A stretch of 64,000 bases of DNA from Ruminococcaceae bacterium UBA7217. GTDB lineage: Bacteria; Bacillota; Clostridia; Oscillospirales; Acutalibacteraceae. The stretch lies in assembly GCA_002490425.1 (NCBI GenBank), contig DKTZ01000035.1, positions 12,024 through 76,023 of the forward strand, given 5' to 3'. The position numbers were made by a program, and so were the translations under genes. The notes beneath the pieces are model-generated. The model was not told the DNA's origin and did no database searches. It worked only from the letters and a program-made list of their open reading frames with translations. How positions within the stretch are numbered: the first letter of the stretch is position 1; every line of letters begins with the position of its first letter. Below, piece after piece: positions 1 through 64,000 of this stretch.

Positions 1-133
<133 letters not shown>

Positions 134-203
134 ATGCTAATGAATATTAAATTATGAAAAATGAATAATTTCAGTTGAAAATTATATGGACAGAAAGTCT
201 GTG

Positions 204-251
204 ATATGCGCCCCAAAAGTTATACAGCTTATGGAGGTGCATATTTTTTAT
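204..251 (+). terminator. possible intrinsic terminator after glmS
   Basis: ATATGCGCC (204-212) pairs with GGTGCATAT (236-244) with one G-U pair, followed by TTTTTTA. The loop is long (23 nt), so confidence is low. Confidence 0.3.
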
Positions 252-333
252 GGAAAAAAGAGTAAAAAAACAAAATTATATTTCGTAAAAATTCTCAAAA
301 AAATTCATCAAACCGCATCTTTCGACAAAATTC

Positions 334-347
334 TATAGACTATATAT
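334..347. repeat. TATAGACTATATAT motif, upstream copy (candidate operator)
   Basis: TATAGACTATA (334-344) is the perfect reverse complement of TATAGTCTATA (553-563). AGACTATATAT (337-347) recurs identically at 526-536. Confidence 0.5.
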
Positions 348-377
348 TGTACTATATCGCTGAAAGGATGTGAAAAT

Positions 378-545
378 ATGAAATATGAGTTAATACTAAA
401 AATATTGGCAGAGAAAAATAACTGCTCGCCCAAAGAAATTGAAGAGGAAATGATTAAAGCGTTACAGATTGCGATGGTTACTGCAACACCAAAATCTTTT
501 ATTACAACGGTTTCGCAGAAGGTAAAGACTATATATCATAATTAG
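378..545 (+). CDS. 55-aa protein resembling the last helices of the Spo0A C-terminal domain
   Basis: ATG at 378 follows GAAAGGA. The product is MKYELILKILAEKNNCSPKEIEEEMIKALQIAMVTATPKSFITTVSQKVKTIYHN. CSPKEIEEEMIKALQIAM parallels the Spo0A motif TTASRVERAIRHAIEVAW, and TPKSFITTVSQKV parallels KPTNSEFIAMVADKL. The ORF is below the 60-aa cutoff of the supplied track. Confidence 0.45.
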   Translation: MKYELILKILAEKNNCSPKEIEEEMIKALQIAMVTATPKSFITTVSQKVKTIYHN

Positions 546-563
546 TATATTTTATAGTCTATA
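526..563. promoter_or_regulatory. inverted repeat AGACTATA-N19-TATAGTCT between the mini-ORF and the XRE gene (candidate operator or hairpin)
   Basis: Read directly from the sequence. It shares its 11-nt core with the 334-347 copy. Confidence 0.4.
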
Positions 564-609
564 AAGCTTTGGAAAAATTAGTATCATACTTTTATTAGGA
601 GTGATACTT

Positions 610-852
610 ATGACTGTTTCCGAGGCGACACGGCTTAGAATTGAGGAGCTTTGCAACGAGAAAGGCATAAATTTTTGCCGACTTGCAACTGTTTGCGGTA
701 TTCCGTACACAACCGTTAAATCAATTATTTACAATCAAAGCAAAAATCCCGGAATTACCACTATCAAAAAAATTTGCGATGGACTTGATATTTCTATAAG
801 TGAATTTTTTGACACCGAAACATTCCGAAATCTCGAACAAGAGATTAAGTAA
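610..852 (+). CDS. XRE-family helix-turn-helix transcriptional regulator (80 aa)
   Basis: The HTH_3-like sequence is LRIEELCNEKGINFCRLATVCGIPYTTVKSIIYNQSKNPGITTIKKICDGLDISISEFF. The ATG at 610 lies 8 nt after AGGAG, whereas the track start at 601 is a GTG. Confidence 0.75.
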   Translation: MTVSEATRLRIEELCNEKGINFCRLATVCGIPYTTVKSIIYNQSKNPGITTIKKICDGLDISISEFFDTETFRNLEQEIK

Positions 853-856
853 AATA

Positions 857-881
857 GCGGCATTTTTGCCGTTTATTTTTT
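857..881 (+). terminator. intrinsic terminator after the XRE gene
   Basis: GCGGCA-TTTT-TGCCGT hairpin followed by TTATTTTTT. Confidence 0.5.
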
Positions 882-953
882 CTCCGCAATGATTAAATCC
901 GGCTTATAAAGTCCATAATAGTTTTGTACATAAAACAGCAAAGGAAGATTTGT

Positions 954-1721
954 GTGCAATACAGCAAAGTTGAAATCTGCGGAATAAATACATCTAAGCT
1001 TAAAGTATTAACTGAAAAGGAGAAAACTGACCTTCTTATAAAAGTCAAAAACGGCGACTCATATTCACGCCAAAAACTGATTGAGGGCAATTTACGGCTT
1101 GTGCTGTCGGTTGTTCAAAAATTCAGCGGCAGAGGTGAAAATCCCGACGACCTTTTTCAGGTTGGGTGCATAGGTTTAATTAAGTCAATAGATAATTTCG
1201 ACATTACGCAAAATGTTAAATTTTCAACCTATGCCGTGCCGATGATTATCGGCGAAATCAGGCGGTATTTACGTGACTACAACCCCATAAGAGTCAGTCG
1301 TTCGCTCCGTGACACAGCCTACCACGCAATGCAGGCAAAGGAACGAATACAAAATAATTTAGGCAGAGATGCTACTATAGAAGAGATTGCAAAAGAGCTG
1401 TCAATTAAGCCTACCGACGTTGTTTTGGCACTTGAGGCTATTGTCGAGCCGATGTCTCTCTATGAGCCTGTATATTCCGACGGCGGAGATACCATATACG
1501 TTATGGACCAGGTAGGCGGAGCGGAAAGCGATGACGATTGGCTCAATGAAATTTCAATAAAAGAAACCATCAAGCACTTGGGCGAGCGTGAAAAGCAAAT
1601 TCTGACTCTCAGGTTTATGCAGGGAAAAACGCAGATGGAGGTTGCTGAGGAAATCGGCATTTCTCAGGCACAGGTCAGCAGGCTCGAAAAAGGCGCACTG
1701 AAAAAAATCAAAGAAAATTAA
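954..1721 (+). CDS. sigG: sporulation sigma factor SigG
   Basis: Near-colinear with B. subtilis SigG as I recall it. Shared stretches include KVEICG-TSKL, GNLRLVLSV-Q-F, DDLFQVGCIGL-KSIDNFD, NVKFSTYAVPMIIGEIRRYLRD-NPIRVSRSLRD and GKTQMEVAEEIGISQAQVSRLEK. The likely start is the GTG at 954, 6 nt after AGGAAG, rather than the TTG at 924. Confidence 0.9.
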   Translation: MQYSKVEICGINTSKLKVLTEKEKTDLLIKVKNGDSYSRQKLIEGNLRLVLSVVQKFSGRGENPDDLFQVGCIGLIKSIDNFDITQNVKFSTYAVPMIIGEIRRYLRDYNPIRVSRSLRDTAYHAMQAKERIQNNLGRDATIEEIAKELSIKPTDVVLALEAIVEPMSLYEPVYSDGGDTIYVMDQVGGAESDDDWLNEISIKETIKHLGEREKQILTLRFMQGKTQMEVAEEIGISQAQVSRLEKGALKKIKEN

Positions 1722-1730
1722 TAAAAATTA

Positions 1731-1757
1731 AGAGGTGTGCACAACGCCTCTTTTTTT
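1731..1757 (+). terminator. intrinsic terminator after sigG
   Basis: AGAGGTG...CGCCTCT hairpin followed by TTTTTTT. Confidence 0.6.
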
Positions 1758-1795
1758 GCATATACTGTAATAAAACCAAGGGGGAAGACTTGTGT

Positions 1796-2101
1796 ATGAA
1801 CTGTTACATCACTGATTTAAACGAAAAAGAAGTTATAAATCTTTGCGACGGTGCAAGGCTTGGCAATGTTTGCGACGTTGAAGTGGATACCTGCTCAGGC
1901 TGTCTTGTTTCTATCATCATATACGGCAAAGGGAAATGCTTCGGTCTTTTAGGAAGGGAAAACGATATAAAAATATGCTGGAATGAAATCAAGGTTATCG
2001 GCGACGACACAATTCTTGTTGATATTAAACCGCCGAGGCGTGATGGCAGGCAATCGGGCGGTCTTCTTGACTCATTTCTAAAGAACGGACATAATGCTTG
2101 A
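1796..2101 (+). CDS. YlmC/YmxH-family sporulation protein (PRC-barrel)
   Basis: Family-typical sequence ITDLNEKEVINLCDGARLGNVCDVEVDTCSGCLVSIIIYGKGK...IKVIGDDTILVD. The ATG at 1796 lies 8 nt after AAGGGGGAAG. Confidence 0.8.
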   Translation: MNCYITDLNEKEVINLCDGARLGNVCDVEVDTCSGCLVSIIIYGKGKCFGLLGRENDIKICWNEIKVIGDDTILVDIKPPRRDGRQSGGLLDSFLKNGHNA

Positions 2102-2200
2102 AAAGCGGCAAATGATATGTTACAATAGCTTTATAAAGTTTTGCCGCTAATTTTATATTCGCTTCGTGCAAAACGGAATTTTAAAATTGAGGTGTGAAAA

Positions 2201-2587
2201 ATGGATAAAATCAGAGTTAAGCTTCATATCGGCGGAATCGATTACTATATCAATACTGATGAAACCCTTGAATATACTGTAGCTTTGGGAGACAAAATCA
2301 ACAAGCGTATGACGGAAATTCTCCGCAGTAATTCTTTAATTACTGTTAATCAGGCGGCTGTTTTAACTGCATTGGAAATTGCCGACGAGCTTGAAAAGGC
2401 AAACAGGACGGCTGATAATTTCCGTACACAGATAAGCGAATATCTTGAAGAGGCAACCAAAGCCAAGAACGAAAGAGATTATTACAAGCGTGAGCTTGAA
2501 CGTTACAAAACCGAAGTCAGCTTTAAAAATGACCAGATAAATCTTTTTGCGGGAACGAAAAATCAGAAAAACAATGAGAAAAAGTGA
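2201..2587 (+). CDS. zapA: cell division protein ZapA
   Basis: N-terminal ZapA-like sequence (KLHIGGIDYYINTDE...ALGDKINKRMTEI...NQAAVLTALEIADEL) followed by a coiled-coil tail. Confidence 0.7.
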   Translation: MDKIRVKLHIGGIDYYINTDETLEYTVALGDKINKRMTEILRSNSLITVNQAAVLTALEIADELEKANRTADNFRTQISEYLEEATKAKNERDYYKRELERYKTEVSFKNDQINLFAGTKNQKNNEKK

Positions 2588-4601
2588 GATTCTTGCTCCT
2601 GCAGGCAGCAGGGAAGCTTTAAAAGCCGCAGTTCTTTCAGGTGCTGACGCGGTATATTTCGGTGTGGGTAATTTTAATGCACGCAAAAATGCGGACAACT
2701 TTTCCACTGAAGAATTGAGCGAAACAATAAAATACTGTCATTCAAGGGGTGTTAAGGTACATATTACTCTTAACACCCTTATAAAAGATACGGAAATAGA
2801 CGAAGCAGCCGAAACGGTAAAAGCAATTTGCAATGCAGGTGCAGACGCTGTTATAGTGCAGGATTTAGGTGTGGCACGAATTGTAAGAACAGTTTGCCCC
2901 GATATAGCAATGCACGCAAGCACTCAAATGACGGTCGGCACAAAAGAGGGGTTACAGCTTTTAAAGAAAATGGGATTTTCCCGCGCGGTTCTCCCAAGAG
3001 AGCTGTCTCTTAATGAGATAAAAGCACTTGCCGAGGACTCGCCGATTGAACTCGAAATATTTGTTCACGGCGCACTTTGTATGTGCGTTTCGGGGCAGTG
3101 TCTTTTAAGCTCACTGCTCGGCTCACGAAGCGGTAACAGAGGGCTTTGCGCACAACCCTGCCGTCTGCCTTTTAAGGTGCTCGGCGGAACAGGACACGAT
3201 TTAAGCCTTAAGGATTTATCGCTGATAAATAATATAAAAGAGCTTTCGGATTTAGGTATAAGCTCATTTAAAATTGAGGGCAGAATGAAACGCCCCGAAT
3301 ATGTAAGCGCCGCAGTAACTGCTTGCAAAGCATCACTTCAGGGCAGTTATAGCGAAAATATGCAGACTGATTTACAAAATCTTTTTTCACGTTCAGGATT
3401 TACGGACGGATATTTTAAAGGCGAGCTTGGGCGAAATATGTTCGGCTACCGTGAAAAGGAAAATGTTCAGTCCGCTACCAAGGAGCTTTTAGACAAATAC
3501 GCTAAAATATATGAAAAAGAAAAGCCGAGATACAAGGTAAATTTTGATTTTCACGGAAAAATCGGTGAAAAGGCAGAGCTTACCGCCTGTTTTGAAAATA
3601 CAAGCGTAAATGTTTTCAGCGAAAACAAGTGTGAAGAGCCGCTAAACCGACCGATAAGCGTCGAGAGGATAAACGAGGCGCTCTTAAAATGTGGAGGCAC
3701 ACAGTTTGAGGCCGGCGAAATAAAGACAGATACAAATATTGATTATACCCTGCCCGTTTCGCAAATAAATCTTATGCGAAGATCGGCTATTGAGGTTTTA
3801 GCTGATAGAATCGGTGAAATTCCGTCAAGAAAAATATTCCCCTGCCCTATTCACACGGAAATTCCTGCCAAAAACGCAAATGAGATATATTGCAGATTTG
3901 ACAGTGCGGAAAAAGTTCCCGAAAATTTAGACGCAGACAAAATTTTTGTTCCGCTTAATACACCGAATGATGTTGTATTAAAATACGGCTATTCGGTGGA
4001 AATTCCTCACGGAATGTTCGGCAATGAAGATAAGGTTATTAAAATGCTGTCTGAATCCTCTGCCGAATATGCGTTTTGCCACACTCTTGACGCAGTGGCA
4101 ATTGCAAAAAAATGCGGCAAAAAAATTGTAGCGTCAAGCAGTATGAATATTTTAAATTCACTTTCGGCAGACGAGGCAAAAACGCTTGGAATTTCGGAAA
4201 TGATTTTGTCCTGTGAATGTGGTCTGGAGCGTGCAAATAAGCTTTCCGCACCGATTAAAAAAGGTGTTTTTGCATACGGCAGAATCCCGCTTATGCTCAC
4301 CCGCAACTGCCCCGTTAAAAACGGCAAGACCTGCGACGAATGTAATCGGCAAAGCAGTATAACGGACAGAAAAGGTATTTCATTCCCTGTGCGGTGCAAT
4401 ATGGGTTATTCAGAAATACTCAATTCCCGTCCCGTTTTTATGGCGGACAGGCTCGGTGAGATTAAAAACAGCGACTTTTTATTCTTTAATTTTACCGTTG
4501 AAACGAAAGACGAAGTAAATAAAATTATGGAGTCTTATTATAACGAAACGGGTCCCGACGGCGACTTTACCAGGGGACTTCTTTACAGAGGTGTTGAATA
4601 A
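2574..4601 (+). CDS. peptidase U32 family protein (collagenase-like, with C-terminal extension)
   Basis: MRKSEILAPAGSREALKAAVLSGADAVYFGV..., with the U32 signature region E-FVHGALC-C-SGQC-LSS...SGNRG-CAQPCR. The ATG at 2574 overlaps the end of zapA. Confidence 0.85.
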   Translation: MRKSEILAPAGSREALKAAVLSGADAVYFGVGNFNARKNADNFSTEELSETIKYCHSRGVKVHITLNTLIKDTEIDEAAETVKAICNAGADAVIVQDLGVARIVRTVCPDIAMHASTQMTVGTKEGLQLLKKMGFSRAVLPRELSLNEIKALAEDSPIELEIFVHGALCMCVSGQCLLSSLLGSRSGNRGLCAQPCRLPFKVLGGTGHDLSLKDLSLINNIKELSDLGISSFKIEGRMKRPEYVSAAVTACKASLQGSYSENMQTDLQNLFSRSGFTDGYFKGELGRNMFGYREKENVQSATKELLDKYAKIYEKEKPRYKVNFDFHGKIGEKAELTACFENTSVNVFSENKCEEPLNRPISVERINEALLKCGGTQFEAGEIKTDTNIDYTLPVSQINLMRRSAIEVLADRIGEIPSRKIFPCPIHTEIPAKNANEIYCRFDSAEKVPENLDADKIFVPLNTPNDVVLKYGYSVEIPHGMFGNEDKVIKMLSESSAEYAFCHTLDAVAIAKKCGKKIVASSSMNILNSLSADEAKTLGISEMILSCECGLERANKLSAPIKKGVFAYGRIPLMLTRNCPVKNGKTCDECNRQSSITDRKGISFPVRCNMGYSEILNSRPVFMADRLGEIKNSDFLFFNFTVETKDEVNKIMESYYNETGPDGDFTRGLLYRGVE

Positions 4602-5038
4602 TGGAGCTTAAAATCAAAAAAGTTAAAGAAGATGCAAAAATTCCCACAAGGGGGACTGACGGTGCGGCAGGCTTTGATCTTTACGCTTGCATTGATAAAC
4701 CCATAACACTGAATAAAGGCGACACAGCTTTAATTCCAACGGGCATTGCAATTGCAGTGCCCGAGGGTTATGCAGCGTTCATTCACTCACGCTCGGGGCT
4801 TAGCATTAAAAGAGGCATCTGCCTTTTAAATTCAGTAGGCGTTGTAGACAGCGATTACAGGGGTGAGGTGTGCGTTGGAGTTATCAAAGCGACAGACGAA
4901 CCTTATACAATAGAACCGTTTGAGCGAATCGCCCAAATGGTAATAAAGCAGGTGTGTATTCCCACGCTTGTTGAAACAGATGAGCTTGACGAAACAGACA
5001 GAGGCACCGGCGGCTTCGGTTCAACGGGGACGAAATAA
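4601..5038 (+). CDS. dut: dUTP diphosphatase
   Basis: PTRGTDGAAGFDLYA, SRSGL, G-VDSDYRGE and RGTGGFGSTG motifs. Confidence 0.92.
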   Translation: MELKIKKVKEDAKIPTRGTDGAAGFDLYACIDKPITLNKGDTALIPTGIAIAVPEGYAAFIHSRSGLSIKRGICLLNSVGVVDSDYRGEVCVGVIKATDEPYTIEPFERIAQMVIKQVCIPTLVETDELDETDRGTGGFGSTGTK

Positions 5039-5055
5039 GTAATCGAAAATTTTAA

Positions 5056-5093
5056 AGGCAGAGGTTTGCAATACGCTTTCCTCTGCCTTTTTG
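5056..5093. terminator. bidirectional terminator between dut (+) and the yabO-like gene (-)
   Basis: AGGCAGAGG (5056-5064) pairs with CCTCTGCCT (5080-5088). A T-run follows on the plus strand and an A-run precedes it. Confidence 0.6.
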
Positions 5094-5115
5094 CTTTTGT
5101 ATTTGAAATTATTCT

Positions 5116-5358
5116 TTATTTTATTTCCTCATACATTTCCGAGGCGGTTTGCTTTGTGGCGTATTCGGTGACATTCAGCACACGGTAACGGCTGATTTTT
5201 TCACCAAAACGGATTTCAAGAATATCGCCCATTTTCACATCGTAGGACGCTTTAACGGTCTTTCCGTTTGCGGTAACGTGTCCTGCGTCGCAAACCTCAT
5301 TCGCAACGGTACGCCGTTTTATTATTCGTGAAACCTTTAAAAATTTATCTAATCTCAT
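5116..5358 (-). CDS. RNA-binding S4 domain protein (YabO/Hsp15-like)
   Basis: MRLDKFLKVSRIIKRRTVANEVCDAGHVTANGKTVKASYDVKMGDILEI is a typical S4 fold sequence. Its position next to hup and mazG matches Bacillus yabN-yabO synteny. Confidence 0.8.
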   Translation of the reverse strand: MRLDKFLKVSRIIKRRTVANEVCDAGHVTANGKTVKASYDVKMGDILEIRFGEKISRYRVLNVTEYATKQTASEMYEEIK

Positions 5359-5400
5359 ATTTTCTTACAGCACGGTGTTAGCCTGTGCCGTCCTTTCCTA

Positions 5401-5431
5401 TAAAAAGAAACGGGGAGCTTTAAGCCCCCCG
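5401..5431 (-). terminator. intrinsic terminator after hup
   Basis: The minus strand reads CGGGGGG-CTTAAAG-CTCCCCG followed by TTTCTTTTT. Confidence 0.55.
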
Positions 5432-5447
5432 AACTTTCAAAAGTAAA

Positions 5448-5720
5448 TTATTTAACAGCTGCTTTAAGAGCTGCACCTGCTTTGAATGCAGGAACCTTTG
5501 TTGCGGGAACTTTGATTGTCTCGCCTGTTCTGGGGTTGCGAGCCTCTTTTGCTGCACGCTCTCTAACTTCAAATGTACCGAAACCGATAAGTTGAATCTT
5601 GTCGCCTGCCTTAAGAGCATCTGTAACTGCATCGATAACTGCTGCTACTGCCTTGTCAGCGTCTTTCTTTGAAATTTCTGCTTTTGCAGCAACTGCTGCT
5701 ACGAGTTCTGTCTTATTCAT
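5448..5720 (-). CDS. hup: HU family DNA-binding protein
   Basis: MNKTELVAAVA...GFGTFEVRERAAKEARNPRTGETIKVPATKVPAFKAGAALK. The ATG at 5720 is preceded by GGAGGAA. Confidence 0.93.
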   Translation of the reverse strand: MNKTELVAAVAAKAEISKKDADKAVAAVIDAVTDALKAGDKIQLIGFGTFEVRERAAKEARNPRTGETIKVPATKVPAFKAGAALKAAVK

Positions 5721-5764
5721 TGTGATTTCCTCCAATAAATTTTCTTAATTTATCTCCTAAAGGA

Positions 5765-6592
5765 TTACTCCTTTTTTGAAGCCTTTGCTATTTCCCAAAG
5801 CTTGTCCAATTCGCTTATATCGGTATTCTTCATATCAATATTTCGCTCTGCGGCAAGCTTTTCAACAACTGAAAACCGTTCAATAAACTTGTCCGTCGCT
5901 TTGGTTAAACACTCTTCGCTGTCACATCCGATAAAACGGGAAACATTGACAACCGAGAAAAGTAAATCGCCGAACTCTTCTTCAATGTCCTTTTGCTCGC
6001 CGCTGTTTACAGCCGCTTTAAGCTCCGTAAGCTCTTCTGCAACCTTATCATAAGCGCCGTCTGCACTGTCCCAGTCAAAGCCTACTTTGCGTGCCTTTTT
6101 CTGAACCTTGTCCGCACGCATAAGAGCGGGAAACTCACGGGGAATTGCAAGCATTGAATCAGTCTGCGTTTTTTGATTTTTGGAATTTTTCTTAATAGCG
6201 TCCCAGTTAGTGAGTACCTCACCTGTGGAGCTGACTGTCACGTCACCGAAAACATGAGGGTGGCGCTCAATAAGCTTTTTGCAAATTCCGTCGCAGACAT
6301 CGTCAATATTAAACACGCCCTTTTCGGTTTCCATTTCGGAATGAAGCGTTACCTGCAAAAGAACGTCGCCAAGCTCTTCACAGAGCATTTCGGGACTTTG
6401 TTTATTTATCGCCTCAATAACCTCATAGGTTTCTTCAATAAAATCACGGCGAATACTTTTATGAGTCTGCTCCCTGTTCCACGGACAACCGCCGGGAGAA
6501 CGGAGAAGATGCGTAATGTAAACTAAATCGTCAAAATTGTACCTGTCTTTAAAAACAAAACCGTCTACCATTTGCGCACTCCTTAAAGGCAT
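5765..6592 (-). CDS. mazG: nucleoside triphosphate pyrophosphohydrolase MazG (tandem MazG domains)
   Basis: LRSPGGCPWNREQTHKSIRRDFIEETYEVIEAI, EELGDVLLQV, RHPHVF, and second-domain motifs EEFGDLLFSVVN. The start could instead be the internal ATG at 6571. Confidence 0.88.
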   Translation of the reverse strand: MPLRSAQMVDGFVFKDRYNFDDLVYITHLLRSPGGCPWNREQTHKSIRRDFIEETYEVIEAINKQSPEMLCEELGDVLLQVTLHSEMETEKGVFNIDDVCDGICKKLIERHPHVFGDVTVSSTGEVLTNWDAIKKNSKNQKTQTDSMLAIPREFPALMRADKVQKKARKVGFDWDSADGAYDKVAEELTELKAAVNSGEQKDIEEEFGDLLFSVVNVSRFIGCDSEECLTKATDKFIERFSVVEKLAAERNIDMKNTDISELDKLWEIAKASKKE

Positions 6593-6613
6593 GGAAAGCC
6601 TTATGTATATATA

Positions 6614-8401
6614 TTACCCTATAAATCCATATTTTGCAAGCACTTTTGCTATTTTTTCTCCTTTTGGGAGCATAATTACATCATCTTTTGCAATTCCTTT
6701 GACGAAAAGCATCGAAATTACATAGACAACTCCGCCCACAGCAATTGCAAGACCTAAACAAAGTATTGCTTTAAGGGAATGACCTGCAAGTGATAATTCG
6801 GGGATAAACCTGTTGCAGACAGCAAACGAGGTGTATGCGCCGAGTCCGCAAAGGAGTCCGCAAAAAGTAGGCTTTACGAAAACAGAGACAAAATTTATTC
6901 GTACTCTTGTGTATTTAATAAGTGCAAAAAGATTGATTGTATCAATAATTATATAGCAAACTACTGTACCGATTACTGCGCCGTTAACATTCATTTTCGG
7001 AATTGCAACGAGGACAAAATTCAAAATCACCTTTACGAGTGCACCTACAGAAAGAGAAATTATGGGTACATTCGTTTTTTCGATAGCCTGAAGCATATTG
7101 GTCATAGGCTGTGAAAGGGCTATCAGGAAAACCGTTGCGCCGTAAGCCGCCATTACGGGGGCCGCTATCGGAATTGAAGACGCCGCCGTGCCGCCGCCGT
7201 AGAAAATTGCAAGAATTGGCTGAGCGAGCACTGCCATACCTATTCCGCAGGGCATTGCTACGAGCATTGTAACCCGAAGTACAGATTCGATTGAAGTTTT
7301 TATCTGGCGTTTGTTTCTCATTGCCCATGCCGCCGAAATTGCCGGGATTGCACTGACACCGAGAGTCAGCGTTATTGACGGAATAAGGTTTTTGAAATCC
7401 ACTGACAAAGAATATGCGCCGTAAAGGAAATCCTTTACATCCGCGTCCAAAACTCCCTGAAGCTCCGCTGAATAAAGCGAACGTATAAATGAAAGATTTT
7501 TTGACACAACATATTCCAATCGGTTCTGTATTGTAACCGCATCAATAACATTGGTTATGCTGAAAACAAGGGAACTGAAAATTACGGGGATTGAAAAGCT
7601 TACAAGCTTTCCTGAAATAGCTGAAGATTTTGCAGGTCTGGGAGATGCCGCAAGCTCAGCCTTTGTAATCCCGTCGCCCTTTATTTTGCCTAAAATTACA
7701 AGGTAAATCATACCGAGAACCGTGCCGAGTGTAACACCTGCGGTAGCACCCGCCGCCGCATAAGGGTAAATTCGGCTAAGTGCTTCCGTTTCAGTTGCTG
7801 CAACCTCCCCGAATACGGAAAGACCTGCATTAAATCTTGAATAGCCGTAGCTGATTACCGCTTTTGAACAAATAATACCGAAAATAAGCTTTCCGAGCGC
7901 CTCAAGAACCTGCGAAACCGCAGTGGGAGTCATATTGCGAAGTCCGTTGTAATAGCCTCGGTAAATTGACATTATACAGCAGAAGAAAATTGACGGCCCG
8001 ATTATTATAAGAGAGGGAATTGCCTCAGTTGTTTTTATTGAAAGGGCATAAGGGTACATAAGAAGGAAGATTAACAGCGTACCTACGATACCCATCATTA
8101 AAAACAGTCTTTTTGACACCTTGTGAATAAGCTTTACATCACGGAAACGCCCCAGCGCCATTTCCTCAGACACCATTTTTGAAACAGCAACGGGCAGCCC
8201 TGCCATTGAAATGGTGTAAATCGGGACATAAAGACTGTACGCCGAGTCAAAATAACCCCTGCCTATTGTACCAATCATATTGGTAAGCGGTATTTTGTAA
8301 ATAACACCTATAATTTTAACAATTATGGTTGAAAGACTAAGCACAAGCGCACCGTTAAGCAGCGACTGACTTTTTCTTTGTTTATTTGCCATTTTCTTCA
8401 C
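6614..8401 (-). CDS. MOP-superfamily flippase, SpoVB/YabM-like polysaccharide biosynthesis protein
   Basis: 595 aa and polytopic (about 14 hydrophobic segments). It sits next to mazG as yabM/spoVB does in Bacilli. Confidence 0.7.
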   Translation of the reverse strand: MKKMANKQRKSQSLLNGALVLSLSTIIVKIIGVIYKIPLTNMIGTIGRGYFDSAYSLYVPIYTISMAGLPVAVSKMVSEEMALGRFRDVKLIHKVSKRLFLMMGIVGTLLIFLLMYPYALSIKTTEAIPSLIIIGPSIFFCCIMSIYRGYYNGLRNMTPTAVSQVLEALGKLIFGIICSKAVISYGYSRFNAGLSVFGEVAATETEALSRIYPYAAAGATAGVTLGTVLGMIYLVILGKIKGDGITKAELAASPRPAKSSAISGKLVSFSIPVIFSSLVFSITNVIDAVTIQNRLEYVVSKNLSFIRSLYSAELQGVLDADVKDFLYGAYSLSVDFKNLIPSITLTLGVSAIPAISAAWAMRNKRQIKTSIESVLRVTMLVAMPCGIGMAVLAQPILAIFYGGGTAASSIPIAAPVMAAYGATVFLIALSQPMTNMLQAIEKTNVPIISLSVGALVKVILNFVLVAIPKMNVNGAVIGTVVCYIIIDTINLFALIKYTRVRINFVSVFVKPTFCGLLCGLGAYTSFAVCNRFIPELSLAGHSLKAILCLGLAIAVGGVVYVISMLFVKGIAKDDVIMLPKGEKIAKVLAKYGFIG

Positions 8402-8404
8402 CTC

Positions 8405-9325
8405 TCAGCCTAAAAACTCACGAAGAAGAGAACCTTTAGGAACTTGTGTCTCGTCAATATCTTCAAATTTATTAAGTGCGTCACGAAGCCTTTGAACATC
8501 GTATGCAAAATCGTCGGAAATTTCGCTTTGAAGAATCTCCAACGCCTGTTTTTTCAAAACACATGGCTCGTAAAGGTGCACTGTATTTATTTTTATGTCC
8601 GCATTGTCTCTGTACGGAAACAAATATTTATCCTCACCGTAGGTAACATTTCTCCAAAGAGAATATGTGTAATCTGCCGAGCTTCCTCTGAATTTAAAAT
8701 CACGCACCAATCGCCTTACAAAGCGCAGATTTCTTTTATTAAGAATTATTTTACCCTTTTGATTGTAAATTCTTGATGAAACGCTGATATATATTTTAAA
8801 AAGATTTCCGCTGATTTTATCGGTAATAATCGGGTTTAATGCGTGAAGTCCCTCAATAATGACAACATCCTTTGAGCCTAATGTTATTTCGTTATATTCG
8901 TTTTGTTTTCGTGTACCCGTTACGAAATCAAAAATCGGCGTTTTAACGGTTTCGCCCCGTAAAAGAGCATTTACGATTTCGGTAAAATAATCCAAATCAA
9001 GAGCATAAACCGTTTCAAAATCTCTTGTACCGTCGGGTAAAAGCGGAATATCGTCACGGTTAAGGTAAAAATCGTCAAGGCTCAAAACAAATGTATGCAC
9101 GCCGTTTTTCTTACATTCCTCGCTGATTTTTCTTGCGGTGGTGGTTTTTCCCGATGATGACGGCCCTGCAAGCATTACAACCTGTCTTTCACCCTTGTCG
9201 CATATTGTTTTTGACACAGACGCAATAATATTGCTGTACCTACTCTCGCATTTTTCAATAAACTCCTGCGGATTTAATTTTGCTTCTCCGTTTATATATT
9301 CAATTTCATTTGTAAGTTTTGCCAT
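8405..9325 (-). CDS. uridine kinase/phosphoribulokinase-family nucleoside kinase-like protein
   Basis: P-loop LAGPSSSGKTTTARKI, then LSLDDFY and VIIEGLHALNP, characteristic of PRK/uridine kinase family proteins. Confidence 0.7.
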   Translation of the reverse strand: MAKLTNEIEYINGEAKLNPQEFIEKCESRYSNIIASVSKTICDKGERQVVMLAGPSSSGKTTTARKISEECKKNGVHTFVLSLDDFYLNRDDIPLLPDGTRDFETVYALDLDYFTEIVNALLRGETVKTPIFDFVTGTRKQNEYNEITLGSKDVVIIEGLHALNPIITDKISGNLFKIYISVSSRIYNQKGKIILNKRNLRFVRRLVRDFKFRGSSADYTYSLWRNVTYGEDKYLFPYRDNADIKINTVHLYEPCVLKKQALEILQSEISDDFAYDVQRLRDALNKFEDIDETQVPKGSLLREFLG

Positions 9326-9340
9326 ATCTACTCTCCACTT

Positions 9341-10774
9341 TTAAAAGTATGTATTGTAAAACTCTGTTATTCTTTTCTTTCGCTTTATAAGCTCTTCAAA
9401 ACCCGAAATATATTCAAACGGATATTTAAAATTAAAAATACGCTCAATATAATCCCCGGACTGTGCCTTCAGCTTTGTTACCGCCCCTGCACCGACCGCA
9501 AAAATTGTGTGACATTCTTCCATCATAAAAATATTGTAAAGACATTCCGTATCTTTCTTGCACCAGCCTGTGTTTTCAAGACTTCCTACCGATTTTGACT
9601 GACGGTACATATAATAAGGAGCGTATTTTCCGTTCAGCTTTTCATAAGTATATTTTAACATTTCATTGACTTTTTTAGCATTTTCGGAGGTAACACGCAT
9701 ATCCTGCACGCCCAGATTTGACGAGCGTTTAAGCGCCAGAGTGTGCACCGTGATATTTTCAGGGTCAAGTGAAAAAGCCTCGTCAAGCGAATACTTAAAC
9801 CCGTCCGCCGTGTCCCCGGGAAGACCTGCGATTAAATCCATATTTATGCAGTCAAAGCCGATTCTACGTGCAAGGTTAAATGCTGTTACCGTTTCTTCTG
9901 CGCTGTGACACCTGCCGATGTTTTTTAGCACTTCATCTGAAAAGGTCTGGGGATTTATGCTGATTCTTGTGACGGGGCTGTTTTTAAGCACCTTTAACTT
10001 TTCTTCCGTCACGGTATCAGGTCTGCCTGCCTCTACCGTAAATTCACGGCAACCGGATAAATCAAAATTATCCGTAACAGCTTTAAGCAAATCTTCCATT
10101 TGCTGTGCGGAAATTGTTGTGGGAGTGCCGCCGCCTATATAAACGCTTTCAAGGCGCAGTCCGAGTGCCTTTGCAATTTTGCCCGTTTCCTCAATTTCTT
10201 TCAGGAGTAAATCGCAATATTTCGGCACAAGTGCTTTTGCTTTTTCGGTTTGAACCGAATGTGACACAAATGAGCAGTAACTGCATCTTGTGGGGCAAAA
10301 CGGAATTGAAATATAAAGACTGAACGAATTTTCTTTTGAAAGAGAGATTATTCTCTGCTCGCAGTCGGCAACACGCCGTGCAAGAGCGTACTTTTCTTCA
10401 CTCACCAAAAGGTCACCCAAAAAATATTCTTTGGTTTTTTCTCTGCCGAGCCGTTTTTCCGTCGCCATTAAAAGCTTTGACGGTCGAACTCCCGTAAGCA
10501 CGCCCCATTTGGGATAAATCTTTGTATATTCGCCAAAAATCGAATAAACCATTCTGCCCATTTGCATTTCGTTATCTTCGCAAAGGGGAGCAGTCAGCCG
10601 TTTTTCAAAATCTCCTGCCTTAAAGTTAACCGTTATTTCGTCGCTGACCTCTGTGTAAAGACCGTCGCCGTCCGAATTTTCTTTTGTAACCTCAATTTTT
10701 TCGTTAGGGAGAAAAAGGCGGACAAGCTTTTCCATTTCATAATGGTATTTATGATTTACAACCGTAATACGCAT
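9341..10774 (-). CDS. hemZ: radical SAM coproporphyrinogen dehydrogenase-like protein (HemZ/HemN family)
   Basis: CPTRCSYCSF radical-SAM cluster motif, YIGGGTPT, and HemN-like length and layout. Confidence 0.75.
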   Translation of the reverse strand: MRITVVNHKYHYEMEKLVRLFLPNEKIEVTKENSDGDGLYTEVSDEITVNFKAGDFEKRLTAPLCEDNEMQMGRMVYSIFGEYTKIYPKWGVLTGVRPSKLLMATEKRLGREKTKEYFLGDLLVSEEKYALARRVADCEQRIISLSKENSFSLYISIPFCPTRCSYCSFVSHSVQTEKAKALVPKYCDLLLKEIEETGKIAKALGLRLESVYIGGGTPTTISAQQMEDLLKAVTDNFDLSGCREFTVEAGRPDTVTEEKLKVLKNSPVTRISINPQTFSDEVLKNIGRCHSAEETVTAFNLARRIGFDCINMDLIAGLPGDTADGFKYSLDEAFSLDPENITVHTLALKRSSNLGVQDMRVTSENAKKVNEMLKYTYEKLNGKYAPYYMYRQSKSVGSLENTGWCKKDTECLYNIFMMEECHTIFAVGAGAVTKLKAQSGDYIERIFNFKYPFEYISGFEELIKRKKRITEFYNTYF

Positions 10775-10800
10775 TCTGTTTCCGCCCCTTTCCTAAAAAA

Positions 10801-11433
10801 TCAGTGTCTCATATATCTGTTATTCTCACGCTCAAACTGTAATGTCGTTTCTTCTCCGTGACCGGGGTACACTGTGTAATCCCCCGGAAGCTGTGCAAGT
10901 CTTTTAAGCGACGCTATTTCATTACGTCCTGCCAAAACAGGGCTTATGCCTGCTAAATCCGTCCTGCCTGCCGAAAGGCGGAAAAGTGTGTCGCCGGAGA
11001 AAATAATTCTGTCATTTTCAAGAATATAGCAAACACTGCCGTTAGTGTGCCCTTTGGTGTGCATTACACGAATTTTTGTATTGCCGAATTCCAATTCATC
11101 GCCGTCATTTAACAGTATATCCGCTTTAATCGGCTCTTGAATACCGCTGAAATGAGAATTGTAAAGGCTTTTATTCCCGTCAAGGAGCATTTCGCTGTCA
11201 AGAGAATGAGCACAAACCTCGGCTCCCGTTTCACGGACAACCGAGCTTACTCCTGAAATATGGTCAAAATGGCCGTGAGTTAATAAAATATATTTTACAT
11301 TTTTACCTTTTATAAAATCCAAAAGCTCTGCATTTTCCAAAGCAGGGTCAATAACGGCAAAAACGCCGTCAGACTCTAACACATACGTATTTGTTTCAAT
11401 TTCACCTATAACGAATTTTGTTACATTCAGCAT
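10801..11433 (-). CDS. MBL-fold metallo-hydrolase (glyoxalase II-like)
   Basis: LLTHGHFDHISG and HTKGHTNGS motifs. The ATG at 11433 overlaps the dtd stop (ATGCTGA). Confidence 0.8.
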   Translation of the reverse strand: MLNVTKFVIGEIETNTYVLESDGVFAVIDPALENAELLDFIKGKNVKYILLTHGHFDHISGVSSVVRETGAEVCAHSLDSEMLLDGNKSLYNSHFSGIQEPIKADILLNDGDELEFGNTKIRVMHTKGHTNGSVCYILENDRIIFSGDTLFRLSAGRTDLAGISPVLAGRNEIASLKRLAQLPGDYTVYPGHGEETTLQFERENNRYMRH

Positions 11434-11888
11434 CTTTTCACCCAAATTTCAGTGTCATAAACTATTGTTACAGGTCCGTCGTTTATTAAATCGACCTTCA
11501 TATCAGCACCGAATACGCCTTTTTTTACGCATTTTACACCGTTTTCTAAAAGCTTTCGGCAAAATTCTTCATAAAACTCATTTGCTTTTTCGGGTTCTTT
11601 TGAACGGATAAACGAAGGTCTGTTACCTTTTTTCACATCAGCGCAAAGGGTAAACTGAGAAATTGCAAGAATTTCTCCGTCTATACTCTTAATATCAAGA
11701 TTCATTTTGCCGTTTTCGTCCTCAAAAACACGAAGAGAGGCGATTTTTTTCGCAAGAATATCAATATCCTCCGCCGTATCGTCATCCATAACGCCTAAAA
11801 GAATCATATACCCTTTGCCTATACGGCTGATTTCCTTGCCGTCCACGGTGACTCCTGCATTTTTTACTCTTTGTACTACTGCTTTCAT
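11427..11888 (-). CDS. dtd: D-aminoacyl-tRNA deacylase
   Basis: MKAVVQRV...ILLGV...SQFTL-AD-KKGNRPSF...NDGPVT, typical of Dtd. Confidence 0.92.
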   Translation of the reverse strand: MKAVVQRVKNAGVTVDGKEISRIGKGYMILLGVMDDDTAEDIDILAKKIASLRVFEDENGKMNLDIKSIDGEILAISQFTLCADVKKGNRPSFIRSKEPEKANEFYEEFCRKLLENGVKCVKKGVFGADMKVDLINDGPVTIVYDTEIWVKRC

Positions 11889-11891
11889 AAT

Positions 11892-14114
11892 TTAACGCTC
11901 GACGTTTATTACGCCCTGTACTTTCTCAATTTTTGCTACGATGCTTTTAAGGTGCTCAATGCCCTCAACCTGAACGGTTACTTCAATAATACATCTGCCG
12001 TCCTTGGTATCGTGTGTGGCAAGCCCTGCAATGTTAACCTTCATATTTGATATTTGCTGGCTGACATCGGCAATAAGCCCTATTCTTTTAAGGCAGGTAA
12101 CGGTGATTGTAGCACTGTATTTGTCAGTCGTTGCCGTATCCCAATGCACCTTTACCCAGCGCTCAGGCTCTGCACAGTGGGCTATATCCGCAGGCACGTT
12201 TACGCAGTCCGCCTTATGAACGGAGACACCGTGCCCTCTCGTTATAAAGCCGATTACCTTATCGCCCGGAAGAGGATTGCAGCAGCGTGAAAACTTAATA
12301 AGACAGTTGTCTATGCCGTCAACAATAATTCCGTCCTTGGATTTTCTTTTAACAGGCTGTTTAGCAGATATTTCCTCAATGTGACTTTTATCGTAATTTT
12401 TGTGATATTCATCTTTAATATACGGCATCTGCTTTGAAACGGAAAGTCCGCCGTAGCCGATTGCCGCATAAAAATCTTCCACAGAGTCCATATGTTGGCG
12501 TGCTGCAAGCTTTTTGACGAATGTTTCGTATTCTTCTTCTGTAAGACGAATATAATTGCGCCTGAACTCACGCTCAATCTCCGCCTTGCCCTCGGCAATA
12601 TTTTCGTCACGCTTTTCGTTTTTAAACCATGAGCGAATTCGGCTTTTTGCCTTGCTTGATTTTGCAATGTTGAGCCAATCCCTACTCGGACCCTTACCGG
12701 GTTGAGAAGAGGTGAGAATTTCAACAATTTCGCCCGTTTTGACAACATAGTCAAGCGGAACTATGCGCCCGTCAACCTTTGCTCCCATCATTTTATGTCC
12801 GACCGCCGTGTGAATAGCATAGGCAAAGTCAATAATAGTTGACCCCTGAGGAACATTGATAACATCGCCCTTGGGGGTAAACACGAGCACCTCTTCGGGA
12901 ACTAAATCAGTTTTAATTGAAGATACTATTTCCCTTGCATCGCCTGACTCCTCCTGAACCTCAAGCATTTCTTTAATCCAGTTAAGTCCGTCGTTAAAGC
13001 TTTGACCTTTGCCGTTAGTCATTCCGATTTTATATTTCCAGTGCGCCGCAATACCGAATTCAGCTGTACGGTGCATATCCCAAGTACGGATTTGCACCTC
13101 AAAGGGAATAGCATCCTTGCCGACAACGGTTGTGTGAAGCGACTGGTAACGGTTAGGCTTCGGCGTTGAAATGTAATCCTTAAAACGCCCCGGAAGAGGA
13201 CTGAACATATCGTGAATTATACCGAGGCAATTGTAGCAGTCGCCTATTGTATCAACAATAATTCGAACTGCGTAAATATCGTAAATCTCGCTGAACTGCT
13301 TATTCTGCATATACATTTTGCGGTATATGCCGTGAACGCTTTTAATTCGTCCGCTGATTGCGGCATTAGGAACAGTCTCCCTGACGCGTTCTAAAATTCG
13401 CTTTTTAATGCTGTTAAGGAATTCGTTGCCCGACGCATTGAATTTGTGAAGCTGTTCTTCAATGCCGGCATAAGCCACGGGGTCAAGAAAGCGTATGGCT
13501 CTGTCTTCAAGTTCCTCTTTAAAGGAACGGATGCCAAGCCTGTGGCTTATAGGCGCAAAAATTTCCAGGGTTTCAAGCGCTTTGTCCCTTTGCTTTTGCG
13601 GGGCAACATATTCAAGAGTACGCATATTGTGAAGTCTGTCAGCAAGCTTAATTACAATAACACGAATGTCCTTACTCATTGCGAGGAGCATTTTGCTGAT
13701 GTTTTCAGCCTGCATTTCTTCTCTTGAATCCCTTTCGGAATACTGTAAATGACCAAGCTTTGTAACGCCGTCAACAAGCACGGCAATTTCACCGCCGAAC
13801 TCGGATTTCAGCTCATCAAGCGTATAATCGGTATCTTCAACAACATCGTGAAGAAGAGCCGCAACAATCGACTGATAATCCATACCGAAATCGACAAGAA
13901 TGTCGGCAACGGCAATGGGGTGAATAATGTACGGCTCGCCCGAACGGCGCAACTGACCGCCGTGCTGTTTCTTTGCAACCTCAAACGCCTTATTGATTAT
14001 ATTTATTTCGTTTTCGCTTTGATGTACTTTTTTTATCTTTTCCAAAAGCTTCGCATAAAGAGCGTCAACATCTACATCCTCTACAGGGGTTTTATCAGTT
14101 TTGATTTCACTCAT
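11892..14114 (-). CDS. relA: bifunctional (p)ppGpp synthetase/hydrolase RelA/SpoT
   Basis: HD domain (HPIAVA..LHDVVEDT), synthetase domain (YQSLHTTV, EVQIRT..MH..AE.G.AAHW.YK), and TGS and ACT regions. The likely start is the ATG at 14114, after GGAGGTG, overlapping the recJ stop as ATGAGTGA. Confidence 0.93.
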   Translation of the reverse strand: MSEIKTDKTPVEDVDVDALYAKLLEKIKKVHQSENEINIINKAFEVAKKQHGGQLRRSGEPYIIHPIAVADILVDFGMDYQSIVAALLHDVVEDTDYTLDELKSEFGGEIAVLVDGVTKLGHLQYSERDSREEMQAENISKMLLAMSKDIRVIVIKLADRLHNMRTLEYVAPQKQRDKALETLEIFAPISHRLGIRSFKEELEDRAIRFLDPVAYAGIEEQLHKFNASGNEFLNSIKKRILERVRETVPNAAISGRIKSVHGIYRKMYMQNKQFSEIYDIYAVRIIVDTIGDCYNCLGIIHDMFSPLPGRFKDYISTPKPNRYQSLHTTVVGKDAIPFEVQIRTWDMHRTAEFGIAAHWKYKIGMTNGKGQSFNDGLNWIKEMLEVQEESGDAREIVSSIKTDLVPEEVLVFTPKGDVINVPQGSTIIDFAYAIHTAVGHKMMGAKVDGRIVPLDYVVKTGEIVEILTSSQPGKGPSRDWLNIAKSSKAKSRIRSWFKNEKRDENIAEGKAEIEREFRRNYIRLTEEEYETFVKKLAARQHMDSVEDFYAAIGYGGLSVSKQMPYIKDEYHKNYDKSHIEEISAKQPVKRKSKDGIIVDGIDNCLIKFSRCCNPLPGDKVIGFITRGHGVSVHKADCVNVPADIAHCAEPERWVKVHWDTATTDKYSATITVTCLKRIGLIADVSQQISNMKVNIAGLATHDTKDGRCIIEVTVQVEGIEHLKSIVAKIEKVQGVINVER

Positions 14115-16158
14115 TTCCGTCACCTCCGTCAATAAAAGAATTTAACCTGTTCAGTATTTCTGAGCTTTCAAGCTCTACTTTTTGGTTATTGCCGTCAAAT
14201 ATTATTTTTCCGTCTGATATTTTGAGAAGCTCCAATTCGCAAAGAATATCAAGAGAGGTCTGCATAATACAGTAATTATGTACGGGACAGCCTGTACGTT
14301 TTACCAGTGTTTCAGTATCAAAGCTCCATTCTCCTTGCTGTTTAATAAAGCTGTATACAGCCAAAAGGAACTCCCTTGACGGTGTAATGAATTTTGCCTC
14401 TTTCGGAGAAAGGCTCTCGCCACGCTTGAATTTTTCGTAAAGCGAAAGCGAGCCGAAAAGCTTATCCTCATCCGTTCCCGAAAAACGGATATTCTTTATC
14501 TGAACAGAGGGCTTTACCTCACCTCTGTATTCGTTTTTATCAATCCTTACTGCTAAATCAAGCGTGTCGCCCTTGCAGTAGGGAAAATCCTCTAACGCAG
14601 TTGAAAATTTCATAGCAGTGAGCGGCGTTCCGCCCTTAAAGAAGGTAAGCCTTAAATGCTTGCCCTCGCCAACACTCTTTATATCGGAAAGAGTAACTCC
14701 GTAAATGCCGAACACAGGCTGGCTGTTACCTGCTCCGTACGGTTCAAGTGCCGATAAAGAAGAAAGTAAATCATTGTTTATATATGCAGGATTTAACTTG
14801 CAGTTGATTAAAAGCTCAGGGACAACAGCTGAAACGGACTGAGCGTATACATTTATTCTGTTAAAAAACTCATTTATATTATCTTTTTTAATACCAAGTC
14901 CGGCCGCCATTGTATGACCGCCGAAATGAGTGAGTAAATCGCCGCAGGATTTAATTGCGTCATAAATTGAAAAACCGTAAATGCTTCTTGCAGAGCCTGT
15001 GCCTTCATCGCCGTCAAAGGTGATTACTATTGCCGGTCTGCCGTATTTTTCGGTAATCCGTGCCGCCACAATGCCGATAACACCGTGGTGCCAGCCCTCA
15101 CCGCAAACAACAATAACCCTTGCATACTTTAACTTGTCATCGGATTCAATGTGTTCTATTGCCGCTTTAGTTATTTCATTTTCAACGGTGTGGCGTTCCC
15201 TGTTACATTCATCAACATCTTTTGCAAGAGAAAAAGCCGAATCTTCATCTTCACTCAAAAGCAATTTAAGAGCTGTTTCGGCAGACGCCATTCTGCCTGC
15301 GGCATTTATTCTCGGCGCTAATGAATAAGTAACTCCCACTGAGCTTATATATTTATCACCCACGCCTGAAATTTGCTTTAATGCATTTATTCCGAAGCAG
15401 GGGTCAGAATTGATTTTAGCAACGCCGTACCGAACAATTGCGCGGTTTTCATCTGTAAGGTCAACAACATCGGCAATTGTGCCGACAGCAATAATATCTG
15501 CATATCTTGAAAGAATATCCATACAGTCGCCGTCATTTAATGCAGACACCACCTTAAAGGCAACGCCTACGCCCGCCCAATCCCGAAATGACAAATTGTC
15601 ATCCTCACGGTGAGGGTCAACAACCGCCACGGCATTCGGCAACGTTTCCGAGGGCTTGTGGTGGTCGGTTACAACAACATCTACACCAAGTGTTTTAGCA
15701 AAATCCACTTCTTCTGCCGAGGAAATCCCGTTATCAACCGTTACAATAAGTTTTACGCCGCTGTCCGCAATTTTTTGGACTGCGCCATTGTTCATTCCGT
15801 ACCCTTCAGTTATTCTGTCGGGAATGTAATAGGTAACGTCAGCACCGACAGACCTTAGAAAAGAGTACATAAGTGCAGTTGAGGTTACTCCGTCAGCGTC
15901 GTAATCGCCGTAAACGCATATTTTCTCAAAGCTGTCTATTGCTTTTTGTATTCTTTGAACCGCCCTGTCCATATCACGGATAAGGTACGAATCGCAAAAA
16001 GCAAAATCCGAATCAAAGAACTCCTCAATATCTTCATATTCGGTAATTCCGCGTGAGGTGAGAATAAGAGCTGTAAACGGGTCTAAGCTGTGTGTTTCGG
16101 CAATATCTGCCGCCGTGTCTTTATCAATATGCGCCAAAGTCCATTTTTTACGGCTCAT
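14107..16158 (-). CDS. recJ: single-stranded-DNA-specific exonuclease RecJ
   Basis: DHH motifs (VYGDYDADGVTS, VTVDNG, VVTDHH), DHHA1 motif (GGH..AAG) and the recJ-relA-dtd synteny. The start is taken at the ATG at 16158. Confidence 0.9.
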   Translation of the reverse strand: MSRKKWTLAHIDKDTAADIAETHSLDPFTALILTSRGITEYEDIEEFFDSDFAFCDSYLIRDMDRAVQRIQKAIDSFEKICVYGDYDADGVTSTALMYSFLRSVGADVTYYIPDRITEGYGMNNGAVQKIADSGVKLIVTVDNGISSAEEVDFAKTLGVDVVVTDHHKPSETLPNAVAVVDPHREDDNLSFRDWAGVGVAFKVVSALNDGDCMDILSRYADIIAVGTIADVVDLTDENRAIVRYGVAKINSDPCFGINALKQISGVGDKYISSVGVTYSLAPRINAAGRMASAETALKLLLSEDEDSAFSLAKDVDECNRERHTVENEITKAAIEHIESDDKLKYARVIVVCGEGWHHGVIGIVAARITEKYGRPAIVITFDGDEGTGSARSIYGFSIYDAIKSCGDLLTHFGGHTMAAGLGIKKDNINEFFNRINVYAQSVSAVVPELLINCKLNPAYINNDLLSSLSALEPYGAGNSQPVFGIYGVTLSDIKSVGEGKHLRLTFFKGGTPLTAMKFSTALEDFPYCKGDTLDLAVRIDKNEYRGEVKPSVQIKNIRFSGTDEDKLFGSLSLYEKFKRGESLSPKEAKFITPSREFLLAVYSFIKQQGEWSFDTETLVKRTGCPVHNYCIMQTSLDILCELELLKISDGKIIFDGNNQKVELESSEILNRLNSFIDGGDGNE

Positions 16159-16250
16159 ACTCACCCTCACCTCCAAAATAAATAAATTAACCGATTTTAA
16201 TTATAATATTATACTACTGTATACCTATAAAATCAAGAGTTACGGACAGC

Positions 16251-16284
16251 AAAAAAGCGGACAGGCGTGGAAGCCTGTCCCTAC
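16251..16284 (-). terminator. GTAGG-hairpin element acting as the intrinsic terminator of the GT2 gene
   Basis: The minus strand reads GTAGGGACAGGC-TTCCAC-GCCTGTCC followed by GCTTTTTTG. It belongs to the same family as the copies at 26306 and 58009. Confidence 0.65.
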
Positions 16285-16301
16285 AAAATTCTAATTAATT
16301 G

Positions 16302-17228
16302 TCACCGTTTATCTGATTTCCCGACACGCTTTGACACTATATAACGCGGTCTGCCCTTTACTTCTTCATAAATTCTCGCAATGTAATAGCCAATAATGCC
16401 CAGCGCCATCATCAGAGAACCGCCTATCAAAAGTAAAAGAAGAATTACGGTTGTAAAGCCCTCAGCCGAAGAGCCGCAAAGATAACGCACAAGCGTTTGC
16501 ACCGCCAAAATTGCCATAAAGCAAAGAAGAACTGCACCGATTACCGTTACAGCCTGCAAAGGGGCGGTTGTAAACGATGTTATGTTTGAAACAGCATATT
16601 TTGTAAGCTTTGTTAAATTCCATTTTGACTTTCCGTTTGCTCTTTTTTCTACCTTAAACTCAATCTGCGTTGAATTAAAGCCTGACCAAAACGAAAGCGC
16701 CCTGAAAAAGGTGTTTCTTTCTGGCAAAGAGATGAGCGTGTCGATAACCTTTCTGTCAATAAGCTTAAAATCCGACGTTGACTGCATATCCACCCCTACA
16801 AAACGGCTGATAATTTTATAAAAGCTCTTTGCGAACATATTATACATTGCAGAGCCGCCGCCACGGTCGCTCTTAATGCCCTCAACAACCTCAAAGCCCT
16901 GCTCCCAAAGTCTGTACATTTCAACAATTTTTGAAGGCGGAAACTGCAAATCACAGTCAAATATTACTGCGCAGTCGCCGCTCGCTTCCTCAAGTCCCGC
17001 AAAAATTGCAGACTCCTTGCCGAAATTTCTGCTGAACGAAATGCCCTTTACGTTTTCATCAAACTGTGCCGACTTGCAGATTTCAAGATAGGTTTTATCC
17101 CTCGAACCGTCGTCAACGAATATGATTTCATAGGAAATTTCTTCATTTTCAAAAAGCTTCGACAGCGTTTTTGCGGCAAGAGCAATATTTTGCTCCTCAT
17201 TGTATGCGGGAATAATTACAGAAAGCAT
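16302..17228 (-). CDS. family 2 glycosyltransferase, polyprenyl-phosphate sugar transferase type (GtrB/CsbB-like) with two C-terminal TM helices
   Basis: SVIIPAYNEE, FVDDGS-D and DCDLQ motifs, plus a C-terminal membrane anchor. Confidence 0.8.
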   Translation of the reverse strand: MLSVIIPAYNEEQNIALAAKTLSKLFENEEISYEIIFVDDGSRDKTYLEICKSAQFDENVKGISFSRNFGKESAIFAGLEEASGDCAVIFDCDLQFPPSKIVEMYRLWEQGFEVVEGIKSDRGGGSAMYNMFAKSFYKIISRFVGVDMQSTSDFKLIDRKVIDTLISLPERNTFFRALSFWSGFNSTQIEFKVEKRANGKSKWNLTKLTKYAVSNITSFTTAPLQAVTVIGAVLLCFMAILAVQTLVRYLCGSSAEGFTTVILLLLLIGGSLMMALGIIGYYIARIYEEVKGRPRYIVSKRVGKSDKR

Positions 17229-17376
17229 AGCGCACCTTCTTTTAAACTTAAAAATATTGCATATACTTGTATTATAATATCACCGACACACTTTGTTGTC
17301 AATAAAACCTACTATTGAAATAGCCGCAGAATTATGTTAATATAAACTCATATAAAATAAAATCGGAGGGGTATTT

Positions 17377-18756
17377 ATGAATAAAAACGATATTGCCGTA
17401 ATTATGGCAGGCGGAAGCAGCACTCTTTTAAAATCGGCTAATTCACCTGTTCTCGCAAAGGTACTCGGGCAGCCAATGATTCAGAGCGTTACTGAAGCGG
17501 CACTGCTTTCGGGAATTGAAAGGCTCGCAATTATTGTACCCTCGGGCGACACACAAATCCGCTCGCTTATTAAAAAAGAATTTCCCGACGCAGATATTGA
17601 GTTTTTTGAGCAATCCGTACCTCTGGGCACTGCACACGCTGTACTGGCGGCACAAGAATCAATTGAAGCCGTAAAAGACGGAAATGTGCTTATTTTAAAC
17701 GGAGATACCCCGTTTATTGACGCTTCGACCATAAATTCCGCCTATGTTCTGCACACCGCTATGCAAAACGATGCAACTGTAATCACTGCAACAGTTACAA
17801 AGCCTTTCGGCTACGGAAGAATTTTAAGAGATGCAAACGAGCATTTTTCGGGAATTGTTGAAGAGGCTGATGCAGACAGCAGTACAAAGAAAATTACTGA
17901 AATTTCGTCAGGCACCTATTGGTTTAAGTCGGATGTGCTATTAAATGCTCTTCATAACCTCTCTCCCCGTGCAAACGGCCATTTTAACCTTGTAGATGTT
18001 ATTTCAAATGTAATCCGTTCAGGAATGAAGGCAGATACTTTTTTTGCGCCTAACTCCGATATTATTCTCGGTGCTAACGACCGTATTCAGCTTATGGAGC
18101 TTAATGAATACGCAAAAATGCAGACTATACAGTACCACCTTTCGGCAGGCGTTGAAATTCCGTATTCAGACGGCGTTGTTATTGAAAAGGGCGTCCAAAT
18201 CGGAACGGACACCTGCATTTTACCCGGCACAATAATTAAGGGGAAAACAGTTATCGGCAAAAACTGCGTAATAGGTCCTAACAGCGTTATTGAGGACTCG
18301 GTTATCGGCGATAATGTTAAGCTTAATCAGACCCAGTGCGAACAGTGCATTGTAAAAAGCGGTGCAAACATCGGCCCGTTTGTTCATATCCGTCCGAATT
18401 CCGTTATCGGCGACAGCGTTCACCTCGGCAATTTTGTTGAGGTGAAGAACTCAAATATTGATACGGGAACTAAGGTTTCGCACTTAACGTATGTCGGCGA
18501 CTCAGATGTCGGCAAGCGTGTAAACTTCGGCTGCGGCACTGTTACGGTTAACTATTCGGGCAAGGCAAAATACCGCACTACCATTGGCGACGATGTATTT
18601 ATCGGCTGTAACACAAACCTTGTTGCTCCCGTAACTGTGGGCAACGGCGCTTATACGGCGGCAGGCTCAACCATAACCGAAGATGTTCCTGAGGATTCAC
18701 TTGGCATTGCAAGGGCAAGGCAGGTCAACAAAATCGGCTGGAAAGTAAAAAAATAA
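17377..18756 (+). CDS. glmU: bifunctional UDP-GlcNAc pyrophosphorylase / GlcN-1-P N-acetyltransferase
   Basis: N-terminal nucleotidyltransferase (AVIMAGG, GTAHAV, LNGDTP) and a C-terminal left-handed beta-helix of hexapeptide repeats. Confidence 0.9.
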   Translation: MNKNDIAVIMAGGSSTLLKSANSPVLAKVLGQPMIQSVTEAALLSGIERLAIIVPSGDTQIRSLIKKEFPDADIEFFEQSVPLGTAHAVLAAQESIEAVKDGNVLILNGDTPFIDASTINSAYVLHTAMQNDATVITATVTKPFGYGRILRDANEHFSGIVEEADADSSTKKITEISSGTYWFKSDVLLNALHNLSPRANGHFNLVDVISNVIRSGMKADTFFAPNSDIILGANDRIQLMELNEYAKMQTIQYHLSAGVEIPYSDGVVIEKGVQIGTDTCILPGTIIKGKTVIGKNCVIGPNSVIEDSVIGDNVKLNQTQCEQCIVKSGANIGPFVHIRPNSVIGDSVHLGNFVEVKNSNIDTGTKVSHLTYVGDSDVGKRVNFGCGTVTVNYSGKAKYRTTIGDDVFIGCNTNLVAPVTVGNGAYTAAGSTITEDVPEDSLGIARARQVNKIGWKVKK

Positions 18757-18781
18757 AATTAACCGAAAGGCATTAAAAAAT

Positions 18782-19393
18782 ATGTTCAACAGATTCAAAA
18801 ATACTCCTACTGAATCTGTCGGCACACCTGAATTTATCGTGGCAGGGCTTGGAAATCCTGATAGGAAGTACACCTATACACGGCATAATTCGGGGTTTTT
18901 GTGCGTTGATATGTTATCGTCAAAGCATAATTTCAGTGTTGACAGATTAAAATTCAAATCACTTATTTGCGATACTGTTATAGCAGGACACCGCTGTATT
19001 GTAATGAAACCGCAGACCTATATGAACAACAGCGGCGAGGCAATCAGAGACTGCGCCGCATTTTACAAAATTCCGCCCGAAAAAATACTTATAATTTGCG
19101 ACGACATCAATTTAGACATTGGCAGACTTCGTATCAGGCGAAAGGGCAGTGACGGCGGACAAAACGGTATAAAAAATATTATTTACCACATGAACAGCGA
19201 CTGTTTCCCCCGTATTAAAATCGGCGTAGGCAAAAAGCCTCACCCCGATTACAATTTGGCTGACTGGGTGCTTTCGGAATTTACGAAAAAAGAGTTAGAA
19301 TCTCTTGAAAGTGTACTTAAAAATGCCTGTGACGCTGTGGAGCTTATAATAAACGGCAAAACAGACGAGGCTATGAACCTTTTTAACAGTTAA
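18782..19393 (+). CDS. pth: peptidyl-tRNA hydrolase
   Basis: GLGNP...Y..TRHN.GF, PQTYMNNSGE and GGQNGIKNII motifs. Confidence 0.92.
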   Translation: MFNRFKNTPTESVGTPEFIVAGLGNPDRKYTYTRHNSGFLCVDMLSSKHNFSVDRLKFKSLICDTVIAGHRCIVMKPQTYMNNSGEAIRDCAAFYKIPPEKILIICDDINLDIGRLRIRRKGSDGGQNGIKNIIYHMNSDCFPRIKIGVGKKPHPDYNLADWVLSEFTKKELESLESVLKNACDAVELIINGKTDEAMNLFNS

Positions 19394-19404
19394 CGGAGCG
19401 TATT

Positions 19405-22400
19405 ATGTCCGGATTCTCATCATTAAGTGAAAAGTCCTCCGAATATTCCGCTGTTGTAAGATGCTTTCAAAAAGGCTTTTTACCGCAAGGAATTTTAGGA
19501 CTTTTGCCTGTGCAAAAAGCACAGATAATTTCATCACTCAACGAGAGCTTACAGCGAAAAGCTCTCGTTATTGTCCCTGACGAGTCTTCCGCCGCAAAGC
19601 TTTGCGACGACATAAGACCCTTCGGGGTTTCAGTGTTGCAATACCCCGCGCGAAGCTTTTCATTTTACGGTCAGGACGCACAGTCTCACGAATACGAACA
19701 AAAACGCATTAAAACCTTACGAGCAATGCTTGACGGCAAATTCCGGATAATTGTAGCCTCGGTTGAGGCTGCCGCAAGCTTTACAATTCCGCCCTGCGAA
19801 CTTCTCCAAAAGTCCGTCATTATTAAACGGGGCGAGGATATTCCTCTCGAGAAAATTCTTTCAGCTCTTGAAAATGCAGGATATACAAGAGTTGACGCCG
19901 TTGAGGGCGTCGGTCAGTATTCTTCACGTGGGGGAATTATTGACTTTTTCTCGCCCGACAGTGAAAGCCCTGTACGAATTGAGCTTTGGGGCGACACCGT
20001 TGACACAATGTGTCAGTTTGACATTGAAACTCAGCGCCGCACTGTCAGCATTGACGAAATTATAATTGCCCCGTCAAAGGAGATTATTGCAGACCCCGAA
20101 GAGCTTTCCGAAAAACTTGCAAAGCTTTCCTCAGCACAAAGAGGGAAAAAAGCCGAAAGTATCAAGAAAAACATTGAAACCGACATTGAAAGGCTTAAAA
20201 GCGGTCTCAACGTAAGCTCACCTGACAGATATTTACCCCTTGTTTACTCCCCTGCCACTGTTTTTGATTATCTCGGCTCTTCGGATGCGGTTTTTGTGTC
20301 CGAAACGGGTGCTGTAAAAGAAAAACTCACCTCCTACGATAAGCTACTGAATGAAGATGTCAAATCCTGCTTTGAGGACGGAATACTTTGCAAGGGTCTT
20401 GAAAAATTTGCATTAACAACTGCCGAGCTTTTTGGTATCTATGAAAAATACCCGACCGCATTTCTTGACAACTTTGCAAGGGGTAGCTTTGACGTGCCGA
20501 TTAAAAATCTTACAACCTTTTCGGCATCGTCTCTTCCTGTCTGGAACGGAAAATTAGATGTGCTGAAAGAGGATATTACACCGATTCTTTCTAAAGACGC
20601 AACCGTAACGGTGTTTGCAGGTACGGACAAGAGCGCAAGGGTACTTGCCGAAAATCTTAACGACGATAAAATCCCTGCTCTGTATTTTCCCGTAATTCCC
20701 GATACATTTCCGAAAGGCACTGTAACGGTGCTTCCCGGCTCGCTTTCTTCTGGCTTTGCCTACCCCTCACAAAAGCTCTATGTTTTCACATATTCCCGTG
20801 TATATACCTCAACAGTTAAAAGGCGCAACAAAAACTACAAGGCAAAGGATACAATCCATTCTCTTGACGAGCTTCACAAAGGGGATTACATTGTCCATTC
20901 CGTACACGGTATAGGCGTTTTTGAGGGAGTTACACAGCTCCAGAACGGAAAAATAATTAAGGATTACATTAAAATTAAATATGCCAAAAGCGATGTGCTG
21001 TATGTTCCCGTCACTCAGCTTGACCTTGTTTCAAAATATATCGGCCCTCACGAGGACGACGGCAAAGCAATAAAGCTGAACCGTCTCGGCGGCGGAGATT
21101 GGGAAAAAACCAAATCAAAGGTACGCTCCGCTGTAAAGGATATGGCAGACGAGCTTATAAAGCTATATTCAAAGCGAATGGAATCGCAGGGCTTTGCGTT
21201 TTCGCCCGATATTGATATGCAAAGTGATTTTGAAAGAAGATTTGAATATGAAGAAACGGGCGACCAATTAAGATGTATAGCCGAAATAAAGCGTGATATG
21301 GAAGAACCTCACCCTATGGACAGACTTTTGTGCGGAGATGTCGGCTTCGGCAAAACCGAGGTTGCACTGCGCGCCGTTTTCAAATGTATTGCAGACGGCA
21401 AGCAGTGTGCAATTCTTGTCCCTACAACAATACTTGCTCTTCAGCATTATCAGACTATTATGAAACGCTTTGACGGCTTCCCCGTTGAAGCTGAAATGCT
21501 GTCACGCTTCCGCACGAAAACACAGCAGGAAAAAATAATTAAGGGTATAAATTCAGGCTTTATTGATATAATAGTCGGCACACACCGTCTTATTTCAAAG
21601 GATATTAAGTTTAAGGATTTAGGTCTTTTGATTGTTGACGAGGAACAGCGTTTCGGAGTGGCTCAGAAAGAAAAGCTAAAAGAAAAATTCCCGAATGTTG
21701 ACGTACTGACTCTCTCCGCAACGCCTATACCCCGAACGCTTAATATGGCAATGTCGGGTATTCGTGATATGTCCGTTATTGAAGAAGCTCCGTCCGACCG
21801 TTTCCCTGTGCAAACTTATGTTCTTGAGCATAATTTACCTCTTTTGTGCGAAGCTATGGACAAGGAGCTTCGCCGAGGCGGTCAGGTTTACTATCTTCAC
21901 AACAACACGGAGGATATTGACCGCACTGCTAACAGCATAAAAGAATTTTTACCTGACGCAAAAATTGCTGTCGCTCACGGTAAAATGGACGAAGAAACGC
22001 TTTCGGGGCTTTGGCGTGACCTTATGGAAGGAAACATTGATATTCTTGTCTGCACAACAATAATTGAAACGGGCGTTGATGTGCCGAACTGCAACACACT
22101 TATTATTGAGGATGCAGACCGCTTAGGTCTTTCACAGCTTCACCAGATAAGGGGGCGTGTAGGCAGAAGTACAAGACGAGCATTTGCATATTTCACATAC
22201 AAAAAAGACAAAAATCTTACCGAGGTTGCATACAAGCGCTTGCAGGCAATCCGTGAATACACCGAATTTGGCTCAGGCTTTAAAATTGCAATGCGTGACC
22301 TTGAAATAAGGGGTGCTGGCAACCTTTTGGGCGCACAACAGCACGGGCACTTGGCATCTGTCGGGTACGATATGTATATGAAGCTTTTATCCGAGGCAAT

Positions 22401-22881
22401 CAAAGGCGAAAAGGGCGAAGAACCGAAGAATACAAAGGACTGCCTTATTGATCTTCAGATAAACGCACATATTCCCGACAAATACATCACTGCGCTCTCG
22501 GCAAGGCTTATGACATACCGAAGAATTGCAGATGTCAGAACTACGGAAGAGGCGGACGATGTGCGTGACGAGCTGCGTGACCGCTTCGGCGAGATTCCGC
22601 CGTCGGTAAACGGACTTATTGAGGTTTCGCTTTGCAGGAACAGAGCCGCTGAAATGGGCATTCACGAAATTGGCCAAAGAGGGAATACTCTCGCACTTTA
22701 CTGCGAAAGCATCGAGCCCGCTCTCGTGCTGGAAATTTCGTCAGTTCTGCGTGGGCGTATAAGCGTAACAGCTTCAGGCAAGCAGAGTATAAATGTTAAA
22801 ATGCTTCCAATGCAAAGTCCTCTTGAAACACTTACGGAAATTTTTGACGCGGCAAAGAGTTTTTCCGCCGATAAATTATAA
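19405..22881 (+). CDS. mfd: transcription-repair coupling factor
   Basis: 1158 aa with a CarD-like region (GDYIVHSVHGIG.F), a superfamily-2 helicase (GDVGFGKTEVA, DEEQRFGV, QLHQIRGRVGRS) and a TRCF C-terminal domain. Confidence 0.95.
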   Translation: MSGFSSLSEKSSEYSAVVRCFQKGFLPQGILGLLPVQKAQIISSLNESLQRKALVIVPDESSAAKLCDDIRPFGVSVLQYPARSFSFYGQDAQSHEYEQKRIKTLRAMLDGKFRIIVASVEAAASFTIPPCELLQKSVIIKRGEDIPLEKILSALENAGYTRVDAVEGVGQYSSRGGIIDFFSPDSESPVRIELWGDTVDTMCQFDIETQRRTVSIDEIIIAPSKEIIADPEELSEKLAKLSSAQRGKKAESIKKNIETDIERLKSGLNVSSPDRYLPLVYSPATVFDYLGSSDAVFVSETGAVKEKLTSYDKLLNEDVKSCFEDGILCKGLEKFALTTAELFGIYEKYPTAFLDNFARGSFDVPIKNLTTFSASSLPVWNGKLDVLKEDITPILSKDATVTVFAGTDKSARVLAENLNDDKIPALYFPVIPDTFPKGTVTVLPGSLSSGFAYPSQKLYVFTYSRVYTSTVKRRNKNYKAKDTIHSLDELHKGDYIVHSVHGIGVFEGVTQLQNGKIIKDYIKIKYAKSDVLYVPVTQLDLVSKYIGPHEDDGKAIKLNRLGGGDWEKTKSKVRSAVKDMADELIKLYSKRMESQGFAFSPDIDMQSDFERRFEYEETGDQLRCIAEIKRDMEEPHPMDRLLCGDVGFGKTEVALRAVFKCIADGKQCAILVPTTILALQHYQTIMKRFDGFPVEAEMLSRFRTKTQQEKIIKGINSGFIDIIVGTHRLISKDIKFKDLGLLIVDEEQRFGVAQKEKLKEKFPNVDVLTLSATPIPRTLNMAMSGIRDMSVIEEAPSDRFPVQTYVLEHNLPLLCEAMDKELRRGGQVYYLHNNTEDIDRTANSIKEFLPDAKIAVAHGKMDEETLSGLWRDLMEGNIDILVCTTIIETGVDVPNCNTLIIEDADRLGLSQLHQIRGRVGRSTRRAFAYFTYKKDKNLTEVAYKRLQAIREYTEFGSGFKIAMRDLEIRGAGNLLGAQQHGHLASVGYDMYMKLLSEAIKGEKGEEPKNTKDCLIDLQINAHIPDKYITALSARLMTYRRIADVRTTEEADDVRDELRDRFGEIPPSVNGLIEVSLCRNRAAEMGIHEIGQRGNTLALYCESIEPALVLEISSVLRGRISVTASGKQSINVKMLPMQSPLETLTEIFDAAKSFSADKL

Positions 22882-22949
22882 TTATTGTAATACAAGATAA
22901 AATGTGCTATATTATATAATAATATGGAAAAATAAAGGAGTGTTGAAAT

Positions 22950-24776
22950 ATGTTTTTAGTTTTAGGTGCCGTAATTTCGGTACTGTTCGGAATTGCAGAT
23001 GCTTTTCTGTTTACTCCCGAACGCAAGATTTTTGCAAAAATTAAAACAGTTATCTGTTATTTGCTTGAGGCAAACATCTTTGCAATGTCCATTGCAAAAT
23101 TCGTAATGAAGGTGCCTGATATTCTTCAGACTTCGCTTCACTCTTCCGGCTATAAATTCAAATATGCCGCTTTAGTGCTTGCAGTCAGCCTTATAATATT
23201 TGTTTTAAGAGGTTTTATTCTAAATGCATTGTCACTTCAAAAGTCCGAGCCCAAAAACAAGAAAAAGGCAAAAGCAGTAAAAATTGTTTCTATAATTCTG
23301 TTTTCACTCGGCACAATAGCTTACTTTGCTTCAGTTTGGGGTATGGAAGCATTCGGTAATCTTTCTCCCGACCAAATTCTTATTAACATCACCTCACCCG
23401 TTGCAGGTAATGAAGTAGGTGTTTACTATTCGGTATTTGAAGGGCCTGTATTAAAAGCCGCATTTGCAATATCTGTTTTTTCTTTACTTGTATTCTTCCC
23501 GTATAATATAATTTTTACTTTCAAAGAAAAAAGCCAAACAATTCTTTCGGAATTTTCTTTAAGAATTATCTCCCTTTTAATTGCAATTTCGGTAATTATC
23601 GGCGGATGTGCCTTCGGCATTACAAAGTTCCAATTGCAAGACCTTGTTTCTGCATATTTCTTTGATTCCGAATTTATTGAGGACAATTACGTTGCTCCCG
23701 CCGACGCCGGTCTTAAATTTCCTGAGAAAAAACGTAATTTAATAATGTTTTACCTTGAATCAATGGAAAATACTTTCCTTTCTAAGGATTTAGGCGGCTA
23801 TATGAACGAAAACCTTATTCCCGAGCTTACTGAGCTTGCAAACGAGGGTTATGTTTTCTCTCATACCGACAATAAACTCGGCGGATTTTTACCGTCAACG
23901 GGTGCAGGTTGGTCAGTAGCTTCTATGGTCAATATGGGCTTCGGCGTTCCGATGAAGGTTCCGACAGACGGCAACTCTTACGGTACAGAGGGCAACTTCC
24001 TCCCCGGCGGCACATCGTTAGGCGATATTTTACACGAGCAAGGGTATGAGCAAACTTTAATGTTCGGCGCAGACGCAGCCTTCGGCGGTGTTGACCATTA
24101 CTTTAATCTCCACGGCGAATTTAATATTATTGACTACAAAGCCGCTAAAGAAAAAGGCTTAATTCCTGACGACTACTATGTTTGGTGGGGTTATGAGGAC
24201 GACAAGCTCTATGAATTCGCAAAGGATGAGCTGACACGTCTTTCCGAAACCGGCAAGCCCTTCCATTTTGTTATGGAAACAGCCGACACTCACGCTCCCG
24301 AAGGATATTTAAGTCCAAATGCTGAAAAGAAATTCCCTGACCAATATTCAAACACTATTTATTACAGTCAGGCGGAAGCAGTTAAATTTGTCCGTTGGAT
24401 TCAGGCTCAGCCATTCTATGAAAATACTACAATCGTTATCATCGGAGACCATTTAACTATGGCTTCGTGTATTTCGGAAACAGTTAAGGATTATCAAAGA
24501 ACCTGCTTCAACCTTATTCTTAACCCTGCCGAGGATTTGAGAAATCTTCCCGAAAACCGCTTCAGAAACCGTCAATGGGCGTCATTTGATATGTTCCCGA
24601 CAATGCTTGCAGGGTTAGGTGTCCAGATACCTGACAATCACTTAGGCATAGGCACAAATCTTTTCTCAGGCGAAAAGACTCTGTTTGAAAAATACGGTGT
24701 AAGTGAAGTAAACGACAAGCTTACTCAAAAGAGCAATTTCTACAACGAAAACATTCTTATAAATCCAAATAAATAA
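22950..24776 (+). CDS. LTA-synthase / sulfatase-family phosphoglycerol transferase-like membrane protein
   Basis: About 5 N-terminal TM helices, then an extracellular sulfatase-type domain (YLESMENTF, ETADTHAPEGY, IIGDH). Confidence 0.7.
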   Translation: MFLVLGAVISVLFGIADAFLFTPERKIFAKIKTVICYLLEANIFAMSIAKFVMKVPDILQTSLHSSGYKFKYAALVLAVSLIIFVLRGFILNALSLQKSEPKNKKKAKAVKIVSIILFSLGTIAYFASVWGMEAFGNLSPDQILINITSPVAGNEVGVYYSVFEGPVLKAAFAISVFSLLVFFPYNIIFTFKEKSQTILSEFSLRIISLLIAISVIIGGCAFGITKFQLQDLVSAYFFDSEFIEDNYVAPADAGLKFPEKKRNLIMFYLESMENTFLSKDLGGYMNENLIPELTELANEGYVFSHTDNKLGGFLPSTGAGWSVASMVNMGFGVPMKVPTDGNSYGTEGNFLPGGTSLGDILHEQGYEQTLMFGADAAFGGVDHYFNLHGEFNIIDYKAAKEKGLIPDDYYVWWGYEDDKLYEFAKDELTRLSETGKPFHFVMETADTHAPEGYLSPNAEKKFPDQYSNTIYYSQAEAVKFVRWIQAQPFYENTTIVIIGDHLTMASCISETVKDYQRTCFNLILNPAEDLRNLPENRFRNRQWASFDMFPTMLAGLGVQIPDNHLGIGTNLFSGEKTLFEKYGVSEVNDKLTQKSNFYNENILINPNK

Positions 24777-24832
24777 GTAAATTGCTTCTGTAATATCCTG
24801 CGGAGCATATATTTACAAAGTAATATAAAAAA

Positions 24833-24865
24833 GTACCGTCAGGATATAATAAGTCCTGACAGTAC
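24833..24865 (+). terminator. hairpin downstream of the LtaS-like gene (weak terminator, no U-tract)
   Basis: GTACCGTCAGGA pairs with TCCTGACAGTAC with one mismatch. No T-run follows on the plus strand. Confidence 0.3.
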
Positions 24866-24885
24866 GGCAAAACAGGAGGATACTA

Positions 24886-26217
24886 ATGAGTAAAACGGAA
24901 ATAAAAATCAAAAAACGCAAGAGTAAAACTGCGCTTAAGGTTTTGGGAATAATTGCTGCGGTTATTGCAGTTTTATCCTGCATAGGCATAATTGCAACTG
25001 CTGTTTCAAGCAAAGCAAATATGCAGTTGGCTTCGTCCTTCTCTAAGGTTGAAAATGAAGACCGAATAGTCCCCGTTTACAAAGACGGATATTGGACATT
25101 TACAACTGACAGAGATTTAAAAATTGTTCAGCTTACAGATGTACATATAGGCGGCGGCTGGATGTCGGCTGAAAAAGACTCCTTAGCTATTAACGCAGCA
25201 GCTTCAATGGTAACGGCTGAAAAGCCCGACCTTGTAATTGTAACGGGCGATATTTCTTTTCCCGTTCCCTTTCAGGCAGGAACTCTCAACAATAAAAATG
25301 CCGCTAAAATATTTGCCGCTCTTATGGAGTCGTTAGAGGTTTATTGGGTACCCGTTTACGGTAACCATGACACTGAAGCCTACAGCCTTTATTCCCGTGA
25401 GCAGCTTTCTGAATTTTACGGAAGCGACGATTTAAAATACTGCCTGTTCCAAACAGGCGACGAAAATGTTGACGGCTACGGAAACAGTGCAATCCTTGTA
25501 AAGAACAGCAAAGATGTTATTACTCAGTCACTTTTCCTTTTTGATTCGCATTCTTACACAGACGGTGACTCTTTCGGCATATTCTGGAAATATGACAATA
25601 TCCACGAAAACCAAATTGAATGGTACAAAAAGCTTGTAGGCGAATTTAATGCTCAAAATGCCGAGGCTATTGAAAAGGGATATGACACAGAAGAGGAAAA
25701 AAATGAGGCAATAAAAAATTTCGGAACTGTACCATCCCTCGCTTTTTACCATATTCCGTCCGAAGAATATATGACGGCATGGAAAGAGTACTGTGCCAAC
25801 GGCAGAAAAGACACGGAAAACGTTAAATTGCTTTACGGCACGGCGGGTGAAAGCGGCAAAGTAATCTGCATAGGAATTCACCCTGACAATCTGTTTGAAA
25901 CTATGCAGGAATTAGGCTCAACAAAGGGTATTTTCTGCGGTCATGACCATTTGAACACATTTTCTCTTGATTACAAGGGAATAAGACTTACATACGGCTA
26001 CAGCATTGACTATCTTGCATATTCAGGTATAAGCAAAATAGGCACTCAAAGAGGTTGCACTATTATTACCGTTTCACCCGACGGCTCGTTTACAAATGAA
26101 GGTTCGAGCTATTATCAGGATAAATATCAGATTCTGTCTGGCGGAACAAAGGAAAGCGTAACTATGCAGGACCTTGATAAAGAGGCAAATCCGGACGACC
26201 TGATTTTCAAAAAATAG
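24886..26217 (+). CDS. membrane-anchored calcineurin-like metallophosphoesterase
   Basis: N-terminal TM helix, then DVHIGG, GDISFP, GNHD and GHDH metallophosphatase motifs. Confidence 0.75.
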   Translation: MSKTEIKIKKRKSKTALKVLGIIAAVIAVLSCIGIIATAVSSKANMQLASSFSKVENEDRIVPVYKDGYWTFTTDRDLKIVQLTDVHIGGGWMSAEKDSLAINAAASMVTAEKPDLVIVTGDISFPVPFQAGTLNNKNAAKIFAALMESLEVYWVPVYGNHDTEAYSLYSREQLSEFYGSDDLKYCLFQTGDENVDGYGNSAILVKNSKDVITQSLFLFDSHSYTDGDSFGIFWKYDNIHENQIEWYKKLVGEFNAQNAEAIEKGYDTEEEKNEAIKNFGTVPSLAFYHIPSEEYMTAWKEYCANGRKDTENVKLLYGTAGESGKVICIGIHPDNLFETMQELGSTKGIFCGHDHLNTFSLDYKGIRLTYGYSIDYLAYSGISKIGTQRGCTIITVSPDGSFTNEGSSYYQDKYQILSGGTKESVTMQDLDKEANPDDLIFKK

Positions 26218-26250
26218 AATATCAGCAAAAGTTATATCGGCAAACTAAAA

Positions 26251-26275
26251 AGAGGGCGAGAAGCCCTCTTTTTTA
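26251..26275 (+). terminator. intrinsic terminator
   Basis: AGAGGGC-GAGAA-GCCCTCT followed by TTTTTT. Confidence 0.7.
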
Positions 26276-26280
26276 GTTTA

Positions 26281-26514
26281 TGTGATGAATTTACAGCAGT
26301 AACCTGTAGGTGCAGGTTTCCAAGCCTGCCCGATGACAGATCGATTAGTATTTCGGTTTATTTATAATCGTATAGGTCGTCTACATCTACAATCTTGTAG
26401 GGTACGCCGACTCGGCGTACCGTGGGGAATGGCTTGCAAATTCAAGATTATACTCGTGATGATGTGGCAGCGTCCCCTATTACTACAACACATCATCCAA
26501 TGCCAAAGTATTCA
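26281..26514. repeat. cluster of GC-rich hairpin (REP-like) elements
   Basis: GTAGGTGCAGGTTTCCAAGCCTGCCC (26306-26331), GTAG+GGTACGCCGACTCGGCGTACC (26397-26421), CTACAA-TC-TTGTAG (about 26385-26398), and GATGATGTG...CACATCATC (26458-26497). The track ORF at 26333-26608 here is not credible as coding. Confidence 0.6.
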
Positions 26515-27138
26515 TTACCTACGAATTTTAATAAGCAGTGCTTTGCCTTTTTTAACCGTTATTTCGGCTGTTTTTCCGGGTAGCGGCTCATTGCTTATTC
26601 CGTACTGATATTCGCAGTTGATTTTTGCATTTTCAAGCGGAAATTTTGCGTTTTTCTCAGTTATTTCCTCAGCCTCGCCAGTAATATTCAAAAGAGAAAA
26701 ATATGAATATGAATTGTCAACGAATACTGTTTCGTTTGACACGATCTGCATTTCGGAAAAATCGTCTATCATCTCTGCCTTTTTTCCAAGCGAAAACAGA
26801 TAAAGCAAAACGGAAACATTGCCGAGCGTGTGGTCAAGCCGTCCGCCGACAGTTCCTATTAAAATAAACTCATCAAAGCCACGTTTTACAGCTTCCTTTG
26901 CAGCAAAAAAAGTGTCGGTATCATCTTTTTCACAGGGCAAAACTATTGTTTCAATGTTCAAATTAGGATTTTCGTGCGAATCAAAATCCCCTACTATTAA
27001 GTTCGGTTCAACGCCGAGCTTTTCTCTGTGACGAATTCCGCAATCGCAAAAAATAAAGTAATCGTCTTTGCTGATTTTTCGGCAGACAGCGTCAAAATTT
27101 TCTATATCCGCTCCGCCAACTATTACACATCTTTTCAT
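26515..27138 (-). CDS. thiN: thiamine diphosphokinase
   Basis: MKRCVIVGGADI..., VGDFDS, DDTD, GGRLDHTLGN. The start is the ATG at 27138, after AGGTGA. Confidence 0.85.
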   Translation of the reverse strand: MKRCVIVGGADIENFDAVCRKISKDDYFIFCDCGIRHREKLGVEPNLIVGDFDSHENPNLNIETIVLPCEKDDTDTFFAAKEAVKRGFDEFILIGTVGGRLDHTLGNVSVLLYLFSLGKKAEMIDDFSEMQIVSNETVFVDNSYSYFSLLNITGEAEEITEKNAKFPLENAKINCEYQYGISNEPLPGKTAEITVKKGKALLIKIRR

Positions 27139-27142
27139 TTTG

Positions 27143-27865
27143 TCACCTGTAAACCTTAAGCTCCATAACGGCTCTGTCTTTTTTCGTTCTTCGCAGTTCC
27201 TGCACAACGGCAAACCTACCGAACCCCCTGACGGACACGCTGTCACCGTCCGAAACGGTATAAGATGCGCTTTTCAAGCTCCCGTTCACAAAAACCTTTT
27301 CCTTAGAAAAAAGCTCCGCCGCACTTTTTCGTGAAAGTCCGAAAACCGCCGCTGTTAAAACATCAAGCCGCCGTGACGAAACGATAAAATTCGCTGATTC
27401 GGGTTCGGGAACAGCAAAAATGGGTAATTCGCCGCATTTTTCTGTCTTTACCGTGGTGTGCTTAACCTCATTTAAGTTTTCGGTAATATAGTCCGCAATA
27501 CTGTCAAGACAAAACATACAACCGCAGTTTTCATTTATAATAATGTCGCCTATAACATCTCTTTTTATTCCGAGACCGAGAACTGCTCCCAAAAAATCTC
27601 TGTGTGAAAGCTCGTCCGCAAATTTTTGGTTGACGGGTTTAACAGTGATAACGGAAATCGGAAAATCCTCATTTTCACATTCACCGAATGCGGCTACAAC
27701 TCTTTCCGCACCCGAAAATCCGCCCCAAAAATGCGGAGCGGGAAAAATGTGCATCGCTTTAAGCTCCGAAACAGACGACATCCCGAGGAAATCGGAAAAT
27801 ACAGTCCTTCCGCTGTTTTCAGCTCGGCGCATTAAATCAGCAAAATGCTTCGTTTCAATACTCAT
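27143..27865 (-). CDS. YlmH-like RNA-binding protein with C-terminal S4 domain
   Basis: YlmH-type N-terminus (F.DFL...E) and a C-terminal S4 motif (RLDVLTAAVFGLSRKSAAELFSKEKVFVNG). Confidence 0.7.
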   Translation of the reverse strand: MSIETKHFADLMRRAENSGRTVFSDFLGMSSVSELKAMHIFPAPHFWGGFSGAERVVAAFGECENEDFPISVITVKPVNQKFADELSHRDFLGAVLGLGIKRDVIGDIIINENCGCMFCLDSIADYITENLNEVKHTTVKTEKCGELPIFAVPEPESANFIVSSRRLDVLTAAVFGLSRKSAAELFSKEKVFVNGSLKSASYTVSDGDSVSVRGFGRFAVVQELRRTKKDRAVMELKVYR

Positions 27866-27965
27866 AAATTACTCTTTTCTGCAAATACAGACATAAATCG
27901 ACTTGATATTCTGCCATATTATTGCTATACTGTAATTAATTTCTAAAAGTTTGGAGGCTTATTAA

Positions 27966-29171
27966 ATGAAAAATAATCTAAAAAAGCTGCCAAAATTACT
28001 ATCTGTTATAATTTTAGTTGCTGCCGTTGGATTAACAATATTCGGCAGTAGCTTTAAGGCAGGTATTAAGAACAGCCCTGTAAATAATTCACAAAGCGAT
28101 TCTGCCTCCACTGAACCTGCCTCGGCGACCGAAGCAGTCGAACTACCTGATGCCAAGGTCAACATCATAGCCGTCGGCGATGATTTGCTTCATTTAAGCC
28201 TTATTGAATCAATGGCTAAAGATGCGGACGGTCATTATGACTTTCATCAGATTTTTTCGGAAGTTAAGGAAGATATAAAACAAGCTGACATTGCTGTAAT
28301 CAATCAGGAAACTATTCTCGGCGGCGAAGAGCTTGGACTGAGCGGTTACCCATGCTTCAACTCTCCGTGGTCTGCGGGAGACGCACTGGTGGACACCGGC
28401 TTTGACGTAGTTCTCGGAGCAAGCAACCACGCGCTCGATAAAGGTAAGCAAGGAGTGCTTAACACCGTTAATTTTTGGAAAACAAAGCATCCCGAAATCA
28501 CCCTGTTAGGTCTTAACGACAGCGAAGAAATGCAAGATAAAATTAACATTGTTGAGAAAAACGGGATTAAATTCGCTATGCTCAACTACACATACGGCAC
28601 CAACGGTATTCCCATGCCAAAGGACACGCCTTATGCTGTAAATATGCTTGACGACAAGGAAAAAGTTCTGTCAGATATAAAAAGAGCAAAAGAAAGTGCC
28701 GATGTTGTAATAGTATTTCCCCATTGGGGTGCCGAGTACACCTATTCGCCGAATGCGTATCAGGATGAGTGGACTGAAATCTTTTACGATAACGGTGTAG
28801 ATATTATAATAGGCGGACACACCCATTCAATTCAGCCGCTCGAAATGTACAGTAAAGACGGAGGACGCAAAATGCCTGTTTTTTACAGCCTCGGTAATTT
28901 TGTTTCGGGGCAAAAGGAATGGCAGACCATGCTCGGCTCGATGGCAAAGCTCACCGTTGAACGCAAAAACGGTCAGATTGAAATAACATCGGCCTCAGCA
29001 GTTCCCGTTGTAACGCATTATGAGATTTATTGGAACCGTGACCCGTCTCTTAAAACCTACAAGCTCTGTGATTATACGGAAGAGCTCGCAAGCAAGCATT
29101 ATTTACATATGAGCAAAAAACAGCTTGAGGACTTGGCAAAAGAGGTCTATGGCGAGTATTTGGAATATTAA
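27966..29171 (+). CDS. CapA-family (PGA_cap) metallophosphatase-like protein, membrane anchored
   Basis: IIAVGDDLLH, GASNHALDKG, FPHWGAEY and IIGGHTHSIQP motifs. Confidence 0.75.
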   Translation: MKNNLKKLPKLLSVIILVAAVGLTIFGSSFKAGIKNSPVNNSQSDSASTEPASATEAVELPDAKVNIIAVGDDLLHLSLIESMAKDADGHYDFHQIFSEVKEDIKQADIAVINQETILGGEELGLSGYPCFNSPWSAGDALVDTGFDVVLGASNHALDKGKQGVLNTVNFWKTKHPEITLLGLNDSEEMQDKINIVEKNGIKFAMLNYTYGTNGIPMPKDTPYAVNMLDDKEKVLSDIKRAKESADVVIVFPHWGAEYTYSPNAYQDEWTEIFYDNGVDIIIGGHTHSIQPLEMYSKDGGRKMPVFYSLGNFVSGQKEWQTMLGSMAKLTVERKNGQIEITSASAVPVVTHYEIYWNRDPSLKTYKLCDYTEELASKHYLHMSKKQLEDLAKEVYGEYLEY

Positions 29172-29252
29172 CGCTCTGAAAATATTATTTTTGAGCAGAA
29201 GATTAAAATTATGGGAAACACCCGGCGATGGATATTGCCACTCAAAAACAGT

Positions 29253-29282
29253 CAGCGAGAGATTCAACTCTCGCTGTTTTTT
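29253..29282. terminator. bidirectional terminator between the capA-like gene (+) and potD (-)
   Basis: CAGCGAGAG-ATTCAA-CTCTCGCTG flanked by an A-run and a T-run. Confidence 0.6.
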
Positions 29283-30522
29283 AAATGTCATAATATTTTT
29301 TCATTTTGCGTTTGTGAAGGGCAGCAATTATAACAACTACCGCAATTAACGTTATGCAAATAAAGAACGCAGTATATACCCATTCCGACTCATTACCGCC
29401 TTTAACCTTCATCCAAAGGGTGTTCATATACTGTAAAGTATCATTGGGAAGATTGTGAAATACCTGCGAATGAGTAATATCGCCGTCGTCAGGATAAACG
29501 GCTTTTGAATCGATAAGTGAATATTCACTGTTTTCCATAACTGCCTTATTAGGTGTGGCGTAATAAATATACTCTGCATTTGCAAGGGCAATTTCAGGCT
29601 CCATCATAAAGTTAATAAATGCCTCTGCGCCCTTTTTATTTTGTGCGCTTGCAGGAATACAGAATGCGTCGTAAAACGAGTTTACGCCCTCTTTCGGGAA
29701 AACGTAATCCAAATCCGGATTATTTTCAACCATTACCTCATAGTCGCCTGCATAATATGCCGCAAAATAATAATCGCCGCTTTCCATTTTAACGAAAACC
29801 TCATCCATAACGTAAGATGGCTGAACCTTTTCACGCTGTTCCTTTAAAAGCTCTGCCGCCGCATCCCAATCGGCTGTGTTTGTGCTGTTAAGATCCTGCC
29901 CAAGCATAAACTGAGCTATCGCAAAGGAGTCACGGGGGTTATTAAACATCAGCACCTTGCCCTTGTACTGCTCATCCCAAAGAACGCTCCAGCTGTCGGG
30001 CTTTTCTTTAACATATTTCGTGTTGTAAATAAGAACAGTAGTTCCGATGTTATAAATTACGGCGTAATCTTTAATTTTCTCACCGTTTACGGTGTCTTCA
30101 AGCAAATAGCCGTACCTTTCACTGTCAAAAAACTTTTCGTAATTGGGGATATTGTTAAAGTCAATTTTTTGAAGCGCACCCTCTGACATCAGCTTTTCAA
30201 CAGTATAATCCGACGGAACAACAATGTCATAGCTGACTCCGCCGCCCGAAAGCTTGGAATACATATTTTCATTCGATTCAAAGGTGGTGTAATTTACAGA
30301 GCAACCTGTTAAATGCTCAAACTCTTTAATTACATCAATATCTTCATCGGAAATGTATTCGCCCCAGTTATAGACATTAAGCTTTGTGCCCTGAAGCCCT
30401 AAATTTTTATAATAATTTACCGTTTCTTCCGAAAACTCAATATAATCGTAAGCAAAGGCAGGAAAAATGCAAGCGGACATTAAAATCACAAAAATAAGAA
30501 GGAAAGCAAAAAACTTTTTCAT
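29281..30522 (-). CDS. potD: spermidine/putrescine ABC transporter substrate-binding protein with an extra C-terminal TM anchor
   Basis: PotD-like SBP (LNVYNWGEYI..., PKEG). It is the last gene of the potABCD order. The C-terminus is WVYTAFFICITLIAVVVIIAALHKRKMKK. Confidence 0.8.
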   Translation of the reverse strand: MKKFFAFLLIFVILMSACIFPAFAYDYIEFSEETVNYYKNLGLQGTKLNVYNWGEYISDEDIDVIKEFEHLTGCSVNYTTFESNENMYSKLSGGGVSYDIVVPSDYTVEKLMSEGALQKIDFNNIPNYEKFFDSERYGYLLEDTVNGEKIKDYAVIYNIGTTVLIYNTKYVKEKPDSWSVLWDEQYKGKVLMFNNPRDSFAIAQFMLGQDLNSTNTADWDAAAELLKEQREKVQPSYVMDEVFVKMESGDYYFAAYYAGDYEVMVENNPDLDYVFPKEGVNSFYDAFCIPASAQNKKGAEAFINFMMEPEIALANAEYIYYATPNKAVMENSEYSLIDSKAVYPDDGDITHSQVFHNLPNDTLQYMNTLWMKVKGGNESEWVYTAFFICITLIAVVVIIAALHKRKMKKYYDI

Positions 30523-31346
30523 CTGTCTTCCCCCTTTTCTTTTCTCTGCTTTTTGTCCGAATTTGACTGCGCAATGTTCATCAAAATAAGCAAAACAAGA
30601 ATTACAACAAATATAAGCGTAGAAAGTGCGTACATATCGGGCTTTACACGCTTTTTTGTCATTGAGAAAATGTGTATGGGGAGCGTTTGAAAATCTGGTC
30701 CGTTTGTGAAATAGCTTATAATAAAGTCGTCAAGTGAAAGTGTAAACGCCATTATTGCGCCCGAAACAATCCCCGAACGGATTTGGGGCAAAACAACCTT
30801 GAAAAACGCCTTTACGGGGTGACAGCCCAAATCCTGCGCCGCCTCGAAAACACGTGGGTCAGACTGCCTGAGCTTCGGCAAAACGGAAAGAATTACATAG
30901 GGTAACTGAAATGTGATGTGCGCAATTAAAATTGTTGCAAAGCCCAGCACATTCGTCCTGTTCATCAGTACACCTGCAAACACAAACAGAAGCATCATTG
31001 AAATACCCGTTACAATTTCGGGATTCATCATCGGAATGTTTGTTGCAGTCATTACGGACGATTTCAAAAATTTATTTTTCATATTGTAAATTCCGACTGC
31101 CGCCGCCGAGCCTAAAAGCGTTGAAACAACTGAAGAAATCACTGCTAAAACGACAGTATTTTTAAGTGCGTTCATAGTAATGCTGTCATTAAAAAGGTGG
31201 CGGTACCACTGAAGTGAAAAACCATCCATAATATAAGTGCTTTCACTCCCGTTAAAGGAAAACACCGTCATTACAACCATCGGCGCATAAAGGAAAATAA
31301 ACACAAGCGCTATATAAAGCTTTGAAAGAGGTGAAGTCTTTGTCAC
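30519..31346 (-). CDS. potC: spermidine/putrescine ABC transporter permease
   Basis: Six-TM permease with the EAA loop (FEAAQDLG). It overlaps both neighbours by 4 nt. Confidence 0.85.
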   Translation of the reverse strand: MTKTSPLSKLYIALVFIFLYAPMVVMTVFSFNGSESTYIMDGFSLQWYRHLFNDSITMNALKNTVVLAVISSVVSTLLGSAAAVGIYNMKNKFLKSSVMTATNIPMMNPEIVTGISMMLLFVFAGVLMNRTNVLGFATILIAHITFQLPYVILSVLPKLRQSDPRVFEAAQDLGCHPVKAFFKVVLPQIRSGIVSGAIMAFTLSLDDFIISYFTNGPDFQTLPIHIFSMTKKRVKPDMYALSTLIFVVILVLLILMNIAQSNSDKKQRKEKGEDR

Positions 31347-32173
31347 ATCAACACGCTCCCTTCATCCTCACTGTCGGTAAAGTAGCCGAGCACACCGAGG
31401 CAGATTAAAATCATTACCATAAGAAGCAATGAGAGCGCCGCACCGAGATTATAGTTATTGGCAGTTTGGAACTGACCTTCAATAACGTCGCCGATAAGAT
31501 TTATCTGACCGCCGCCGAGCTTTTGAGTAATGTAAAATGTGCTGACGGACGGAACGAAAACCATTGTAATGCCGCTGACAACTCCGGGAACGGAAAGCGG
31601 AATAATTACCTTTCTTATGCAGTGCATTTTACCGCAGCCCAAATCCTGTGCCGCCTCCAAAAGAGAACGGTCCATTTTTGTCATAACGGTGTAAATAGGC
31701 AAAATCATATATGGCAGGAAATTATATACCATACCGAGTATTACAGCGCCCGGAGTGTTAAGCATTGTGACTGGGTCTATTCCGAAAAGTCCCAAAAATG
31801 AGTTTATTACTCCCGATTCTCCTAAAATCGTCATCCAGGAATATGTACGGATAAGAAAGCTCATCCACATCGGTAGCATAACGAGCATTACTGCCGTTCT
31901 TTGAAAAGAAGTTCCCGTATGAGCCAAATAATATGCAAACGGATAAGCGATTAAAAGACAGATAAGCGTAGCGACAGCACCGTACCCTACCGAGAGAATA
32001 AACGTGCTCAAATAGTCGCCTATGCCCTTTACATTATCAAGCGTAAAAGCACCTGTTCTATCGGTAAAAGCATAGTAAATTACCATTATGAGCGGAGCTA
32101 TAATGAAAAGCACCGACCAAAGAATATACGGTGCATTTATAAGCTTTGTAAGAAGTGGAGAACGCTTCATCAC
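31343..32173 (-). CDS. potB: spermidine/putrescine ABC transporter permease
   Basis: Permease with an [12 protein letters not shown] loop. Confidence 0.85.
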
Positions 32174-33306
32174 TCGCCCTCCTCCTCTGAAGAAACAGTC
32201 GGGTCGGAAAGCTCGTCAAACTCTTCGCTGAATGAACTGTAATCGCCGTAAAGTCCCGAATATTCGGACTTTTTCATTATGTGAATTTCGTCAGGCTTAA
32301 TTGAAATACCTATTATATCTCCGACCTCTGACTTGTCGGTAGTCTGAATCATCCACTTAAAGCCGTTAATATCAACGATTATTTCATAGTGAACGCCTTT
32401 AAAGGTTACAGAAGTAACCTCACCTTTGAGCATACCCTCGCTTTCGGGCACAATGTCAACGTCCTCAGGGCGGACTACAACGTCAACAGGCTCGTTCTGT
32501 TTAAAGCCCTTGTCAACGCACTTAAAGCGCATACCCTCAAATTCAACATTGAAATCCTCACGCATAATTCCGTCAAGAATGTTACTTTCTCCGATAAAAT
32601 CCGCAACGAATGCGTTTTTCGGCTCATTGTAAATATCTGTAGGAGAGCCGATATGCTGAATTTCACCGTTGTTCATAACAACAATGGTGTCCGACATTGA
32701 AAGAGCCTCTTCCTGGTCGTGCGTAACATAAATAAAGGTTATGCCCAGCTTCTGTTGAATGTTTTTAAGCTCAACCTGCATATCCTTGCGAAGCTTTAAG
32801 TCCAGAGCTCCCAAAGGCTCGTCAAGCAAAACAACTCTCGGATTAACCGCAAGCGCACGGGCAATAGCCACTCTTTGCTGCTGACCGCCCGAAAGTGAAT
32901 TGATATTTCTTGAGCCGAAGCCCTTAAGATTTACAAGCTCAAGCATTTCACGAACCTTCGCCTGAATATCCTTTTCTTTCATCTTCTTAAGGCGCAAACC
33001 GAAAGCAATATTTTCATATACATTCAAATACGGAAACAACGCATAACGCTGAAAAATGGTGTTAACCTGCCTTTTGTAAGGCGGAACACCATTGATATTT
33101 TTACCCTCAAAAATCACATCGCCCGAATCGGGATTCAAAAACCCTGCAATTATCCTGAGGGTTGTGGTTTTACCGCACCCGGAAGGACCGAGCAGAGTTA
33201 CAAATTCACCATCGTGAATCTGAAGGCTTATATTATTCAAAATTTTCTGACCGTCAAAGCTGACGCTGATGTTCTGCAAATCAATAATAACAGGATTGTT
33301 TTTCAA
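32170..33306 (-). CDS. potA: spermidine/putrescine ABC transporter ATP-binding protein
   Basis: Walker A (GPSGCGKTT), [15 protein letters not shown], Walker B (LLDEPL) and a C-terminal TOBE-like domain. Confidence 0.9.
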
Positions 33307-33447
33307 TTAGCAGCCCCTTTCCAACCGATAGATATAGTCGAGCTTCGGGGAAAGCATTCCTATTGCTCCCCAGCCCTATTTGGTATGAGATAAATATAAA
33401 GTAAAAATTCAAAAATGTCAATAATTTCGACAAATTTTTTGAAGAGT

Positions 33448-34236
33448 TTATATGTTAAATTTTCCCAGTATATCACAAAGAATGTCGGGACGTTTTGTCG
33501 TAATATTGTCAGGACGAAGCTTTAACACCTTGTAAAAGCCGCATTTGCTGTTAACAGTCCACAAAGAAACAAGCAGTCCCTCAGCTCTGAAGGCGTTTGC
33601 AAGCTGTTTCGACGCAGTCTTATAATTGATATTTATACCAATTGCACCGCTGTTTTTTACAGTTTCGACAATGTGGGAAATGTAAGCCTCGTCATTGTTT
33701 CCGTTTAATGAAACACTGTAATTAAGATAGTAAGGAATTTGGGGGCAAAGACGCTCTACAGCCGAAACATCTTTTGCAAATATGCCCGTAAAGAAAATTC
33801 GGTCGGAAACTCCGTATTCCTTAGCATATTTCGCAACCGTGCCGAGGTTTGACGTGTCCTTTACATCTACATTAGCTTTTATATTCTTGTGTTCTGCAAG
33901 GAACTTAAAAGCCTCTCTTAAATGCACCGCACCCTCTTCGGGCTCATTATGCGACAAAACAGGTTCTCCGTTTTTATCAAAATTCAAGTCAAATTCGACA
34001 ATGTCCGCCCCTGCCTTAACGCCTTTTTCCATAGCGTCAACAGTATTCGGAGCAGTTCCGAGGCACCCGGTGTGCGCTGTTACGGTAAAGCCTTTGGGCA
34101 TAACGGGAGTATTCTTTTTAAAACATTTTATTTGAATTGTCTTTATCATCTGCGTAATTACTGCAAGCAAAGCCGCAAAAACAATAACAGTCATTATCGC
34201 AACAAAAAGTATATCCACAGTTATATCCCATTTCAA
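33448..34236 (-). CDS. glycerophosphodiester phosphodiesterase family protein, N-terminal TM anchor
   Basis: GDPD-like sequence VTAHTGCLGTAPNTVDAMEKGVKAGADIVEFDLNF... Confidence 0.7.
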   Translation of the reverse strand: MKWDITVDILFVAIMTVIVFAALLAVITQMIKTIQIKCFKKNTPVMPKGFTVTAHTGCLGTAPNTVDAMEKGVKAGADIVEFDLNFDKNGEPVLSHNEPEEGAVHLREAFKFLAEHKNIKANVDVKDTSNLGTVAKYAKEYGVSDRIFFTGIFAKDVSAVERLCPQIPYYLNYSVSLNGNNDEAYISHIVETVKNSGAIGININYKTASKQLANAFRAEGLLVSLWTVNSKCGFYKVLKLRPDNITTKRPDILCDILGKFNI

Positions 34237-34246
34237 ATATTATTGT

Positions 34247-35173
34247 TTATTTGCAGAAAAGGTCGTTGTCATCAGAAAACAGCTCTATTCCCCTGTAAGA
34301 AATTGAAAAATCTACATCAACGGGACTTCCGCCGAATTCTCCGTCCAAAGACCATTCAGTGGGTCTGTCAAAATGTATTTTAAGATTTTTTGTATGCAGG
34401 AACAAAATCTGCTCGCCGTCGTAATTATGCTTTTGAACCTTGCCGAGCAGTTTAAAGCCGTCGGGAATACCCTTTACACCACGTACAAGGAGCAATTCAA
34501 ACATACCGTCATTAAGCTTTACGTCGGAACGGTCAAAGGTAATAAGCCCTGCAACAGATGTTGAGTTTGAAATTGCGCCGAAGCTGAAATCGTCTTCAAT
34601 TATACCGTCGTCATACTCAATTCTTGCGTGAACGGGCTTAAGACCTGCGAAAAGCTTACGCGGATGAAAAACAAACGGGTCAATAAAATATGCAGCTTTA
34701 CCTAAAATGTTTTTCATTTTCTGCGGAGTGGTATATGAAAATGAGCTTCCCACGCCGAAAGAGGCAACATAGCAGAAATGCTTGTCATTAAAATTACCTA
34801 TATCGTAAGTATTTCGCTTGTCTGACATTATAAGCTCAACAGCCGAGCGAATATCCGACGGAATTTTAAGAGTTGAGGCAAGGTCGCAGGTTGAGCCTGT
34901 AGGGATATATCCGATAGGACGTCTTTCGGGAAGCGACATAACGCCGTTTATTGTTTCGTTAAGCGTGCCGTCGCCGCCGCAGCAAAGAATGACATCGTAG
35001 TTTATTCCGTATTCCTTTGCAAATTCAGTAGCGTCTCCTCTTTTGGTTGTGGTTTTTATATCGAAATCGTAGCCGAGGGTTGAAAGAACATCGACAATGT
35101 CAAATGTACCTCTCTGTGACTTAGTACGCCCTGCAGCAGGGTTAATAATAGCAAGTATTTTTTTATTTTCCAA
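34247..35173 (-). CDS. diacylglycerol/lipid kinase (YegS/DagK family)
   Basis: INPAAGR and the CCGGDGTLNE DAGK catalytic-domain motifs. Confidence 0.85.
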   Translation of the reverse strand: MENKKILAIINPAAGRTKSQRGTFDIVDVLSTLGYDFDIKTTTKRGDATEFAKEYGINYDVILCCGGDGTLNETINGVMSLPERRPIGYIPTGSTCDLASTLKIPSDIRSAVELIMSDKRNTYDIGNFNDKHFCYVASFGVGSSFSYTTPQKMKNILGKAAYFIDPFVFHPRKLFAGLKPVHARIEYDDGIIEDDFSFGAISNSTSVAGLITFDRSDVKLNDGMFELLLVRGVKGIPDGFKLLGKVQKHNYDGEQILFLHTKNLKIHFDRPTEWSLDGEFGGSPVDVDFSISYRGIELFSDDNDLFCK

Positions 35174-35287
35174 TATAATATCCTCCTTTTTTTCAAATCA
35201 CGGCAAAGTTATAAATATTCCCGTGATATTTCCTATTTTAACCTTTATCGGAGCATAAATCAAGCACTTTTTTATATCTGCGCTTGC

Positions 35288-35316
35288 TTGATTTCTGTAT
35301 GTGTTTATGATAAAAT
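35288..35316 (+). promoter_or_regulatory. sigmaA-type promoter for the downstream membrane-protein gene
   Basis: TTGATT (35288-35293), 17-nt spacer, TAAAAT (35311-35316). Confidence 0.45.
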
Positions 35317-35344
35317 TTAATTACAGTCTTTCAGGAGATATAAA

Positions 35345-35875
35345 ATGAAAAACCAGAAATTCCAGAAGCTTGCCGACATCATTATTTTCGCAATGCTCGG
35401 CACGATAATGTTTATTTCAAAAATACTTATGGAAGCATTTCCGAACATTCATTTTATCGGAATGCTTACTATGGTTTATACCGTTGTTTACAGGAAAAAG
35501 GCGCTTATTCCTATTTATGTTTATGTTTTTCTCAACGGAATTTATGCCGGATTTTCGCCGTGGTGGATTCCTTACCTTTACCTGTGGGCAATTCTTTGGG
35601 GCGTCACCATGCTTTTACCGAAAAATATGAAAAGAAAAACCGCAGTGCCTGTTTACGCAATTGTTTGCTCTCTGCACGGACTGTTTTTCGGCACACTTTA
35701 CGCCCCTGCGCAAGCGCTTATGTTCCATCTGGATTTCAAAGCAATGATAGCTTGGATAATTGCAGGACTTCCCTTTGACGCGATTCACGCCCTCGGCAAC
35801 CTTGCAGCAGGACTTCTTATAGTTCCTCTTTCTGAGGTTCTTAAAAAAATTCACAGTCCGAAAACGGCAAAGTGA
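35345..35875 (+). CDS. small polytopic membrane protein, ECF-transporter S-component-like (substrate unknown)
   Basis: 176 aa with 5-6 TM segments and an aromatic-rich core (WWIPYLYLWAILWG). There are no adjacent ECF A/T genes. Confidence 0.45.
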   Translation: MKNQKFQKLADIIIFAMLGTIMFISKILMEAFPNIHFIGMLTMVYTVVYRKKALIPIYVYVFLNGIYAGFSPWWIPYLYLWAILWGVTMLLPKNMKRKTAVPVYAIVCSLHGLFFGTLYAPAQALMFHLDFKAMIAWIIAGLPFDAIHALGNLAAGLLIVPLSEVLKKIHSPKTAK

Positions 35876-35963
35876 ATTTTACGCATATTTACCTTTTTAA
35901 CTGATTGATTTTATTCGTCTGAAATACTATAATATTCAGTAACATAATGCTAAATAAACGGCG

Positions 35964-36893
35964 GTGAGAATTTTGAATATTTTACATATTAAATATGCGG
36001 TTGAGGTTGCAAAGGCAGGCTCGCTTAACAAGGCGGCGGAAAAGCTTTTAACTGCCGCACCGAATGTAAGCAGAGCCATAAAAGACCTTGAAGCAGACAT
36101 CGGCATTACAATTTTTGAACGCACAGCAAAAGGAATGGAAGTAACTCCCGACGGCGAGGAATTTATAAGCTATGCCAAAGGAATTTTAAATCAGATTGAA
36201 GAGGTCGAGGCTTTTTACAAAAGCGGCTCGGCAAAAAAGCAGAAATTTTCAATTTCAGTCCCCCGTGCTTGCTATATTTCAGAGGCCTTTGCACAGTTTT
36301 CAAAATCGCTTACTAAAGATTCAGCCGAAATTTTTTATAAAGAAACAAACTCTCAGCGTACAATCCGCAATATACTCGAAAACGGCTACAAGCTCGGAAT
36401 TATAAGATATGCTGAAAATTACGACAGATATTTCAAGGCAATGCTTGAGGAAAAGGGTCTTTGCTATGAGCTTGTTACAGAATTTTCATATTCGCTGATT
36501 ATGAGTGCAGAAAATCCGCTTGCGAAAAAAGAAACGGTAACATTTGACGATTTAACCGATTTCATTGAAATTGCCCACGCTGACCCGTACGTTCCCTCAA
36601 TGCCCCTTTCAAAGGTGGTCAAGGAAGAACTGCCCGACAACATTAACCGCCGCATATTCATTTTTGAGCGTGCAAGCCAATTTGATTTGCTTTCAAACAA
36701 TCCCGAAACCTTTATGTGGGTATCCCCTGCTCCGGAAAAACTGTTAAAGCGCTTCGGACTTGTTCAAAAAAAATGTGTTGATAACAAAAAAATCTATAAA
36801 GATGTGCTGATTTACAAGAACGGGTACAAATTATCCTCTCTTGACAGAGAATTTATTACGGAGCTTTGCAATTCCAAAAGAAAATATATGTAA
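35964..36893 (+). CDS. LysR-family transcriptional regulator
   Basis: N-terminal wHTH (LHIKYAVEVAKAGSLNKAAEKLLTAAPNVSRAIKDLEADIGITIFERTAKGM) and a C-terminal substrate-binding fold. The start is ambiguous between the GTG at 35964 and the TTG at 35973. Confidence 0.85.
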   Translation: MRILNILHIKYAVEVAKAGSLNKAAEKLLTAAPNVSRAIKDLEADIGITIFERTAKGMEVTPDGEEFISYAKGILNQIEEVEAFYKSGSAKKQKFSISVPRACYISEAFAQFSKSLTKDSAEIFYKETNSQRTIRNILENGYKLGIIRYAENYDRYFKAMLEEKGLCYELVTEFSYSLIMSAENPLAKKETVTFDDLTDFIEIAHADPYVPSMPLSKVVKEELPDNINRRIFIFERASQFDLLSNNPETFMWVSPAPEKLLKRFGLVQKKCVDNKKIYKDVLIYKNGYKLSSLDREFITELCNSKRKYM

Positions 36894-36906
36894 TTTTTCT
36901 TTTTTT

Positions 36907-36932
36907 CAGGTATTATATATATTGATAATACC
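36907..36932 (+). terminator. AT-rich 9-bp hairpin after lysR (a terminator, or a LysR T-N11-A-type palindrome)
   Basis: AGGTATTAT-ATATATTG-ATAATACCT followed by a T-rich tract. Confidence 0.35.
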
Positions 36933-36969
36933 TCTTATATATTTTAAGAATTCCTGTAAAGTAAAAACT

Positions 36970-36987
36970 ATGTTAAAATATTAACGA
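36970..36987 (+). promoter_or_regulatory. Rex-like operator upstream of adhE
   Basis: ATGTTAAAATATTAACGA matches the clostridial Rex consensus TTGTTAA-N4-TTAACAA at 12 of 14 specified positions. Confidence 0.5.
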
Positions 36988-37004
36988 AGTCAAAAAGTAA
37001 CAAA

Positions 37005-37033
37005 TTGACTAATATGTAATACTAAATATATAT
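37005..37033 (+). promoter_or_regulatory. possible adhE promoter
   Basis: TTGACT (37005-37010), 16-17 nt spacer, then a TATATA/ATATAT -10 element. Confidence 0.3.
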
Positions 37034-37049
37034 TTTCAGGAGGACTAAA

Positions 37050-39755
37050 ATGGAAGCTGAGAAATACGAAATCATTGACAGCGTTGAAAAGCTTGAAGAA
37101 GCAATAAAACGCACAAGAGAAGCTCAGGCAGAATTTGCAAAATTCACTCAGGAGCAGGTTGACAAAATCTTTCTTGCGGCGGCGTCGGCTGCAAATAAAG
37201 CAAGAATTCCGCTTGCAAAAATGGCTGTTGAAGAAACAGGAATGGGTGTTGTCGAGGACAAGGTAATTAAAAACAACTATGCCGCTGAATACATTTACAA
37301 CGCTTACAAGGACACAAAGACCTGCGGCGTTATTGAAGAGGATAAGGCTTTCGGCATTAAAAAGATTGCTGAGCCTATAGGCGTTATTGCCGCTGTTATC
37401 CCCACAACGAACCCCACATCTACCGCAATTTTCAAGTGCCTTATCGCTCTTAAAACACGCAATGCAATTATTATTTCTCCCCACCCGAGAGCTAAAAAGT
37501 CCACTATTGAGGCGGCAAAAATCGTTCTTGAAGCCGCTGTCAAGGCAGGCGCTCCCGAGGGCATAATCAACTGGATTGACATCCCCTCTCTTGAACTTAC
37601 AAATACCGTTATGAAAGAAGCGGACATTATCCTTGCAACAGGCGGCCCCGGAATGGTTAAAGCGGCTTATTCAAGCGGTAAACCTGCTCTGGGCGTAGGA
37701 GCCGGCAATACTCCCGCAATTATTGACGACAGTGCGGATATTCTTCTTGCAGTTAACTCAATTATTCATTCAAAGACCTTTGACAACGGTATGATTTGCG
37801 CATCTGAGCAGTCAGTCATTGTCCTTAAAGATGTTTATGACGCAGTTAAGGCGGAATTTGCCGCAAGAGGCTGTTATTTCCTCAAAGGTACTGAAATCGA
37901 AAAGGTTAGAAAGACAATCATAATAAACGGTGCGCTTAACGCAAAAATCGTAGGTCAGTCCGCCGCAAGAATTGCAGAGCTTGCAGGGGTAACCGTTCCC
38001 GAGGGCACAAAAATTCTTATCGGCGAGGTTGAAAATGTTGATATAAGCGAAGAATTTGCACACGAAAAGCTCTCACCCGTTCTTGCAATGTATAAAGCCG
38101 CAGACTTTGAGGACGCTCTCTCAAAAGCCGAGCACCTTATCGCTGACGGCGGCTACGGACATACATCTTCCGTTTATCTTAACGAGGTTACCGAGCAGGA
38201 AAAACTCCGTGAGTTTTCGGCGAGAATGAAAACCTGCCGTGTTCTTGTAAACACTCCGTCATCACACGGCGGTATCGGCGACCTTTACAACTTTAAGCTT
38301 GCTCCCTCTCTTACCCTCGGCTGCGGTTCTTGGGGCGGCAACTCGGTTTCGGAAAATGTCGGTGTAAAGCATCTTATTAACATTAAGACTGTTGCAGAAA
38401 GAAGGGAAAATATGCTTTGGTTCCGTGCGCCCGAAAAGGTTTACATTAAAAAGGGATGTCTGCCCGTTGCTCTTGACGAGCTTAGAACTGTAAGAAAAGC
38501 GCAAAAGGCATTTATTGTTACAGACTCATTCCTCTATGAAAACGGATACACTAAGCCGATTACGGACAAATTAGACGAAATCGGCATTGCACATACAACC
38601 TTCTTCAATGTTCAGCCCGACCCGACTCTTAAAAATGCTCAGGACGGCGTTGAGCAAATGAGAGCATTCAAGCCCGACACAATCATTGCTTTGGGCGGCG
38701 GTTCTGCAATGGACGCAGCAAAAATTATGTGGGTTCTTTACGAGCACCCCGAAGCAGACTTTATGGATATGGCAATGCGCTTTATTGATATCCGTAAGCG
38801 TGTTTACACCTTCCCCAAAATGGGCGAAAAAGCTTATTTCATCGCAATTCCCACATCGGCAGGCACAGGCTCAGAGGTTACCCCCTTTGCGGTTATCACC
38901 GATGAGAAAACGGGAGTTAAATACCCCCTTGCAGACTATCAGCTTATGCCCAATATGGCGATTATTGATACTGATTTCCATATGTCCGCACCAAAAGGTC
39001 TTACAGCGGCATCGGGTATTGACGCAGTAACACACGCTCTCGAAGCTTATGCGGCAATGCTTGCAACGGATTACACAGATTCACTTGCTATCGGTGCTCT
39101 TAAGAGTATATTCAAATATCTCCCCCGTGCTTACGACAACGGTCAGAACGATATTGAGGCAAGAGAAAAAATGGCTAACGCCGCAACAATGGCAGGTATG
39201 GCATTTGCAAATGCATTCTTAGGTGTTTGCCACTCAATGGCTCATAAACTCGGTGCATTCCACCACCTGCCCCACGGCGTTGCAAACGCACTTATGATTG
39301 AAGAGGTTCTGAGATTTAATGCGGCGGAAGCTCCCGCAAAAATGGGTACATTCTCACAGTATGACCACCCGCACACACTCGCACGCTATGCTGAAGTTGC
39401 AGACGCTTTAGGTCTCGGCGGAAAAACAGATGAAGAAAAGCTCGAAAATCTTATCAAGGCAATAAACGACCTCAAAGCAAGAGTCGGTATTAAAGAAACT
39501 ATTAAGGATTACGGCGTTGACGAAAAGGTATTCCTTGACAGACTTGACGAAATGACCGAACAGGCATTTGACGACCAGTGCACGGGCGCCAACCCGAGGT
39601 ATCCGCTTATGAGTGAAATTAAGCAGATGTACCTTAACGCTTACTACGGCGGCAGGCATTTCACCGAAAAAGCAATGCCAACAGCTTTAGATATTGAAGA
39701 TGTAGCCGAAACAGATAAAGTTAAAAAGAATTACCGCAAAGGTAAAAAAGCATAA
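37050..39755 (+). CDS. adhE: bifunctional acetaldehyde-CoA/alcohol dehydrogenase
   Basis: 901 aa. The N-terminal half is an ALDH domain (MICASEQS catalytic-Cys region) and the C-terminal half is an Fe-ADH domain (GGGSAMDAAK, the HSMAHKLGAFHHLPHG metal site). Confidence 0.95.
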   Translation: MEAEKYEIIDSVEKLEEAIKRTREAQAEFAKFTQEQVDKIFLAAASAANKARIPLAKMAVEETGMGVVEDKVIKNNYAAEYIYNAYKDTKTCGVIEEDKAFGIKKIAEPIGVIAAVIPTTNPTSTAIFKCLIALKTRNAIIISPHPRAKKSTIEAAKIVLEAAVKAGAPEGIINWIDIPSLELTNTVMKEADIILATGGPGMVKAAYSSGKPALGVGAGNTPAIIDDSADILLAVNSIIHSKTFDNGMICASEQSVIVLKDVYDAVKAEFAARGCYFLKGTEIEKVRKTIIINGALNAKIVGQSAARIAELAGVTVPEGTKILIGEVENVDISEEFAHEKLSPVLAMYKAADFEDALSKAEHLIADGGYGHTSSVYLNEVTEQEKLREFSARMKTCRVLVNTPSSHGGIGDLYNFKLAPSLTLGCGSWGGNSVSENVGVKHLINIKTVAERRENMLWFRAPEKVYIKKGCLPVALDELRTVRKAQKAFIVTDSFLYENGYTKPITDKLDEIGIAHTTFFNVQPDPTLKNAQDGVEQMRAFKPDTIIALGGGSAMDAAKIMWVLYEHPEADFMDMAMRFIDIRKRVYTFPKMGEKAYFIAIPTSAGTGSEVTPFAVITDEKTGVKYPLADYQLMPNMAIIDTDFHMSAPKGLTAASGIDAVTHALEAYAAMLATDYTDSLAIGALKSIFKYLPRAYDNGQNDIEAREKMANAATMAGMAFANAFLGVCHSMAHKLGAFHHLPHGVANALMIEEVLRFNAAEAPAKMGTFSQYDHPHTLARYAEVADALGLGGKTDEEKLENLIKAINDLKARVGIKETIKDYGVDEKVFLDRLDEMTEQAFDDQCTGANPRYPLMSEIKQMYLNAYYGGRHFTEKAMPTALDIEDVAETDKVKKNYRKGKKA

Positions 39756-39773
39756 ATAAGGGAGGGCGACACA

Positions 39774-40523
39774 ATGAAACTTGACAGAGTAATAGCAGTA
39801 AGAAACAGTAAAACCGTTTACCGTGACGGCGACAGATGCATTAAAGTTTTCAATGAGGATTATTCCAAGGCAGATGTACTCAACGAGGCTCTCAATCAGG
39901 CAAGAATTGAGGAAACAGGTCTTAACATTCCTAAAATTCTTGAAGTCAGTATGATTGACGGCAAATGGGCAATTGTTTCGGAATATATCAAGGGTAAAAC
40001 TCTTCAGCAGCTTATGGATGAAGACCCTGACAAGAAAAACGAATATATTGAGATGCTTGTTGACATTCAGCTCGGTATTCACGAAAAGGAATGTCCGCTT
40101 CTTAACAAGCTTAAGGATAAAATGAACAGAAAAATCTGCCAGAGCACACTTGACGCAACAACACGCTATGACCTGCACACCCGCCTTGAGGGTATGCCCA
40201 AGCACAAAAAGGTTTGCCACGGCGACTTTAATCCCTCAAACGTAATAATTACAGAGGACGGCACGCCCTATATTATTGACTGGGCACACGCAACACAGGG
40301 CAATGCCTCGGCAGACGCCGCAAGAACATATCTTCTCTTCTGGCTCGGCGGCGACATTGAGGGTGCAAAGACATATCTTGATATATTCTGCAAAAAAAGC
40401 AATACCGCAAAGCAATATGTTCAAAAATGGATGCCCATTGTTGCCGCTTCACAGTCAGTTAAGGGCAATCAGGCAGAAAGAGAATTCCTGCTTTCCTGGG
40501 TAGATGTTGTAGATTACGAATAA
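39774..40523 (+). CDS. APH/choline-kinase-fold (eukaryotic-like kinase superfamily) phosphotransferase-like protein
   Basis: Candidate ATP-binding Lys in CIKVF (K24), hinge SEYIKG, catalytic-loop (Brenner) motif CHGDFNPSNVII (H149-N156) and metal-binding IIDWAHA (D169). Confidence 0.65.
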   Translation: MKLDRVIAVRNSKTVYRDGDRCIKVFNEDYSKADVLNEALNQARIEETGLNIPKILEVSMIDGKWAIVSEYIKGKTLQQLMDEDPDKKNEYIEMLVDIQLGIHEKECPLLNKLKDKMNRKICQSTLDATTRYDLHTRLEGMPKHKKVCHGDFNPSNVIITEDGTPYIIDWAHATQGNASADAARTYLLFWLGGDIEGAKTYLDIFCKKSNTAKQYVQKWMPIVAASQSVKGNQAEREFLLSWVDVVDYE

Positions 40524-40535
40524 GGAGTTAAAATT

Positions 40536-40775
40536 ATGAAGGTTACGGTTTGCATCGGCAGTTCATGCCACATTAAGGGTTCAAGACAGGTTGTTGAACA
40601 GCTTCAGTATCTTATCAGCGAAAACGGTCTCGGCGATAAGGTTGAGCTTGGCGGCACATTCTGTATGGGCAAATGCCAGCAGGGCGTCTGCGTTACCATT
40701 GACGGCGAGTTTTTCTCAGTTTCACCTGAAACAGTGGAAACATTCTTTAATGACAATATAAAAGCAAAGCTTTAA
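40536..40775 (+). CDS. thioredoxin-like [2Fe-2S] ferredoxin (NuoE/HydC-like, 79 aa)
   Basis: Cys pattern C6-x4-C11 ... C43-x3-C47 in VCIGSSCHIKGS...GGTFCMGKCQQG. Confidence 0.7.
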   Translation: MKVTVCIGSSCHIKGSRQVVEQLQYLISENGLGDKVELGGTFCMGKCQQGVCVTIDGEFFSVSPETVETFFNDNIKAKL

Positions 40776-40834
40776 TACTGCGTAATTTTTAAAAAGGGTT
40801 ACATCTGCCGGAAAAAACGGCGGGTGTGCCCGAT

Positions 40835-40863
40835 TTGACGTTTTTATACATTTCAGTTACAAT
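40835..40863 (+). promoter_or_regulatory. near-consensus sigmaA promoter for hydS-pp2c-hydA
   Basis: TTGACG (40835-40840), 17-nt spacer, TACAAT (40858-40863). Confidence 0.55.
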
Positions 40864-40897
40864 GATATTAAAATAAATTGAGAGGATGTAACGGATA

Positions 40898-42577
40898 ATG
40901 CCGAACTGTTTAACATTAAAAAAATCCAACTGCAAAAACTGCTATAAATGTATTCGCCACTGTCCCGTAAAGGCAATCCGTTTTTCGGGAAATCAGGCTC
41001 ATATCATCGGCAACGAGTGTATTCTTTGCGGTCAGTGCTTTGTTGTCTGTCCTCAAAATGCAAAGGAAATTGTTGACGAAACCGAAAAGGTTAAGGTTCT
41101 TCTTCAGTCGGGCGACCCCGTTATTGTCAGTCTTGCACCGTCATTTGTTGCCAATTACGACGGCACGGGAATAAATTCAATGAGAAAGGCACTTAAAAAG
41201 CTGGGCTTTTACGATGTTGAAGAAACGGCAATCGGTGCAACAATAGTAAAAACAGAATACGAAAGAATGATTAAAGAGGATGAGAGGGATCTTATAATTT
41301 CCTCATGCTGTCATTCCATAAATCTTCTTATTCAAAAGCATTACCCCGCGGCGCTCCCGTACCTTGCGGACATAATGTCCCCAATGCAGGCGCACTGTAC
41401 CGATATAAAAAAGCGTTATAAAAATGCTAAAACCGTTTTCATAGGACCTTGCGTTGCAAAAAAGGACGAGGCAGAGCATTACGAGGGAATTGTCGACGCA
41501 GTTTTAACCTTTGAGGAACTAACCCAATGGCTGAAAGCAGAAAACATTGAAATTGAGTCGGAAACAGACAACGATGTTTGCAGCCGTGCGCGTTTCTTCC
41601 CGACAACAGGCGGTATACTTAAAACTATGGCTCAGGAAAACACGGGTTATACATATTTAGCAATTGACGGAGTTGAAAACTGTATTGCCGCACTTAAAGA
41701 CATCGAAAGCGGTAAAATTCATAACTGCTTTATTGAAATGTCAGCTTGTGTCGGCAGCTGTTCGGGCGGCCCCGTTATGGAGAAATACCACCGCACAGCG
41801 GCAGTTAAGGATTACATTACCATTGCAAATTATGCAGGTCCTAAGGATTTTGAGATATCTCAGCCTGCGGCAAAGGACCTTAAAAAGAACTTTGAATTTA
41901 TTGAACAGCGTCTTCCGCAGCCGAGCGAGAGTGAAATTAACGCAGTGCTTCGTCAGATGGGCAAATTCAAGCCCTCACAGGAGCTTAACTGCGGCTCCTG
42001 CGGCTATAATACCTGCCGTGAAAAGGCGGCGGCGATAATTCAGGGTAAGGCTGAAATTTCAATGTGTCTGCCTTTCCTTAAGGATAAAGCCGAGAGCTTT
42101 TCCGATACTGTTGTCAACAATTCACCAAACGGACTTATTGTACTTAACGAACAGCTTGAGGTTCAGCAGATTAACAAAGCCGCAAAAGAAATTATGAACA
42201 TCCGCTATGACTCGGATGTTCTCGGCACGCAGGTTATAAGAATCCTTGACCCTGCGCCCTTTATGAAGGTTCGTGACACAGGCAGAGGAATACACAACGA
42301 GCGTGTTTACCTTGCCGAATACAAGCGTTACGTTGAGCAAACCATTGTTTACGACCGTGATTCAAGAATGCTTGTGGGCATTATGCGTGATGTTACCGAC
42401 GAGCAGTATGAGAGAGAAAAGAAAGAGGATATAAGCAAGCAAACAGTTGAGGTTGCCGACAAGGTTGTTGAAAAGCAGATGAGAATTGTTCAGGAAATAG
42501 CATCACTTCTCGGTGAAACCGCCGCTGAAACGAAAATTGCACTTTCAAAGCTTAAGGAGTCAATAACCGATGAATGA
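40898..42577 (+). CDS. hydS: HydS-type (group C, putative sensory) [FeFe]-hydrogenase homologue with a C-terminal PAS domain
   Basis: Two CxxCxxCxxxCP ferredoxin motifs (residues 11-22 and 41-52). H-domain motifs are SSCCHS (135-140), GPCVAKKDE (183-191) and EMSACVGSCSGGP (280-292). An extra motif C365-x2-C368-x4-C373-x16-C390 follows, then a PAS-like region (about 400-520) and a helical tail. Confidence 0.8.
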   Translation: MPNCLTLKKSNCKNCYKCIRHCPVKAIRFSGNQAHIIGNECILCGQCFVVCPQNAKEIVDETEKVKVLLQSGDPVIVSLAPSFVANYDGTGINSMRKALKKLGFYDVEETAIGATIVKTEYERMIKEDERDLIISSCCHSINLLIQKHYPAALPYLADIMSPMQAHCTDIKKRYKNAKTVFIGPCVAKKDEAEHYEGIVDAVLTFEELTQWLKAENIEIESETDNDVCSRARFFPTTGGILKTMAQENTGYTYLAIDGVENCIAALKDIESGKIHNCFIEMSACVGSCSGGPVMEKYHRTAAVKDYITIANYAGPKDFEISQPAAKDLKKNFEFIEQRLPQPSESEINAVLRQMGKFKPSQELNCGSCGYNTCREKAAAIIQGKAEISMCLPFLKDKAESFSDTVVNNSPNGLIVLNEQLEVQQINKAAKEIMNIRYDSDVLGTQVIRILDPAPFMKVRDTGRGIHNERVYLAEYKRYVEQTIVYDRDSRMLVGIMRDVTDEQYEREKKEDISKQTVEVADKVVEKQMRIVQEIASLLGETAAETKIALSKLKESITDE

Positions 42578-43742
42578 TTTATGTGCCGATATTGGATATA
42601 AAAGTATAAATCATTACGGCGAAGAACTTTGCGGCGACCATGTTGACATTGTTGAGCCGAATGATGAATCAACCGTTATTGTGCTTTCGGACGGTCTTGG
42701 AAGCGGCGTTAAGGCGAGCATTCTCTCTACTCTTACGTCAAAAATTATTTCTACTATGCTGTCCGAAGGCTTATCGCTTGAGGAATGTGTTGAAACCATA
42801 GCCGCAACCTTACCTGTTTGCTCGGTAAGGGGCGTTGCTTATTCGACATTTACGATTATTCACCTTAAGCAAAACCAAACCGCTGAAATTATTCAGTACG
42901 ATAACCCCCATGCAATTATTATCCGTGACGAGAAAAATTGGGACTATCCCAAAACGGAAATGAATATAGGCGGAAAGAAAATTTTTAAATCCGTTATCAA
43001 ATTGCAGGAAAATGACATTTTTATCGCAATGAGCGACGGCTGTCCCCACGCAGGCATAGGCACTGCCTACAATTTCGGCTGGAAGAGAGAGGATATAATC
43101 ACCTTTATGGAGGCGCTCGCACACGTCGGATACACTGCGAAAACGCTTTCCACAATGCTTGTTGACGAATGTGACAATCTTTACGGTCACGAGCCGGGCG
43201 ACGATGCAACAGCCTGTGTTGTAAAAATACGAAAAAGAGAGCCGATGAATATTCTGTTCGGCCCGCCCTCAAACCGTGACGATGCAGACAGAATGATGTC
43301 CCTGTTTTTCGGGAAAGAGGGCAAGCACATTATCTGCGGCGGAACAACCTCGTCAATTGCCGCTAAATTTTTGAGAAAGCCTCTCAGAGCATCGCTTAAT
43401 TTTGAGCAGAGCGACATTCCCCCTATTGCGGAGCTTGAGGGTGTTGACCTCGTAACCGAGGGCGTTATTACTGTCAACAGAGTACTTGAATACGCTAAGG
43501 ACTACCTTGCGGAGAATAAGCAGTACGAGCATTGGGGCTTTAAAAATGACGGAGCGTCTTTAATTTGCCGTTTGCTTTTTGAAGAGGCTACGGATATAAA
43601 CTTTTATGTTGGCAGAGCAATAAATCCTGCTCACCAAAACCCCGACTTGCCCATAAATTTCAGCATAAAAATGAATCTTGTTGAAGAGCTTTCAAAATGT
43701 CTTAAACAGATGGGCAAAAAAATCAAAGTCAGTTATTTTTAA
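42570..43742 (+). CDS. PP2C/SpoIIE-family serine phosphatase with an uncharacterised ~170-aa C-terminal domain
   Basis: CGD (21-23), DGLGSGVKAS (41-50), MSDG and DDATACVV motifs. The start overlaps the hydS stop (ATGAATGA). Confidence 0.8.
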   Translation: MNDLCADIGYKSINHYGEELCGDHVDIVEPNDESTVIVLSDGLGSGVKASILSTLTSKIISTMLSEGLSLEECVETIAATLPVCSVRGVAYSTFTIIHLKQNQTAEIIQYDNPHAIIIRDEKNWDYPKTEMNIGGKKIFKSVIKLQENDIFIAMSDGCPHAGIGTAYNFGWKREDIITFMEALAHVGYTAKTLSTMLVDECDNLYGHEPGDDATACVVKIRKREPMNILFGPPSNRDDADRMMSLFFGKEGKHIICGGTTSSIAAKFLRKPLRASLNFEQSDIPPIAELEGVDLVTEGVITVNRVLEYAKDYLAENKQYEHWGFKNDGASLICRLLFEEATDINFYVGRAINPAHQNPDLPINFSIKMNLVEELSKCLKQMGKKIKVSYF

Positions 43743-43808
43743 GTCGGCGAGTATAATCAGATAAAAAACTGTTTCGGATTGTATTTGTCAACTCAAGGAG
43801 AAAGCAGT

Positions 43809-45230
43809 ATGAGAAAATTTGACACCAAGGTTCAGTATTTGAAATATAAGGTTTTAAGAGAAGTGGCTAACCGTGCGTGGAACGACACTTTGCTTCCGAC
43901 CTTGTTTGATATACCAAAGGCAATAGTTCCCGGCAAGACCTCGACCATGCGTTGTTGTGTCTACAAAGAACGCGCAATTTTGGGCGAACGTGTAAAAATC
44001 GCAATGGGCGGCAACAAGGAAAACCCAAATGTTATTGAGGTTATTGACATTGCCTGTGATGAATGTCCTGCGGCAGGTTATGAGGTAACCGACTCGTGCA
44101 GAGGCTGTCTTGCCCACAGGTGTGAGGACGTCTGCAAAAGAGGAGCTATTTCATTTGACCACAATCACGTGGCACACATTGACAAGTCAAAGTGTGTTGA
44201 ATGCGGTCAGTGCGCAAAGGTTTGCCCATATTCGGCGATTATTAACCGTAAGCGCCCCTGCCAAATCGCCTGCAAGGTAAAGGCAATTTCGATAAATGAA
44301 GAAAATGCCGCCGCTATTGACAATAACAAGTGTATTCAGTGCGGTGCTTGCGTTTACCAGTGCCCGTTCGGCGCAATTACCGATAAATCGTACATCTTGA
44401 ATGTAATTGATATGATAAAAAAGAGCGAGAACAATCAAAAATACAAGGTTTATGCCGTTGTCGCTCCGTCAATTTCAAGTCAGTTTAATTATGCAAAGCT
44501 CGGTCAGGTTATTTCGGGGCTTAAAGAGCTTGGCTTTTTTACAGTTGTTGAAGCGGCACTCGGAGCGGATATGGTAGCAATGGCGGAATCAAAAGAACTC
44601 AGCGAAAAGGGCTTCCTTACAAGCTCATGCTGTCCTGCATTTGTGCAGTATATAAAATCCTCATTCCCTGCTCTTTTGCCCTTCGTTTCTCATAACCTTT
44701 CCCCCATGGCAACGCTTGCGAAATACATAAAGGAAACAGACGGAAATGCAAAGGTTGTGTTTATAGGTCCGTGCACAGCTAAAAAAGCCGAAGCACAGCT
44801 TGACAGTGTGAAGCCTTATGTTGACTCAGTGCTTACCTTTGAGGAGCTTCAGGCGCTTTATGACAGCAAGGATATTGACATTACAACGCTTCCGGAAGAT
44901 GTGCTTGACAATGCCTCTTATTACGGCAGAATTTTTGCCCGTTCCGGCGGACTTTCCGATGCAGTGGCACAGGGACTTAAAGAACAAAATATTGACTTTA
45001 CTGTAAAACCCGCAGTTTGCGACGGAATTGAGGCTTGCAAGGTGGCTCTTCTCAAAAAAAGCAAAAATGTGCTTGATGCCAACTTTATTGAGGGTATGGC
45101 GTGCATTGGAGGGTGCATCGGCGGCGCAGGCTGTCTTACCCACGGCGAAAAGAACAAGGCTGAGGTTGACAAATATGGCAAAGAGGCTTATGAAAAAACC
45201 ATAGGCGATGCCGTATCTTTTATTAAATAA
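43809..45230 (+). CDS. hydA: [FeFe]-hydrogenase, catalytic type (473 aa; motif pattern suggests group B)
   Basis: Cys-rich N-terminus (RCC, CDEC, CRGC..C...C). Two 4Fe-4S motifs (CVECGQCAKVCP, CIQCGACVYQCP). H-cluster motifs TSSCCPAF, IGPCTAKKAE and EGMACIGGCIGGAGC. The ATG at 43809 follows AAGGAG. Confidence 0.85.
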   Translation: MRKFDTKVQYLKYKVLREVANRAWNDTLLPTLFDIPKAIVPGKTSTMRCCVYKERAILGERVKIAMGGNKENPNVIEVIDIACDECPAAGYEVTDSCRGCLAHRCEDVCKRGAISFDHNHVAHIDKSKCVECGQCAKVCPYSAIINRKRPCQIACKVKAISINEENAAAIDNNKCIQCGACVYQCPFGAITDKSYILNVIDMIKKSENNQKYKVYAVVAPSISSQFNYAKLGQVISGLKELGFFTVVEAALGADMVAMAESKELSEKGFLTSSCCPAFVQYIKSSFPALLPFVSHNLSPMATLAKYIKETDGNAKVVFIGPCTAKKAEAQLDSVKPYVDSVLTFEELQALYDSKDIDITTLPEDVLDNASYYGRIFARSGGLSDAVAQGLKEQNIDFTVKPAVCDGIEACKVALLKKSKNVLDANFIEGMACIGGCIGGAGCLTHGEKNKAEVDKYGKEAYEKTIGDAVSFIK

Positions 45231-45249
45231 TCCAAACAACTAAAGAAAA

Positions 45250-45281
45250 GGGCAGATACTTTTTTTGTATCTGCCTTTTTG
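45250..45281. terminator. bidirectional terminator between hydA (+) and the B12-regulated operon (-)
   Basis: AGGCAGATAC-TTTTTTT-GTATCTGCCT followed by TTTTT. A-rich sequence on the other side serves the minus strand. Confidence 0.75.
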
Positions 45282-45307
45282 TTATGTCAGTATTTACTTT
45301 TCTTCAA

Positions 45308-46444
45308 TCAATCAGCCTGTTTCTTCTTTTTCATTACAAAAGCGGTTGAAGCAATAACGCCGAGGGATATTACCGCCACAGACAATACCGAAAATCCGCC
45401 GTCCGTATTGGGAATATCGGGATTTTTATCGACACCGCTGTTGCCGTTTTCCGTGCTCGGTTCTGTAACATCAGGTGTATTGGGCTTTGTATCGGGATTG
45501 TCGGGAGTGACATCGGGAGAATCGGGAGTGTTTTCGGGCAAAATGCTGTAATATGCAGAAAGTCCCTTTATTGCATCCGCCGCTGAATATTTGCTTTCAG
45601 CGCCGTCATAAGTGTAGCTTCCCTCTGTTTCGCCCTTAAACGCCAAAAGTGCATTATACAAACCGGTAAGCTCTGAAAGATTTTCACTTACAGTACCTTT
45701 ATATGTGTAATATGCACATTTTGCCATTAAAGCAAGCGCCGTTGAGTTAACATTGGGCGCTGTGCCGTACTCAGGGTTATAGCAATATCCGCCCTCTGTT
45801 TTGTATGTGTCAAGTACCTTTGCCGCGTCATCAATATAAGCGTTATAACAGTCAAGTCCGCTCTGCGAAATTGCCGAAAGGAACATTGCCGTATTGTCAC
45901 AGCCATAACCCCAGTAATCCATACCGCTTCCCATAGTGTAATAATTCTCAATAAAGCTGTCACAAAGCGATTTTACAAAAGCTTCGCCGCAATACTTTGC
46001 CGCAACGGGAATAATGAAATTATAGAAATAAGGACTTGAAACCTCTTTGTTATCAAGCTTTTCAAAAAGCTCAACAAGGTTTACGGAATTCACATTTGTG
46101 GGGTCGCCGCCCATAGCGTCAAGTATGCCGATTACAGCAGCATAAGAGCTTATATTTTCGCCGTAAGCCGTAACTAATTTTCCGTCGTTATCGTCAAGAT
46201 TTGCCTTTACACTTGCAAGAAATCCGTTATAAAACGCATTTGCGCTTTCGCTCGTACCTACAAGATAGTAATAATCCGCAGCGTTGTCTGCCGTATAGCC
46301 TGAAGCCGCACTGCTTACATAGCCGACCGCATTATCAATTTCTTTCTTAACGCTGTCCTTGCTCGTTAAGCCGACTGCCAATACCGACAGCGAAAGTGAC
46401 AAAGCGAGAATAAGTGCTAAACAGATTGATAAGGTTTTTTTCAT
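45308..46444 (-). CDS. secreted, C-terminally anchored surface protein with an aromatic/Gly-rich helical-repeat domain (prenyltransferase/terpene-cyclase-like alpha/alpha toroid suspected)
   Basis: Signal peptide (MKKTLSICLALILALSLSLSVLA). About 290 aa rich in Y/W/G/A repeats. Pro/Asp/Thr-rich linker (PENTPDSPDVTPDNPDTKPNTPDVTEP). The end is IPNTDGG, a hydrophobic helix and KKKKQAD, resembling a sortase-type or plain TM anchor. Confidence 0.55.
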   Translation of the reverse strand: MKKTLSICLALILALSLSLSVLAVGLTSKDSVKKEIDNAVGYVSSAASGYTADNAADYYYLVGTSESANAFYNGFLASVKANLDDNDGKLVTAYGENISSYAAVIGILDAMGGDPTNVNSVNLVELFEKLDNKEVSSPYFYNFIIPVAAKYCGEAFVKSLCDSFIENYYTMGSGMDYWGYGCDNTAMFLSAISQSGLDCYNAYIDDAAKVLDTYKTEGGYCYNPEYGTAPNVNSTALALMAKCAYYTYKGTVSENLSELTGLYNALLAFKGETEGSYTYDGAESKYSAADAIKGLSAYYSILPENTPDSPDVTPDNPDTKPNTPDVTEPSTENGNSGVDKNPDIPNTDGGFSVLSVAVISLGVIASTAFVMKKKKQAD

Positions 46445-46488
46445 TTTTTATTGCTCCTTTAATTTTTATTCAAAGACAGCGGTTTTTT

Positions 46489-47169
46489 CTAACAAACATA
46501 AGAAAGAACTATGCTGTCTCCGTTTTTTATTTTATAATTTCCGAGTCCCACGCTCGGAGATTTACCGTTAACGGTATAAACCCAACCGCTCTGTGCTCCG
46601 CAGTCCTTTTCTTCAATACCACCGATGCCCACAACATAAACACCGAAAGAAGATTTTTGTGCGTTAAGAGCTATACCTTTTTGGACGCAGGCCTTTTGCA
46701 AAACGTCAAAAGCCGAAGCACCGTCATCGAAATTCACGCTTACAGGCGAAAGAATTATTCCGTTTGACGGAACAAGGGAAATATCCTTTTTAAATTTATT
46801 TTTCTTGCTGAGTATTGATTTACACTCTATTTCAACGGTACAAACCGTTTTTGGCTGAGGCTGTGTAGATTTTTCGGTAGTGGTTACCGTAGGTACCGTG
46901 CTGATTTCGGTTTTTGACGAGGGATTTTTCGTTTCCGTATTTCCCTTTTCGGTACTGCCGTGAGTCTTTGTGATTTCAGTTGAATTTGTTTCACTCGAAT
47001 TTTCAATAGAAATGACACTTTCTTTTTCCGAATATTCCGATGTGTTTTCTGCCGTGCCTGTATTTTCACCGATTGCACTTACATTCAGTTCTGCATTCGG
47101 CGATTTTCCGCAGGCAGAAAACGAAATACATATTATTAAGGATAAAACAACTGCGATAATCTTTTTCAT
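46489..47169 (-). CDS. DUF4430-domain lipoprotein (homologue of the transcobalamin beta-domain)
   Basis: Lipobox in MKKIIAVVLSLIICISFSAC-G and a Ser/Thr/Glu-rich linker. The C-terminal ~110 aa carry DUF4430 hallmarks (CTVEIECKSIL, GASAFDVLQKA, YVVGIGGIEEKDCGAQSGWVYTVNGKSPSVGLGNYKIKNGDSIVLSY). The start is taken at the ATG at 47169. Confidence 0.75.
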   Translation of the reverse strand: MKKIIAVVLSLIICISFSACGKSPNAELNVSAIGENTGTAENTSEYSEKESVISIENSSETNSTEITKTHGSTEKGNTETKNPSSKTEISTVPTVTTTEKSTQPQPKTVCTVEIECKSILSKKNKFKKDISLVPSNGIILSPVSVNFDDGASAFDVLQKACVQKGIALNAQKSSFGVYVVGIGGIEEKDCGAQSGWVYTVNGKSPSVGLGNYKIKNGDSIVLSYVC

Positions 47170-47172
47170 AAG

Positions 47173-47199
47173 CAAAAAACCTCTGCTTTTGGGCAGAGG
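47173..47199 (-). terminator. expression-platform terminator of the cobalamin riboswitch
   Basis: The minus strand reads CCTCTGC-CCAAAA-GCAGAGG followed by TTTTTT, ending 4 nt before the ATG of the DUF4430 gene. Confidence 0.65.
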
Positions 47200-47261
47200 T
47201 ATAGTGTAAAGATAAGTTTCTTTAACTCTCCCGCTTGCCCAAGAGTTTAACAAAATTTTAG

Positions 47262-47440
47262 CTTAAGGCAGGTCTCCCGACTTGAGACAAAGCTGACTTT
47301 TAATCAGCGCATAAGCACGCCTTCTCGAAAAAAATCCAATGGCAATTGTGCTTAATTCATCTGATACGGTAATGGCGGTTGCTCAGGATTCTGACCTGAT
47401 TCCCTTTTAATTTCGGTTTCCCGAAAACCGTTAAGCAAAT
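47262..47440 (-). promoter_or_regulatory. cobalamin (B12) riboswitch
   Basis: The minus strand reads AAAAGGGAATCAGGTCAGAATCCTGAGCAACCGCCATTACCGT ... TTGCCATTGG ... GAGAAGGCG ... AAGTCGGGAGACCTGCC. This matches the conserved GGGAA-GGTG-AA-TCC core, the GCCACTG-like element, and the B12 box (consensus rAGYCMGgAgaCCkGCc). Confidence 0.85.
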
Positions 47441-47454
47441 ATTTAATTGTATTT

Positions 47455-47483
47455 ATTTTATATCAATATATTTTAATTGTCAA
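47455..47483 (-). promoter_or_regulatory. consensus sigmaA promoter driving the riboswitch
   Basis: The minus strand reads TTGACA (47483-47478), 17-nt spacer, TAAAAT (47460-47455). Confidence 0.6.
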
Positions 47484-47496
47484 TAGCATAAAAAAC

Positions 47497-47517
47497 ACCC
47501 GTGATATACACGGGCAT
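47497..47517 (-). terminator. terminator hairpin, copy 1 of a 21-bp perfect direct repeat
   Basis: ACCCGTGATATACACGGGCAT. The minus strand reads CCCGTG-TATAT-CACGGG followed by TGTTTTTT. It is identical to 47775-47795. Confidence 0.6.
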
Positions 47518-47559
47518 CGGTCTATGATAAACTATTTTGCAATAGAAAAATAATCAAAA

Positions 47560-47720
47560 GTTTTCGCCCGCCTTTTTCAAAAGGCGGTAGGGCGGTGGGG
47601 CAAAGCCCCGCCTTGCAGTCCGCAGACTGCAAAATTTCTTTACTCACAAAAGCGCAGGAGGGGAGAAAGAACAGTCCGGTGGACTGTTCTTTCGGGGAAC
47701 CCTCGCCGGGGGTTCCCCAT
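47560..47720. repeat. chain of five perfect GC-rich hairpins (REP-like cluster)
   Basis: The hairpins are at 47568-47587 (CCGCC/GGCGG), 47597-47609 (GGGG/CCCC, preceded by GTAG at 47587), 47613-47632 (TTGCAGTC/GACTGCAA), 47665-47693 (13-bp stem GAAAGAACAGTCC/GGACTGTTCTTTC) and 47694-47718 (GGGGAACC/GGTTCCCC). Confidence 0.65.
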
Positions 47721-47774
47721 TGACCTGTTCTTTTGTGCACATTATCGAATGATATATATTTTAGAAAAGAAAAT

Positions 47775-47795
47775 ACCCGTGATATACACGGGCAT
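47775..47795 (-). terminator. terminator hairpin after the lipase gene, copy 2 of the 21-bp direct repeat
   Basis: ACCCGTGATATACACGGGCAT. On the minus strand the hairpin is followed by TATTTTCTTTTC. Confidence 0.6.
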
Positions 47796-47828
47796 TTAAT
47801 TTAAAATCTTTACTCTTGTTTAAATAAT

Positions 47829-49505
47829 TTACGCTTTGTAATCCGTCGCATAGGTGTCTGCAATTGACTGAACCTCATCTTTTGAAATAACGCCGTCAAT
47901 TGTTATGCCGTCTGCTCTTTGAAGATTTACCTTTTCGAGTGTGTCACGCTCAAGCAGGTGTCTTAAGGCAAGTCTTGCGTCAACAAGGTCAATGGTGCCG
48001 TCCATATTAACATCACCGTATTTATCAAGATAAACAGACATATAGTCAGCGTCAATATTGTAATACAGGAACTGAGTGAACAGCGGATTTGAATGAACGG
48101 TATACTGTTTGTCAGCCGTTATAAGCCATGCGTGAAGCGCCGCTGAGCTGTCGCTGTAAAACTTAACGTGATCCAAATTCTTAATAAACCATGTGCACTC
48201 GGGGAAAGCGCAGGTAGAAGCATCAACCACTGTGTCGGGTGAAACGTGATTGTGCCCGTCGGAATTCTTCTGAGCATAATTTTCACCGAGAGTTGTGTTT
48301 CTGTCTGCAACCGTTGCGCCGTAGCTTGTGTGTGCTGTTTCGATTATGCCGTCTGAGTTCATTGTGGACGACGGTGTTACGGGAGCTATCTGGCGGTTAT
48401 AGTTTGAAACTATGCTGAAGCAGATATTTTCATCCTTATAATACTCGTCACAACGCTCTTTAAGTGTTGCCTGAACCTCATCGTGATAAGCCGTCAGCTT
48501 TTCAATGTAAGAATCAGACGGGCGGAATGAGAAAGTATCGTTGTTATACATATAGTTAATTGCTTCGTCGAATTTATCTTCGGGGACAAATGACCAAACG
48601 CCGGCATACATTCCGAAATACGGAATCAAAAGCTCATCATAAAGTCTGTCCTTATATTCGCCTTCATTAAGGAGCGGAGCAAATTTTTCAATAACCTTTT
48701 CAAAAAGTCCTGTGTATTTTAAGAGCTCACCTAAAGCATTTTTATCGGGACTGCCGTTAATTGCCTGAACCAAAATGTCGGTAAGTCCGTCAGCGTCAAC
48801 GCTGAGTTTGCCTGTGAAAAGGTCACCGCACATTTCAAGTCCTGTAAATGCTCCTGAGAACATACCTATATTTTTAATATCTTTTGTTCCGTACTGCGCT
48901 AAATATGCCTGAACAATGCAAGTACCCATTGACTGACCGTTTATTGACACCTTGTCGTGGCCTGTTGTTTTCTTTACCTTTTGAATATAATCGTTAAGGT
49001 CTTTAGCGGTATCCATAGGGCTTCTGCGCCAGTCATGGCTGAAAATAAACGTGTGGTCGCCGCCGACTGTTTTGGCACATTCAAGGGAAAGTCCGTCCTG
49101 ACCGTCGCCTTTGATTTTGTAATCGTATGTATCGCAGCTCTCTTCATAAAAGCGTTCAACCGTAACCGTCGGGTCAACCGAGTCGCCGTTTTCGTCACAT
49201 TTAATCGGGTCAAAAAGCTGTTTTGCTGCAGGAATAACTGAGTCAAGCAAAGCGCCTGCGTCACCGTCCGAAAGGAACTGTAAAAGTGATGGAACACAAG
49301 GCAGAACCGCCTCAACTATTGTTTTTGCCTCAGGAGCAAAAACCTGAGTTCCCTCGCCGTTAACAAGCGGAACATGACCGAAGCCTACTACGGAAACTAC
49401 GGGAGTTTTACCGCAGTTGCACTTTTTCTCTGCCGCAAACGACGGAGCAAGCATTGAAAACATCATCAATGCGCAAAGTATTACGCAAACTATACGTTTT
49501 TTCAT
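47829..49505 (-). CDS. secreted alpha/beta-hydrolase (LCAT/PGAP1-like lipase/esterase) with a C-terminal dockerin
   Basis: Signal peptide MKKRIVCVILCALMMFSMLAPSFA. HDWR motif and nucleophile elbow GQSMGT. The C-terminus is dockerin-like (GDVNMDGTIDLVDARLALRHLL ... ADGITIDGVISKDEVQSIAD). Confidence 0.7.
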   Translation of the reverse strand: MKKRIVCVILCALMMFSMLAPSFAAEKKCNCGKTPVVSVVGFGHVPLVNGEGTQVFAPEAKTIVEAVLPCVPSLLQFLSDGDAGALLDSVIPAAKQLFDPIKCDENGDSVDPTVTVERFYEESCDTYDYKIKGDGQDGLSLECAKTVGGDHTFIFSHDWRRSPMDTAKDLNDYIQKVKKTTGHDKVSINGQSMGTCIVQAYLAQYGTKDIKNIGMFSGAFTGLEMCGDLFTGKLSVDADGLTDILVQAINGSPDKNALGELLKYTGLFEKVIEKFAPLLNEGEYKDRLYDELLIPYFGMYAGVWSFVPEDKFDEAINYMYNNDTFSFRPSDSYIEKLTAYHDEVQATLKERCDEYYKDENICFSIVSNYNRQIAPVTPSSTMNSDGIIETAHTSYGATVADRNTTLGENYAQKNSDGHNHVSPDTVVDASTCAFPECTWFIKNLDHVKFYSDSSAALHAWLITADKQYTVHSNPLFTQFLYYNIDADYMSVYLDKYGDVNMDGTIDLVDARLALRHLLERDTLEKVNLQRADGITIDGVISKDEVQSIADTYATDYKA

Positions 49506-49597
49506 TTCAAACATCCTTTCCCAAATTGAAACAATATATAACCGAATTTATTTTACCATAAATCTCCTTTGAAATCAACTGTGTTCTTTTAACAAAA

Positions 49598-50521
49598 TCA
49601 AAATACGCTTTCTATGACTTTTTCCGAAATATCAGGGGAATAGCGCCAGTAATCCATATGCTCTCCGTCAAAATAATATTTAAGCGGAATGTGCTTAGGT
49701 TCGGCAGGAAATGTATCTACAATTGCAAGCTTAATTTTCATTTTCTGAGGATTTACGCTCTTAATGTATACGCTTGCACTGTCGCCCGCACGCACATTTT
49801 CCGAATATTCCGCAAGCCCCGCCAAATTTGGGGCAAGCTCTATAAATACGCCGTATTTTTCAACGGAGCGAACAATTCCCCCCACTGTCTGCCCTGCTTT
49901 AAATTTTTCGGCATTTTCCTCCCACGTTCCAAGAAGCTCTTTAAGCGACAGAGTAACTCTGCCGTTTTCATCAATACTTTTTACAATAGCATTTATCTGC
50001 GTATTCACCGCAAAGCGTGCTTCGGGGCTCGGTATTCTTGAAACGGATATACTGTCTATGGGCAAAAGCGCCGAAATTCCGCAGCCGATGTCGCAGAAAG
50101 AGCCGAAATGCTCATTATGAGTTACCTTTGCCGTTATAATATCGCCCGAAGTGAGCTTTGCTATGTAGTCACGGGCACACTCCTCCTGCACGGCTCTTCG
50201 GGATAAAAATGCTGTGCGGACGCCGTTTTCATCATCTCTGAAATCTGTTATCTTAAATACAACAGGTTTGTTAACTCTCGAAACTATTGCAATATCCTTA
50301 GTTGTGCCCTCGGCTATTCCGAGCGCACACTCCTCCCTCGGAATAATCCCTTTTATTCCTCCTAAATCCACATGCAGATTATGCTCCCCGTCGCAAAGAG
50401 TGGCTTTTGCCTCTAAAATTCTGCCCTCAAAAAAGCTTTCACGCAAAGCGGGCACCGATGAAATGCTCCGTTTATTTTGCTTTGTTTCGTAAATTACACC
50501 TTCAGGGTAATATTTTGTCAT
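49598..50521 (-). CDS. S1 RNA-binding domain protein (multiple S1 repeats)
   Basis: S1-like segments such as GDIITAKVTHNEHFGSFCDIG and GQTVGGIVRSVEKYGVFIELAPNLAGL. The start is the ATG at 50521, after AAGGTGA. Confidence 0.7.
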   Translation of the reverse strand: MTKYYPEGVIYETKQNKRSISSVPALRESFFEGRILEAKATLCDGEHNLHVDLGGIKGIIPREECALGIAEGTTKDIAIVSRVNKPVVFKITDFRDDENGVRTAFLSRRAVQEECARDYIAKLTSGDIITAKVTHNEHFGSFCDIGCGISALLPIDSISVSRIPSPEARFAVNTQINAIVKSIDENGRVTLSLKELLGTWEENAEKFKAGQTVGGIVRSVEKYGVFIELAPNLAGLAEYSENVRAGDSASVYIKSVNPQKMKIKLAIVDTFPAEPKHIPLKYYFDGEHMDYWRYSPDISEKVIESVF

Positions 50522-50692
50522 ATCTCTCACCTTTATTTTTTTAGTTTGCAGAATTTCCTGCCTTAAAAGATATGATTGATTTTGCAGAAATATAATGTAA
50601 TTATTATATAATTTGTATTGTTGATATTATTTACAAAATGTGGTATGATAAAATATTATATAATGTGATAAAGTTGTAAAAGGATAATGAAT

Positions 50693-50902
50693 ATGGATAT
50701 ACATGTTAACGACGATATAATTATGAAAAAAGCCCACCCGTGTGGCGGAAACGAATTTACGGTTCTGCGTGTGGGTATGGATTTTCGTATTCACTGCAAA
50801 AAATGCGGTCGCGAGGTTATGGTGCCGCGTGCCAAAATAGAGAAAAATATAAAAAAGATTATCAGAGACGGAAAAGAAATGTCAGCAAAGGAGAAAATTT
50901 AA
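50693..50902 (+). CDS. DUF951 family protein
   Basis: IIMKKAHPCGGNEFTVLRVGMDFRIHCKKCGREVMVPRAKIEKNIKKI, a four-Cys zinc-ribbon-like sequence typical of DUF951. Confidence 0.75.
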   Translation: MDIHVNDDIIMKKAHPCGGNEFTVLRVGMDFRIHCKKCGREVMVPRAKIEKNIKKIIRDGKEMSAKEKI

Positions 50903-51973
50903 ATGCTTGATAAGCTTGCAGGTATTGAAGAACGGTTTGAAAAAATAAATGAACAGCTCTGCTTGCCCGAAACGGTCAGCGACCAGGAAAAGTACCCCAA
51001 ACTTATGAAAGAGCTGCGCAGTCTTACTCCCGTTGTTGAAAAATACCGTGAATACAAAAAATATGACGAAACCCTTAAAGAATCAAAAGAACTGCTTGAC
51101 GCAGGCGGACTTGATAAGGATTTTAAAGAGCTTGTGCAGGAAGAATTTGAACAGGCTAAAGCCGATATTGAGCGGTGCTCGGAGGAATTAAAAATTCTGC
51201 TTTTGCCAAAAGACCCCAACGATGACAAAAGCGTTATCGTTGAAATCCGCGGCGGTGCAGGCGGAGAGGAAGCGGCTCTTTTCGCAGGTGAGCTTTACAG
51301 AATGTATTCAATGTATTCGGAAGCAAAGGGATTTAAAACCGAAATTCTTTCAGAAAATCCCACAGAACTCGGCGGATACAAGGAAATTGTATTTAATGTT
51401 GAGGGCGAGGGCGCATATTCACGCTTTAAGTTTGAAAGCGGCGTTCACCGTGTTCAGCGTGTTCCCGAAACCGAAAGTCAGGGACGAATACAGACCTCAA
51501 CCGTAACAGTTGCAGTGCTTCCCGAAGCTGAAGAGGTTGATTTTGAGCTTAACCCTGCCGATTTACAGATAGATGTTTTCCGCTCTTCGGGTGCAGGCGG
51601 TCAAAAGGTTAACAAAACCTCGTCAGCTATCCGTGTAACACACCTGCCCACGGGTATGGTGGTTGAGTGTCAGGACGAGCGAAGCCAATACAAAAACAAG
51701 GATAAAGCCTTAAAGGTACTGCGTTCACGCCTTCTTGAAATTGAGCAGGCAAAGCACGATGCTGAAATTGCAGGCACAAGAAAATCTCAGGTCGGCACAG
51801 GCGACAGGAGCGAGCGAATCCGCACCTACAACTTCCCTCAGGGCAGAGTTTCAGACCACCGAATAGGCTTAACTCTTTACAAAATCGACGCAATTATGAA
51901 CGGTGACTTAGACGAAATTATTGATGCGCTCATTACAGCCGACACCGCCGAAAAGCTTAAAGCAGAGGAATAA
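50903..51973 (+). CDS. prfA: peptide chain release factor 1
   Basis: The PET tripeptide ([14 protein letters not shown]) and GGQ motif ([14 protein letters not shown]) identify RF1 rather than RF2. Confidence 0.95.
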
Positions 51974-51975
51974 TT

Positions 51976-52179
51976 ATGAAAGAATTCAAGCTGAGCGCAT
52001 TTGAAAAATTTGTTATCGGTCACAAAAAAGTGCTTATTCAATTCTTTTCAACTATTTTGCAAGATTTGAAAACACCGAAAAAGCGGTTTACTACGCAAAC
52101 GAAATTGTAAAAATCGGTAATGACTCTCTGTTTGAATACCGCAAGGCAAAGGAATATTTAGAAAAATGCAAACAAATGT
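51976..52179 (+). pseudogene. small ORF split by a frameshift at an A6 tract (or two overlapping mini-ORFs)
   Basis: Frame 1 reads MKEFKLSAFEKFVIGHKK... (ATG at 51976, stop at 52108-52110). Frame 0 is open from 52005 and reads ...SAYSILFNYFARFENTEKAVYYANEIVKIGNDSLFEYRKAKEYLEKCKQM* (stop at 52177-52179). The frames meet at AAAAAA, 52024-52029. Confidence 0.35.
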
Positions 52180-53179
52180 AATTGATATAAGATTAGAATA
52201 TGAAAGGGCGCTGAATGAAGCGTCACAGCTCATAAATGACGGCGAGGTTGTGGGGATTCCCACCGAAACCGTTTACGGTCTTGCCGCAAACGCATTGGAC
52301 GAAGAGGCTGTCAAAAAAATCTACATAGCAAAAGGCAGACCGTCCGACAACCCGCTGATTGTGCATATAAGCGATATTTCGGAGCTTTCCCCTCTTGTTA
52401 GAGAGATACCTGAAAAGGTTAAAATAATGGCGGAAAAATTCTGGCCCGGCCCTTTAACAATGATTATGAAAAAGAGCGATTTAATTCCGTTTAAAACTTC
52501 GGGCGGACTTGACACCGTTGCAATAAGAATGCCCTCAAACAAATATGCACGGGCAATCATCAAAACAAGCGGCGTCCCGTTGGCCGCACCGAGCGCCAAT
52601 CTTTCGGGAAGTCCAAGCCCCACAAACGCAAAATATGTTTATGACGATATGAACGGGCGAATCCCCTTAATTATTGACGGCGGTGCATCAAAAATCGGCG
52701 TTGAGTCAACTGTTATTACATTTGTAACCGAAATACCGACCGTTTTGCGCCCGGGCGGCATAACTCTGGAAGAAATAAGAGCCACAATAGGTGAAACAAG
52801 GCTTGCCGACGCAGTTCTGCACGAGCTCAAAGACGGCGAAGCTGCCGCCTCCCCGGGAATGAAATACAAGCATTACGCTCCGAGGGCGAATATAACCATT
52901 CTCAAAGGCAGTTTGGACAAATTTGTTGAATACACTAAAGGCAAGGATTTCTTTGCGCTTGTTTTTGAGGGCGAGGAAAAATATTTTGAAAATGCCGTTA
53001 CATACGGAAAACCTCTTGACGGAAAATCCGAAGCGAACAGGCTGTTTGACGCTCTTCGTGAGCTTGACGAAAAGGGAGCCAAAACCGTTTACGCACGCTG
53101 TCCTGAGCTTTCGGGTGTGGGTCTTGCGGTTTACAACAGACTTATTCGCTCGGCAGGATTTAATATTATTGAGCTGTGA
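52166..53179 (+). CDS. tsaC: L-threonylcarbamoyladenylate synthase, long Sua5-type
   Basis: GIPTETVYGLAANA, KGRP..NPLIVHI, SANLSG.PSPT, and a C-terminal Sua5 domain. Confidence 0.9.
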   Translation: MQTNVIDIRLEYERALNEASQLINDGEVVGIPTETVYGLAANALDEEAVKKIYIAKGRPSDNPLIVHISDISELSPLVREIPEKVKIMAEKFWPGPLTMIMKKSDLIPFKTSGGLDTVAIRMPSNKYARAIIKTSGVPLAAPSANLSGSPSPTNAKYVYDDMNGRIPLIIDGGASKIGVESTVITFVTEIPTVLRPGGITLEEIRATIGETRLADAVLHELKDGEAAASPGMKYKHYAPRANITILKGSLDKFVEYTKGKDFFALVFEGEEKYFENAVTYGKPLDGKSEANRLFDALRELDEKGAKTVYARCPELSGVGLAVYNRLIRSAGFNIIEL

Positions 53180-53180
53180 G

Positions 53181-53789
53181 ATGAAAAAAATGCTTATTAT
53201 CGGTTTAACAGGTCAAACGGGTGCGGGAAAATCCACCGTATCCGAAATTTTGGAAAAATACGGCTGTTACCACATTGATGCTGACAAGGTTGCGCACGAC
53301 ATTCTTGAAAATGACAAAGAAGTGCAGGAAAAGCTCAAAGAGCGTTTCGGCGAAGATATTACAGATACAGACGGCAAAATCAACCGCAAAATTTTAGCCG
53401 CCCGTGCATTTTCCGATAACGAAAGCACGCTTTCCCTCAATGCCATAACCCACCCTGCCGTCAACAACGAAATTCAGAATATTATTCTAAAGCAAAAGAA
53501 GTACGGCACAAAGGCTGTTATAATCGACGCAATAGCTCTGTTTGAAAGCGGAGAGGCAAAAATATGCGATTACACCGTTGCCGTTACCGCTCCGAGGGAA
53601 ACCCGCCTTGAACGGATTATTGCTCGTGACGGTATTTCTCTTTCCCGTGCGAATGAGCGGATAAACGCGCAAAAGGACGAAAGTTTTTTCACATTAAACG
53701 CCGACTACATAATAAACAACTGCGAGCCGTATAATATATACGATGAAACAGAAAAATTAGCATATAAGCTTAAACTAAAAAAGGAGTAA
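53181..53789 (+). CDS. coaE: dephospho-CoA kinase
   Basis: IGLTGQTGAGKSTV P-loop, plus typical CoaE length and motifs (D.D.VAH, HP.V). Confidence 0.9.
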   Translation: MKKMLIIGLTGQTGAGKSTVSEILEKYGCYHIDADKVAHDILENDKEVQEKLKERFGEDITDTDGKINRKILAARAFSDNESTLSLNAITHPAVNNEIQNIILKQKKYGTKAVIIDAIALFESGEAKICDYTVAVTAPRETRLERIIARDGISLSRANERINAQKDESFFTLNADYIINNCEPYNIYDETEKLAYKLKLKKE

Positions 53790-53793
53790 CAAT

Positions 53794-55197
53794 ATGAGCG
53801 AAAAAAATATTATTAAAGAGCTTCAGGAGGAGCTTTTCTATTCACCTAAGCACGCTTCCGAAATCATTTCCGATGAGGAGCAAAAAAACGCAGACAGCTT
53901 TGCCGAGGGCTATAAATACTATATGAACAACGGCAAAACCGAGCGTGAATCAGTAAAATTCTTTATCAAAAAGGCTGAAGATTTAGGCTATACTCCGTTT
54001 GACCGCAGTAAAAAATACAATGCAGGCGACAAGGTTTATTATAACAACAGAGGAAAGTCGGTTATCCTTTGCGTTTTCGGCAAAAGGCCGATTTCAGACG
54101 GCGTTAAAATCTCCGCCGCGCACCTTGACTCTCCCCGTCTTGACTTAAAGCCTAATCCCCTTTACGAGGACGGAGAAATGGCATATTTCAAAACTCATTA
54201 TTACGGCGGTATTAAAAAATATCAGTGGACTGCAATCCCTCTTTCACTTCACGGCGTAATTGTAAAGAAAAACGGCGAAAGTGTCGAGGTAAATGTGGGC
54301 GAAGATGAAAACGACCCGCAATTCGTAATCACAGACCTGCTCCCGCACCTTGCAGGCGAGCAGATGAAACGTACAATGGCCGAGGGCGTTAAAGGCGAAA
54401 GCCTTAATATTCTTATAGGCTCACGTCCGTTCTCTAAGGATGAGGGCAGCGAAAAGGTTAAGCTTAACATAATTAAGCTTCTCAATGAAAAATACGGCAT
54501 TACCGAAAGTGATTTCCTCTCTGCCGAGCTTGAAATTGTACCTGCCTTCAAGGCACGTGACATCGGCTTTGACAGAAGTCTTATAGGCGCATACGGCCAC
54601 GATGACAAGGTTTGTGCATACCCCGCCGCTGAAGCAATTTTTGCAGTTGAAAATCCGAGCTACACTGTTCTTACCGTTCTTACGGACAAAGAGGAAACAG
54701 GCTCTGACGGCAACACAGGGCTTAACTCTTCTTACCTTAAATATTTCATTTCAGACTTGGCGGTTATGGGCGGCGAAGAGCCGTGGAGAGTTCTTAGCGC
54801 CAGCGAATGTCTTTCGGCAGATGTAAATGCGGCTTACGACCCGATGTTTCCCGATGTAAGCGAGCCGAAAAACGCCTCATTCGTTAACAAGGGCGTTGTT
54901 ATTACTAAATACACAGGCGCAAGAGGAAAAGGCGGCACAAGCGACGCCTCGGCTGAATTTATGGGCAAAATCCGCAGAATGCTCGACAAAGAAAACGTTG
55001 TATGGCAAATAGGCGAGCTTGGCAAGGTAGACATCGGCGGCGGCGGAACAGTCGCTATGTATATTGCAAATCTTGACATTGACGTTGTGGATTTGGGCGT
55101 TCCCGTTCTTTCAATGCACGCACCATTTGAGGTTATTTCAAAGCTTGATTTGTATATGGCTTTCCGTGCATTTAAAGCATTTTTCGAGCAGGAATAA
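53794..55197 (+). CDS. M18-family aminopeptidase
   Basis: AAHLDSPRLDLKP, HYYGGIKKYQW, GHDDKVC and DKEETGS motifs. Confidence 0.85.
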   Translation: MSEKNIIKELQEELFYSPKHASEIISDEEQKNADSFAEGYKYYMNNGKTERESVKFFIKKAEDLGYTPFDRSKKYNAGDKVYYNNRGKSVILCVFGKRPISDGVKISAAHLDSPRLDLKPNPLYEDGEMAYFKTHYYGGIKKYQWTAIPLSLHGVIVKKNGESVEVNVGEDENDPQFVITDLLPHLAGEQMKRTMAEGVKGESLNILIGSRPFSKDEGSEKVKLNIIKLLNEKYGITESDFLSAELEIVPAFKARDIGFDRSLIGAYGHDDKVCAYPAAEAIFAVENPSYTVLTVLTDKEETGSDGNTGLNSSYLKYFISDLAVMGGEEPWRVLSASECLSADVNAAYDPMFPDVSEPKNASFVNKGVVITKYTGARGKGGTSDASAEFMGKIRRMLDKENVVWQIGELGKVDIGGGGTVAMYIANLDIDVVDLGVPVLSMHAPFEVISKLDLYMAFRAFKAFFEQE

Positions 55198-55200
55198 ATT

Positions 55201-55450
55201 TTTACTCTCTAATTGAAGTACGGAACTCTCGGCTCCCCTGAAAGGGGAGCTGTCGAGCGTTAGCGAGACTGAGGGGTTAATTTCTTTAGCAAAAAACTTT
55301 ATAACCCCTCTGTCACTTCGTGACATCTCCATTACTCGCCTGCCGGCTCAGACAGCGTTAATTCGGCATCCGCCGGATGCCCACGCCCTTTCAGGTGCGA
55401 CAAGGATTTTGTAGGGACAACCGCGGTCGGCTGTCCCTACCGCGCTCATC
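55201..55450. repeat. cluster of GC-rich hairpins and REP-like elements
   Basis: Hairpins are GCTCCCC-TGAAA-GGGGAGC (55232-55250), GGGGTTA...TAACCCC (55273-55308), TGTCAC-TTC-GTGACA (55311-55325), GGCATCC-GCC-GGATGCC (55365-55381) and GTAGGGACA-N12-TGTCCCTAC (55411-55440). Confidence 0.65.
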
Positions 55451-55535
55451 TCTATGTCAAAAAAATAAACAATTTTTTGTTAAATTCGCATATTGTTAAG
55501 ACTAAAAGATAAGAGTAAAATATCTGTAATAAAAA

Positions 55536-55560
55536 AGAGCATTTTTTGATGCTCTTTTTA
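55536..55560. terminator. A/T-flanked hairpin upstream of the MFS gene (bidirectional terminator-like)
   Basis: AGAGCAT-TTTTTG-ATGCTCT flanked by AAAAA and TTTTT. Confidence 0.45.
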
Positions 55561-55593
55561 ATTTCTTCAAATTTTTTCAGAAAGGAAATGTTT

Positions 55594-57069
55594 ATGAAAA
55601 AGTATATGAAAAAGTCCGAAATATGGACTTTCGGCATCGGTCTTTTCGGCGTTGCCTTAATGACAGGCTGGATGCCTGATTACACTGCAACTTTCTTTGC
55701 GGATTTTGCTTTTAAGGGCAAGGGCTTTGACCCTGACACTATGGCAAATGCCATTTCGGCAGTGTTCCTTGTTGCAGGTATTGTGGGCGCTGTGTGCGAG
55801 CTTGTTATCGGATATCTTGTTGACAACACACGTACAAAATTCGGCAAGGTAAAACCTTGGTTCGGCTTCGGCGTTATTCCGCTTGCTCTCGTTGCAATGC
55901 TCGTTTTCATTGCGCCGAACACAAACAGCCAAACTGCTGCAATTATTTGGATGTTCGTAATTTATTCACTTTACACGGCGTTCAGCTGTGCGGTTGAAAG
56001 CCCGTCAAACTGCTTCGGCTCGCTTTGCTCGCCCAACCCCGAGGAGCGTTCAAGCGCAATTTCAATTGCGTCATTCCTGCGCTCTGTCGGTCAGTCCGGC
56101 GGTATGGTTGTGCTTATGGTTGTTGCCGCAATTATGAAAGCCGTTATGGGCAAACAGCAGTATCAAAACGCAGAAGGCAGAGGTCTTGACCTTTTAATTT
56201 CCACCGCGGTTTGCGCTTTGGGACTTATTCTTTTTGTTATGATATTCTTTACCAACAACAAAGAAAATGTTCCCTATACAAATGAAAAGGTTAATCTTAA
56301 AGACGCAATTAAGGTTGTTTTCACCTATAAAAACCTTTTAATGGTTTCTCTTACAAAGCTTTGCGGCTTCGGCAGAGGCGTTTACGGCACGGTTTCTCTT
56401 TACATAGCAGTTTACCTTTTAGGTTCAAAGGACTTAAAGCTTGCTTTGCTCCTGCCAATGGGTATCGGCACAGCTGTAGGCACACTGCTTGTAAACCTTG
56501 TTCTTAAAAAATTCTCCACAAAGCAGACATTTATTTTGTTCTGCATTTACGGTGCGTCATCAATGGGCATTCTGTTCCTTGTTTCAAGAGGAATAGGCTT
56601 TAACGACGGACTTATTATTCCGTTCCTTATTCTCAACTTCTTCTGCGGACTCCAGCACGGCAACACAAATGTTACACCCAATATTATGATTGCCGACTGT
56701 GTTGACGAAATCGAGTACAAAACCGGTAAGCGCCAGGACGGTCTTGCTTATGCAGGCTACGGTCTTTTCTCAAAGGTTGCATCTGCATTTACAAAGGGTC
56801 TCGGCCCGTGGCTCCTTTACACATGGTCAGGCTATATGGTTTCAACAGATGCAAACGTTGCATACGCTCAGCAATCCGACGCAACGCTTAATAAAATGCT
56901 TGCGATTTACACAATTATTCCCGCAATCTTCGTTATCTTGCAGGGTGTTCCGATTTTGTTCTACGATATGGTAGGTGAAAAGAAGGAAATGATTGTAAAA
57001 GCGCTTGCCGAGCGCCGCGAAGCCGCAAAAGCAAACGAAGCGAATGCCGAAACGGCAGTAGAAGGCTGA
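55594..57069 (+). CDS. MFS transporter, glycoside-pentoside-hexuronide (GPH) cation-symporter-like
   Basis: About 12 TM segments and GPH-like N-terminal motifs (W.FG.G.FG, D.T.T.FGK.KPW). The ATG at 55594 follows AAAGGAA. Confidence 0.7.
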   Translation: MKKYMKKSEIWTFGIGLFGVALMTGWMPDYTATFFADFAFKGKGFDPDTMANAISAVFLVAGIVGAVCELVIGYLVDNTRTKFGKVKPWFGFGVIPLALVAMLVFIAPNTNSQTAAIIWMFVIYSLYTAFSCAVESPSNCFGSLCSPNPEERSSAISIASFLRSVGQSGGMVVLMVVAAIMKAVMGKQQYQNAEGRGLDLLISTAVCALGLILFVMIFFTNNKENVPYTNEKVNLKDAIKVVFTYKNLLMVSLTKLCGFGRGVYGTVSLYIAVYLLGSKDLKLALLLPMGIGTAVGTLLVNLVLKKFSTKQTFILFCIYGASSMGILFLVSRGIGFNDGLIIPFLILNFFCGLQHGNTNVTPNIMIADCVDEIEYKTGKRQDGLAYAGYGLFSKVASAFTKGLGPWLLYTWSGYMVSTDANVAYAQQSDATLNKMLAIYTIIPAIFVILQGVPILFYDMVGEKKEMIVKALAERREAAKANEANAETAVEG

Positions 57070-57082
57070 GGGGGTAACAGAT

Positions 57083-57994
57083 ATGAAAGAAAAAACCTTT
57101 AATCTTAAAATATACGGTGCGATTGCTTTCTTTGCGGTTGCCGCCGCCCTTGCACTTATGGTTGTATTTACCTTCAAGAACAAATACACGGCATTCCACC
57201 CCGAAGAGGTAGCAAAAAACTATGCCGACACAATAGTTCAGACAGGTGACGGCTACAACGCTTATAAAAATGCGCTTGTAAGCAAAAGCTCAAAATACGG
57301 TGACTTTATCCGCAAGTACTATATGTACCCTGTAATTTACCGTGAAACAAATTACAAGCCTGGTGACAAAACAGACGAACTCAAAGGCTTTAACGACGAG
57401 TCATATATGAGCGACAAATCCAAAAACGATGACGGCTCACTTCAGGGTAAGGTTATCGAAAAGATGTACCCCTATTACGTTCAGCTCGCAGAAAACGGCT
57501 GGGACAACTACGATGAAATTTTCAAAAAATATTTTGAAGAGCTTGTACGTGTACGCAAAGAGATTTTCGGCGACGACTATATGACAGACGAGATTATGTT
57601 CACAGCCCTTGAAAGCAATGTTAAGACATACGGCGAAACGCTGACAGGTACTGAGGACGAGTTTGACAAAAACACCAAAAAGCAAATTTCATTCAAGAGC
57701 ATAGGCGAATACGAAAAGGTGTACGGCGAGGATTACAAATTCACATCTTCTGTTGCAGGCGAAAAAGCGATTGACCTTAATACATACAAAGCAAATATTA
57801 ACGCAGATAAATTCGCTGAATACGGCGTTTCGGCAGACGATATTTCAGATGTTAAGTGCTATACCGTTGAAGTAAAAACGGCTGACGGAAAAACAGTTAC
57901 AAGCGCAGATGTAACCGTTGTAAAAATCGGCAGCTCGTGGTATGTTGACTCTGCAGCAACTAACACTTCTCCCCTTTATTCGTTCTATAAATAA
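57083..57994 (+). CDS. hypothetical membrane-anchored extracytoplasmic protein
   Basis: One N-terminal TM helix (IYGAIAFFAVAAALALMVVFTF) and an acidic Tyr/Lys-rich ectodomain. It starts 13 nt after the MFS gene. I recognise no family. Confidence 0.5.
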   Translation: MKEKTFNLKIYGAIAFFAVAAALALMVVFTFKNKYTAFHPEEVAKNYADTIVQTGDGYNAYKNALVSKSSKYGDFIRKYYMYPVIYRETNYKPGDKTDELKGFNDESYMSDKSKNDDGSLQGKVIEKMYPYYVQLAENGWDNYDEIFKKYFEELVRVRKEIFGDDYMTDEIMFTALESNVKTYGETLTGTEDEFDKNTKKQISFKSIGEYEKVYGEDYKFTSSVAGEKAIDLNTYKANINADKFAEYGVSADDISDVKCYTVEVKTADGKTVTSADVTVVKIGSSWYVDSAATNTSPLYSFYK

Positions 57995-58008
57995 TTCTAA
58001 ATTACTTC

Positions 58009-58042
58009 GTAGGGTCAGGTTTCCATGCCTGACCCTTTTTTG
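58009..58042 (+). terminator. GTAGG-hairpin element acting as an intrinsic terminator
   Basis: GTAGGGTCAGGT-TTCCAT-GCCTGACCC followed by TTTTTTG. Confidence 0.7.
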
Positions 58043-58245
58043 TTCTCGCCATTTAGTAGGGAATGTAATTTTCCGTTTCATACCCCTCATAAGTCGGCTG
58101 CGCTGACAGCTTCCCCCCTCGGGGGAAGCCTTTTTATGCCTTCCCCTCAAGGGGAAGGGGGACCGCATTAGCGGTGGATGAGGTGTAACGAATTTAATTC
58201 AACAGAAAACAGTCGTCGCCCTACAAATTAAATTTACATATTTAC
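58043..58245. repeat. cluster of GC-rich hairpins and REP-like elements
   Basis: GCTTCCCCC-CTC-GGGGGAAGC (58109-58129), CCTTCCCC-TCAA-GGGGAAGG (58139-58158), ACCGC-ATTA-GCGGT (58162-58175), and CCCTACAA (58220-58227), which is TTGTAGGG on the minus strand. Confidence 0.65.
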
Positions 58246-58821
58246 TTATATATACAGCGGTTCATTTTGCTTTCCGTTTGTTAAAACGAAATCCAGTGTT
58301 TCAGGTATTTTCGTAAAATCCGCCACTATTGAATTAGGCTTGTTCAGGGGGTCATCCTGCCGCATCGGAACAAAATAAATATTTTTGCTGTTCATTAAAA
58401 GCCCTATGTTCTTTGCCGCAGCGCCCAGTGCGTCATTTGTCGAAACCGCAATTATAATCGGTCTGCAATTCCGCAGGTGTGCCTTTGCGGACAGAGTAAC
58501 CGATGTATCCGTTATTCCGTTTGCCATTTTACCGAGAGTGTTGCCGGTACAGGGCGCAATTACGAGCGCATCCAAAAGCATTTTCGGCCCTATCGGTTCT
58601 GCACCGCAAATTGTATGGATTATTTTTTTACCCGTTATATCTTCAATCTGCTTAATAAAATCTTCTGCTTTGCCGAAGCGGGTATCAGTTGAATATGAAA
58701 CACCCGACATTATGGGAATTACATTGTACCCCAGGGAAACAAGCGCTTCAATCTGCGGGATAACCTTTTTAAACGTGCAAAACGAACCGCACAAAGCAAA
58801 TCCCACATTCGATTTACTCAT
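58246..58821 (-). CDS. dpaB: dipicolinate synthase subunit B
   Basis: Flavoprotein-fold SpoVFB sequence: GFALCGSFCTF, APCTGNT..K.A.GI.D, and VPMRQDDP..KPNS. Confidence 0.9.
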   Translation of the reverse strand: MSKSNVGFALCGSFCTFKKVIPQIEALVSLGYNVIPIMSGVSYSTDTRFGKAEDFIKQIEDITGKKIIHTICGAEPIGPKMLLDALVIAPCTGNTLGKMANGITDTSVTLSAKAHLRNCRPIIIAVSTNDALGAAAKNIGLLMNSKNIYFVPMRQDDPLNKPNSIVADFTKIPETLDFVLTNGKQNEPLYI

Positions 58822-59674
58822 CTTTCTCCTCCTCTTGTAAAGTTTTAACTATCTTCTTTCCGATAAGCTCCCCTGCCGTTTTTGCCGTGTATTTTCCAGG
58901 AAGTCCCGGCGCTTTTATTACACTTACCGAATATTTTTCCGCTTCTTCGGGGTTTACCCCGAAAGGTGCTGATGCAAGCTCGATTATTTTACAGTCGGGT
59001 CTTATTTTCCTGAGCGTTTCACTGTCAATTACTCTTTGCGGCACAGTGTTTATAATAATGTCGAATTTGTCGGCATACTCTGATAATTTATTCAGTTTTT
59101 CCGCTCTGCACCCTCGCAAAGAAGCGCCTGTCAGCGCCTCTTCGCTTCTTGCAAACACTGTCACATCGCAGGAAAGTTTTTTAAGCAAGTCTGCTGTTTC
59201 CCGACCGACTCTGCCGTAGCCCGTAATTGCAAATGTGCCTAAAGACGCGGCAAAATCAATATGCTCAAGTATTATTTTTAAAGTACCGAACGCTGTCAAA
59301 TAAGCGTTTTCGGATATAAACGTGCTGTCGTAATAATCGTAAAAGGGTATATGCTTTTCGTTTAAAGAATTTGAAAACTCGCCGCTGAACATTCCGCCGA
59401 AAACCTTATTTTCGGAGCCGATAAGATTTAAAAGCCTTATAAGCGGCAGCTCCCGTTTTGAAAAAGGCATAAAAACAGTTTTTCCGTTTTTGCTGACAGG
59501 CAACGGAAGAATTATTACGCTTTGGGGCGTTATTAAGGCTTTTAGTCTTTCCGAATCGTCATCCCAATCGTAAAGACCGTAGCAATCAACCGCTTTTCCG
59601 CACATTTTCAGATATTCTCCGAGATATTTTTGGCGTTTGTCACCGCCGATGATAACAAAATTACTGTTTTTCAC
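58814..59674 (-). CDS. dpaA: dipicolinate synthase subunit A
   Basis: VIIGGDKRQ N-terminus and an NAD-binding GYGRVG motif. It overlaps dpaB. The likely start is the GTG at 59674, 6 nt after AAGGGGAG, while the track ORF extends to 59719. Confidence 0.85.
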   Translation of the reverse strand: MKNSNFVIIGGDKRQKYLGEYLKMCGKAVDCYGLYDWDDDSERLKALITPQSVIILPLPVSKNGKTVFMPFSKRELPLIRLLNLIGSENKVFGGMFSGEFSNSLNEKHIPFYDYYDSTFISENAYLTAFGTLKIILEHIDFAASLGTFAITGYGRVGRETADLLKKLSCDVTVFARSEEALTGASLRGCRAEKLNKLSEYADKFDIIINTVPQRVIDSETLRKIRPDCKIIELASAPFGVNPEEAEKYSVSVIKAPGLPGKYTAKTAGELIGKKIVKTLQEEEKDE

Positions 59675-59801
59675 CTTTTTCTCCCCTTTCATCTTGCAAT
59701 AACATACTATGATTTTCATAAAAAATGGTGATTAGGTCTTTTATTTTAATTAAAATTGCAATATAATATATGTAATACTACAATTTGGAACGGCGGTTAT
59801 T

Positions 59802-61175
59802 ATGGCTAACATTTCGGAAATATTAAAAAATGCAAAAAGAATTCATTTTATAGGAATAGGCGGAAGCGGAATGTGCCCTCTTGCGGAAATTCTGCACGCA
59901 AAAGGTTATTCGCTTCAAGGCTCTGACAATAACGAAAGCTCAATAGTTGACAGAATCAGAGCTATGGGCATCCCCGTTATGATGGGGCAAAAGGCAGAAA
60001 ACATAAAGGGCGCTGATATGATAGTATATTCGGCGGCAATTCAGCGCGGCAACCCCGAGCTTGAAGCGGCTCTTTCAAGCGGTATCCCCACATTTCAGCG
60101 AGCGGAATTATTAGGCGAGGTTTCCCGTCACTTCAGCAATTGTATCGGTATTTGCGGAACACACGGCAAGACTACCACTACCTCAATGACCGTGCAGACA
60201 ATGCTTTCGGCAGGGCTTGACCCGTCGGCTGTAATCGGCGGAAAATTGCCCCTTACAAACAGCTACGGCAGAGTCGGAAACACCGAAACTATTGTTATGG
60301 AATCATGCGAATATCAAGATACATTTCTTCATATGTCCCCCGATGTTGCAGTTATTCTTAACATTGACGAGGACCATATGGAATATTTCAAGACTCTCGA
60401 CAACCTTATCCTGAGCTTTACAAAATTTGCAAATTCCGCCGCAAAAGCAGTCATTTACAACGGCGACGATGCCAATACTCTTAAAGCCGTTGAGGGAATA
60501 ACCGGCAAGGAAATGATTTCATTCGGATTCCAAAATACTAATGACTACTATGCCGAAAATATTGAAGAAATTAGCGGTGCGTACACCCGTTTTGACATTG
60601 TGCACAAAGGTGAAAAGCTCGGAACGGTTTCTCTTTCAGTCCCCGGAAAGCACAATATTCTCAATGCTTTGGCATCAATTGCCTGTGCTCTTTATTCAGG
60701 TGCGGAATTTAAAAACTGCATTAAAGGACTTGAGGAGTTTAAAGGTGCAGGCAGGCGGTTTGAGCACCTCGGCACATATAATGGGATTGATTTTATTGAT
60801 GATTACGCCCATCACCCGGCAGAACTTAAGGTTACAATTGAAGCCGCAATGAAGCTTGGCTACAAAACGGTTTGGGCAGTTTTTCAGCCTTTCACCTATT
60901 CAAGAACGGTAATGCACTTTGACGAATTTGTAGATGTTCTCAGTATTCCCGACAGATGCGTTATGACTGAAATTATGGGTTCCCGTGAAACAAACACCTA
61001 TGGTGTTTATACCTCTCAGCTTGCTGAAAAAATTCCGAACTCCGTTTGGTTTAATACGCAGGAAGAAGTTGCGGATTATGTTGTCAAAAACGCTTCGGCA
61101 GGCGACCTTGTTTTAACAATGGGGTGCGGAGATATTTATAAATCCGCTCATATGATGATAAATATGCTCAAATAG
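59802..61175 (+). CDS. murC: UDP-N-acetylmuramate--L-alanine ligase
   Basis: HFIGIGGSGM, GTHGKTTTTSM, DDYAHHP.E. Confidence 0.95.
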   Translation: MANISEILKNAKRIHFIGIGGSGMCPLAEILHAKGYSLQGSDNNESSIVDRIRAMGIPVMMGQKAENIKGADMIVYSAAIQRGNPELEAALSSGIPTFQRAELLGEVSRHFSNCIGICGTHGKTTTTSMTVQTMLSAGLDPSAVIGGKLPLTNSYGRVGNTETIVMESCEYQDTFLHMSPDVAVILNIDEDHMEYFKTLDNLILSFTKFANSAAKAVIYNGDDANTLKAVEGITGKEMISFGFQNTNDYYAENIEEISGAYTRFDIVHKGEKLGTVSLSVPGKHNILNALASIACALYSGAEFKNCIKGLEEFKGAGRRFEHLGTYNGIDFIDDYAHHPAELKVTIEAAMKLGYKTVWAVFQPFTYSRTVMHFDEFVDVLSIPDRCVMTEIMGSRETNTYGVYTSQLAEKIPNSVWFNTQEEVADYVVKNASAGDLVLTMGCGDIYKSAHMMINMLK

Positions 61176-61194
61176 CCGTTAGTCAGGAGATAAT

Positions 61195-61863
61195 ATGGTT
61201 ACATTCGGAAATAATTGGGATATTTTGCTTGAAAATGAATTTAAAAAGGATTACTACATAAATTTGCGAAAATTTTTGGTGTCCGAGTACAAAACGCAGA
61301 CAATTTACCCTGATATGAATAACATCTTTAACAGCCTGAAGCTCACCGACTACAAGGATGTTAAGGTTGTAATTTTGGGGCAGGACCCGTACCACGAACC
61401 GGGTCAGGCGCACGGGCTTGCCTTTTCGGTAAAAAAAGGCGTTCAGCCCCCGCCGTCACTTCAGAATATTTACAAGGAAATTCACGCAGAATTGGGACTG
61501 CCTATTCCGCCCCACGGTGAGCTTACCGACTGGGCAAAACGGGGCGTTCTTCTTATGAACACCTGTCTGACAGTCCGCAGAGGGCAGGCAAACAGCCACA
61601 AGGGCTGCGGCTGGGAAATATTCACCGACAATGTTATTAAGCTTCTGAACGCCCGTCCTGAGCCTATTGTATTTTTGCTTTGGGGAAGAAATGCGAGGGA
61701 CAAGGCGAAATTCATTACGAATCCCGTTCATTTGGTGCTTGAATCCGCCCACCCAAGTCCGCTTTCGGCTTATAACGGATTTTTCGGCAACGGGCATTTT
61801 AAAAAAGCAAACGATTTTCTCCGCAGGACCTACGGCGAAGAAATTGATTGGGAAATTAAATAG
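61195..61863 (+). CDS. ung: uracil-DNA glycosylase (family 1)
   Basis: VVILGQDPYH, GVLLLN-type motif (GVLLMNT) and HPSPLS. Confidence 0.95.
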   Translation: MVTFGNNWDILLENEFKKDYYINLRKFLVSEYKTQTIYPDMNNIFNSLKLTDYKDVKVVILGQDPYHEPGQAHGLAFSVKKGVQPPPSLQNIYKEIHAELGLPIPPHGELTDWAKRGVLLMNTCLTVRRGQANSHKGCGWEIFTDNVIKLLNARPEPIVFLLWGRNARDKAKFITNPVHLVLESAHPSPLSAYNGFFGNGHFKKANDFLRRTYGEEIDWEIK

Positions 61864-61880
61864 GAAAGGCAGCGAATATT

Positions 61881-62807
61881 ATGATTAGAAAAGAATTTAA
61901 GTTTCCGTCCTCTTCGGGACTTTGCGACATTTTTGCACAGAGCTTCACTCCCGACGGCGGCAATGTAAAGGCGGTAATTCAGATTTCACACGGAATGACA
62001 GAACACAGCGACCGTTACATTCCGTTTGCCGAAAAGCTTTGCGAGGCAGGCTATGCCGTTTTCACAAACGACCATTTAGGTCACGGGCGTTCTGTAAAGG
62101 ATGACAGTATGCTCGGCTTTTTCGGAAGTGAAAAGGGCTATATGAACATAGTAAACGACTGCAAAAAGCTCACCGAAATCGCAAAAAAAGAATATCCAAA
62201 TGTGCCCTATTTCTTTTTCGGGCACAGTATGGGTTCATTCATTGCACGGTGCTACACAAAATATTACGGCGACGGAATAGACGCGGCGGTTTACTGCGGA
62301 ACAAGCGGTCCGAACCCCGGGGCGAGCGTGGGAATTGCTATGGCAAAGCTTATAAGCAAAACAAAAGGCGAAATGCACCGTTCAAAGTTTATAAATTCAG
62401 TTGCTTTCGGTACATACAACAAAAAGACCGGCAAGAAAACCGACTGCGACTGGCTGACTAAGGACGAGGCTATAGTTAACGAATACATTGCCGATAAATA
62501 CTGCGGATTTATCTTCACGGCGGCAGGCTTTAAAGACCTTTTCAGCGTTCTCAATGAAGTAAACGCAAATGATTGGTACTTATCATTCGACAAAAAGCTC
62601 CCCGTTTTGCTCATAGCCGGCGAGGACGACCCCGTAGGCGCATACGGCAAGGGTGTTACCGCAGTTTACAATAATCTTTTGAAAACGGGTCACGAAGATG
62701 TGAGTCTTAAGCTGTACCCAACAGACCGCCACGAAATTCTCAATGAAACAGACAGAGAAGACGTTATGAAATACCTCATAGAATGGTTTGACAGTAAATT
62801 AAAATAA
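61881..62807 (+). CDS. alpha/beta hydrolase (lysophospholipase/monoacylglycerol-lipase-like)
   Basis: HGMTEHSDRY, the nucleophile elbow GHSMGS, and a C-terminal DRHEI His region. Confidence 0.8.
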   Translation: MIRKEFKFPSSSGLCDIFAQSFTPDGGNVKAVIQISHGMTEHSDRYIPFAEKLCEAGYAVFTNDHLGHGRSVKDDSMLGFFGSEKGYMNIVNDCKKLTEIAKKEYPNVPYFFFGHSMGSFIARCYTKYYGDGIDAAVYCGTSGPNPGASVGIAMAKLISKTKGEMHRSKFINSVAFGTYNKKTGKKTDCDWLTKDEAIVNEYIADKYCGFIFTAAGFKDLFSVLNEVNANDWYLSFDKKLPVLLIAGEDDPVGAYGKGVTAVYNNLLKTGHEDVSLKLYPTDRHEILNETDREDVMKYLIEWFDSKLK

Positions 62808-62820
62808 TATTGGTAAAAAT

Positions 62821-63240
62821 ATGAAAAATTTTTTTCTTAAAATTTACATTGTGTTGCTGACAGTTTTAATAAATATAAATGTTCTATACAGACTCGTGGG
62901 TTATGTTATATTTTTCTTGAATGCAAATAACCTTTACTACTTTAAAAACGATTTATTAAATCTGCTCTACGCTGAAGAAAAATCAATTGTATTTATCTTT
63001 ATTTCTGCTTTTTGCTTTATTGTATTTGCTGTGCTGTCATTATTCCTGCGCGGTATTGTGTCAAAAAAAGAACGAGCGGTTTACACCCTAAGTGCTTTAA
63101 TTCCGTTTGTTATTCCACAGGCAATACCGTATCTAATCCCGCCTTTAGTGTGGAATATTATTCTCGTTTTTGGAGCACTTGCATTGACGACATATTTTAT
63201 TTATCTTATATATTTGTGCGTGTCCGTTATCAAAAGATAA
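62821..63240 (+). CDS. hypothetical small membrane protein (about 4 TM)
   Basis: Hydrophobic segments throughout and a very AT-rich gene. I recognise no family. Confidence 0.45.
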   Translation: MKNFFLKIYIVLLTVLININVLYRLVGYVIFFLNANNLYYFKNDLLNLLYAEEKSIVFIFISAFCFIVFAVLSLFLRGIVSKKERAVYTLSALIPFVIPQAIPYLIPPLVWNIILVFGALALTTYFIYLIYLCVSVIKR

Positions 63241-63274
63241 GATAACCATTAAAAATTTTATACCGATTTTATTA

Positions 63275-63302
63275 AAAGGGGTGCTTCGGCGCCCTTTTGT
63301 TT
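63275..63302 (+). terminator. intrinsic terminator
   Basis: AAAAGGGGTGC-TTCG-GCGCCCTTTT followed by GTTTT. Confidence 0.65.
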
Positions 63303-63361
63303 TGGAAGTAAAATATATGCTGTATGCTGCGAAGCGTTGCTTTGATGAAACGGAGGATTTC

Positions 63362-63390
63362 TTGATATTGCGCAGAGATACCGCTATAAT
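63362..63390 (+). promoter_or_regulatory. near-consensus sigmaA promoter
   Basis: TTGATA (63362-63367), 17-nt spacer, TATAAT (63385-63390). Confidence 0.55.
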
Positions 63391-63434
63391 AAAACCGTCA
63401 GCTGAACAACTCACAAAATTCGGAGGATTGCAAT

Positions 63435-64000
63435 ATGGAAACCAACGGCAATGTAACAAACACATTCGGAGAAAAGCTGAAATCAGCAAGGAAAAAAGCG
63501 GGCTTTACGCAGGATGAGCTTTCGCAAAAACTTGCTGTGTCACGGCAGGCGGTCACAAAATGGGAATCGGACAAGGGATTACCCGATATTGAAAATTTAA
63601 AGCGTATTTCTAAGCTTTTAAATGTAAGCATTGATTACCTTATTGACAGCGGAGAAAGTATAGACTTATCTGTTATAAGAGAAGAAATCGACCTTGACAG
63701 TTACACCTATGACCCCAAAATATGTAAAAGACTTATTAAAAAAACAGGCAAAAAGGATATGGCGGTAACGGAAAAATATCCCGATGCCGAAATTCATTAT
63801 CTTATGGGAAAACAACTTCTTACCAAAAAAGAAAAAATCACCGATAATGCGATAGGCTTTTTAACTGATGCACCGTTCGGCTTGCCCGATTTTATCAACG
63901 GCATTAAAAATACGGACAAGGAATTTTATCTTGTAAATTTGCCTGACAGGCAGTATTTGGTAACTGTAACAGACGAATTTATTGAGAGCAGACAGCTCGC
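63435..64000 (+). CDS. XRE-family HTH protein with an additional C-terminal domain (partial; runs off the window end)
   Basis: ATG at 63435. The product begins METNGNVTNTFGEKLKSARKKAGFTQDELSQKLAVSRQAVTKWESDKGLPDIENLKRISKLLNVSIDYLI... and the frame stays open to nt 64000. It is absent from the track because no stop codon lies in the window. Confidence 0.75.
   Translation, partial: METNGNVTNTFGEKLKSARKKAGFTQDELSQKLAVSRQAVTKWESDKGLPDIENLKRISKLLNVSIDYLIDSGESIDLSVIREEIDLDSYTYDPKICKRLIKKTGKKDMAVTEKYPDAEIHYLMGKQLLTKKEKITDNAIGFLTDAPFGLPDFINGIKNTDKEFYLVNLPDRQYLVTVTDEFIESRQL

Follow-up and report, generated by a model that had tools for sequence, protein, structure and literature searches.

An Acutalibacteraceae orthologue of HydS, the putative H2-sensing [FeFe]-hydrogenase of Ruminococcus albus, in a genome in which HydE, HydF and HydG were not found

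The name HydS was coined for a protein of Ruminococcus albus 7 (Zheng et al. 2014, as cited in PMC5707799, PMC10838669, and PMC6776011), and H2 sensing is described as putative for the whole HydS group. The eight-gene R. albus cluster was down-regulated 111-fold when a partner organism removed H2 (PMC6776011), and a figure of 90-fold down-regulation is given for HydA2 (PMC10838669). The characterized group C (M2f) enzyme TmHydS of Thermotoga maritima carries Ala131, Gly, and Ser267 at the positions of C299, M353, and M497 of the catalytic enzyme CpI and has low activity; restoring the cysteine (A131C) lowered this activity instead of raising it (PMC10055695). Loss of the proton pathway has been described for M2e and M2f enzymes, as has a Cx2Cx4Cx16C motif (PMC8163306). 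This motif, together with N-terminal clusters and an altered pocket, is also found in the group D (M2e) enzyme TamHydS of Thermoanaerobacter mathranii (PMC8163306, PMC13104023), whereas M2e enzymes lack a PAS domain and carry Ser or Thr at M353 and Leu at M497. By its description, HfsB (hfsABCD; Thermoanaerobacterium saccharolyticum and Clo1313_1795 of C. thermocellum) is a PAS-containing homologue of R. albus HydS, and deletion of hfsB increased adhE expression and ethanol yield, so that a regulatory connection with adhE is supported in vivo (PMC5707799). RsbP of Bacillus subtilis, an energy-stress phosphatase, is not a family member; a PP2C/PPM phosphatase is under the control of its PAS domain by way of a helical/coiled-coil element (PMC3183031). 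HoxBC/HoxJ of Ralstonia/Cupriavidus is a functional analogue in which a slow, H2-binding [NiFe]-hydrogenase is coupled to a PAS kinase that controls hydrogenase genes (PMC5707799, PMC8163306). However, it shares neither metal site nor fold with HydS, and its output runs through a histidine kinase and response regulator, not through PP2C and a kinase-like protein.

In this study, we analyzed a 64,000-nucleotide stretch (the window) of the metagenome-assembled genome UBA7217, from an uncultured gut bacterium of the Acutalibacteraceae, which contains the gene order LysR-adhE-kinase-Fdx-hydS-PP2C-hydA2 (Table 1). The R. albus cluster has LysR, adhE, phosphotransferase, 2Fe-2S ferredoxin, hydS, SpoIIE/PP2C, and hydA2 genes in the same order but adds a Rex gene, which the Acutalibacteraceae cluster does not have, and a second ferredoxin gene, and is located on the megaplasmid pRUMAL01. 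In the hfs organisms, adhE is not reported adjacent, whereas here it is part of the hydS cluster. HydS is 72% identical over its full length to the R. albus 7 protein (WP_013483411.1), with which it shares L1 (SSCCHS), L2 (GPC..KKDE), L3 (EMSAC.GSC.GGP), the Cx2Cx4Cx16C site, the PAS domain, and the C-terminal helix. With so close a counterpart in the same operon of R. albus, the unusual residues of HydS are known family hallmarks. Judged by its sequence, HydS is an ordinary sensory [FeFe]-hydrogenase of the kind described before and the orthologue of R. albus HydS.

Table 1. Features of the hydS locus (window coordinates)
Feature	Position	Strand	Basis
LysR-family regulator, 309 aa	35964..36893	+	HTH_1, E 1.6e-16; the R. 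albus cluster likewise starts with a LysR gene
adhE, bifunctional aldehyde/alcohol dehydrogenase, 901 aa	37050..39755	+	Aldedh and Fe-ADH; same place in R. albus
APH/RIO-fold kinase-like protein, 249 aa	39774..40523	+	PF01636, E 1e-13; R. albus "phosphotransferase" at same place
Thioredoxin-like [2Fe-2S] ferredoxin, NuoE/HoxE C-terminal type, 79 aa	40536..40775	+	Weak NuoE/HoxE/2Fe-2S ferredoxin matches
hydS, putative H2-sensing group C (M2f) [FeFe]-hydrogenase, 559 aa	40898..42577	+	ORF, ATG start
N-terminal ferredoxin-like domain, two CxxCxxCxxxC (C12-C22, C41-C51) for two [4Fe-4S]	40919..41062	+	Pfam, motif positions
H-domain, residues 74-292	41117..41773	+	PF02906; alignment with solved group A enzymes
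L1 SSCCHS, S135-S-C137-C138-H139-S140; C137 = CpI C299, C138 = C300 (cluster ligand), H139 = P301	41300..41317	+	
L2 GPCVAKKDE, G183-P-C185-V-A-K188-K-D-E191; G183 = CpI M353, C185 = C355, K188 = K358, E191 = E361	41444..41470	+	
L3 EMSACVGSCSGGP, E280-M-S282-A-C284-V-G-S-C288-S-G-G-P292; S282 = CpI M497, C284 = C499, C288 = C503	41735..41773	+	
Predicted cluster site C365-x2-C368-x4-C373-x16-C390 (Cx2Cx4Cx16C)	41990..42067	+	PF04060; motif positions
PAS domain, residues ~404-499, ending D498-V-T500 ("DIT"-type motif)	42107..42394	+	Pfam, AF2, Foldseek
C-terminal helix/helical hairpin, residues 500-558, Q532-x-I534-A535-x-x-L538-G539-E540 (QxIAxxLGE)	42395..42571	+	Invariant alignment columns
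PP2C/SpoIIE-family phosphatase, 390 aa	42570..43742	+	PF07228, E 7e-14
hydA2, group B monomeric [FeFe]-hydrogenase	43779..45230	+	TIGR04105 FeFe_hydrog_B1, 564.9 bits vs cut-off 450

The Pfam layout of the hydS product matches the M2f architecture, with a 4Fe-4S dicluster domain at residues 8 to 55 and Fe_hyd_lg_C (PF02906) at residues 74 to 292 (E = 2.8e-52). The eight cysteines of the N-terminal ferredoxin motifs varied little or not at all among the aligned diverse relatives and never among 55 close relatives. A full-length AF2 model (pLDDT 89.3) found the [FeFe]-hydrogenases CbA5H, DdH, and CpI as its best Foldseek matches (about 1e-20). Working from the letters and the open reading frames, an earlier note had described a HydS homologue at 40898-42577; its reading frame, L1, L2, and L3 motifs, 4-Cys spacing, and PAS fold were all confirmed, and the structure prediction that it had proposed yielded an [FeFe]-hydrogenase fold and a PAS fold.

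A chance resemblance is out of the question, as 979 cluster representatives match HydS at E <= 1e-30. A profile search of a large protein set (5.8 billion) returned only relatives of 72 to 82% identity; the diverse relatives were drawn from a 50%-cluster library and with a degenerate DNA search pattern built around the 4-Cys motif. A maximum-likelihood tree (IQ-TREE) was made from 34 H-domains, with groups labelled by motifs, architecture, and NCBIfam matches; in it, the H-domain of HydS was sister to that of R. albus HydS (support 98/97), and a 90/88 branch set the M2f rows apart on one side. The 4-Cys proteins, HydS included, were split from groups A and B by a 100/97 branch, and group A formed a separate clade (100/100). 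The phylogenetic check suggested earlier thus places HydS outside groups A and B, within the 4-Cys/M2f clade and beside its R. albus counterpart, and the proposed identity as a group C sensory enzyme of the HydS type is supported by the M2f architecture, the R. albus orthology, and the tree. A catalytic group A identity was ruled out by the SSCCHS, GPC, and EMSAC motifs, by a TIGR02512 score below the cut-off (92 versus 406 bits), and by the tree. Likewise, a group B identity was ruled out by the TIGR04105 score, which was 198 bits, over the H-domain only, against a cut-off of 450, and a group D identity (M2e, TamHydS type) by the PAS domain, the C-terminal helix, and Gly at the M353 position. 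A separate M2e-like paralogue of 421 aa is encoded on another contig of the genome and branches outside the M2f clade. In 55 species-level relatives (75 to 90% identity), all cluster ligands, C137, H139, G183, S282, and QxIAxxLGE were invariant, which indicates purifying selection on HydS.

Pocket positions were assigned from a HMMER alignment to solved group A PDB chains and from a ligand-free AF2 model; no group C or D structure was found in our copy of the PDB, where the best sequence matches were to group A. The alignment sets SSCCH on TSCCP, GPCVAKK on MPCTAKK, and EMSAC on EVMAC, and because the motifs pair in this way, the L1, L2, and L3 residues of HydS can be equated with CpI C299/C300/P301, M353, and M497. 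The substitutions pointed out earlier (Pro to His beside two kept cysteines in L1, Met to Gly in L2, Ser for Met in L3) were found as described and fall on positions of the CpI H-cluster pocket. All four H-cluster cysteines (C138, C185, C284, and C288) are there, as are K188, the equivalent of the CN-binding Lys358 of CpI, and E191, and the cysteines were invariant in 117 of 117 relatives. The other pocket positions differed in their conservation among these 117 diverse relatives. Position 183 (CpI M353) was Gly in 107 (91%) and position 139 (CpI P301) was Pro in 100 and His in 9 (8%), while position 282 (CpI M497) varied (N in 35, S in 31, L in 22, M in 16), as did position 137 (CpI C299), with Cys in 41 (35%), Ala in 35, and Ser in 30. 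His139 was limited to the clade of HydS and R. albus and occurred without exception in the 55 close relatives; by this distribution, the Pro301His replacement is a clade trait.

The earlier note had given the loss of both pocket methionines as typical of sensory enzymes. This holds in part, as G183 and S282 match the residues of TmHydS as stated in the literature, and Gly in place of Met353 and Ser in place of Met497 count among the family hallmarks already published and are nothing new. However, Gly at M353 (GPC) was also present in the neighboring group B hydrogenase and in all group B rows examined, and since group B shares it, the alignments indicate that this residue is not sensor specific. 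TmHydS resembles HydS in its two [4Fe-4S] clusters, H-domain, 4-Cys cluster, and PAS domain, and in its unconserved proton pathway (PMC10055695, PMC8163306), but has Ala131 where HydS retains Cys, and HydS has His for Pro301. The retained Cys299, which the earlier note had set apart for comparison with characterized HydS proteins, does differ from TmHydS, yet its frequency among the relatives indicates that it is a common, evolutionarily labile state, compatible with group C membership. Of the five canonical proton-relay residues (C299, E279, S319, E282, and R286), four are replaced in HydS (E279 by Y121, E282 by M124, R286 by D128, and S319 by A157), so that the kept C137 does not amount to an intact relay. 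Given that Cys137 is kept, unlike in the two characterized sensors, the turnover of HydS may be higher than that of TmHydS.

[quoted passage not shown] Its four cysteines were invariant in 117 of 117 relatives, and Cx2Cx4Cx16C is a published hallmark of the sensory-hydrogenase family. Likewise, a redox relay from this cluster to the PAS domain is an earlier published hypothesis and not new. For group D, the idea is weakened by a 2026 study in which the C-terminal cluster of TamHydS was not reduced under 1 atm H2 (PMC13104023). The predicted cluster of HydS is more likely to be structural, or to tune the linkage to PAS, than to act as a redox relay.

The PAS match of Pfam (residues 404 to 499) scored 21.8 bits, slightly below the cut-off of 22.6. 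A five-stranded PAS sheet was present in both the full-length AF2 model and a model of residues 345 to 559 (pLDDT 90.0), and Foldseek aligned the latter to solved PAS domains with probability 1.0 and a TM score of up to 0.78 on the target. CitA PASc (TM 0.77, rmsd 2.5 Å), WalK, LOV kinases, FixL, and NifL were among the solved PAS matches, in agreement with the PAS-like region noted at about residues 400 to 520. D498 and T500 at the end of the domain varied little or not at all among the aligned relatives; a role for the corresponding DIT motif has been described (PMC3183031). The C-terminal helix that follows is the most conserved element of HydS other than the ligands, and its QxIAxxLGE columns were invariant in two alignments (A2 and A4) spanning several phyla. 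It forms a hairpin when the whole protein is modeled and a single long helix in the C-terminal model, and in the structural alignment it falls on the J-alpha/coiled-coil linker of PAS histidine kinases (4gcz, over 172 columns); we propose it as the output element. The DVT-ended PAS domain and the conserved QxIAxxLGE helix are new details.

The ATG of the PP2C gene lies inside hydS, giving an 8-nt overlap, as read from the sequence, and the two genes are translationally coupled. A PP2C gene lay directly downstream of hydS in all 30 assessable M2f loci, and the pair occurs in Bacillota, Pseudomonadota, Lentisphaerota, Melainabacteria, Spirochaetota, and other phyla; PP2C as an invariant HydS partner across phyla (30/30 assessable loci) is a new detail as well. 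The kinase-like protein has an APH/RIO fold and is not a Hanks kinase. A small [2Fe-2S] ferredoxin gene is found upstream of hydS in many loci, with two in R. albus. HydA2, with the motifs TSSCCPAF, GPCTAKK, and EGMACIGGC, is 77% identical to R. albus HydA2 over the H-domain region and falls inside the group B clade of the tree. Promoter and terminator scans gave sites no more numerous than in shuffled sequence, and a TTGACG-17-TACAAT element upstream of hydS (40835 to 40863) is therefore a mere candidate.

Genes for the H-cluster maturases HydE, HydF, and HydG were not found in the 96.5%-complete genome by profile search, nor did tblastn of the genome with HydE, HydG, and HydF of a congener find anything. 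R. albus, in contrast, makes H2. HydE, HydF, and HydG were likewise not found in 41 of 88 HydS-bearing Acutalibacteraceae genomes that were each at least 90% complete (a hand tally), while about half of the HydS carriers, close orthologues included, do have HydEFG. Five further genomes (98 to 100% complete, 10 to 30 contigs) hold 4 or 5 intact H-domain genes with no match to HydF or HydG; in the one of these that was searched for HydE, it was not found. All four H-domain genes of the genome studied here are intact. The counterparts of both flanks of the congener's hydEFG locus lie mid-contig on long contigs of this genome and not at contig ends, and as no run of Ns in it exceeds 360 nt, such runs could not hide a hydEFG cluster. 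The DNA identity of hydEFG between congeners is just 79 to 87%, so that the idea of a hyper-conserved cluster breaking assemblies is unsupported. About 25% of the HydG matches were within 6 kb of a contig start, which by a rough estimate is near the expectation for 60 to 200 contigs. HydG-negative carriers were somewhat more fragmented (median of about 80 versus 50 contigs), and some of the absences are therefore probably assembly losses. The Ser at CpI C300 in the group A3 HydA of this genome (TSCSPGW) was considered as decay after maturase loss, an idea that was rejected because HydG-positive as well as HydG-negative genomes throughout the order share the motif. That HydS and the remaining three intact [FeFe]-hydrogenase homologues encoded here, and those of about half of the sampled HydS-bearing Acutalibacteraceae, work without HydE, HydF, and HydG is conceivable, but we consider it doubtful.

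Overall, the best explanation, to which we assign a probability of about 0.7, is that the protein is an orthologue of R. albus HydS and a putative H2 sensor signaling via its PAS domain and helix to PP2C. As suggested by the homologues and the literature, the predicted H-cluster would bind H2 with slow turnover, since, despite the kept Cys299, the canonical relay has other residues at four of its five positions. A redox or conformational change would then pass to the PAS domain, from there to the DVT-linked C-terminal helix, and on to the partner PP2C, which would oppose the APH-like kinase. Precedent for such an output route is the control of PP2C by a PAS-coiled-coil element in RsbP (PMC3183031). 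RsbP is, however, a single polypeptide with a PAS domain without DIT, whereas here HydS carries the helix and the PAS domain, which ends in DVT, and PP2C is encoded by a gene of its own. The phosphorylation state of a putative target would set how strongly adhE and the ferredoxin-dependent HydA2 of group B are expressed or how active they are, and accumulating H2 would thereby switch on ethanol formation and ferredoxin-dependent H2 production.

The missing maturases would fit a different device, in which HydS holds [4Fe-4S] only (an "apo" H-site) and, as a redox and not an H2 sensor, reads how reduced the ferredoxin pool is, with electrons supplied by the adjacent 2Fe-2S ferredoxin, passing the signal to PAS-PP2C. 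This accords with the failure of profile search and tblastn to find HydG, HydE, and HydF in the genome, with the same result in 41 of 88 HydS-bearing family genomes, with the five near-complete genomes that keep 4 or 5 intact H-domain genes without a HydF or HydG match, and with the small 2Fe-2S ferredoxin gene that commonly precedes hydS. However, the [2Fe]-pocket residues K188, E191, C288, and S161-P162 are as strictly conserved in this clade as the ligands, although a [4Fe-4S]-only protein needs none of them; about half of the carriers possess HydEFG; R. albus, with an identical HydS pocket, makes H2; and metagenome-assembled genomes can miss genes. We therefore regard this device as unlikely. 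The same absence from the assembly could be taken to mean that HydS is a decaying relic of an H2-sensing system in a lineage without H-cluster maturation. This is very hard to reconcile with an intact frame, functional residues invariant across the 55 related species (75 to 90% identity), preserved operon structure and translational coupling, and four intact H-domain genes, and we give it almost no credence.

That HydS is instead a slow catalytic hydrogenase, for example, a subunit exchanging electrons with HydA2 or ferredoxin, with Cys299 as proton donor and PAS as modulator, is improbable. Cys137 has indeed been retained without exception in the clade, the dicluster domain at the N terminus is an ordinary electron-transfer module, and both TmHydS and TamHydS slowly oxidize and evolve H2 (PMC10055695, PMC8163306). 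Against this, most of the relay is replaced, the A131C variant of TmHydS was less active (PMC10055695), HydS groups with the sensor clade and not with A or B, hydS is invariably paired with a phosphatase gene, and a dedicated catalytic group B enzyme is encoded two genes downstream.

The HydS orthologue alone matters little, being one more gut-bacterial case of a widespread, named, putative H2-sensing module. The apparent absence of the maturases, if real, would bear on whether alternative H-cluster biosynthesis exists; it would mean either alternative H-cluster maturation in bacteria, a route previously proposed for archaea and for some protists (PMC11216029), or [4Fe-4S]-only "hydrogenases" that serve as redox and not as H2 devices. 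The Ruminococcus/Acutalibacteraceae clade has a fixed Cys-Cys-His variant of L1. In fermenters, the HydS module is thought to choose between ethanol with ferredoxin-dependent H2 production and acetate with bifurcating H2 production, and the invariant PP2C partner and the conserved C-terminal helix point to where its signal output should be sought.

The hydS frame encodes the H-cluster motifs L1 (S135-S-C137-C138-H139-S), L2 (G183-P-C185-VAK188K-D-E191) and L3 (E280-M-S282-A-C284-VGS-C288-SGGP) and the C-terminal site C365-x2-C368-x4-C373-x16-C390. All lie exactly where the earlier note had placed them, and its observation was confirmed as a whole. In HMMER alignments to solved group A enzymes, SSCCH fell on TSCCP, GPCVAKK on MPCTAKK and EMSAC on EVMAC. 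The substitutions are therefore located at P301, M353 and M497 (CpI numbering), and the CC dyad retains its two cysteines. Two ferredoxin-type CxxCxxCxxxC motifs are present near the N terminus. Pfam matches comprised a dicluster domain in the N-terminal part, the [FeFe]-hydrogenase H-domain at residues 74-292 (E 2.8e-52), the "putative Fe-S cluster" family PF04060 on the four-cysteine stretch (E 2e-11) and a PAS match at residues 404-499 that was slightly below the curated cut-off.

Coordinates of hydS, its neighbors in the window and hydrogenase-type genes on contig C32 of the same genome
Feature	Position	Strand	Remarks
LysR	35964-36893		
adhE	37050-39755		
APH-fold kinase-like gene	39774-40523		
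2Fe-2S ferredoxin	40536-40775		single; 79 aa
hydS	40898-42577	+	559-aa frame, ATG start
PP2C gene	42570-43742		ATG overlaps hydS stop by 8 nt
hydA2	43779-45230		
Group A3 (HydABC-type) hydA	C32:82463-84202		outside window; with hydB and hydC
M2e/group D-like sensor-type paralogue	C32:75972-84202 region		outside window; 421 aa; upstream of hydB-hydA

An AlphaFold2 model of full-length HydS built with 59 sequences (mean pLDDT 89.3, pTM 0.74) had the [FeFe]-hydrogenases CbA5H, DdH, T. kivui HydA and CpI as its top structural matches (E about 1e-20). Residues 345-559, modelled separately (pLDDT 90.0), resembled solved PAS domains, among them CitA PASc (TM 0.77 on target, rmsd 2.5 A), WalK, LOV histidine kinases, FixL and NifL. 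Together with the near-cut-off Pfam match, this supports the PAS region proposed downstream of the four-cysteine site. The longest PAS alignments (4gcz, 172 columns) extended into a helix beyond the PAS core. The helix at residues 500-558 showed the highest conservation outside the cluster ligands; D498, T500 and Q532-x-I534-A535-x-x-L538-G539-E540 were invariant or nearly so in alignments covering Bacillota, Pseudomonadota, Lentisphaerota, Melainabacteria and Spirochaetota. A D-[IV]-T sequence ending the PAS core is described, in a passage of PMC3183031 citing Moglich et al., as the "DIT" motif that couples PAS to the coiled coil behind it. The tail differed between the two monomer models, forming either a single long helix or a hairpin with a bend at Gly539.

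The sensory-type assignment of HydS holds. A maximum-likelihood tree (IQ-TREE) was calculated from 34 H-domains: HydS, Ruminococcus albus HydS, 15 other proteins of the PAS-bearing M2f type (group C), the M2e-like, A3 and B paralogues of the genome, and further group A and B sequences. The 15 M2f-type proteins came from named genomes of several phyla, which were searched with the four-cysteine motif written as a degenerate DNA pattern. HydS and R. albus HydS were sisters (98/97), the M2f proteins formed one side of a 90/88 branch, and a 100/97 branch split all four-cysteine proteins from groups A and B, which were themselves coherent (100/100 and 97/93, respectively). HydS did not fall with the catalytic group A enzymes. 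The NCBIfam scores agree with the tree: the neighboring HydA2 scored 565 bits with TIGR04105, the model for group B, and so passed the cut-off of 450, while HydS scored only 198 bits with this model and 92 bits with that for group A.

Among the annotated plasmids searched, pRUMAL01 of R. albus 7 encodes the same protein (72% identity over the full length). According to later papers (PMC5707799, PMC10838669, PMC6776011), the name HydS was coined for this protein by Zheng et al. 2014. The R. albus 7 genes run LysR, Rex, adhE, phosphotransferase, two 2Fe-2S ferredoxins, hydS, SpoIIE-family phosphatase and second hydrogenase, and the series around hydS in the window matches this order, with one ferredoxin gene and without Rex. 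R. albus HydS contains ISSCCHSVN, IGPCVSKKDEA, IEMSACNGSCIGGP and CGSCGYNTC...x16...C; therefore, every feature listed in the earlier note was already present in this orthologue. Relatives at 75-98% identity are very numerous among gut and rumen MAGs labelled Acutalibacteraceae, Oscillospiraceae, Ruminococcus or Clostridia.

The pocket residues were compared across 117 full-length relatives, taken from the best 150 representatives of 50%-identity clusters. Position 137 (C299) was Cys in 41, Ala in 35 and Ser in 30; position 139 (P301) was Pro in 100 and His in 9; position 183 (M353) was Gly in 107 and Ser in 10; and position 282 (M497) was Asn in 35, Ser in 31, Leu in 22 and Met in 16. The four H-cluster and four C-terminal cysteines did not vary. 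In the tree of these relatives, residue 137 changed repeatedly between Cys, Ala and Ser, and His139 was found only on the branches close to HydS. Cys137, His139, Gly183 and Ser282 were all fixed in 55 species-level relatives (75-90% identity), and the gene is under strong purifying selection.

Previous research has shown that TmHydS (group C) carries Ala131, Gly and Ser267 at C299, M353 and M497, that sensory enzymes have Gly, Ser or Thr at M353, a variable M497 and no proton-pathway residues, and that Cx2Cx4Cx16C is common to subclasses M2e and M2f (PMC10055695, PMC8163306). In the comparison with characterized HydS proteins suggested for the retained first cysteine of the CC dyad, TmHydS has Ala131 where Cys137 stands here; given the residue counts, Cys137 is a common family state rather than an anomaly. 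As the other relay positions aligned to group A sequences are replaced, namely, Tyr121 (E279), Met124 (E282), Asp128 (R286) and Ala157 (S319), the canonical proton pathway is not intact. Reintroduction of the cysteine into TmHydS (A131C) decreased activity (PMC10055695). As to the earlier view that loss of both pocket methionines is typical of sensors, Gly at M353 is not diagnostic of them: the neighboring HydA2 and all other group B sequences examined carry it as well. Between the two positions, only M497 loss distinguishes group C from group B.

The four-cysteine pattern retrieved 44 full-length proteins for a survey of gene neighborhoods. A PP2C gene lay immediately 3' of hydS, frequently overlapping it, in each of the 30 M2f-type loci whose downstream sequence was long enough, and HydS plus PP2C is therefore considered the conserved unit. 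In many M2f-type loci, a small ferredoxin gene also preceded the pair, and a group B-like hydrogenase gene stood before or after it. The pair resembles a split version of Bacillus subtilis RsbP, whose PP2C domain is governed by a PAS domain via a coiled coil (PMC3183031). In the PP2C protein of the window, the catalytic domain occupies residues about 6-220, and the C-terminal half (about 170 residues) had no match in Pfam or NCBIfam; the conserved HydS helix might dock there. Proteins of about 650-760 aa from Bacteroidota, Ignavibacteriota, Planctomycetota, Acidobacteriota and delta-proteobacteria (loci L104, L106, L120, L123, L128, L129, L139, L144, L147, L157, L161 and L169) share only the first ~400 residues with HydS. 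They keep the H-domain and four-cysteine site, but the 250-350 aa at their C terminus differ, and they have neither a PAS-type tail nor a PP2C neighbor. A group A hydrogenase is encoded immediately upstream at several of these loci.

Four intact H-domain genes are present in the genome, which comprises 1.94 Mb in 61 contigs and is 96.5% complete; hydS and hydA2 are on C56, the contig of the window (C56:12024-76023), and the other two are on C32. The M2e-like paralogue has the motifs SSACP, SPCAAK, ELNAC and Cx2Cx4Cx16C and no PAS; it is flanked by a NuoE-like gene and by PHP-domain and histidine-kinase-like ATPase genes, a layout like that of the TamHydS locus (PMC8163306). The A3 HydA has ITSCSPGW as L1, with Ser at the C300 [4Fe-4S] ligand position and the first Cys kept. 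This motif also occurs in relatives across the order (orthologues L215-L239), in HydG-positive and HydG-negative genomes alike, and is therefore unlinked to maturase loss.

In profile searches of the genome for the H-cluster maturases, neither HydG nor HydE was detected, and the matches for HydF were unrelated GTPases; tblastn with the HydE, HydG and HydF of a congener gave no match. The congener has hydFGE with a V-ATPase operon on one side and another block on the other; here, both blocks are mid-contig on long contigs, and the cluster is absent. At locus L091 of a congener with HydS and HydEFG (G005:C48, genes at 17220-19183), hydE-hydG-hydF is about 5-7 kb from homologues (47-66% identical) of two window genes (about 33466-35872) just upstream of the LysR-adhE-hydS island. 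Among 201 family genomes (an even draw of 200 at >=90% completeness plus this one), HydS and HydG were each found in 88 and both in 47, leaving 41 of the 88 HydS carriers, this genome included, without HydG. In several genera, both sampled species were HydS positive and HydG negative. Two sets of five high-quality carriers without HydG, with one genome in common, were checked further: HydE was absent from the first (99-100% complete) and HydF from the second (98-100% complete, 10-30 contigs), which retains four to five intact H-domain genes per genome.

This apparent absence is not explained by simple artefacts. The conservation of hydEFG between congeners is not exceptional (79-87% DNA identity), large chromosomal contigs carry the cluster in many genomes, and no masked stretch in the UBA7217 genome exceeds 360 nt. 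As HydG-negative carriers were somewhat more fragmented, part of the absence is probably assembly loss. A similar lack in archaea and some protists has led to the postulate of an alternative maturation route (PMC11216029); no report for bacteria was found in the literature searched. As no maturases were found, confidence that UBA7217 makes holo-HydS is lower, while the identity of the gene is unchanged.

TmHydS and TamHydS bind the H-cluster and react with H2 with slow turnover (PMC10055695, PMC8163306). Removal of H2 by Wolinella decreased expression of the R. albus cluster 111-fold (PMC6776011), and, in Thermoanaerobacterium and C. thermocellum, deletion of the homologue hfsB led to higher expression of adhE and a higher yield of ethanol (PMC5707799). 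When H2 occupies the H-cluster, PAS and the DVT-linked helix may change their conformation, which would alter the activity of bound PP2C relative to the kinase-like protein; a putative phospho-target would then adjust adhE and hydA2. The idea of the earlier note that the four-cysteine cluster relays the redox state to PAS had already been proposed in the literature. However, the cluster of TamHydS stays unreduced at 1 atm H2, and its mutation hardly alters catalysis (PMC13104023). A structural or tuning role of the cluster is therefore more likely than such a relay, although TamHydS belongs to group D and not to the PAS-bearing group C. Overall, the HydS finding is real and was read correctly, and its features are published hallmarks of a named family, found here in the orthologue of its founding member. 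Only the C-terminal helix, the universal PP2C partner, the fixed Cys-Cys-His L1 of the clade and the maturase puzzle go beyond the published description.

Follow-up and report, generated by a model that had tools for sequence, protein, structure and literature searches.

The locus described here raises a simple question: what might a Gram-positive anaerobe gain from making two surface-anchored proteins under the control of a cobalamin riboswitch? An earlier note, made from the sequence alone, had pointed to a split transcobalamin-like pair, consisting of a DUF4430 lipoprotein (gene 1) and an anchored helical-repeat protein (gene 2). Having analyzed the window, i.e. the whole 64-kb stretch of DNA in which the locus lies, we lean with some reserve towards a reading of this kind: a two-gene B12-repressed operon whose products may well form a clamp in trans, capture corrinoids at the surface of the organism, a gut member of the Clostridia (Oscillospiraceae/Ruminococcaceae), and feed an importer encoded elsewhere. 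The span of 45308-47169 originally given for the unit covers both genes, but the riboswitch and promoter extend it to about 47483 (Table 1).

The operon, its riboswitch and its surroundings

The sole Rfam family detected in the window is the Cobalamin riboswitch, RF00174, which matches on the minus strand with 96.4 bits (E 8.8e-23), against a gathering score of 31.5 bits; the aptamer is full length, with model positions 1-189 of 189 covered. A promoter-like site lies directly 5' of it. Between the aptamer and the ATG of gene 1 (47169) there is a terminator hairpin, seen in both the MFE and the centroid folds, which occupies 47200..47179 of the minus strand, is followed by TTTTTTGCTT and ends 10 nt ahead of the ATG. 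The GAGG ribosome-binding site of gene 1 sits inside the 3' arm of this hairpin. From this layout of terminator and ribosome-binding site we infer an OFF switch: binding of B12 would turn the operon off.

Gene 2 begins 44 nt past gene 1, in a different reading frame and with an AGGAG ribosome-binding site of its own; independent gene calls on the public contigs also give the 226-aa and 378-aa products. Past gene 2 there is a hairpin, GGCAGATAC-N7-GTATCTGCC, with T-runs on both strands (plus strand: GGCAGATAC-TTTTTTT-GTATCTGCC-TTTTTGTT). Hence, it also terminates the convergent hydrogenase-like gene, whose stop lies at 45230. The proposal that the riboswitch controls exactly two genes, with a bidirectional terminator at the end of the operon, is thus upheld.

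The neighbors of the pair in the window are hydrogenase-like, SpoIIE and esterase-like genes. A scan of 22 ORFs of the window for a B12 importer or a B12-dependent enzyme found none. The sole ABC system among these ORFs (29281-33306), 12 kb away, is of the SBP_bac_8/BPD_transp_1/TOBE type; as it is neither BtuFCD nor ECF and stands alone, we rejected it as a B12 importer. Likewise, no importer ATPase was found adjoining the pair in related loci: the ABC ATPases in their vicinity are either PotA-like, syntenic and 3-5 kb distant, or belong to an MsbA-type exporter, and were rejected for this role. The lack of a transporter in cis, remarked upon in the earlier note, therefore holds both within the window and across the related loci.

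Table 1. Features of the riboswitch-controlled operon (window coordinates; a dot in the strand column marks a feature of both strands)
Feature	Position	Strand	Basis
Promoter-like site, TTGACA-17 nt-TAAAAT	47483..47455	-	consensus match alone, 11/12 positions
Cobalamin riboswitch aptamer (RF00174)	47250..47447	-	Rfam covariance model
Expression platform: 8-bp terminator hairpin ACCTCTGC/GCAGAGGT and U-run	47170..47200	-	terminator scan, folding, sequence
Gene 1: 226-aa lipoprotein with C-terminal DUF4430/SLBB (transcobalamin beta-like) domain	46489..47169	-	ORF, Pfam, AF2, Foldseek
Gene 1 signal peptide and lipobox FSAC, Cys20	47110..47169	-	sequence
Gene 1 Ser/Thr/Glu/Lys-rich disordered tether, about residues 21-105	46855..47109	-	pLDDT
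Gene 1 beta-grasp domain, residues 106-226	46492..46854	-	AF2 pLDDT >90, Foldseek, PF14478
Gene 2: 378-aa secreted, wall-anchored alpha/alpha-toroid protein	45308..46444	-	ORF, AF2, Foldseek, profile
Gene 2 Sec signal peptide, residues 1-23	46376..46444	-	Ala23 invariant, helix 2-22
Gene 2 (alpha/alpha)6 toroid, residues ~28-303 (~275 aa)	45536..46363	-	AF2, Foldseek, profile
Gene 2 Pro/Asp/Thr-rich stalk, residues 304-343	45416..45535	-	pLDDT <50 over 306-344, sequence
Gene 2 cell-wall sorting signal and stop codon: IPNTD (344-348), hydrophobic segment, KKKK tail	45308..45415	-	sequence, homologues
Bidirectional intrinsic terminator of the operon and the convergent hydrogenase-like gene	45251..45275	.	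terminator scan (-), sequence (+)

Domain architecture and anchoring of the two proteins

The gene 1 product starts with MKKIIAVVLSLIICISFSAC|GKS and bears the lipobox F-S-A-C20. At least 32 of 33 homologous partner genes encode the lipobox cysteine (30 by regular expression and two further by eye, ...FFGC and ...LFGC); the remaining one, L041, has a misassigned ORF start. The tether of about 85 residues that follows is of variable length in the homologues and has a pLDDT below 50 over residues 25-103 of the AF2 model. It leads into a C-terminal domain with five conserved cysteines (Cys110, Cys116, Cys161, Cys190 and the C-terminal Cys226), within which residues 150-225 match PF14478 (DUF4430) over profile positions 1-71 of 72 (E 7.2e-19; 68.5 bits, the cut-off being 23.8 bits). 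The 19 significant Foldseek matches of this domain comprise 17 chains of transcobalamin (TC), haptocorrin (HC) and intrinsic factor (IF) and both chains of 3u7z, a solved but uncharacterized bacterial DUF4430 structure. The isolated beta-domain of human TC (5no0) is matched with an E-value of 1.9e-7, a TM-score of 0.75 and an rmsd of 3.2 A. Judged by profile and predicted structure, the C-terminal domain of gene 1 is a homologue of the TC beta-domain, as the earlier note had it, and it may be a candidate for binding corrinoids; cyanocobalamin is bound by the isolated TC beta-domain (PDB 5np4).

The gene 2 product has an invariant Ala23 at its predicted signal-peptide cleavage site, and its main domain is modeled by AF2 as entirely helical, with a pLDDT above 90 over residues 30-300. 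Every top Foldseek match of this protein is an alpha/alpha toroid, the best ones being GH105 and GH88 hydrolases, PL enzymes and class II terpene cyclases. TC chains are also found (7qbg_C with E 8e-3; 2bb6; 4zrp), although not as the best-scoring matches (TC ranks 20, 31 and 33), and the TM-scores are merely 0.4-0.5, which points to a common fold and not to a common active site.

The toroid is recognized by no Pfam model: 0 of 42 close family members match PF00432 or PF13243, and PF01122 is matched neither by gene 2 nor by its 42 family members or 48 distant relatives. Sequence and profile searches with gene 2 against PDB sequences returned signal-peptide noise and one marginal epimerase match, with no TC sequence found by the family profile. 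The family profile search yielded 906 representatives, and profile A2 extends to three proteins with annotated toroids: P0175 (653-904, E 2e-26, overlapping Prenyltrans at 733-828), P0184 (23-303, E 1e-23, overlapping SQHop_cyclase_C at 166-250) and P0206 (281-556, E 6e-17, overlapping SQHop_cyclase_C at 435-518). By this transitive route via the family profile, the gene 2 domain is homologous to prenyltransferase/squalene-hopene-cyclase-like toroids. The alpha/alpha toroid suspected from the sequence is thus corroborated by the AF2 model, the top Foldseek matches and the reach of the profile. Specific homology to the TC alpha-domain (PF01122) is on this evidence unsupported; glycoside-hydrolase and terpene-cyclase toroids score at least equally. 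A TC-alpha-like role for gene 2 is hence argued from its fold class and its partner. Two of the proteins reached by the profile, P0175 and P0206, also carry DUF4430: these natural fusions of toroid and DUF4430 are Rosetta-stone evidence of a functional link between the two domains.

The company of GH105, GH88, PL and cyclase structures at the top of the Foldseek matches, together with the invariant acidic residues D183 and D206 (full-length numbering) and the strongly conserved motif G-x-G-M-x-Y-W-G-x-x-C-D-N-T-A, could also mean that gene 2 is an enzyme: a surface hydrolase or lyase (GH88/GH105-like or cyclase-like) made at B12 scarcity, which might release carrier-bound corrinoids or modify them, their product being caught by the DUF4430 protein. 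We consider this highly improbable, since the protein matches no glycoside-hydrolase, lyase or cyclase family by sequence, its structural similarities are of the fold-level kind noted above, and its partner and riboswitch indicate ligand capture. Furthermore, the DxDD motif of class II cyclases is absent from the gene 2 translation, making a binding role likelier than that of a cyclase. A class II terpene cyclase or prenyltransferase was rejected as the primary reading on account of the missing DxDD, the lack of a direct Pfam match and the extracellular location of the protein. A thioester domain, which came into consideration through alpha2-macroglobulin and C3d toroids among the Foldseek matches, was also rejected: gene 2 lacks a CxEQ motif, and its invariant positions are occupied by Gly, Asp, Tyr and Ser.

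The gene 2 product ends in IPNTDGG, a hydrophobic segment (23 residues after IPNTD) and KKKKQAD; the signal peptide, Pro/Asp/Thr linker and anchor listed in the earlier note are all present. The fifth residue of IPNTD is D, where canonical LPXTG has G; Pro345 and Thr347 are nearly invariant in the homologues. Across 32 complete homologous loci the sorting signals are of the SPxTG type in 24, IPNTD in six, FPKTG in one and the variant SPATS in one, and weak matches to the Pfam Gram_pos_anchor model are seen in 9 of 42 family members. Other relatives of gene 2 have dockerin, SLH, choline-binding or FN3 modules. These features are consistent with processing of gene 2 by a sortase.

Conservation of the pair and related capture systems

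The two genes are adjacent in 33 species-level genome loci, reaching down to 30% identity. In all of these the DUF4430 lipoprotein gene is immediately upstream of the toroid gene on the same strand, and the alpha-like and beta-like domains are on separate polypeptides (33/33). Of the 33 species loci scanned, 32 have a cobalamin riboswitch directly upstream at the equivalent position, and none has an importer as a neighbor; L001 and L003 have the riboswitch as well. The survey of co-occurrence suggested in the earlier note thus links pair and riboswitch. The L005/L015 lineage has the pair without the riboswitch. In a further branch (L037-L040, Eubacterium coprostanoligenes ATCC 51222 among them) a toroid-FN3 gene is under riboswitch control, and no DUF4430 gene adjoins it. 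Hence, it is possible that the toroid does not strictly need a DUF4430 partner.

These lone toroid genes are among the observations that would suit a relay in place of a clamp, with each protein binding corrinoid independently: the wall toroid would capture it at the periphery and pass it inward to the DUF4430 lipoprotein, which would load the importer, similar to the Isd relay for heme in Gram-positive bacteria or to that of BtuJ, BtuH and BtuG in Bacteroides. To our knowledge, however, all solved TC, IF and HC structures hold the ligand sandwiched between both domains. The toroid-DUF4430 fusions also speak against a relay, the strict adjacency in 33 loci suits a complex at least equally, and the long tethers would permit the two domains to meet. 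In favor of a relay, the proteins are anchored in separate layers, wall and membrane, the isolated TC beta-domain does bind cyanocobalamin by itself (PDB 5np4), and multistage extracellular relays are documented for Bacteroides (PMC13616437). Weighing these points, we hold the relay to be rather unlikely and retain the clamp as the preferred reading.

Several known systems resemble the pair in part. Closest in fold are the animal carriers TC, IF and HC (PF01122 and PF14478), which combine the same (alpha/alpha)6 toroid and beta-grasp SLBB domain and whose beta-domains are the best PDB matches of the gene 1 domain. These are extracellular B12 carriers made as one soluble chain, whereas here there are two polypeptides, each anchored, expressed under a riboswitch and without a receptor-binding context, and the gene 2 toroid has no detectable similarity to PF01122. 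In layout, the Isd system is comparable: its sortase-anchored wall proteins and membrane lipoprotein take a tetrapyrrole through the wall as far as an ABC importer and are repressed when the nutrient is plentiful. Its proteins have no homology to the pair; they use NEAT domains, are under Fur control and have their transporter in cis. Bacteroides BtuG, BtuH and BtuJ are likewise riboswitch-controlled, anchored and surface-exposed; they bind B12, supply it to a transporter and confer an edge over competitors in the gut. They are Gram-negative outer-membrane lipoproteins encoded within btuB loci, with folds and families unrelated to those of the pair (PMC6143338, PMC8941943, PMC13616437).

The nearest precedents are bacterial, and they qualify the novelty implied by the earlier note. 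Secreted proteins of low-GC Gram-positive bacteria combining SLBB domains and alpha/alpha toroids were predicted in 2007 to be B12 scavengers in organisms without full biosynthesis (Burroughs, Balaji, Iyer and Aravind, PMC1796856). Like the present pair, these have a secreted or wall-anchored SLBB domain cooperating with a toroid. They are mostly fusions, with the toroid on the N- or the C-terminal side of SLBB, or operons that encode another SLBB paralogue, and they usually adjoin CbiO/CbiQ-type ECF genes; the present pair has its domains on separate chains, in a standalone operon without a transporter. Riboswitch control, a conserved feature here, was not analyzed in that study, and the gene 2 toroid family differs from those proteins in being covered by no Pfam model. 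In Lactobacillus sakei, Lsa1839 and Lsa1840 are separate TC beta-like and alpha-like proteins encoded in the lsa1836-1840 ECF-like operon; it was proposed that they join outside the cell as a heterodimer and capture a tetrapyrrole that is then imported (bioRxiv 10.1101/864751). They can be likened to the present pair by description; their genes lie inside an ECF transporter operon, whereas ours have a cobalamin riboswitch and no ECF or ABC importer genes adjacent to them. Given the 2007 prediction and the L. sakei pair, the operon is best viewed as a variant of a known, uncharacterized kind of protein. CbrUVT are ECF components and are not to be equated with these proteins.

The L. sakei pair was assigned to heme, not B12, by docking and uptake data (bioRxiv 10.1101/864751), and reviewers of the 2007 study warned that SLBB ligands may be diverse (PMC1796856). 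Moreover, conservation in the toroid family reveals no invariant His or other obvious Co-ligating residue. The ligand might thus be heme or another tetrapyrrole, or a precursor or degradation product of B12, instead of complete cobamides. This appears very unlikely to us: the riboswitch at 32 of the 33 species loci scanned ties expression specifically to B12 status, and the structural neighbors of gene 1 are exclusively B12 carriers along with the one uncharacterized bacterial DUF4430 structure.

A candidate trans-assembled clamp for corrinoids

In the mechanism that we favor, high intracellular cobalamin would make the riboswitch form the terminator, which would also hide the ribosome-binding site; at B12 scarcity, the two proteins would be made and exported. 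The gene 1 product would be lipid-anchored on the outer face of the membrane, with its flexible tether bearing the DUF4430/SLBB beta-grasp domain, while a sortase would join the gene 2 product to peptidoglycan via the LPXTG-like IPNTD, so that the stalk displays the toroid. These two domains correspond to the halves that clamp cobalamin in TC, IF and HC, and they would come together in trans, on the wall or inside it, to bind a corrinoid between them. The corrinoid would then be passed to an importer of the ECF-CbrT or BtuFCD type encoded elsewhere. The binding of corrinoids, the formation of a heterodimer with the geometry of a clamp and the hand-off to a transporter are the predicted parts of this scheme.

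Genes for B12-independent isozymes are also under the control of cobalamin riboswitches; hence, such control is by itself no proof of B12 binding. The two proteins might then have a B12-sparing or unrelated surface function, being needed at low B12 without any contact with corrinoids. Our literature searches (on DUF4430 function, riboswitch-linked toroids and CbrU/CbrV) found no experimental work on the pair, and no binding data for any bacterial DUF4430 protein or the gene 2 toroid family, which leaves room for such a function. Nevertheless, we give it hardly any credence, because it would be hard to account in this way for a B12 riboswitch in front of a gene whose product has a domain homologous to one of the B12 carriers, and the operon encodes no metabolic enzyme.

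A wider interpretation can be put forward tentatively, as a conjunction that we doubt somewhat more than we trust. In this, the pair would be a trans-assembled bacterial 'transcobalamin', with a wall-borne alpha half and a membrane-borne beta half that close on a cobamide only when both meet. It would be the Gram-positive counterpart of Bacteroides BtuG/H/J and would preserve, in an extant organism, the split ancestral form of the fused animal carriers. The toroid would represent a new corrinoid-binding family unannotated in Pfam, with about 900 representative clusters on the surfaces of Clostridia and with interchangeable anchors: sortase signal, dockerin, SLH, choline-binding repeats and FN3.

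There is competition for cobamides in the gut, and a 2026 review describes extracellular capture in Gram-positive Firmicutes as 'entirely uncharacterized' (PMC13616437). The operon offers a compact and conserved test case, in which one riboswitch and two genes recur in more than 30 species; the cultured E. coprostanoligenes has a relative of it. If the two proteins bind cobamides together, theirs would be a capture mechanism unrelated to the Bacteroides one. The proposal, if true, would assign a function to DUF4430 as well as to a large toroid family that lacks annotation, and would support the 2007 suggestion that the animal B12 carriers descended from Gram-positive surface proteins (PMC1796856). 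It would also allow better prediction of B12 auxotrophy and cross-feeding from metagenomes, for which importers alone are at present considered.

Operon structure and its leader

Two minus-strand genes, gene 1 coding for the DUF4430 lipoprotein and gene 2 coding for the toroid protein, lie behind a complete cobalamin riboswitch aptamer (96.4 bits, E 8.8e-23), the sole Rfam family found in the 64-kb window. The functional unit reaches upstream to about 47483, where a promoter-like site begins (see table). The leader hairpin, which lies past the aptamer and ahead of the first ATG, is part of the minimum-energy fold and of the centroid fold alike, and gene 1's GAGG ribosome-binding site falls in its 3' arm: hence, it constitutes a platform able both to stop transcription and to mask the ribosome-binding site. 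This layout is usual for an OFF switch, and we predict switching in that direction. At the distal end, a single hairpin ends both the riboswitch operon and the convergent hydrogenase-like gene (stop at 45230). The same two products were called independently on public contigs. The Rfam match, the terminator and the independent gene calls thereby confirm the riboswitch, two-gene operon and bidirectional terminator described in the earlier note.

Features of the operon and of the convergent hydrogenase cluster, in window coordinates
Feature	Position	Strand	Remarks
Promoter-like site	47483..47455	-	near consensus, TTGACA-17-TAAAAT
Cobalamin riboswitch aptamer	47250-47447	-	complete
Leader hairpin	47200..47179	-	8 bp, GC-rich, then TTTTTTGCTT; between aptamer and first ATG (47169)
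Gene 1	46489-47169	-	226 aa
Gene 2	45308-46444	-	378 aa; starts 44 nt past gene 1; own AGGAG site
Terminator hairpin	45251-45275	both	T-runs on both strands
[FeFe]-hydrogenase-like protein	40898-42577	+	extra C-terminal region
SpoIIE/PP2C phosphatase	42570-43742	+	8-nt overlap with the preceding hydrogenase-like gene
Second hydrogenase-like protein	43779-45230	+

Upstream of the promoter, a 34-nt direct repeat (47484-47517 and 47762-47795; 88% identical, 278 nt apart) holds the same terminator-like hairpin, CCCGTGATATACACGGG, in each copy. The copies flank a 278-nt stretch that lies between the esterase-like gene and the riboswitch promoter and has no convincing ORF; the repeat may stem from duplication of a terminator or from insertion of a small element.

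The two folded domains

The gene 1 product begins with a lipoprotein signal, MKKIIAVVLSLIICISFSAC/GKS, with the predicted lipidation site at Cys20. A lipobox Cys was detected by regular expression in 30 of the 33 partner genes and by eye in two more (...FFGC or ...LFGC); the third without a regex match, from locus L041, has a misassigned ORF start. The signal is followed by a Ser/Thr/Glu/Lys-rich segment (residues 25-103) that is disordered in the model and differs in length among homologues, and then by a domain modeled by AF2 with pLDDT above 90 (residues 106-226), in which DUF4430 (PF14478) matches residues 150-225 with E 7.2e-19. Foldseek returned 19 significant PDB matches to this domain: 17 chains of the animal B12 carriers transcobalamin (TC), haptocorrin and intrinsic factor, and the two chains of 3u7z, the solved structure of a DUF4430 protein from Ruminococcus gnavus. 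The isolated human TC β-domain (5no0) matches with E 1.9e-7 and a TM-score of 0.75; the matches that follow these 19 are generic ubiquitin-like folds with E above 0.05. These matches establish the gene 1 product as a membrane-tethered homologue of the TC β-domain, bearing out its earlier identification as a lipoprotein with a TC-β-like DUF4430. Across residues 110-226 (46492-46842) five cysteines are conserved in the lipoprotein family, an unusual trait in an anaerobe's surface protein: C110 and C116 (motif CTVxIEC), C161, C190 (motif EKDCG) and C226, the very last residue. These may be paired in disulfides or serve as ligands to a metal or cobalt.

The gene 2 product matches no Pfam or NCBIfam model. 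At 90% identity its family forms 64 clusters, which come from Oscillospiraceae and ‘Eubacterium’ MAGs. In the AF2 model, built on a 42-sequence alignment, residues 30-300 form a purely helical domain with pLDDT above 90, and the top Foldseek matches are all (α/α)6 toroids: GH105 and GH88 hydrolases, class II terpene/squalene-hopene cyclases and α2-macroglobulin/C3d domains, with TC appearing at ranks 20, 31 and 33. The proposal of a TC-α-like toroid therefore stands as to the fold class, but a specific relationship to the TC α-domain is not confirmed. An exhaustive profile search with A2, the trimmed toroid alignment of the family, yielded 906 representative clusters at E <= 1e-3 and 214 at E <= 1e-10. 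In three distant relatives the A2 match overlaps a known domain: P0175 (match 653-904, E 2e-26; Prenyltrans 733-828), P0184 (23-303, E 1e-23; SQHop_cyclase_C 166-250) and P0206 (281-556, E 6e-17; SQHop_cyclase_C 435-518), and these overlaps link the family at the sequence level to prenyltransferase/cyclase-type toroids. That the toroid is an enzyme is a minor alternative to ligand binding; the DxDD motif of class II cyclases is absent from the gene 2 sequence. P0184 lacks a DUF4430, which is present in the same polypeptide in P0175 (127-185) and P0206 (944-1019): such fusions are Rosetta-stone evidence suggesting that the toroid works together with DUF4430.

Conservation of the pair and its anchors

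Scanning one genome per species gave 39 loci. In 33 of them the toroid gene is immediately preceded by a DUF4430 ORF in the same orientation, at toroid identities as low as about 30%; three further loci are truncated at a contig end. The gene 1 and gene 2 types are co-inherited, and in some relatives fused. Of the 33 species loci scanned with Rfam, 32 have a cobalamin riboswitch immediately upstream, as do L001 and L003. These 32 include four loci, L037-L040 (among them that of E. coprostanoligenes ATCC 51222), with a toroid-FN3 gene and no upstream DUF4430; in this branch the toroid may work by itself or have its partner encoded at another site. Such stand-alone toroids favor the main rival to joint capture, namely a relay in which each protein binds the corrinoid alone, as does the binding of cyanocobalamin by the isolated TC β-domain (5np4). 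In the Eubacterium coprostanoligenes locus (L039, 5468-7077) the riboswitch precedes a single toroid-FN3 gene, and the next genes are DeoR, PfkB and PTS genes.

The L005/L015 lineage, in which Rfam found no riboswitch, has lost it: the pair (L005 7515-9062; L015 5394-6957) begins 37 nt past a phosphoribosyltransferase gene, which is also present in L001 and L003, ahead of their riboswitch. In the L005/L015 lineage the DUF4430 protein has a short tether and measures only 159-163 aa, and a plain membrane helix, in place of a sorting signal, terminates the toroid protein. A closely similar pair and riboswitch were seen in L042 and L043, from records labelled Agathobacter rectalis and Bifidobacteriaceae; the close match of their architecture and sequences to L041 (‘bacterium’) suggests binning contamination rather than a true occurrence in these taxa.

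C-terminal to the toroid, the gene 2 product has a disordered Pro/Asp/Thr stalk (residues 304-343), then the pentapeptide IPNTD, a 23-residue hydrophobic stretch and a KKKKQAD tail; Pro345 and Thr347 hardly vary. Among 32 complete homologous loci the sorting signals are of the SPxTG type in 24, IPNTD in six, FPKTG in one and the variant SPATS in one. The motif in the window is a variant sorting signal with D instead of G, and we infer its processing by sortase. Other relatives carry, in place of this module, a plain membrane helix or a dockerin, FN3, SLH, choline-binding or Big_6 repeats, as would be expected if the toroid is displayed at the surface on anchors that can be exchanged. This free exchange, with dockerins of type I and Big_6 in arrays, covers P0036 (48% identical to gene 2), P0175, P0184, P0206 and other relatives; several relatives of ~700 aa additionally have about 240 unannotated residues as an N-terminal extension ahead of the toroid.

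A candidate device for corrinoid capture

Expression of the pair is tied to B12 status via a conserved riboswitch whose switching is predicted; both products have export signals, with predicted anchors in different layers, a lipid in the membrane and a sorting signal in the wall; and in TC, intrinsic factor and haptocorrin cobalamin is sandwiched between domains of the same two folds as theirs. Under B12 scarcity the two domains, on long flexible tethers, would meet in or on the wall, clasp the corrinoid between them and then hand it to an unlinked importer. As far as in silico tests go, the split TC-like capture pair proposed earlier is supported, save for the specific TC-α homology, and with corrinoid binding and heterodimer formation as predictions. 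A B12-sparing function without binding is a minor rival to this clasp.

The claim of no transporter in cis holds both in the window and at related loci, none of which, among those examined, has an importer adjoining the pair. ABC ATPases within 6 kb of related loci were rejected as importers of the pair, being PotA-like syntenic genes or an MsbA-type exporter, and the 22 window ORFs scanned include a single ABC system, 12 kb off and not of the B12 type. Genes for [FeFe]-hydrogenase-like proteins, for a SpoIIE phosphatase and for a secreted esterase-like protein neighbor the operon in the window. The hydrogenase cluster (40898-45230, plus strand) looks like a sensory-hydrogenase regulatory module unrelated to the B12 pair. 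The esterase-like protein (47829-49514, minus strand; 561 aa) has no Pfam family, a GQSMG nucleophile-elbow motif and a weak match to the extracellular PHA depolymerase PhaZ7; its C-terminal DVNMDGTIDLVDA...DGITIDGVISKDE segment resembles a dockerin repeat pair, with no Pfam confirmation at E 1e-5.

The SLBB superfamily was defined by Burroughs et al. 2007 (PMC1796856), who described bacterial SLBB-toroid fusions bearing Gram-positive anchors as well as operons that include CbiO/CbiQ, and who predicted a role in B12 scavenging. The operon reported here is of that kind and not a new sort of system; it differs in being split, doubly anchored, riboswitch-controlled and without a transporter, and in its unannotated toroid family. 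A preprint on L. sakei describes separate TC β-like and α-like proteins in an ECF-like operon assigned to heme (10.1101/864751); accordingly, another tetrapyrrole as the ligand is a minor alternative here. Our literature search found no experimental data on bacterial DUF4430 or the gene 2 toroid family, and according to a 2026 review (PMC13616437) the capture of cobamides outside the cell is ‘entirely uncharacterized’ in Gram-positive Firmicutes. The concept of such B12 scavenging is nearly twenty years old, and this locus lets it be tested directly.
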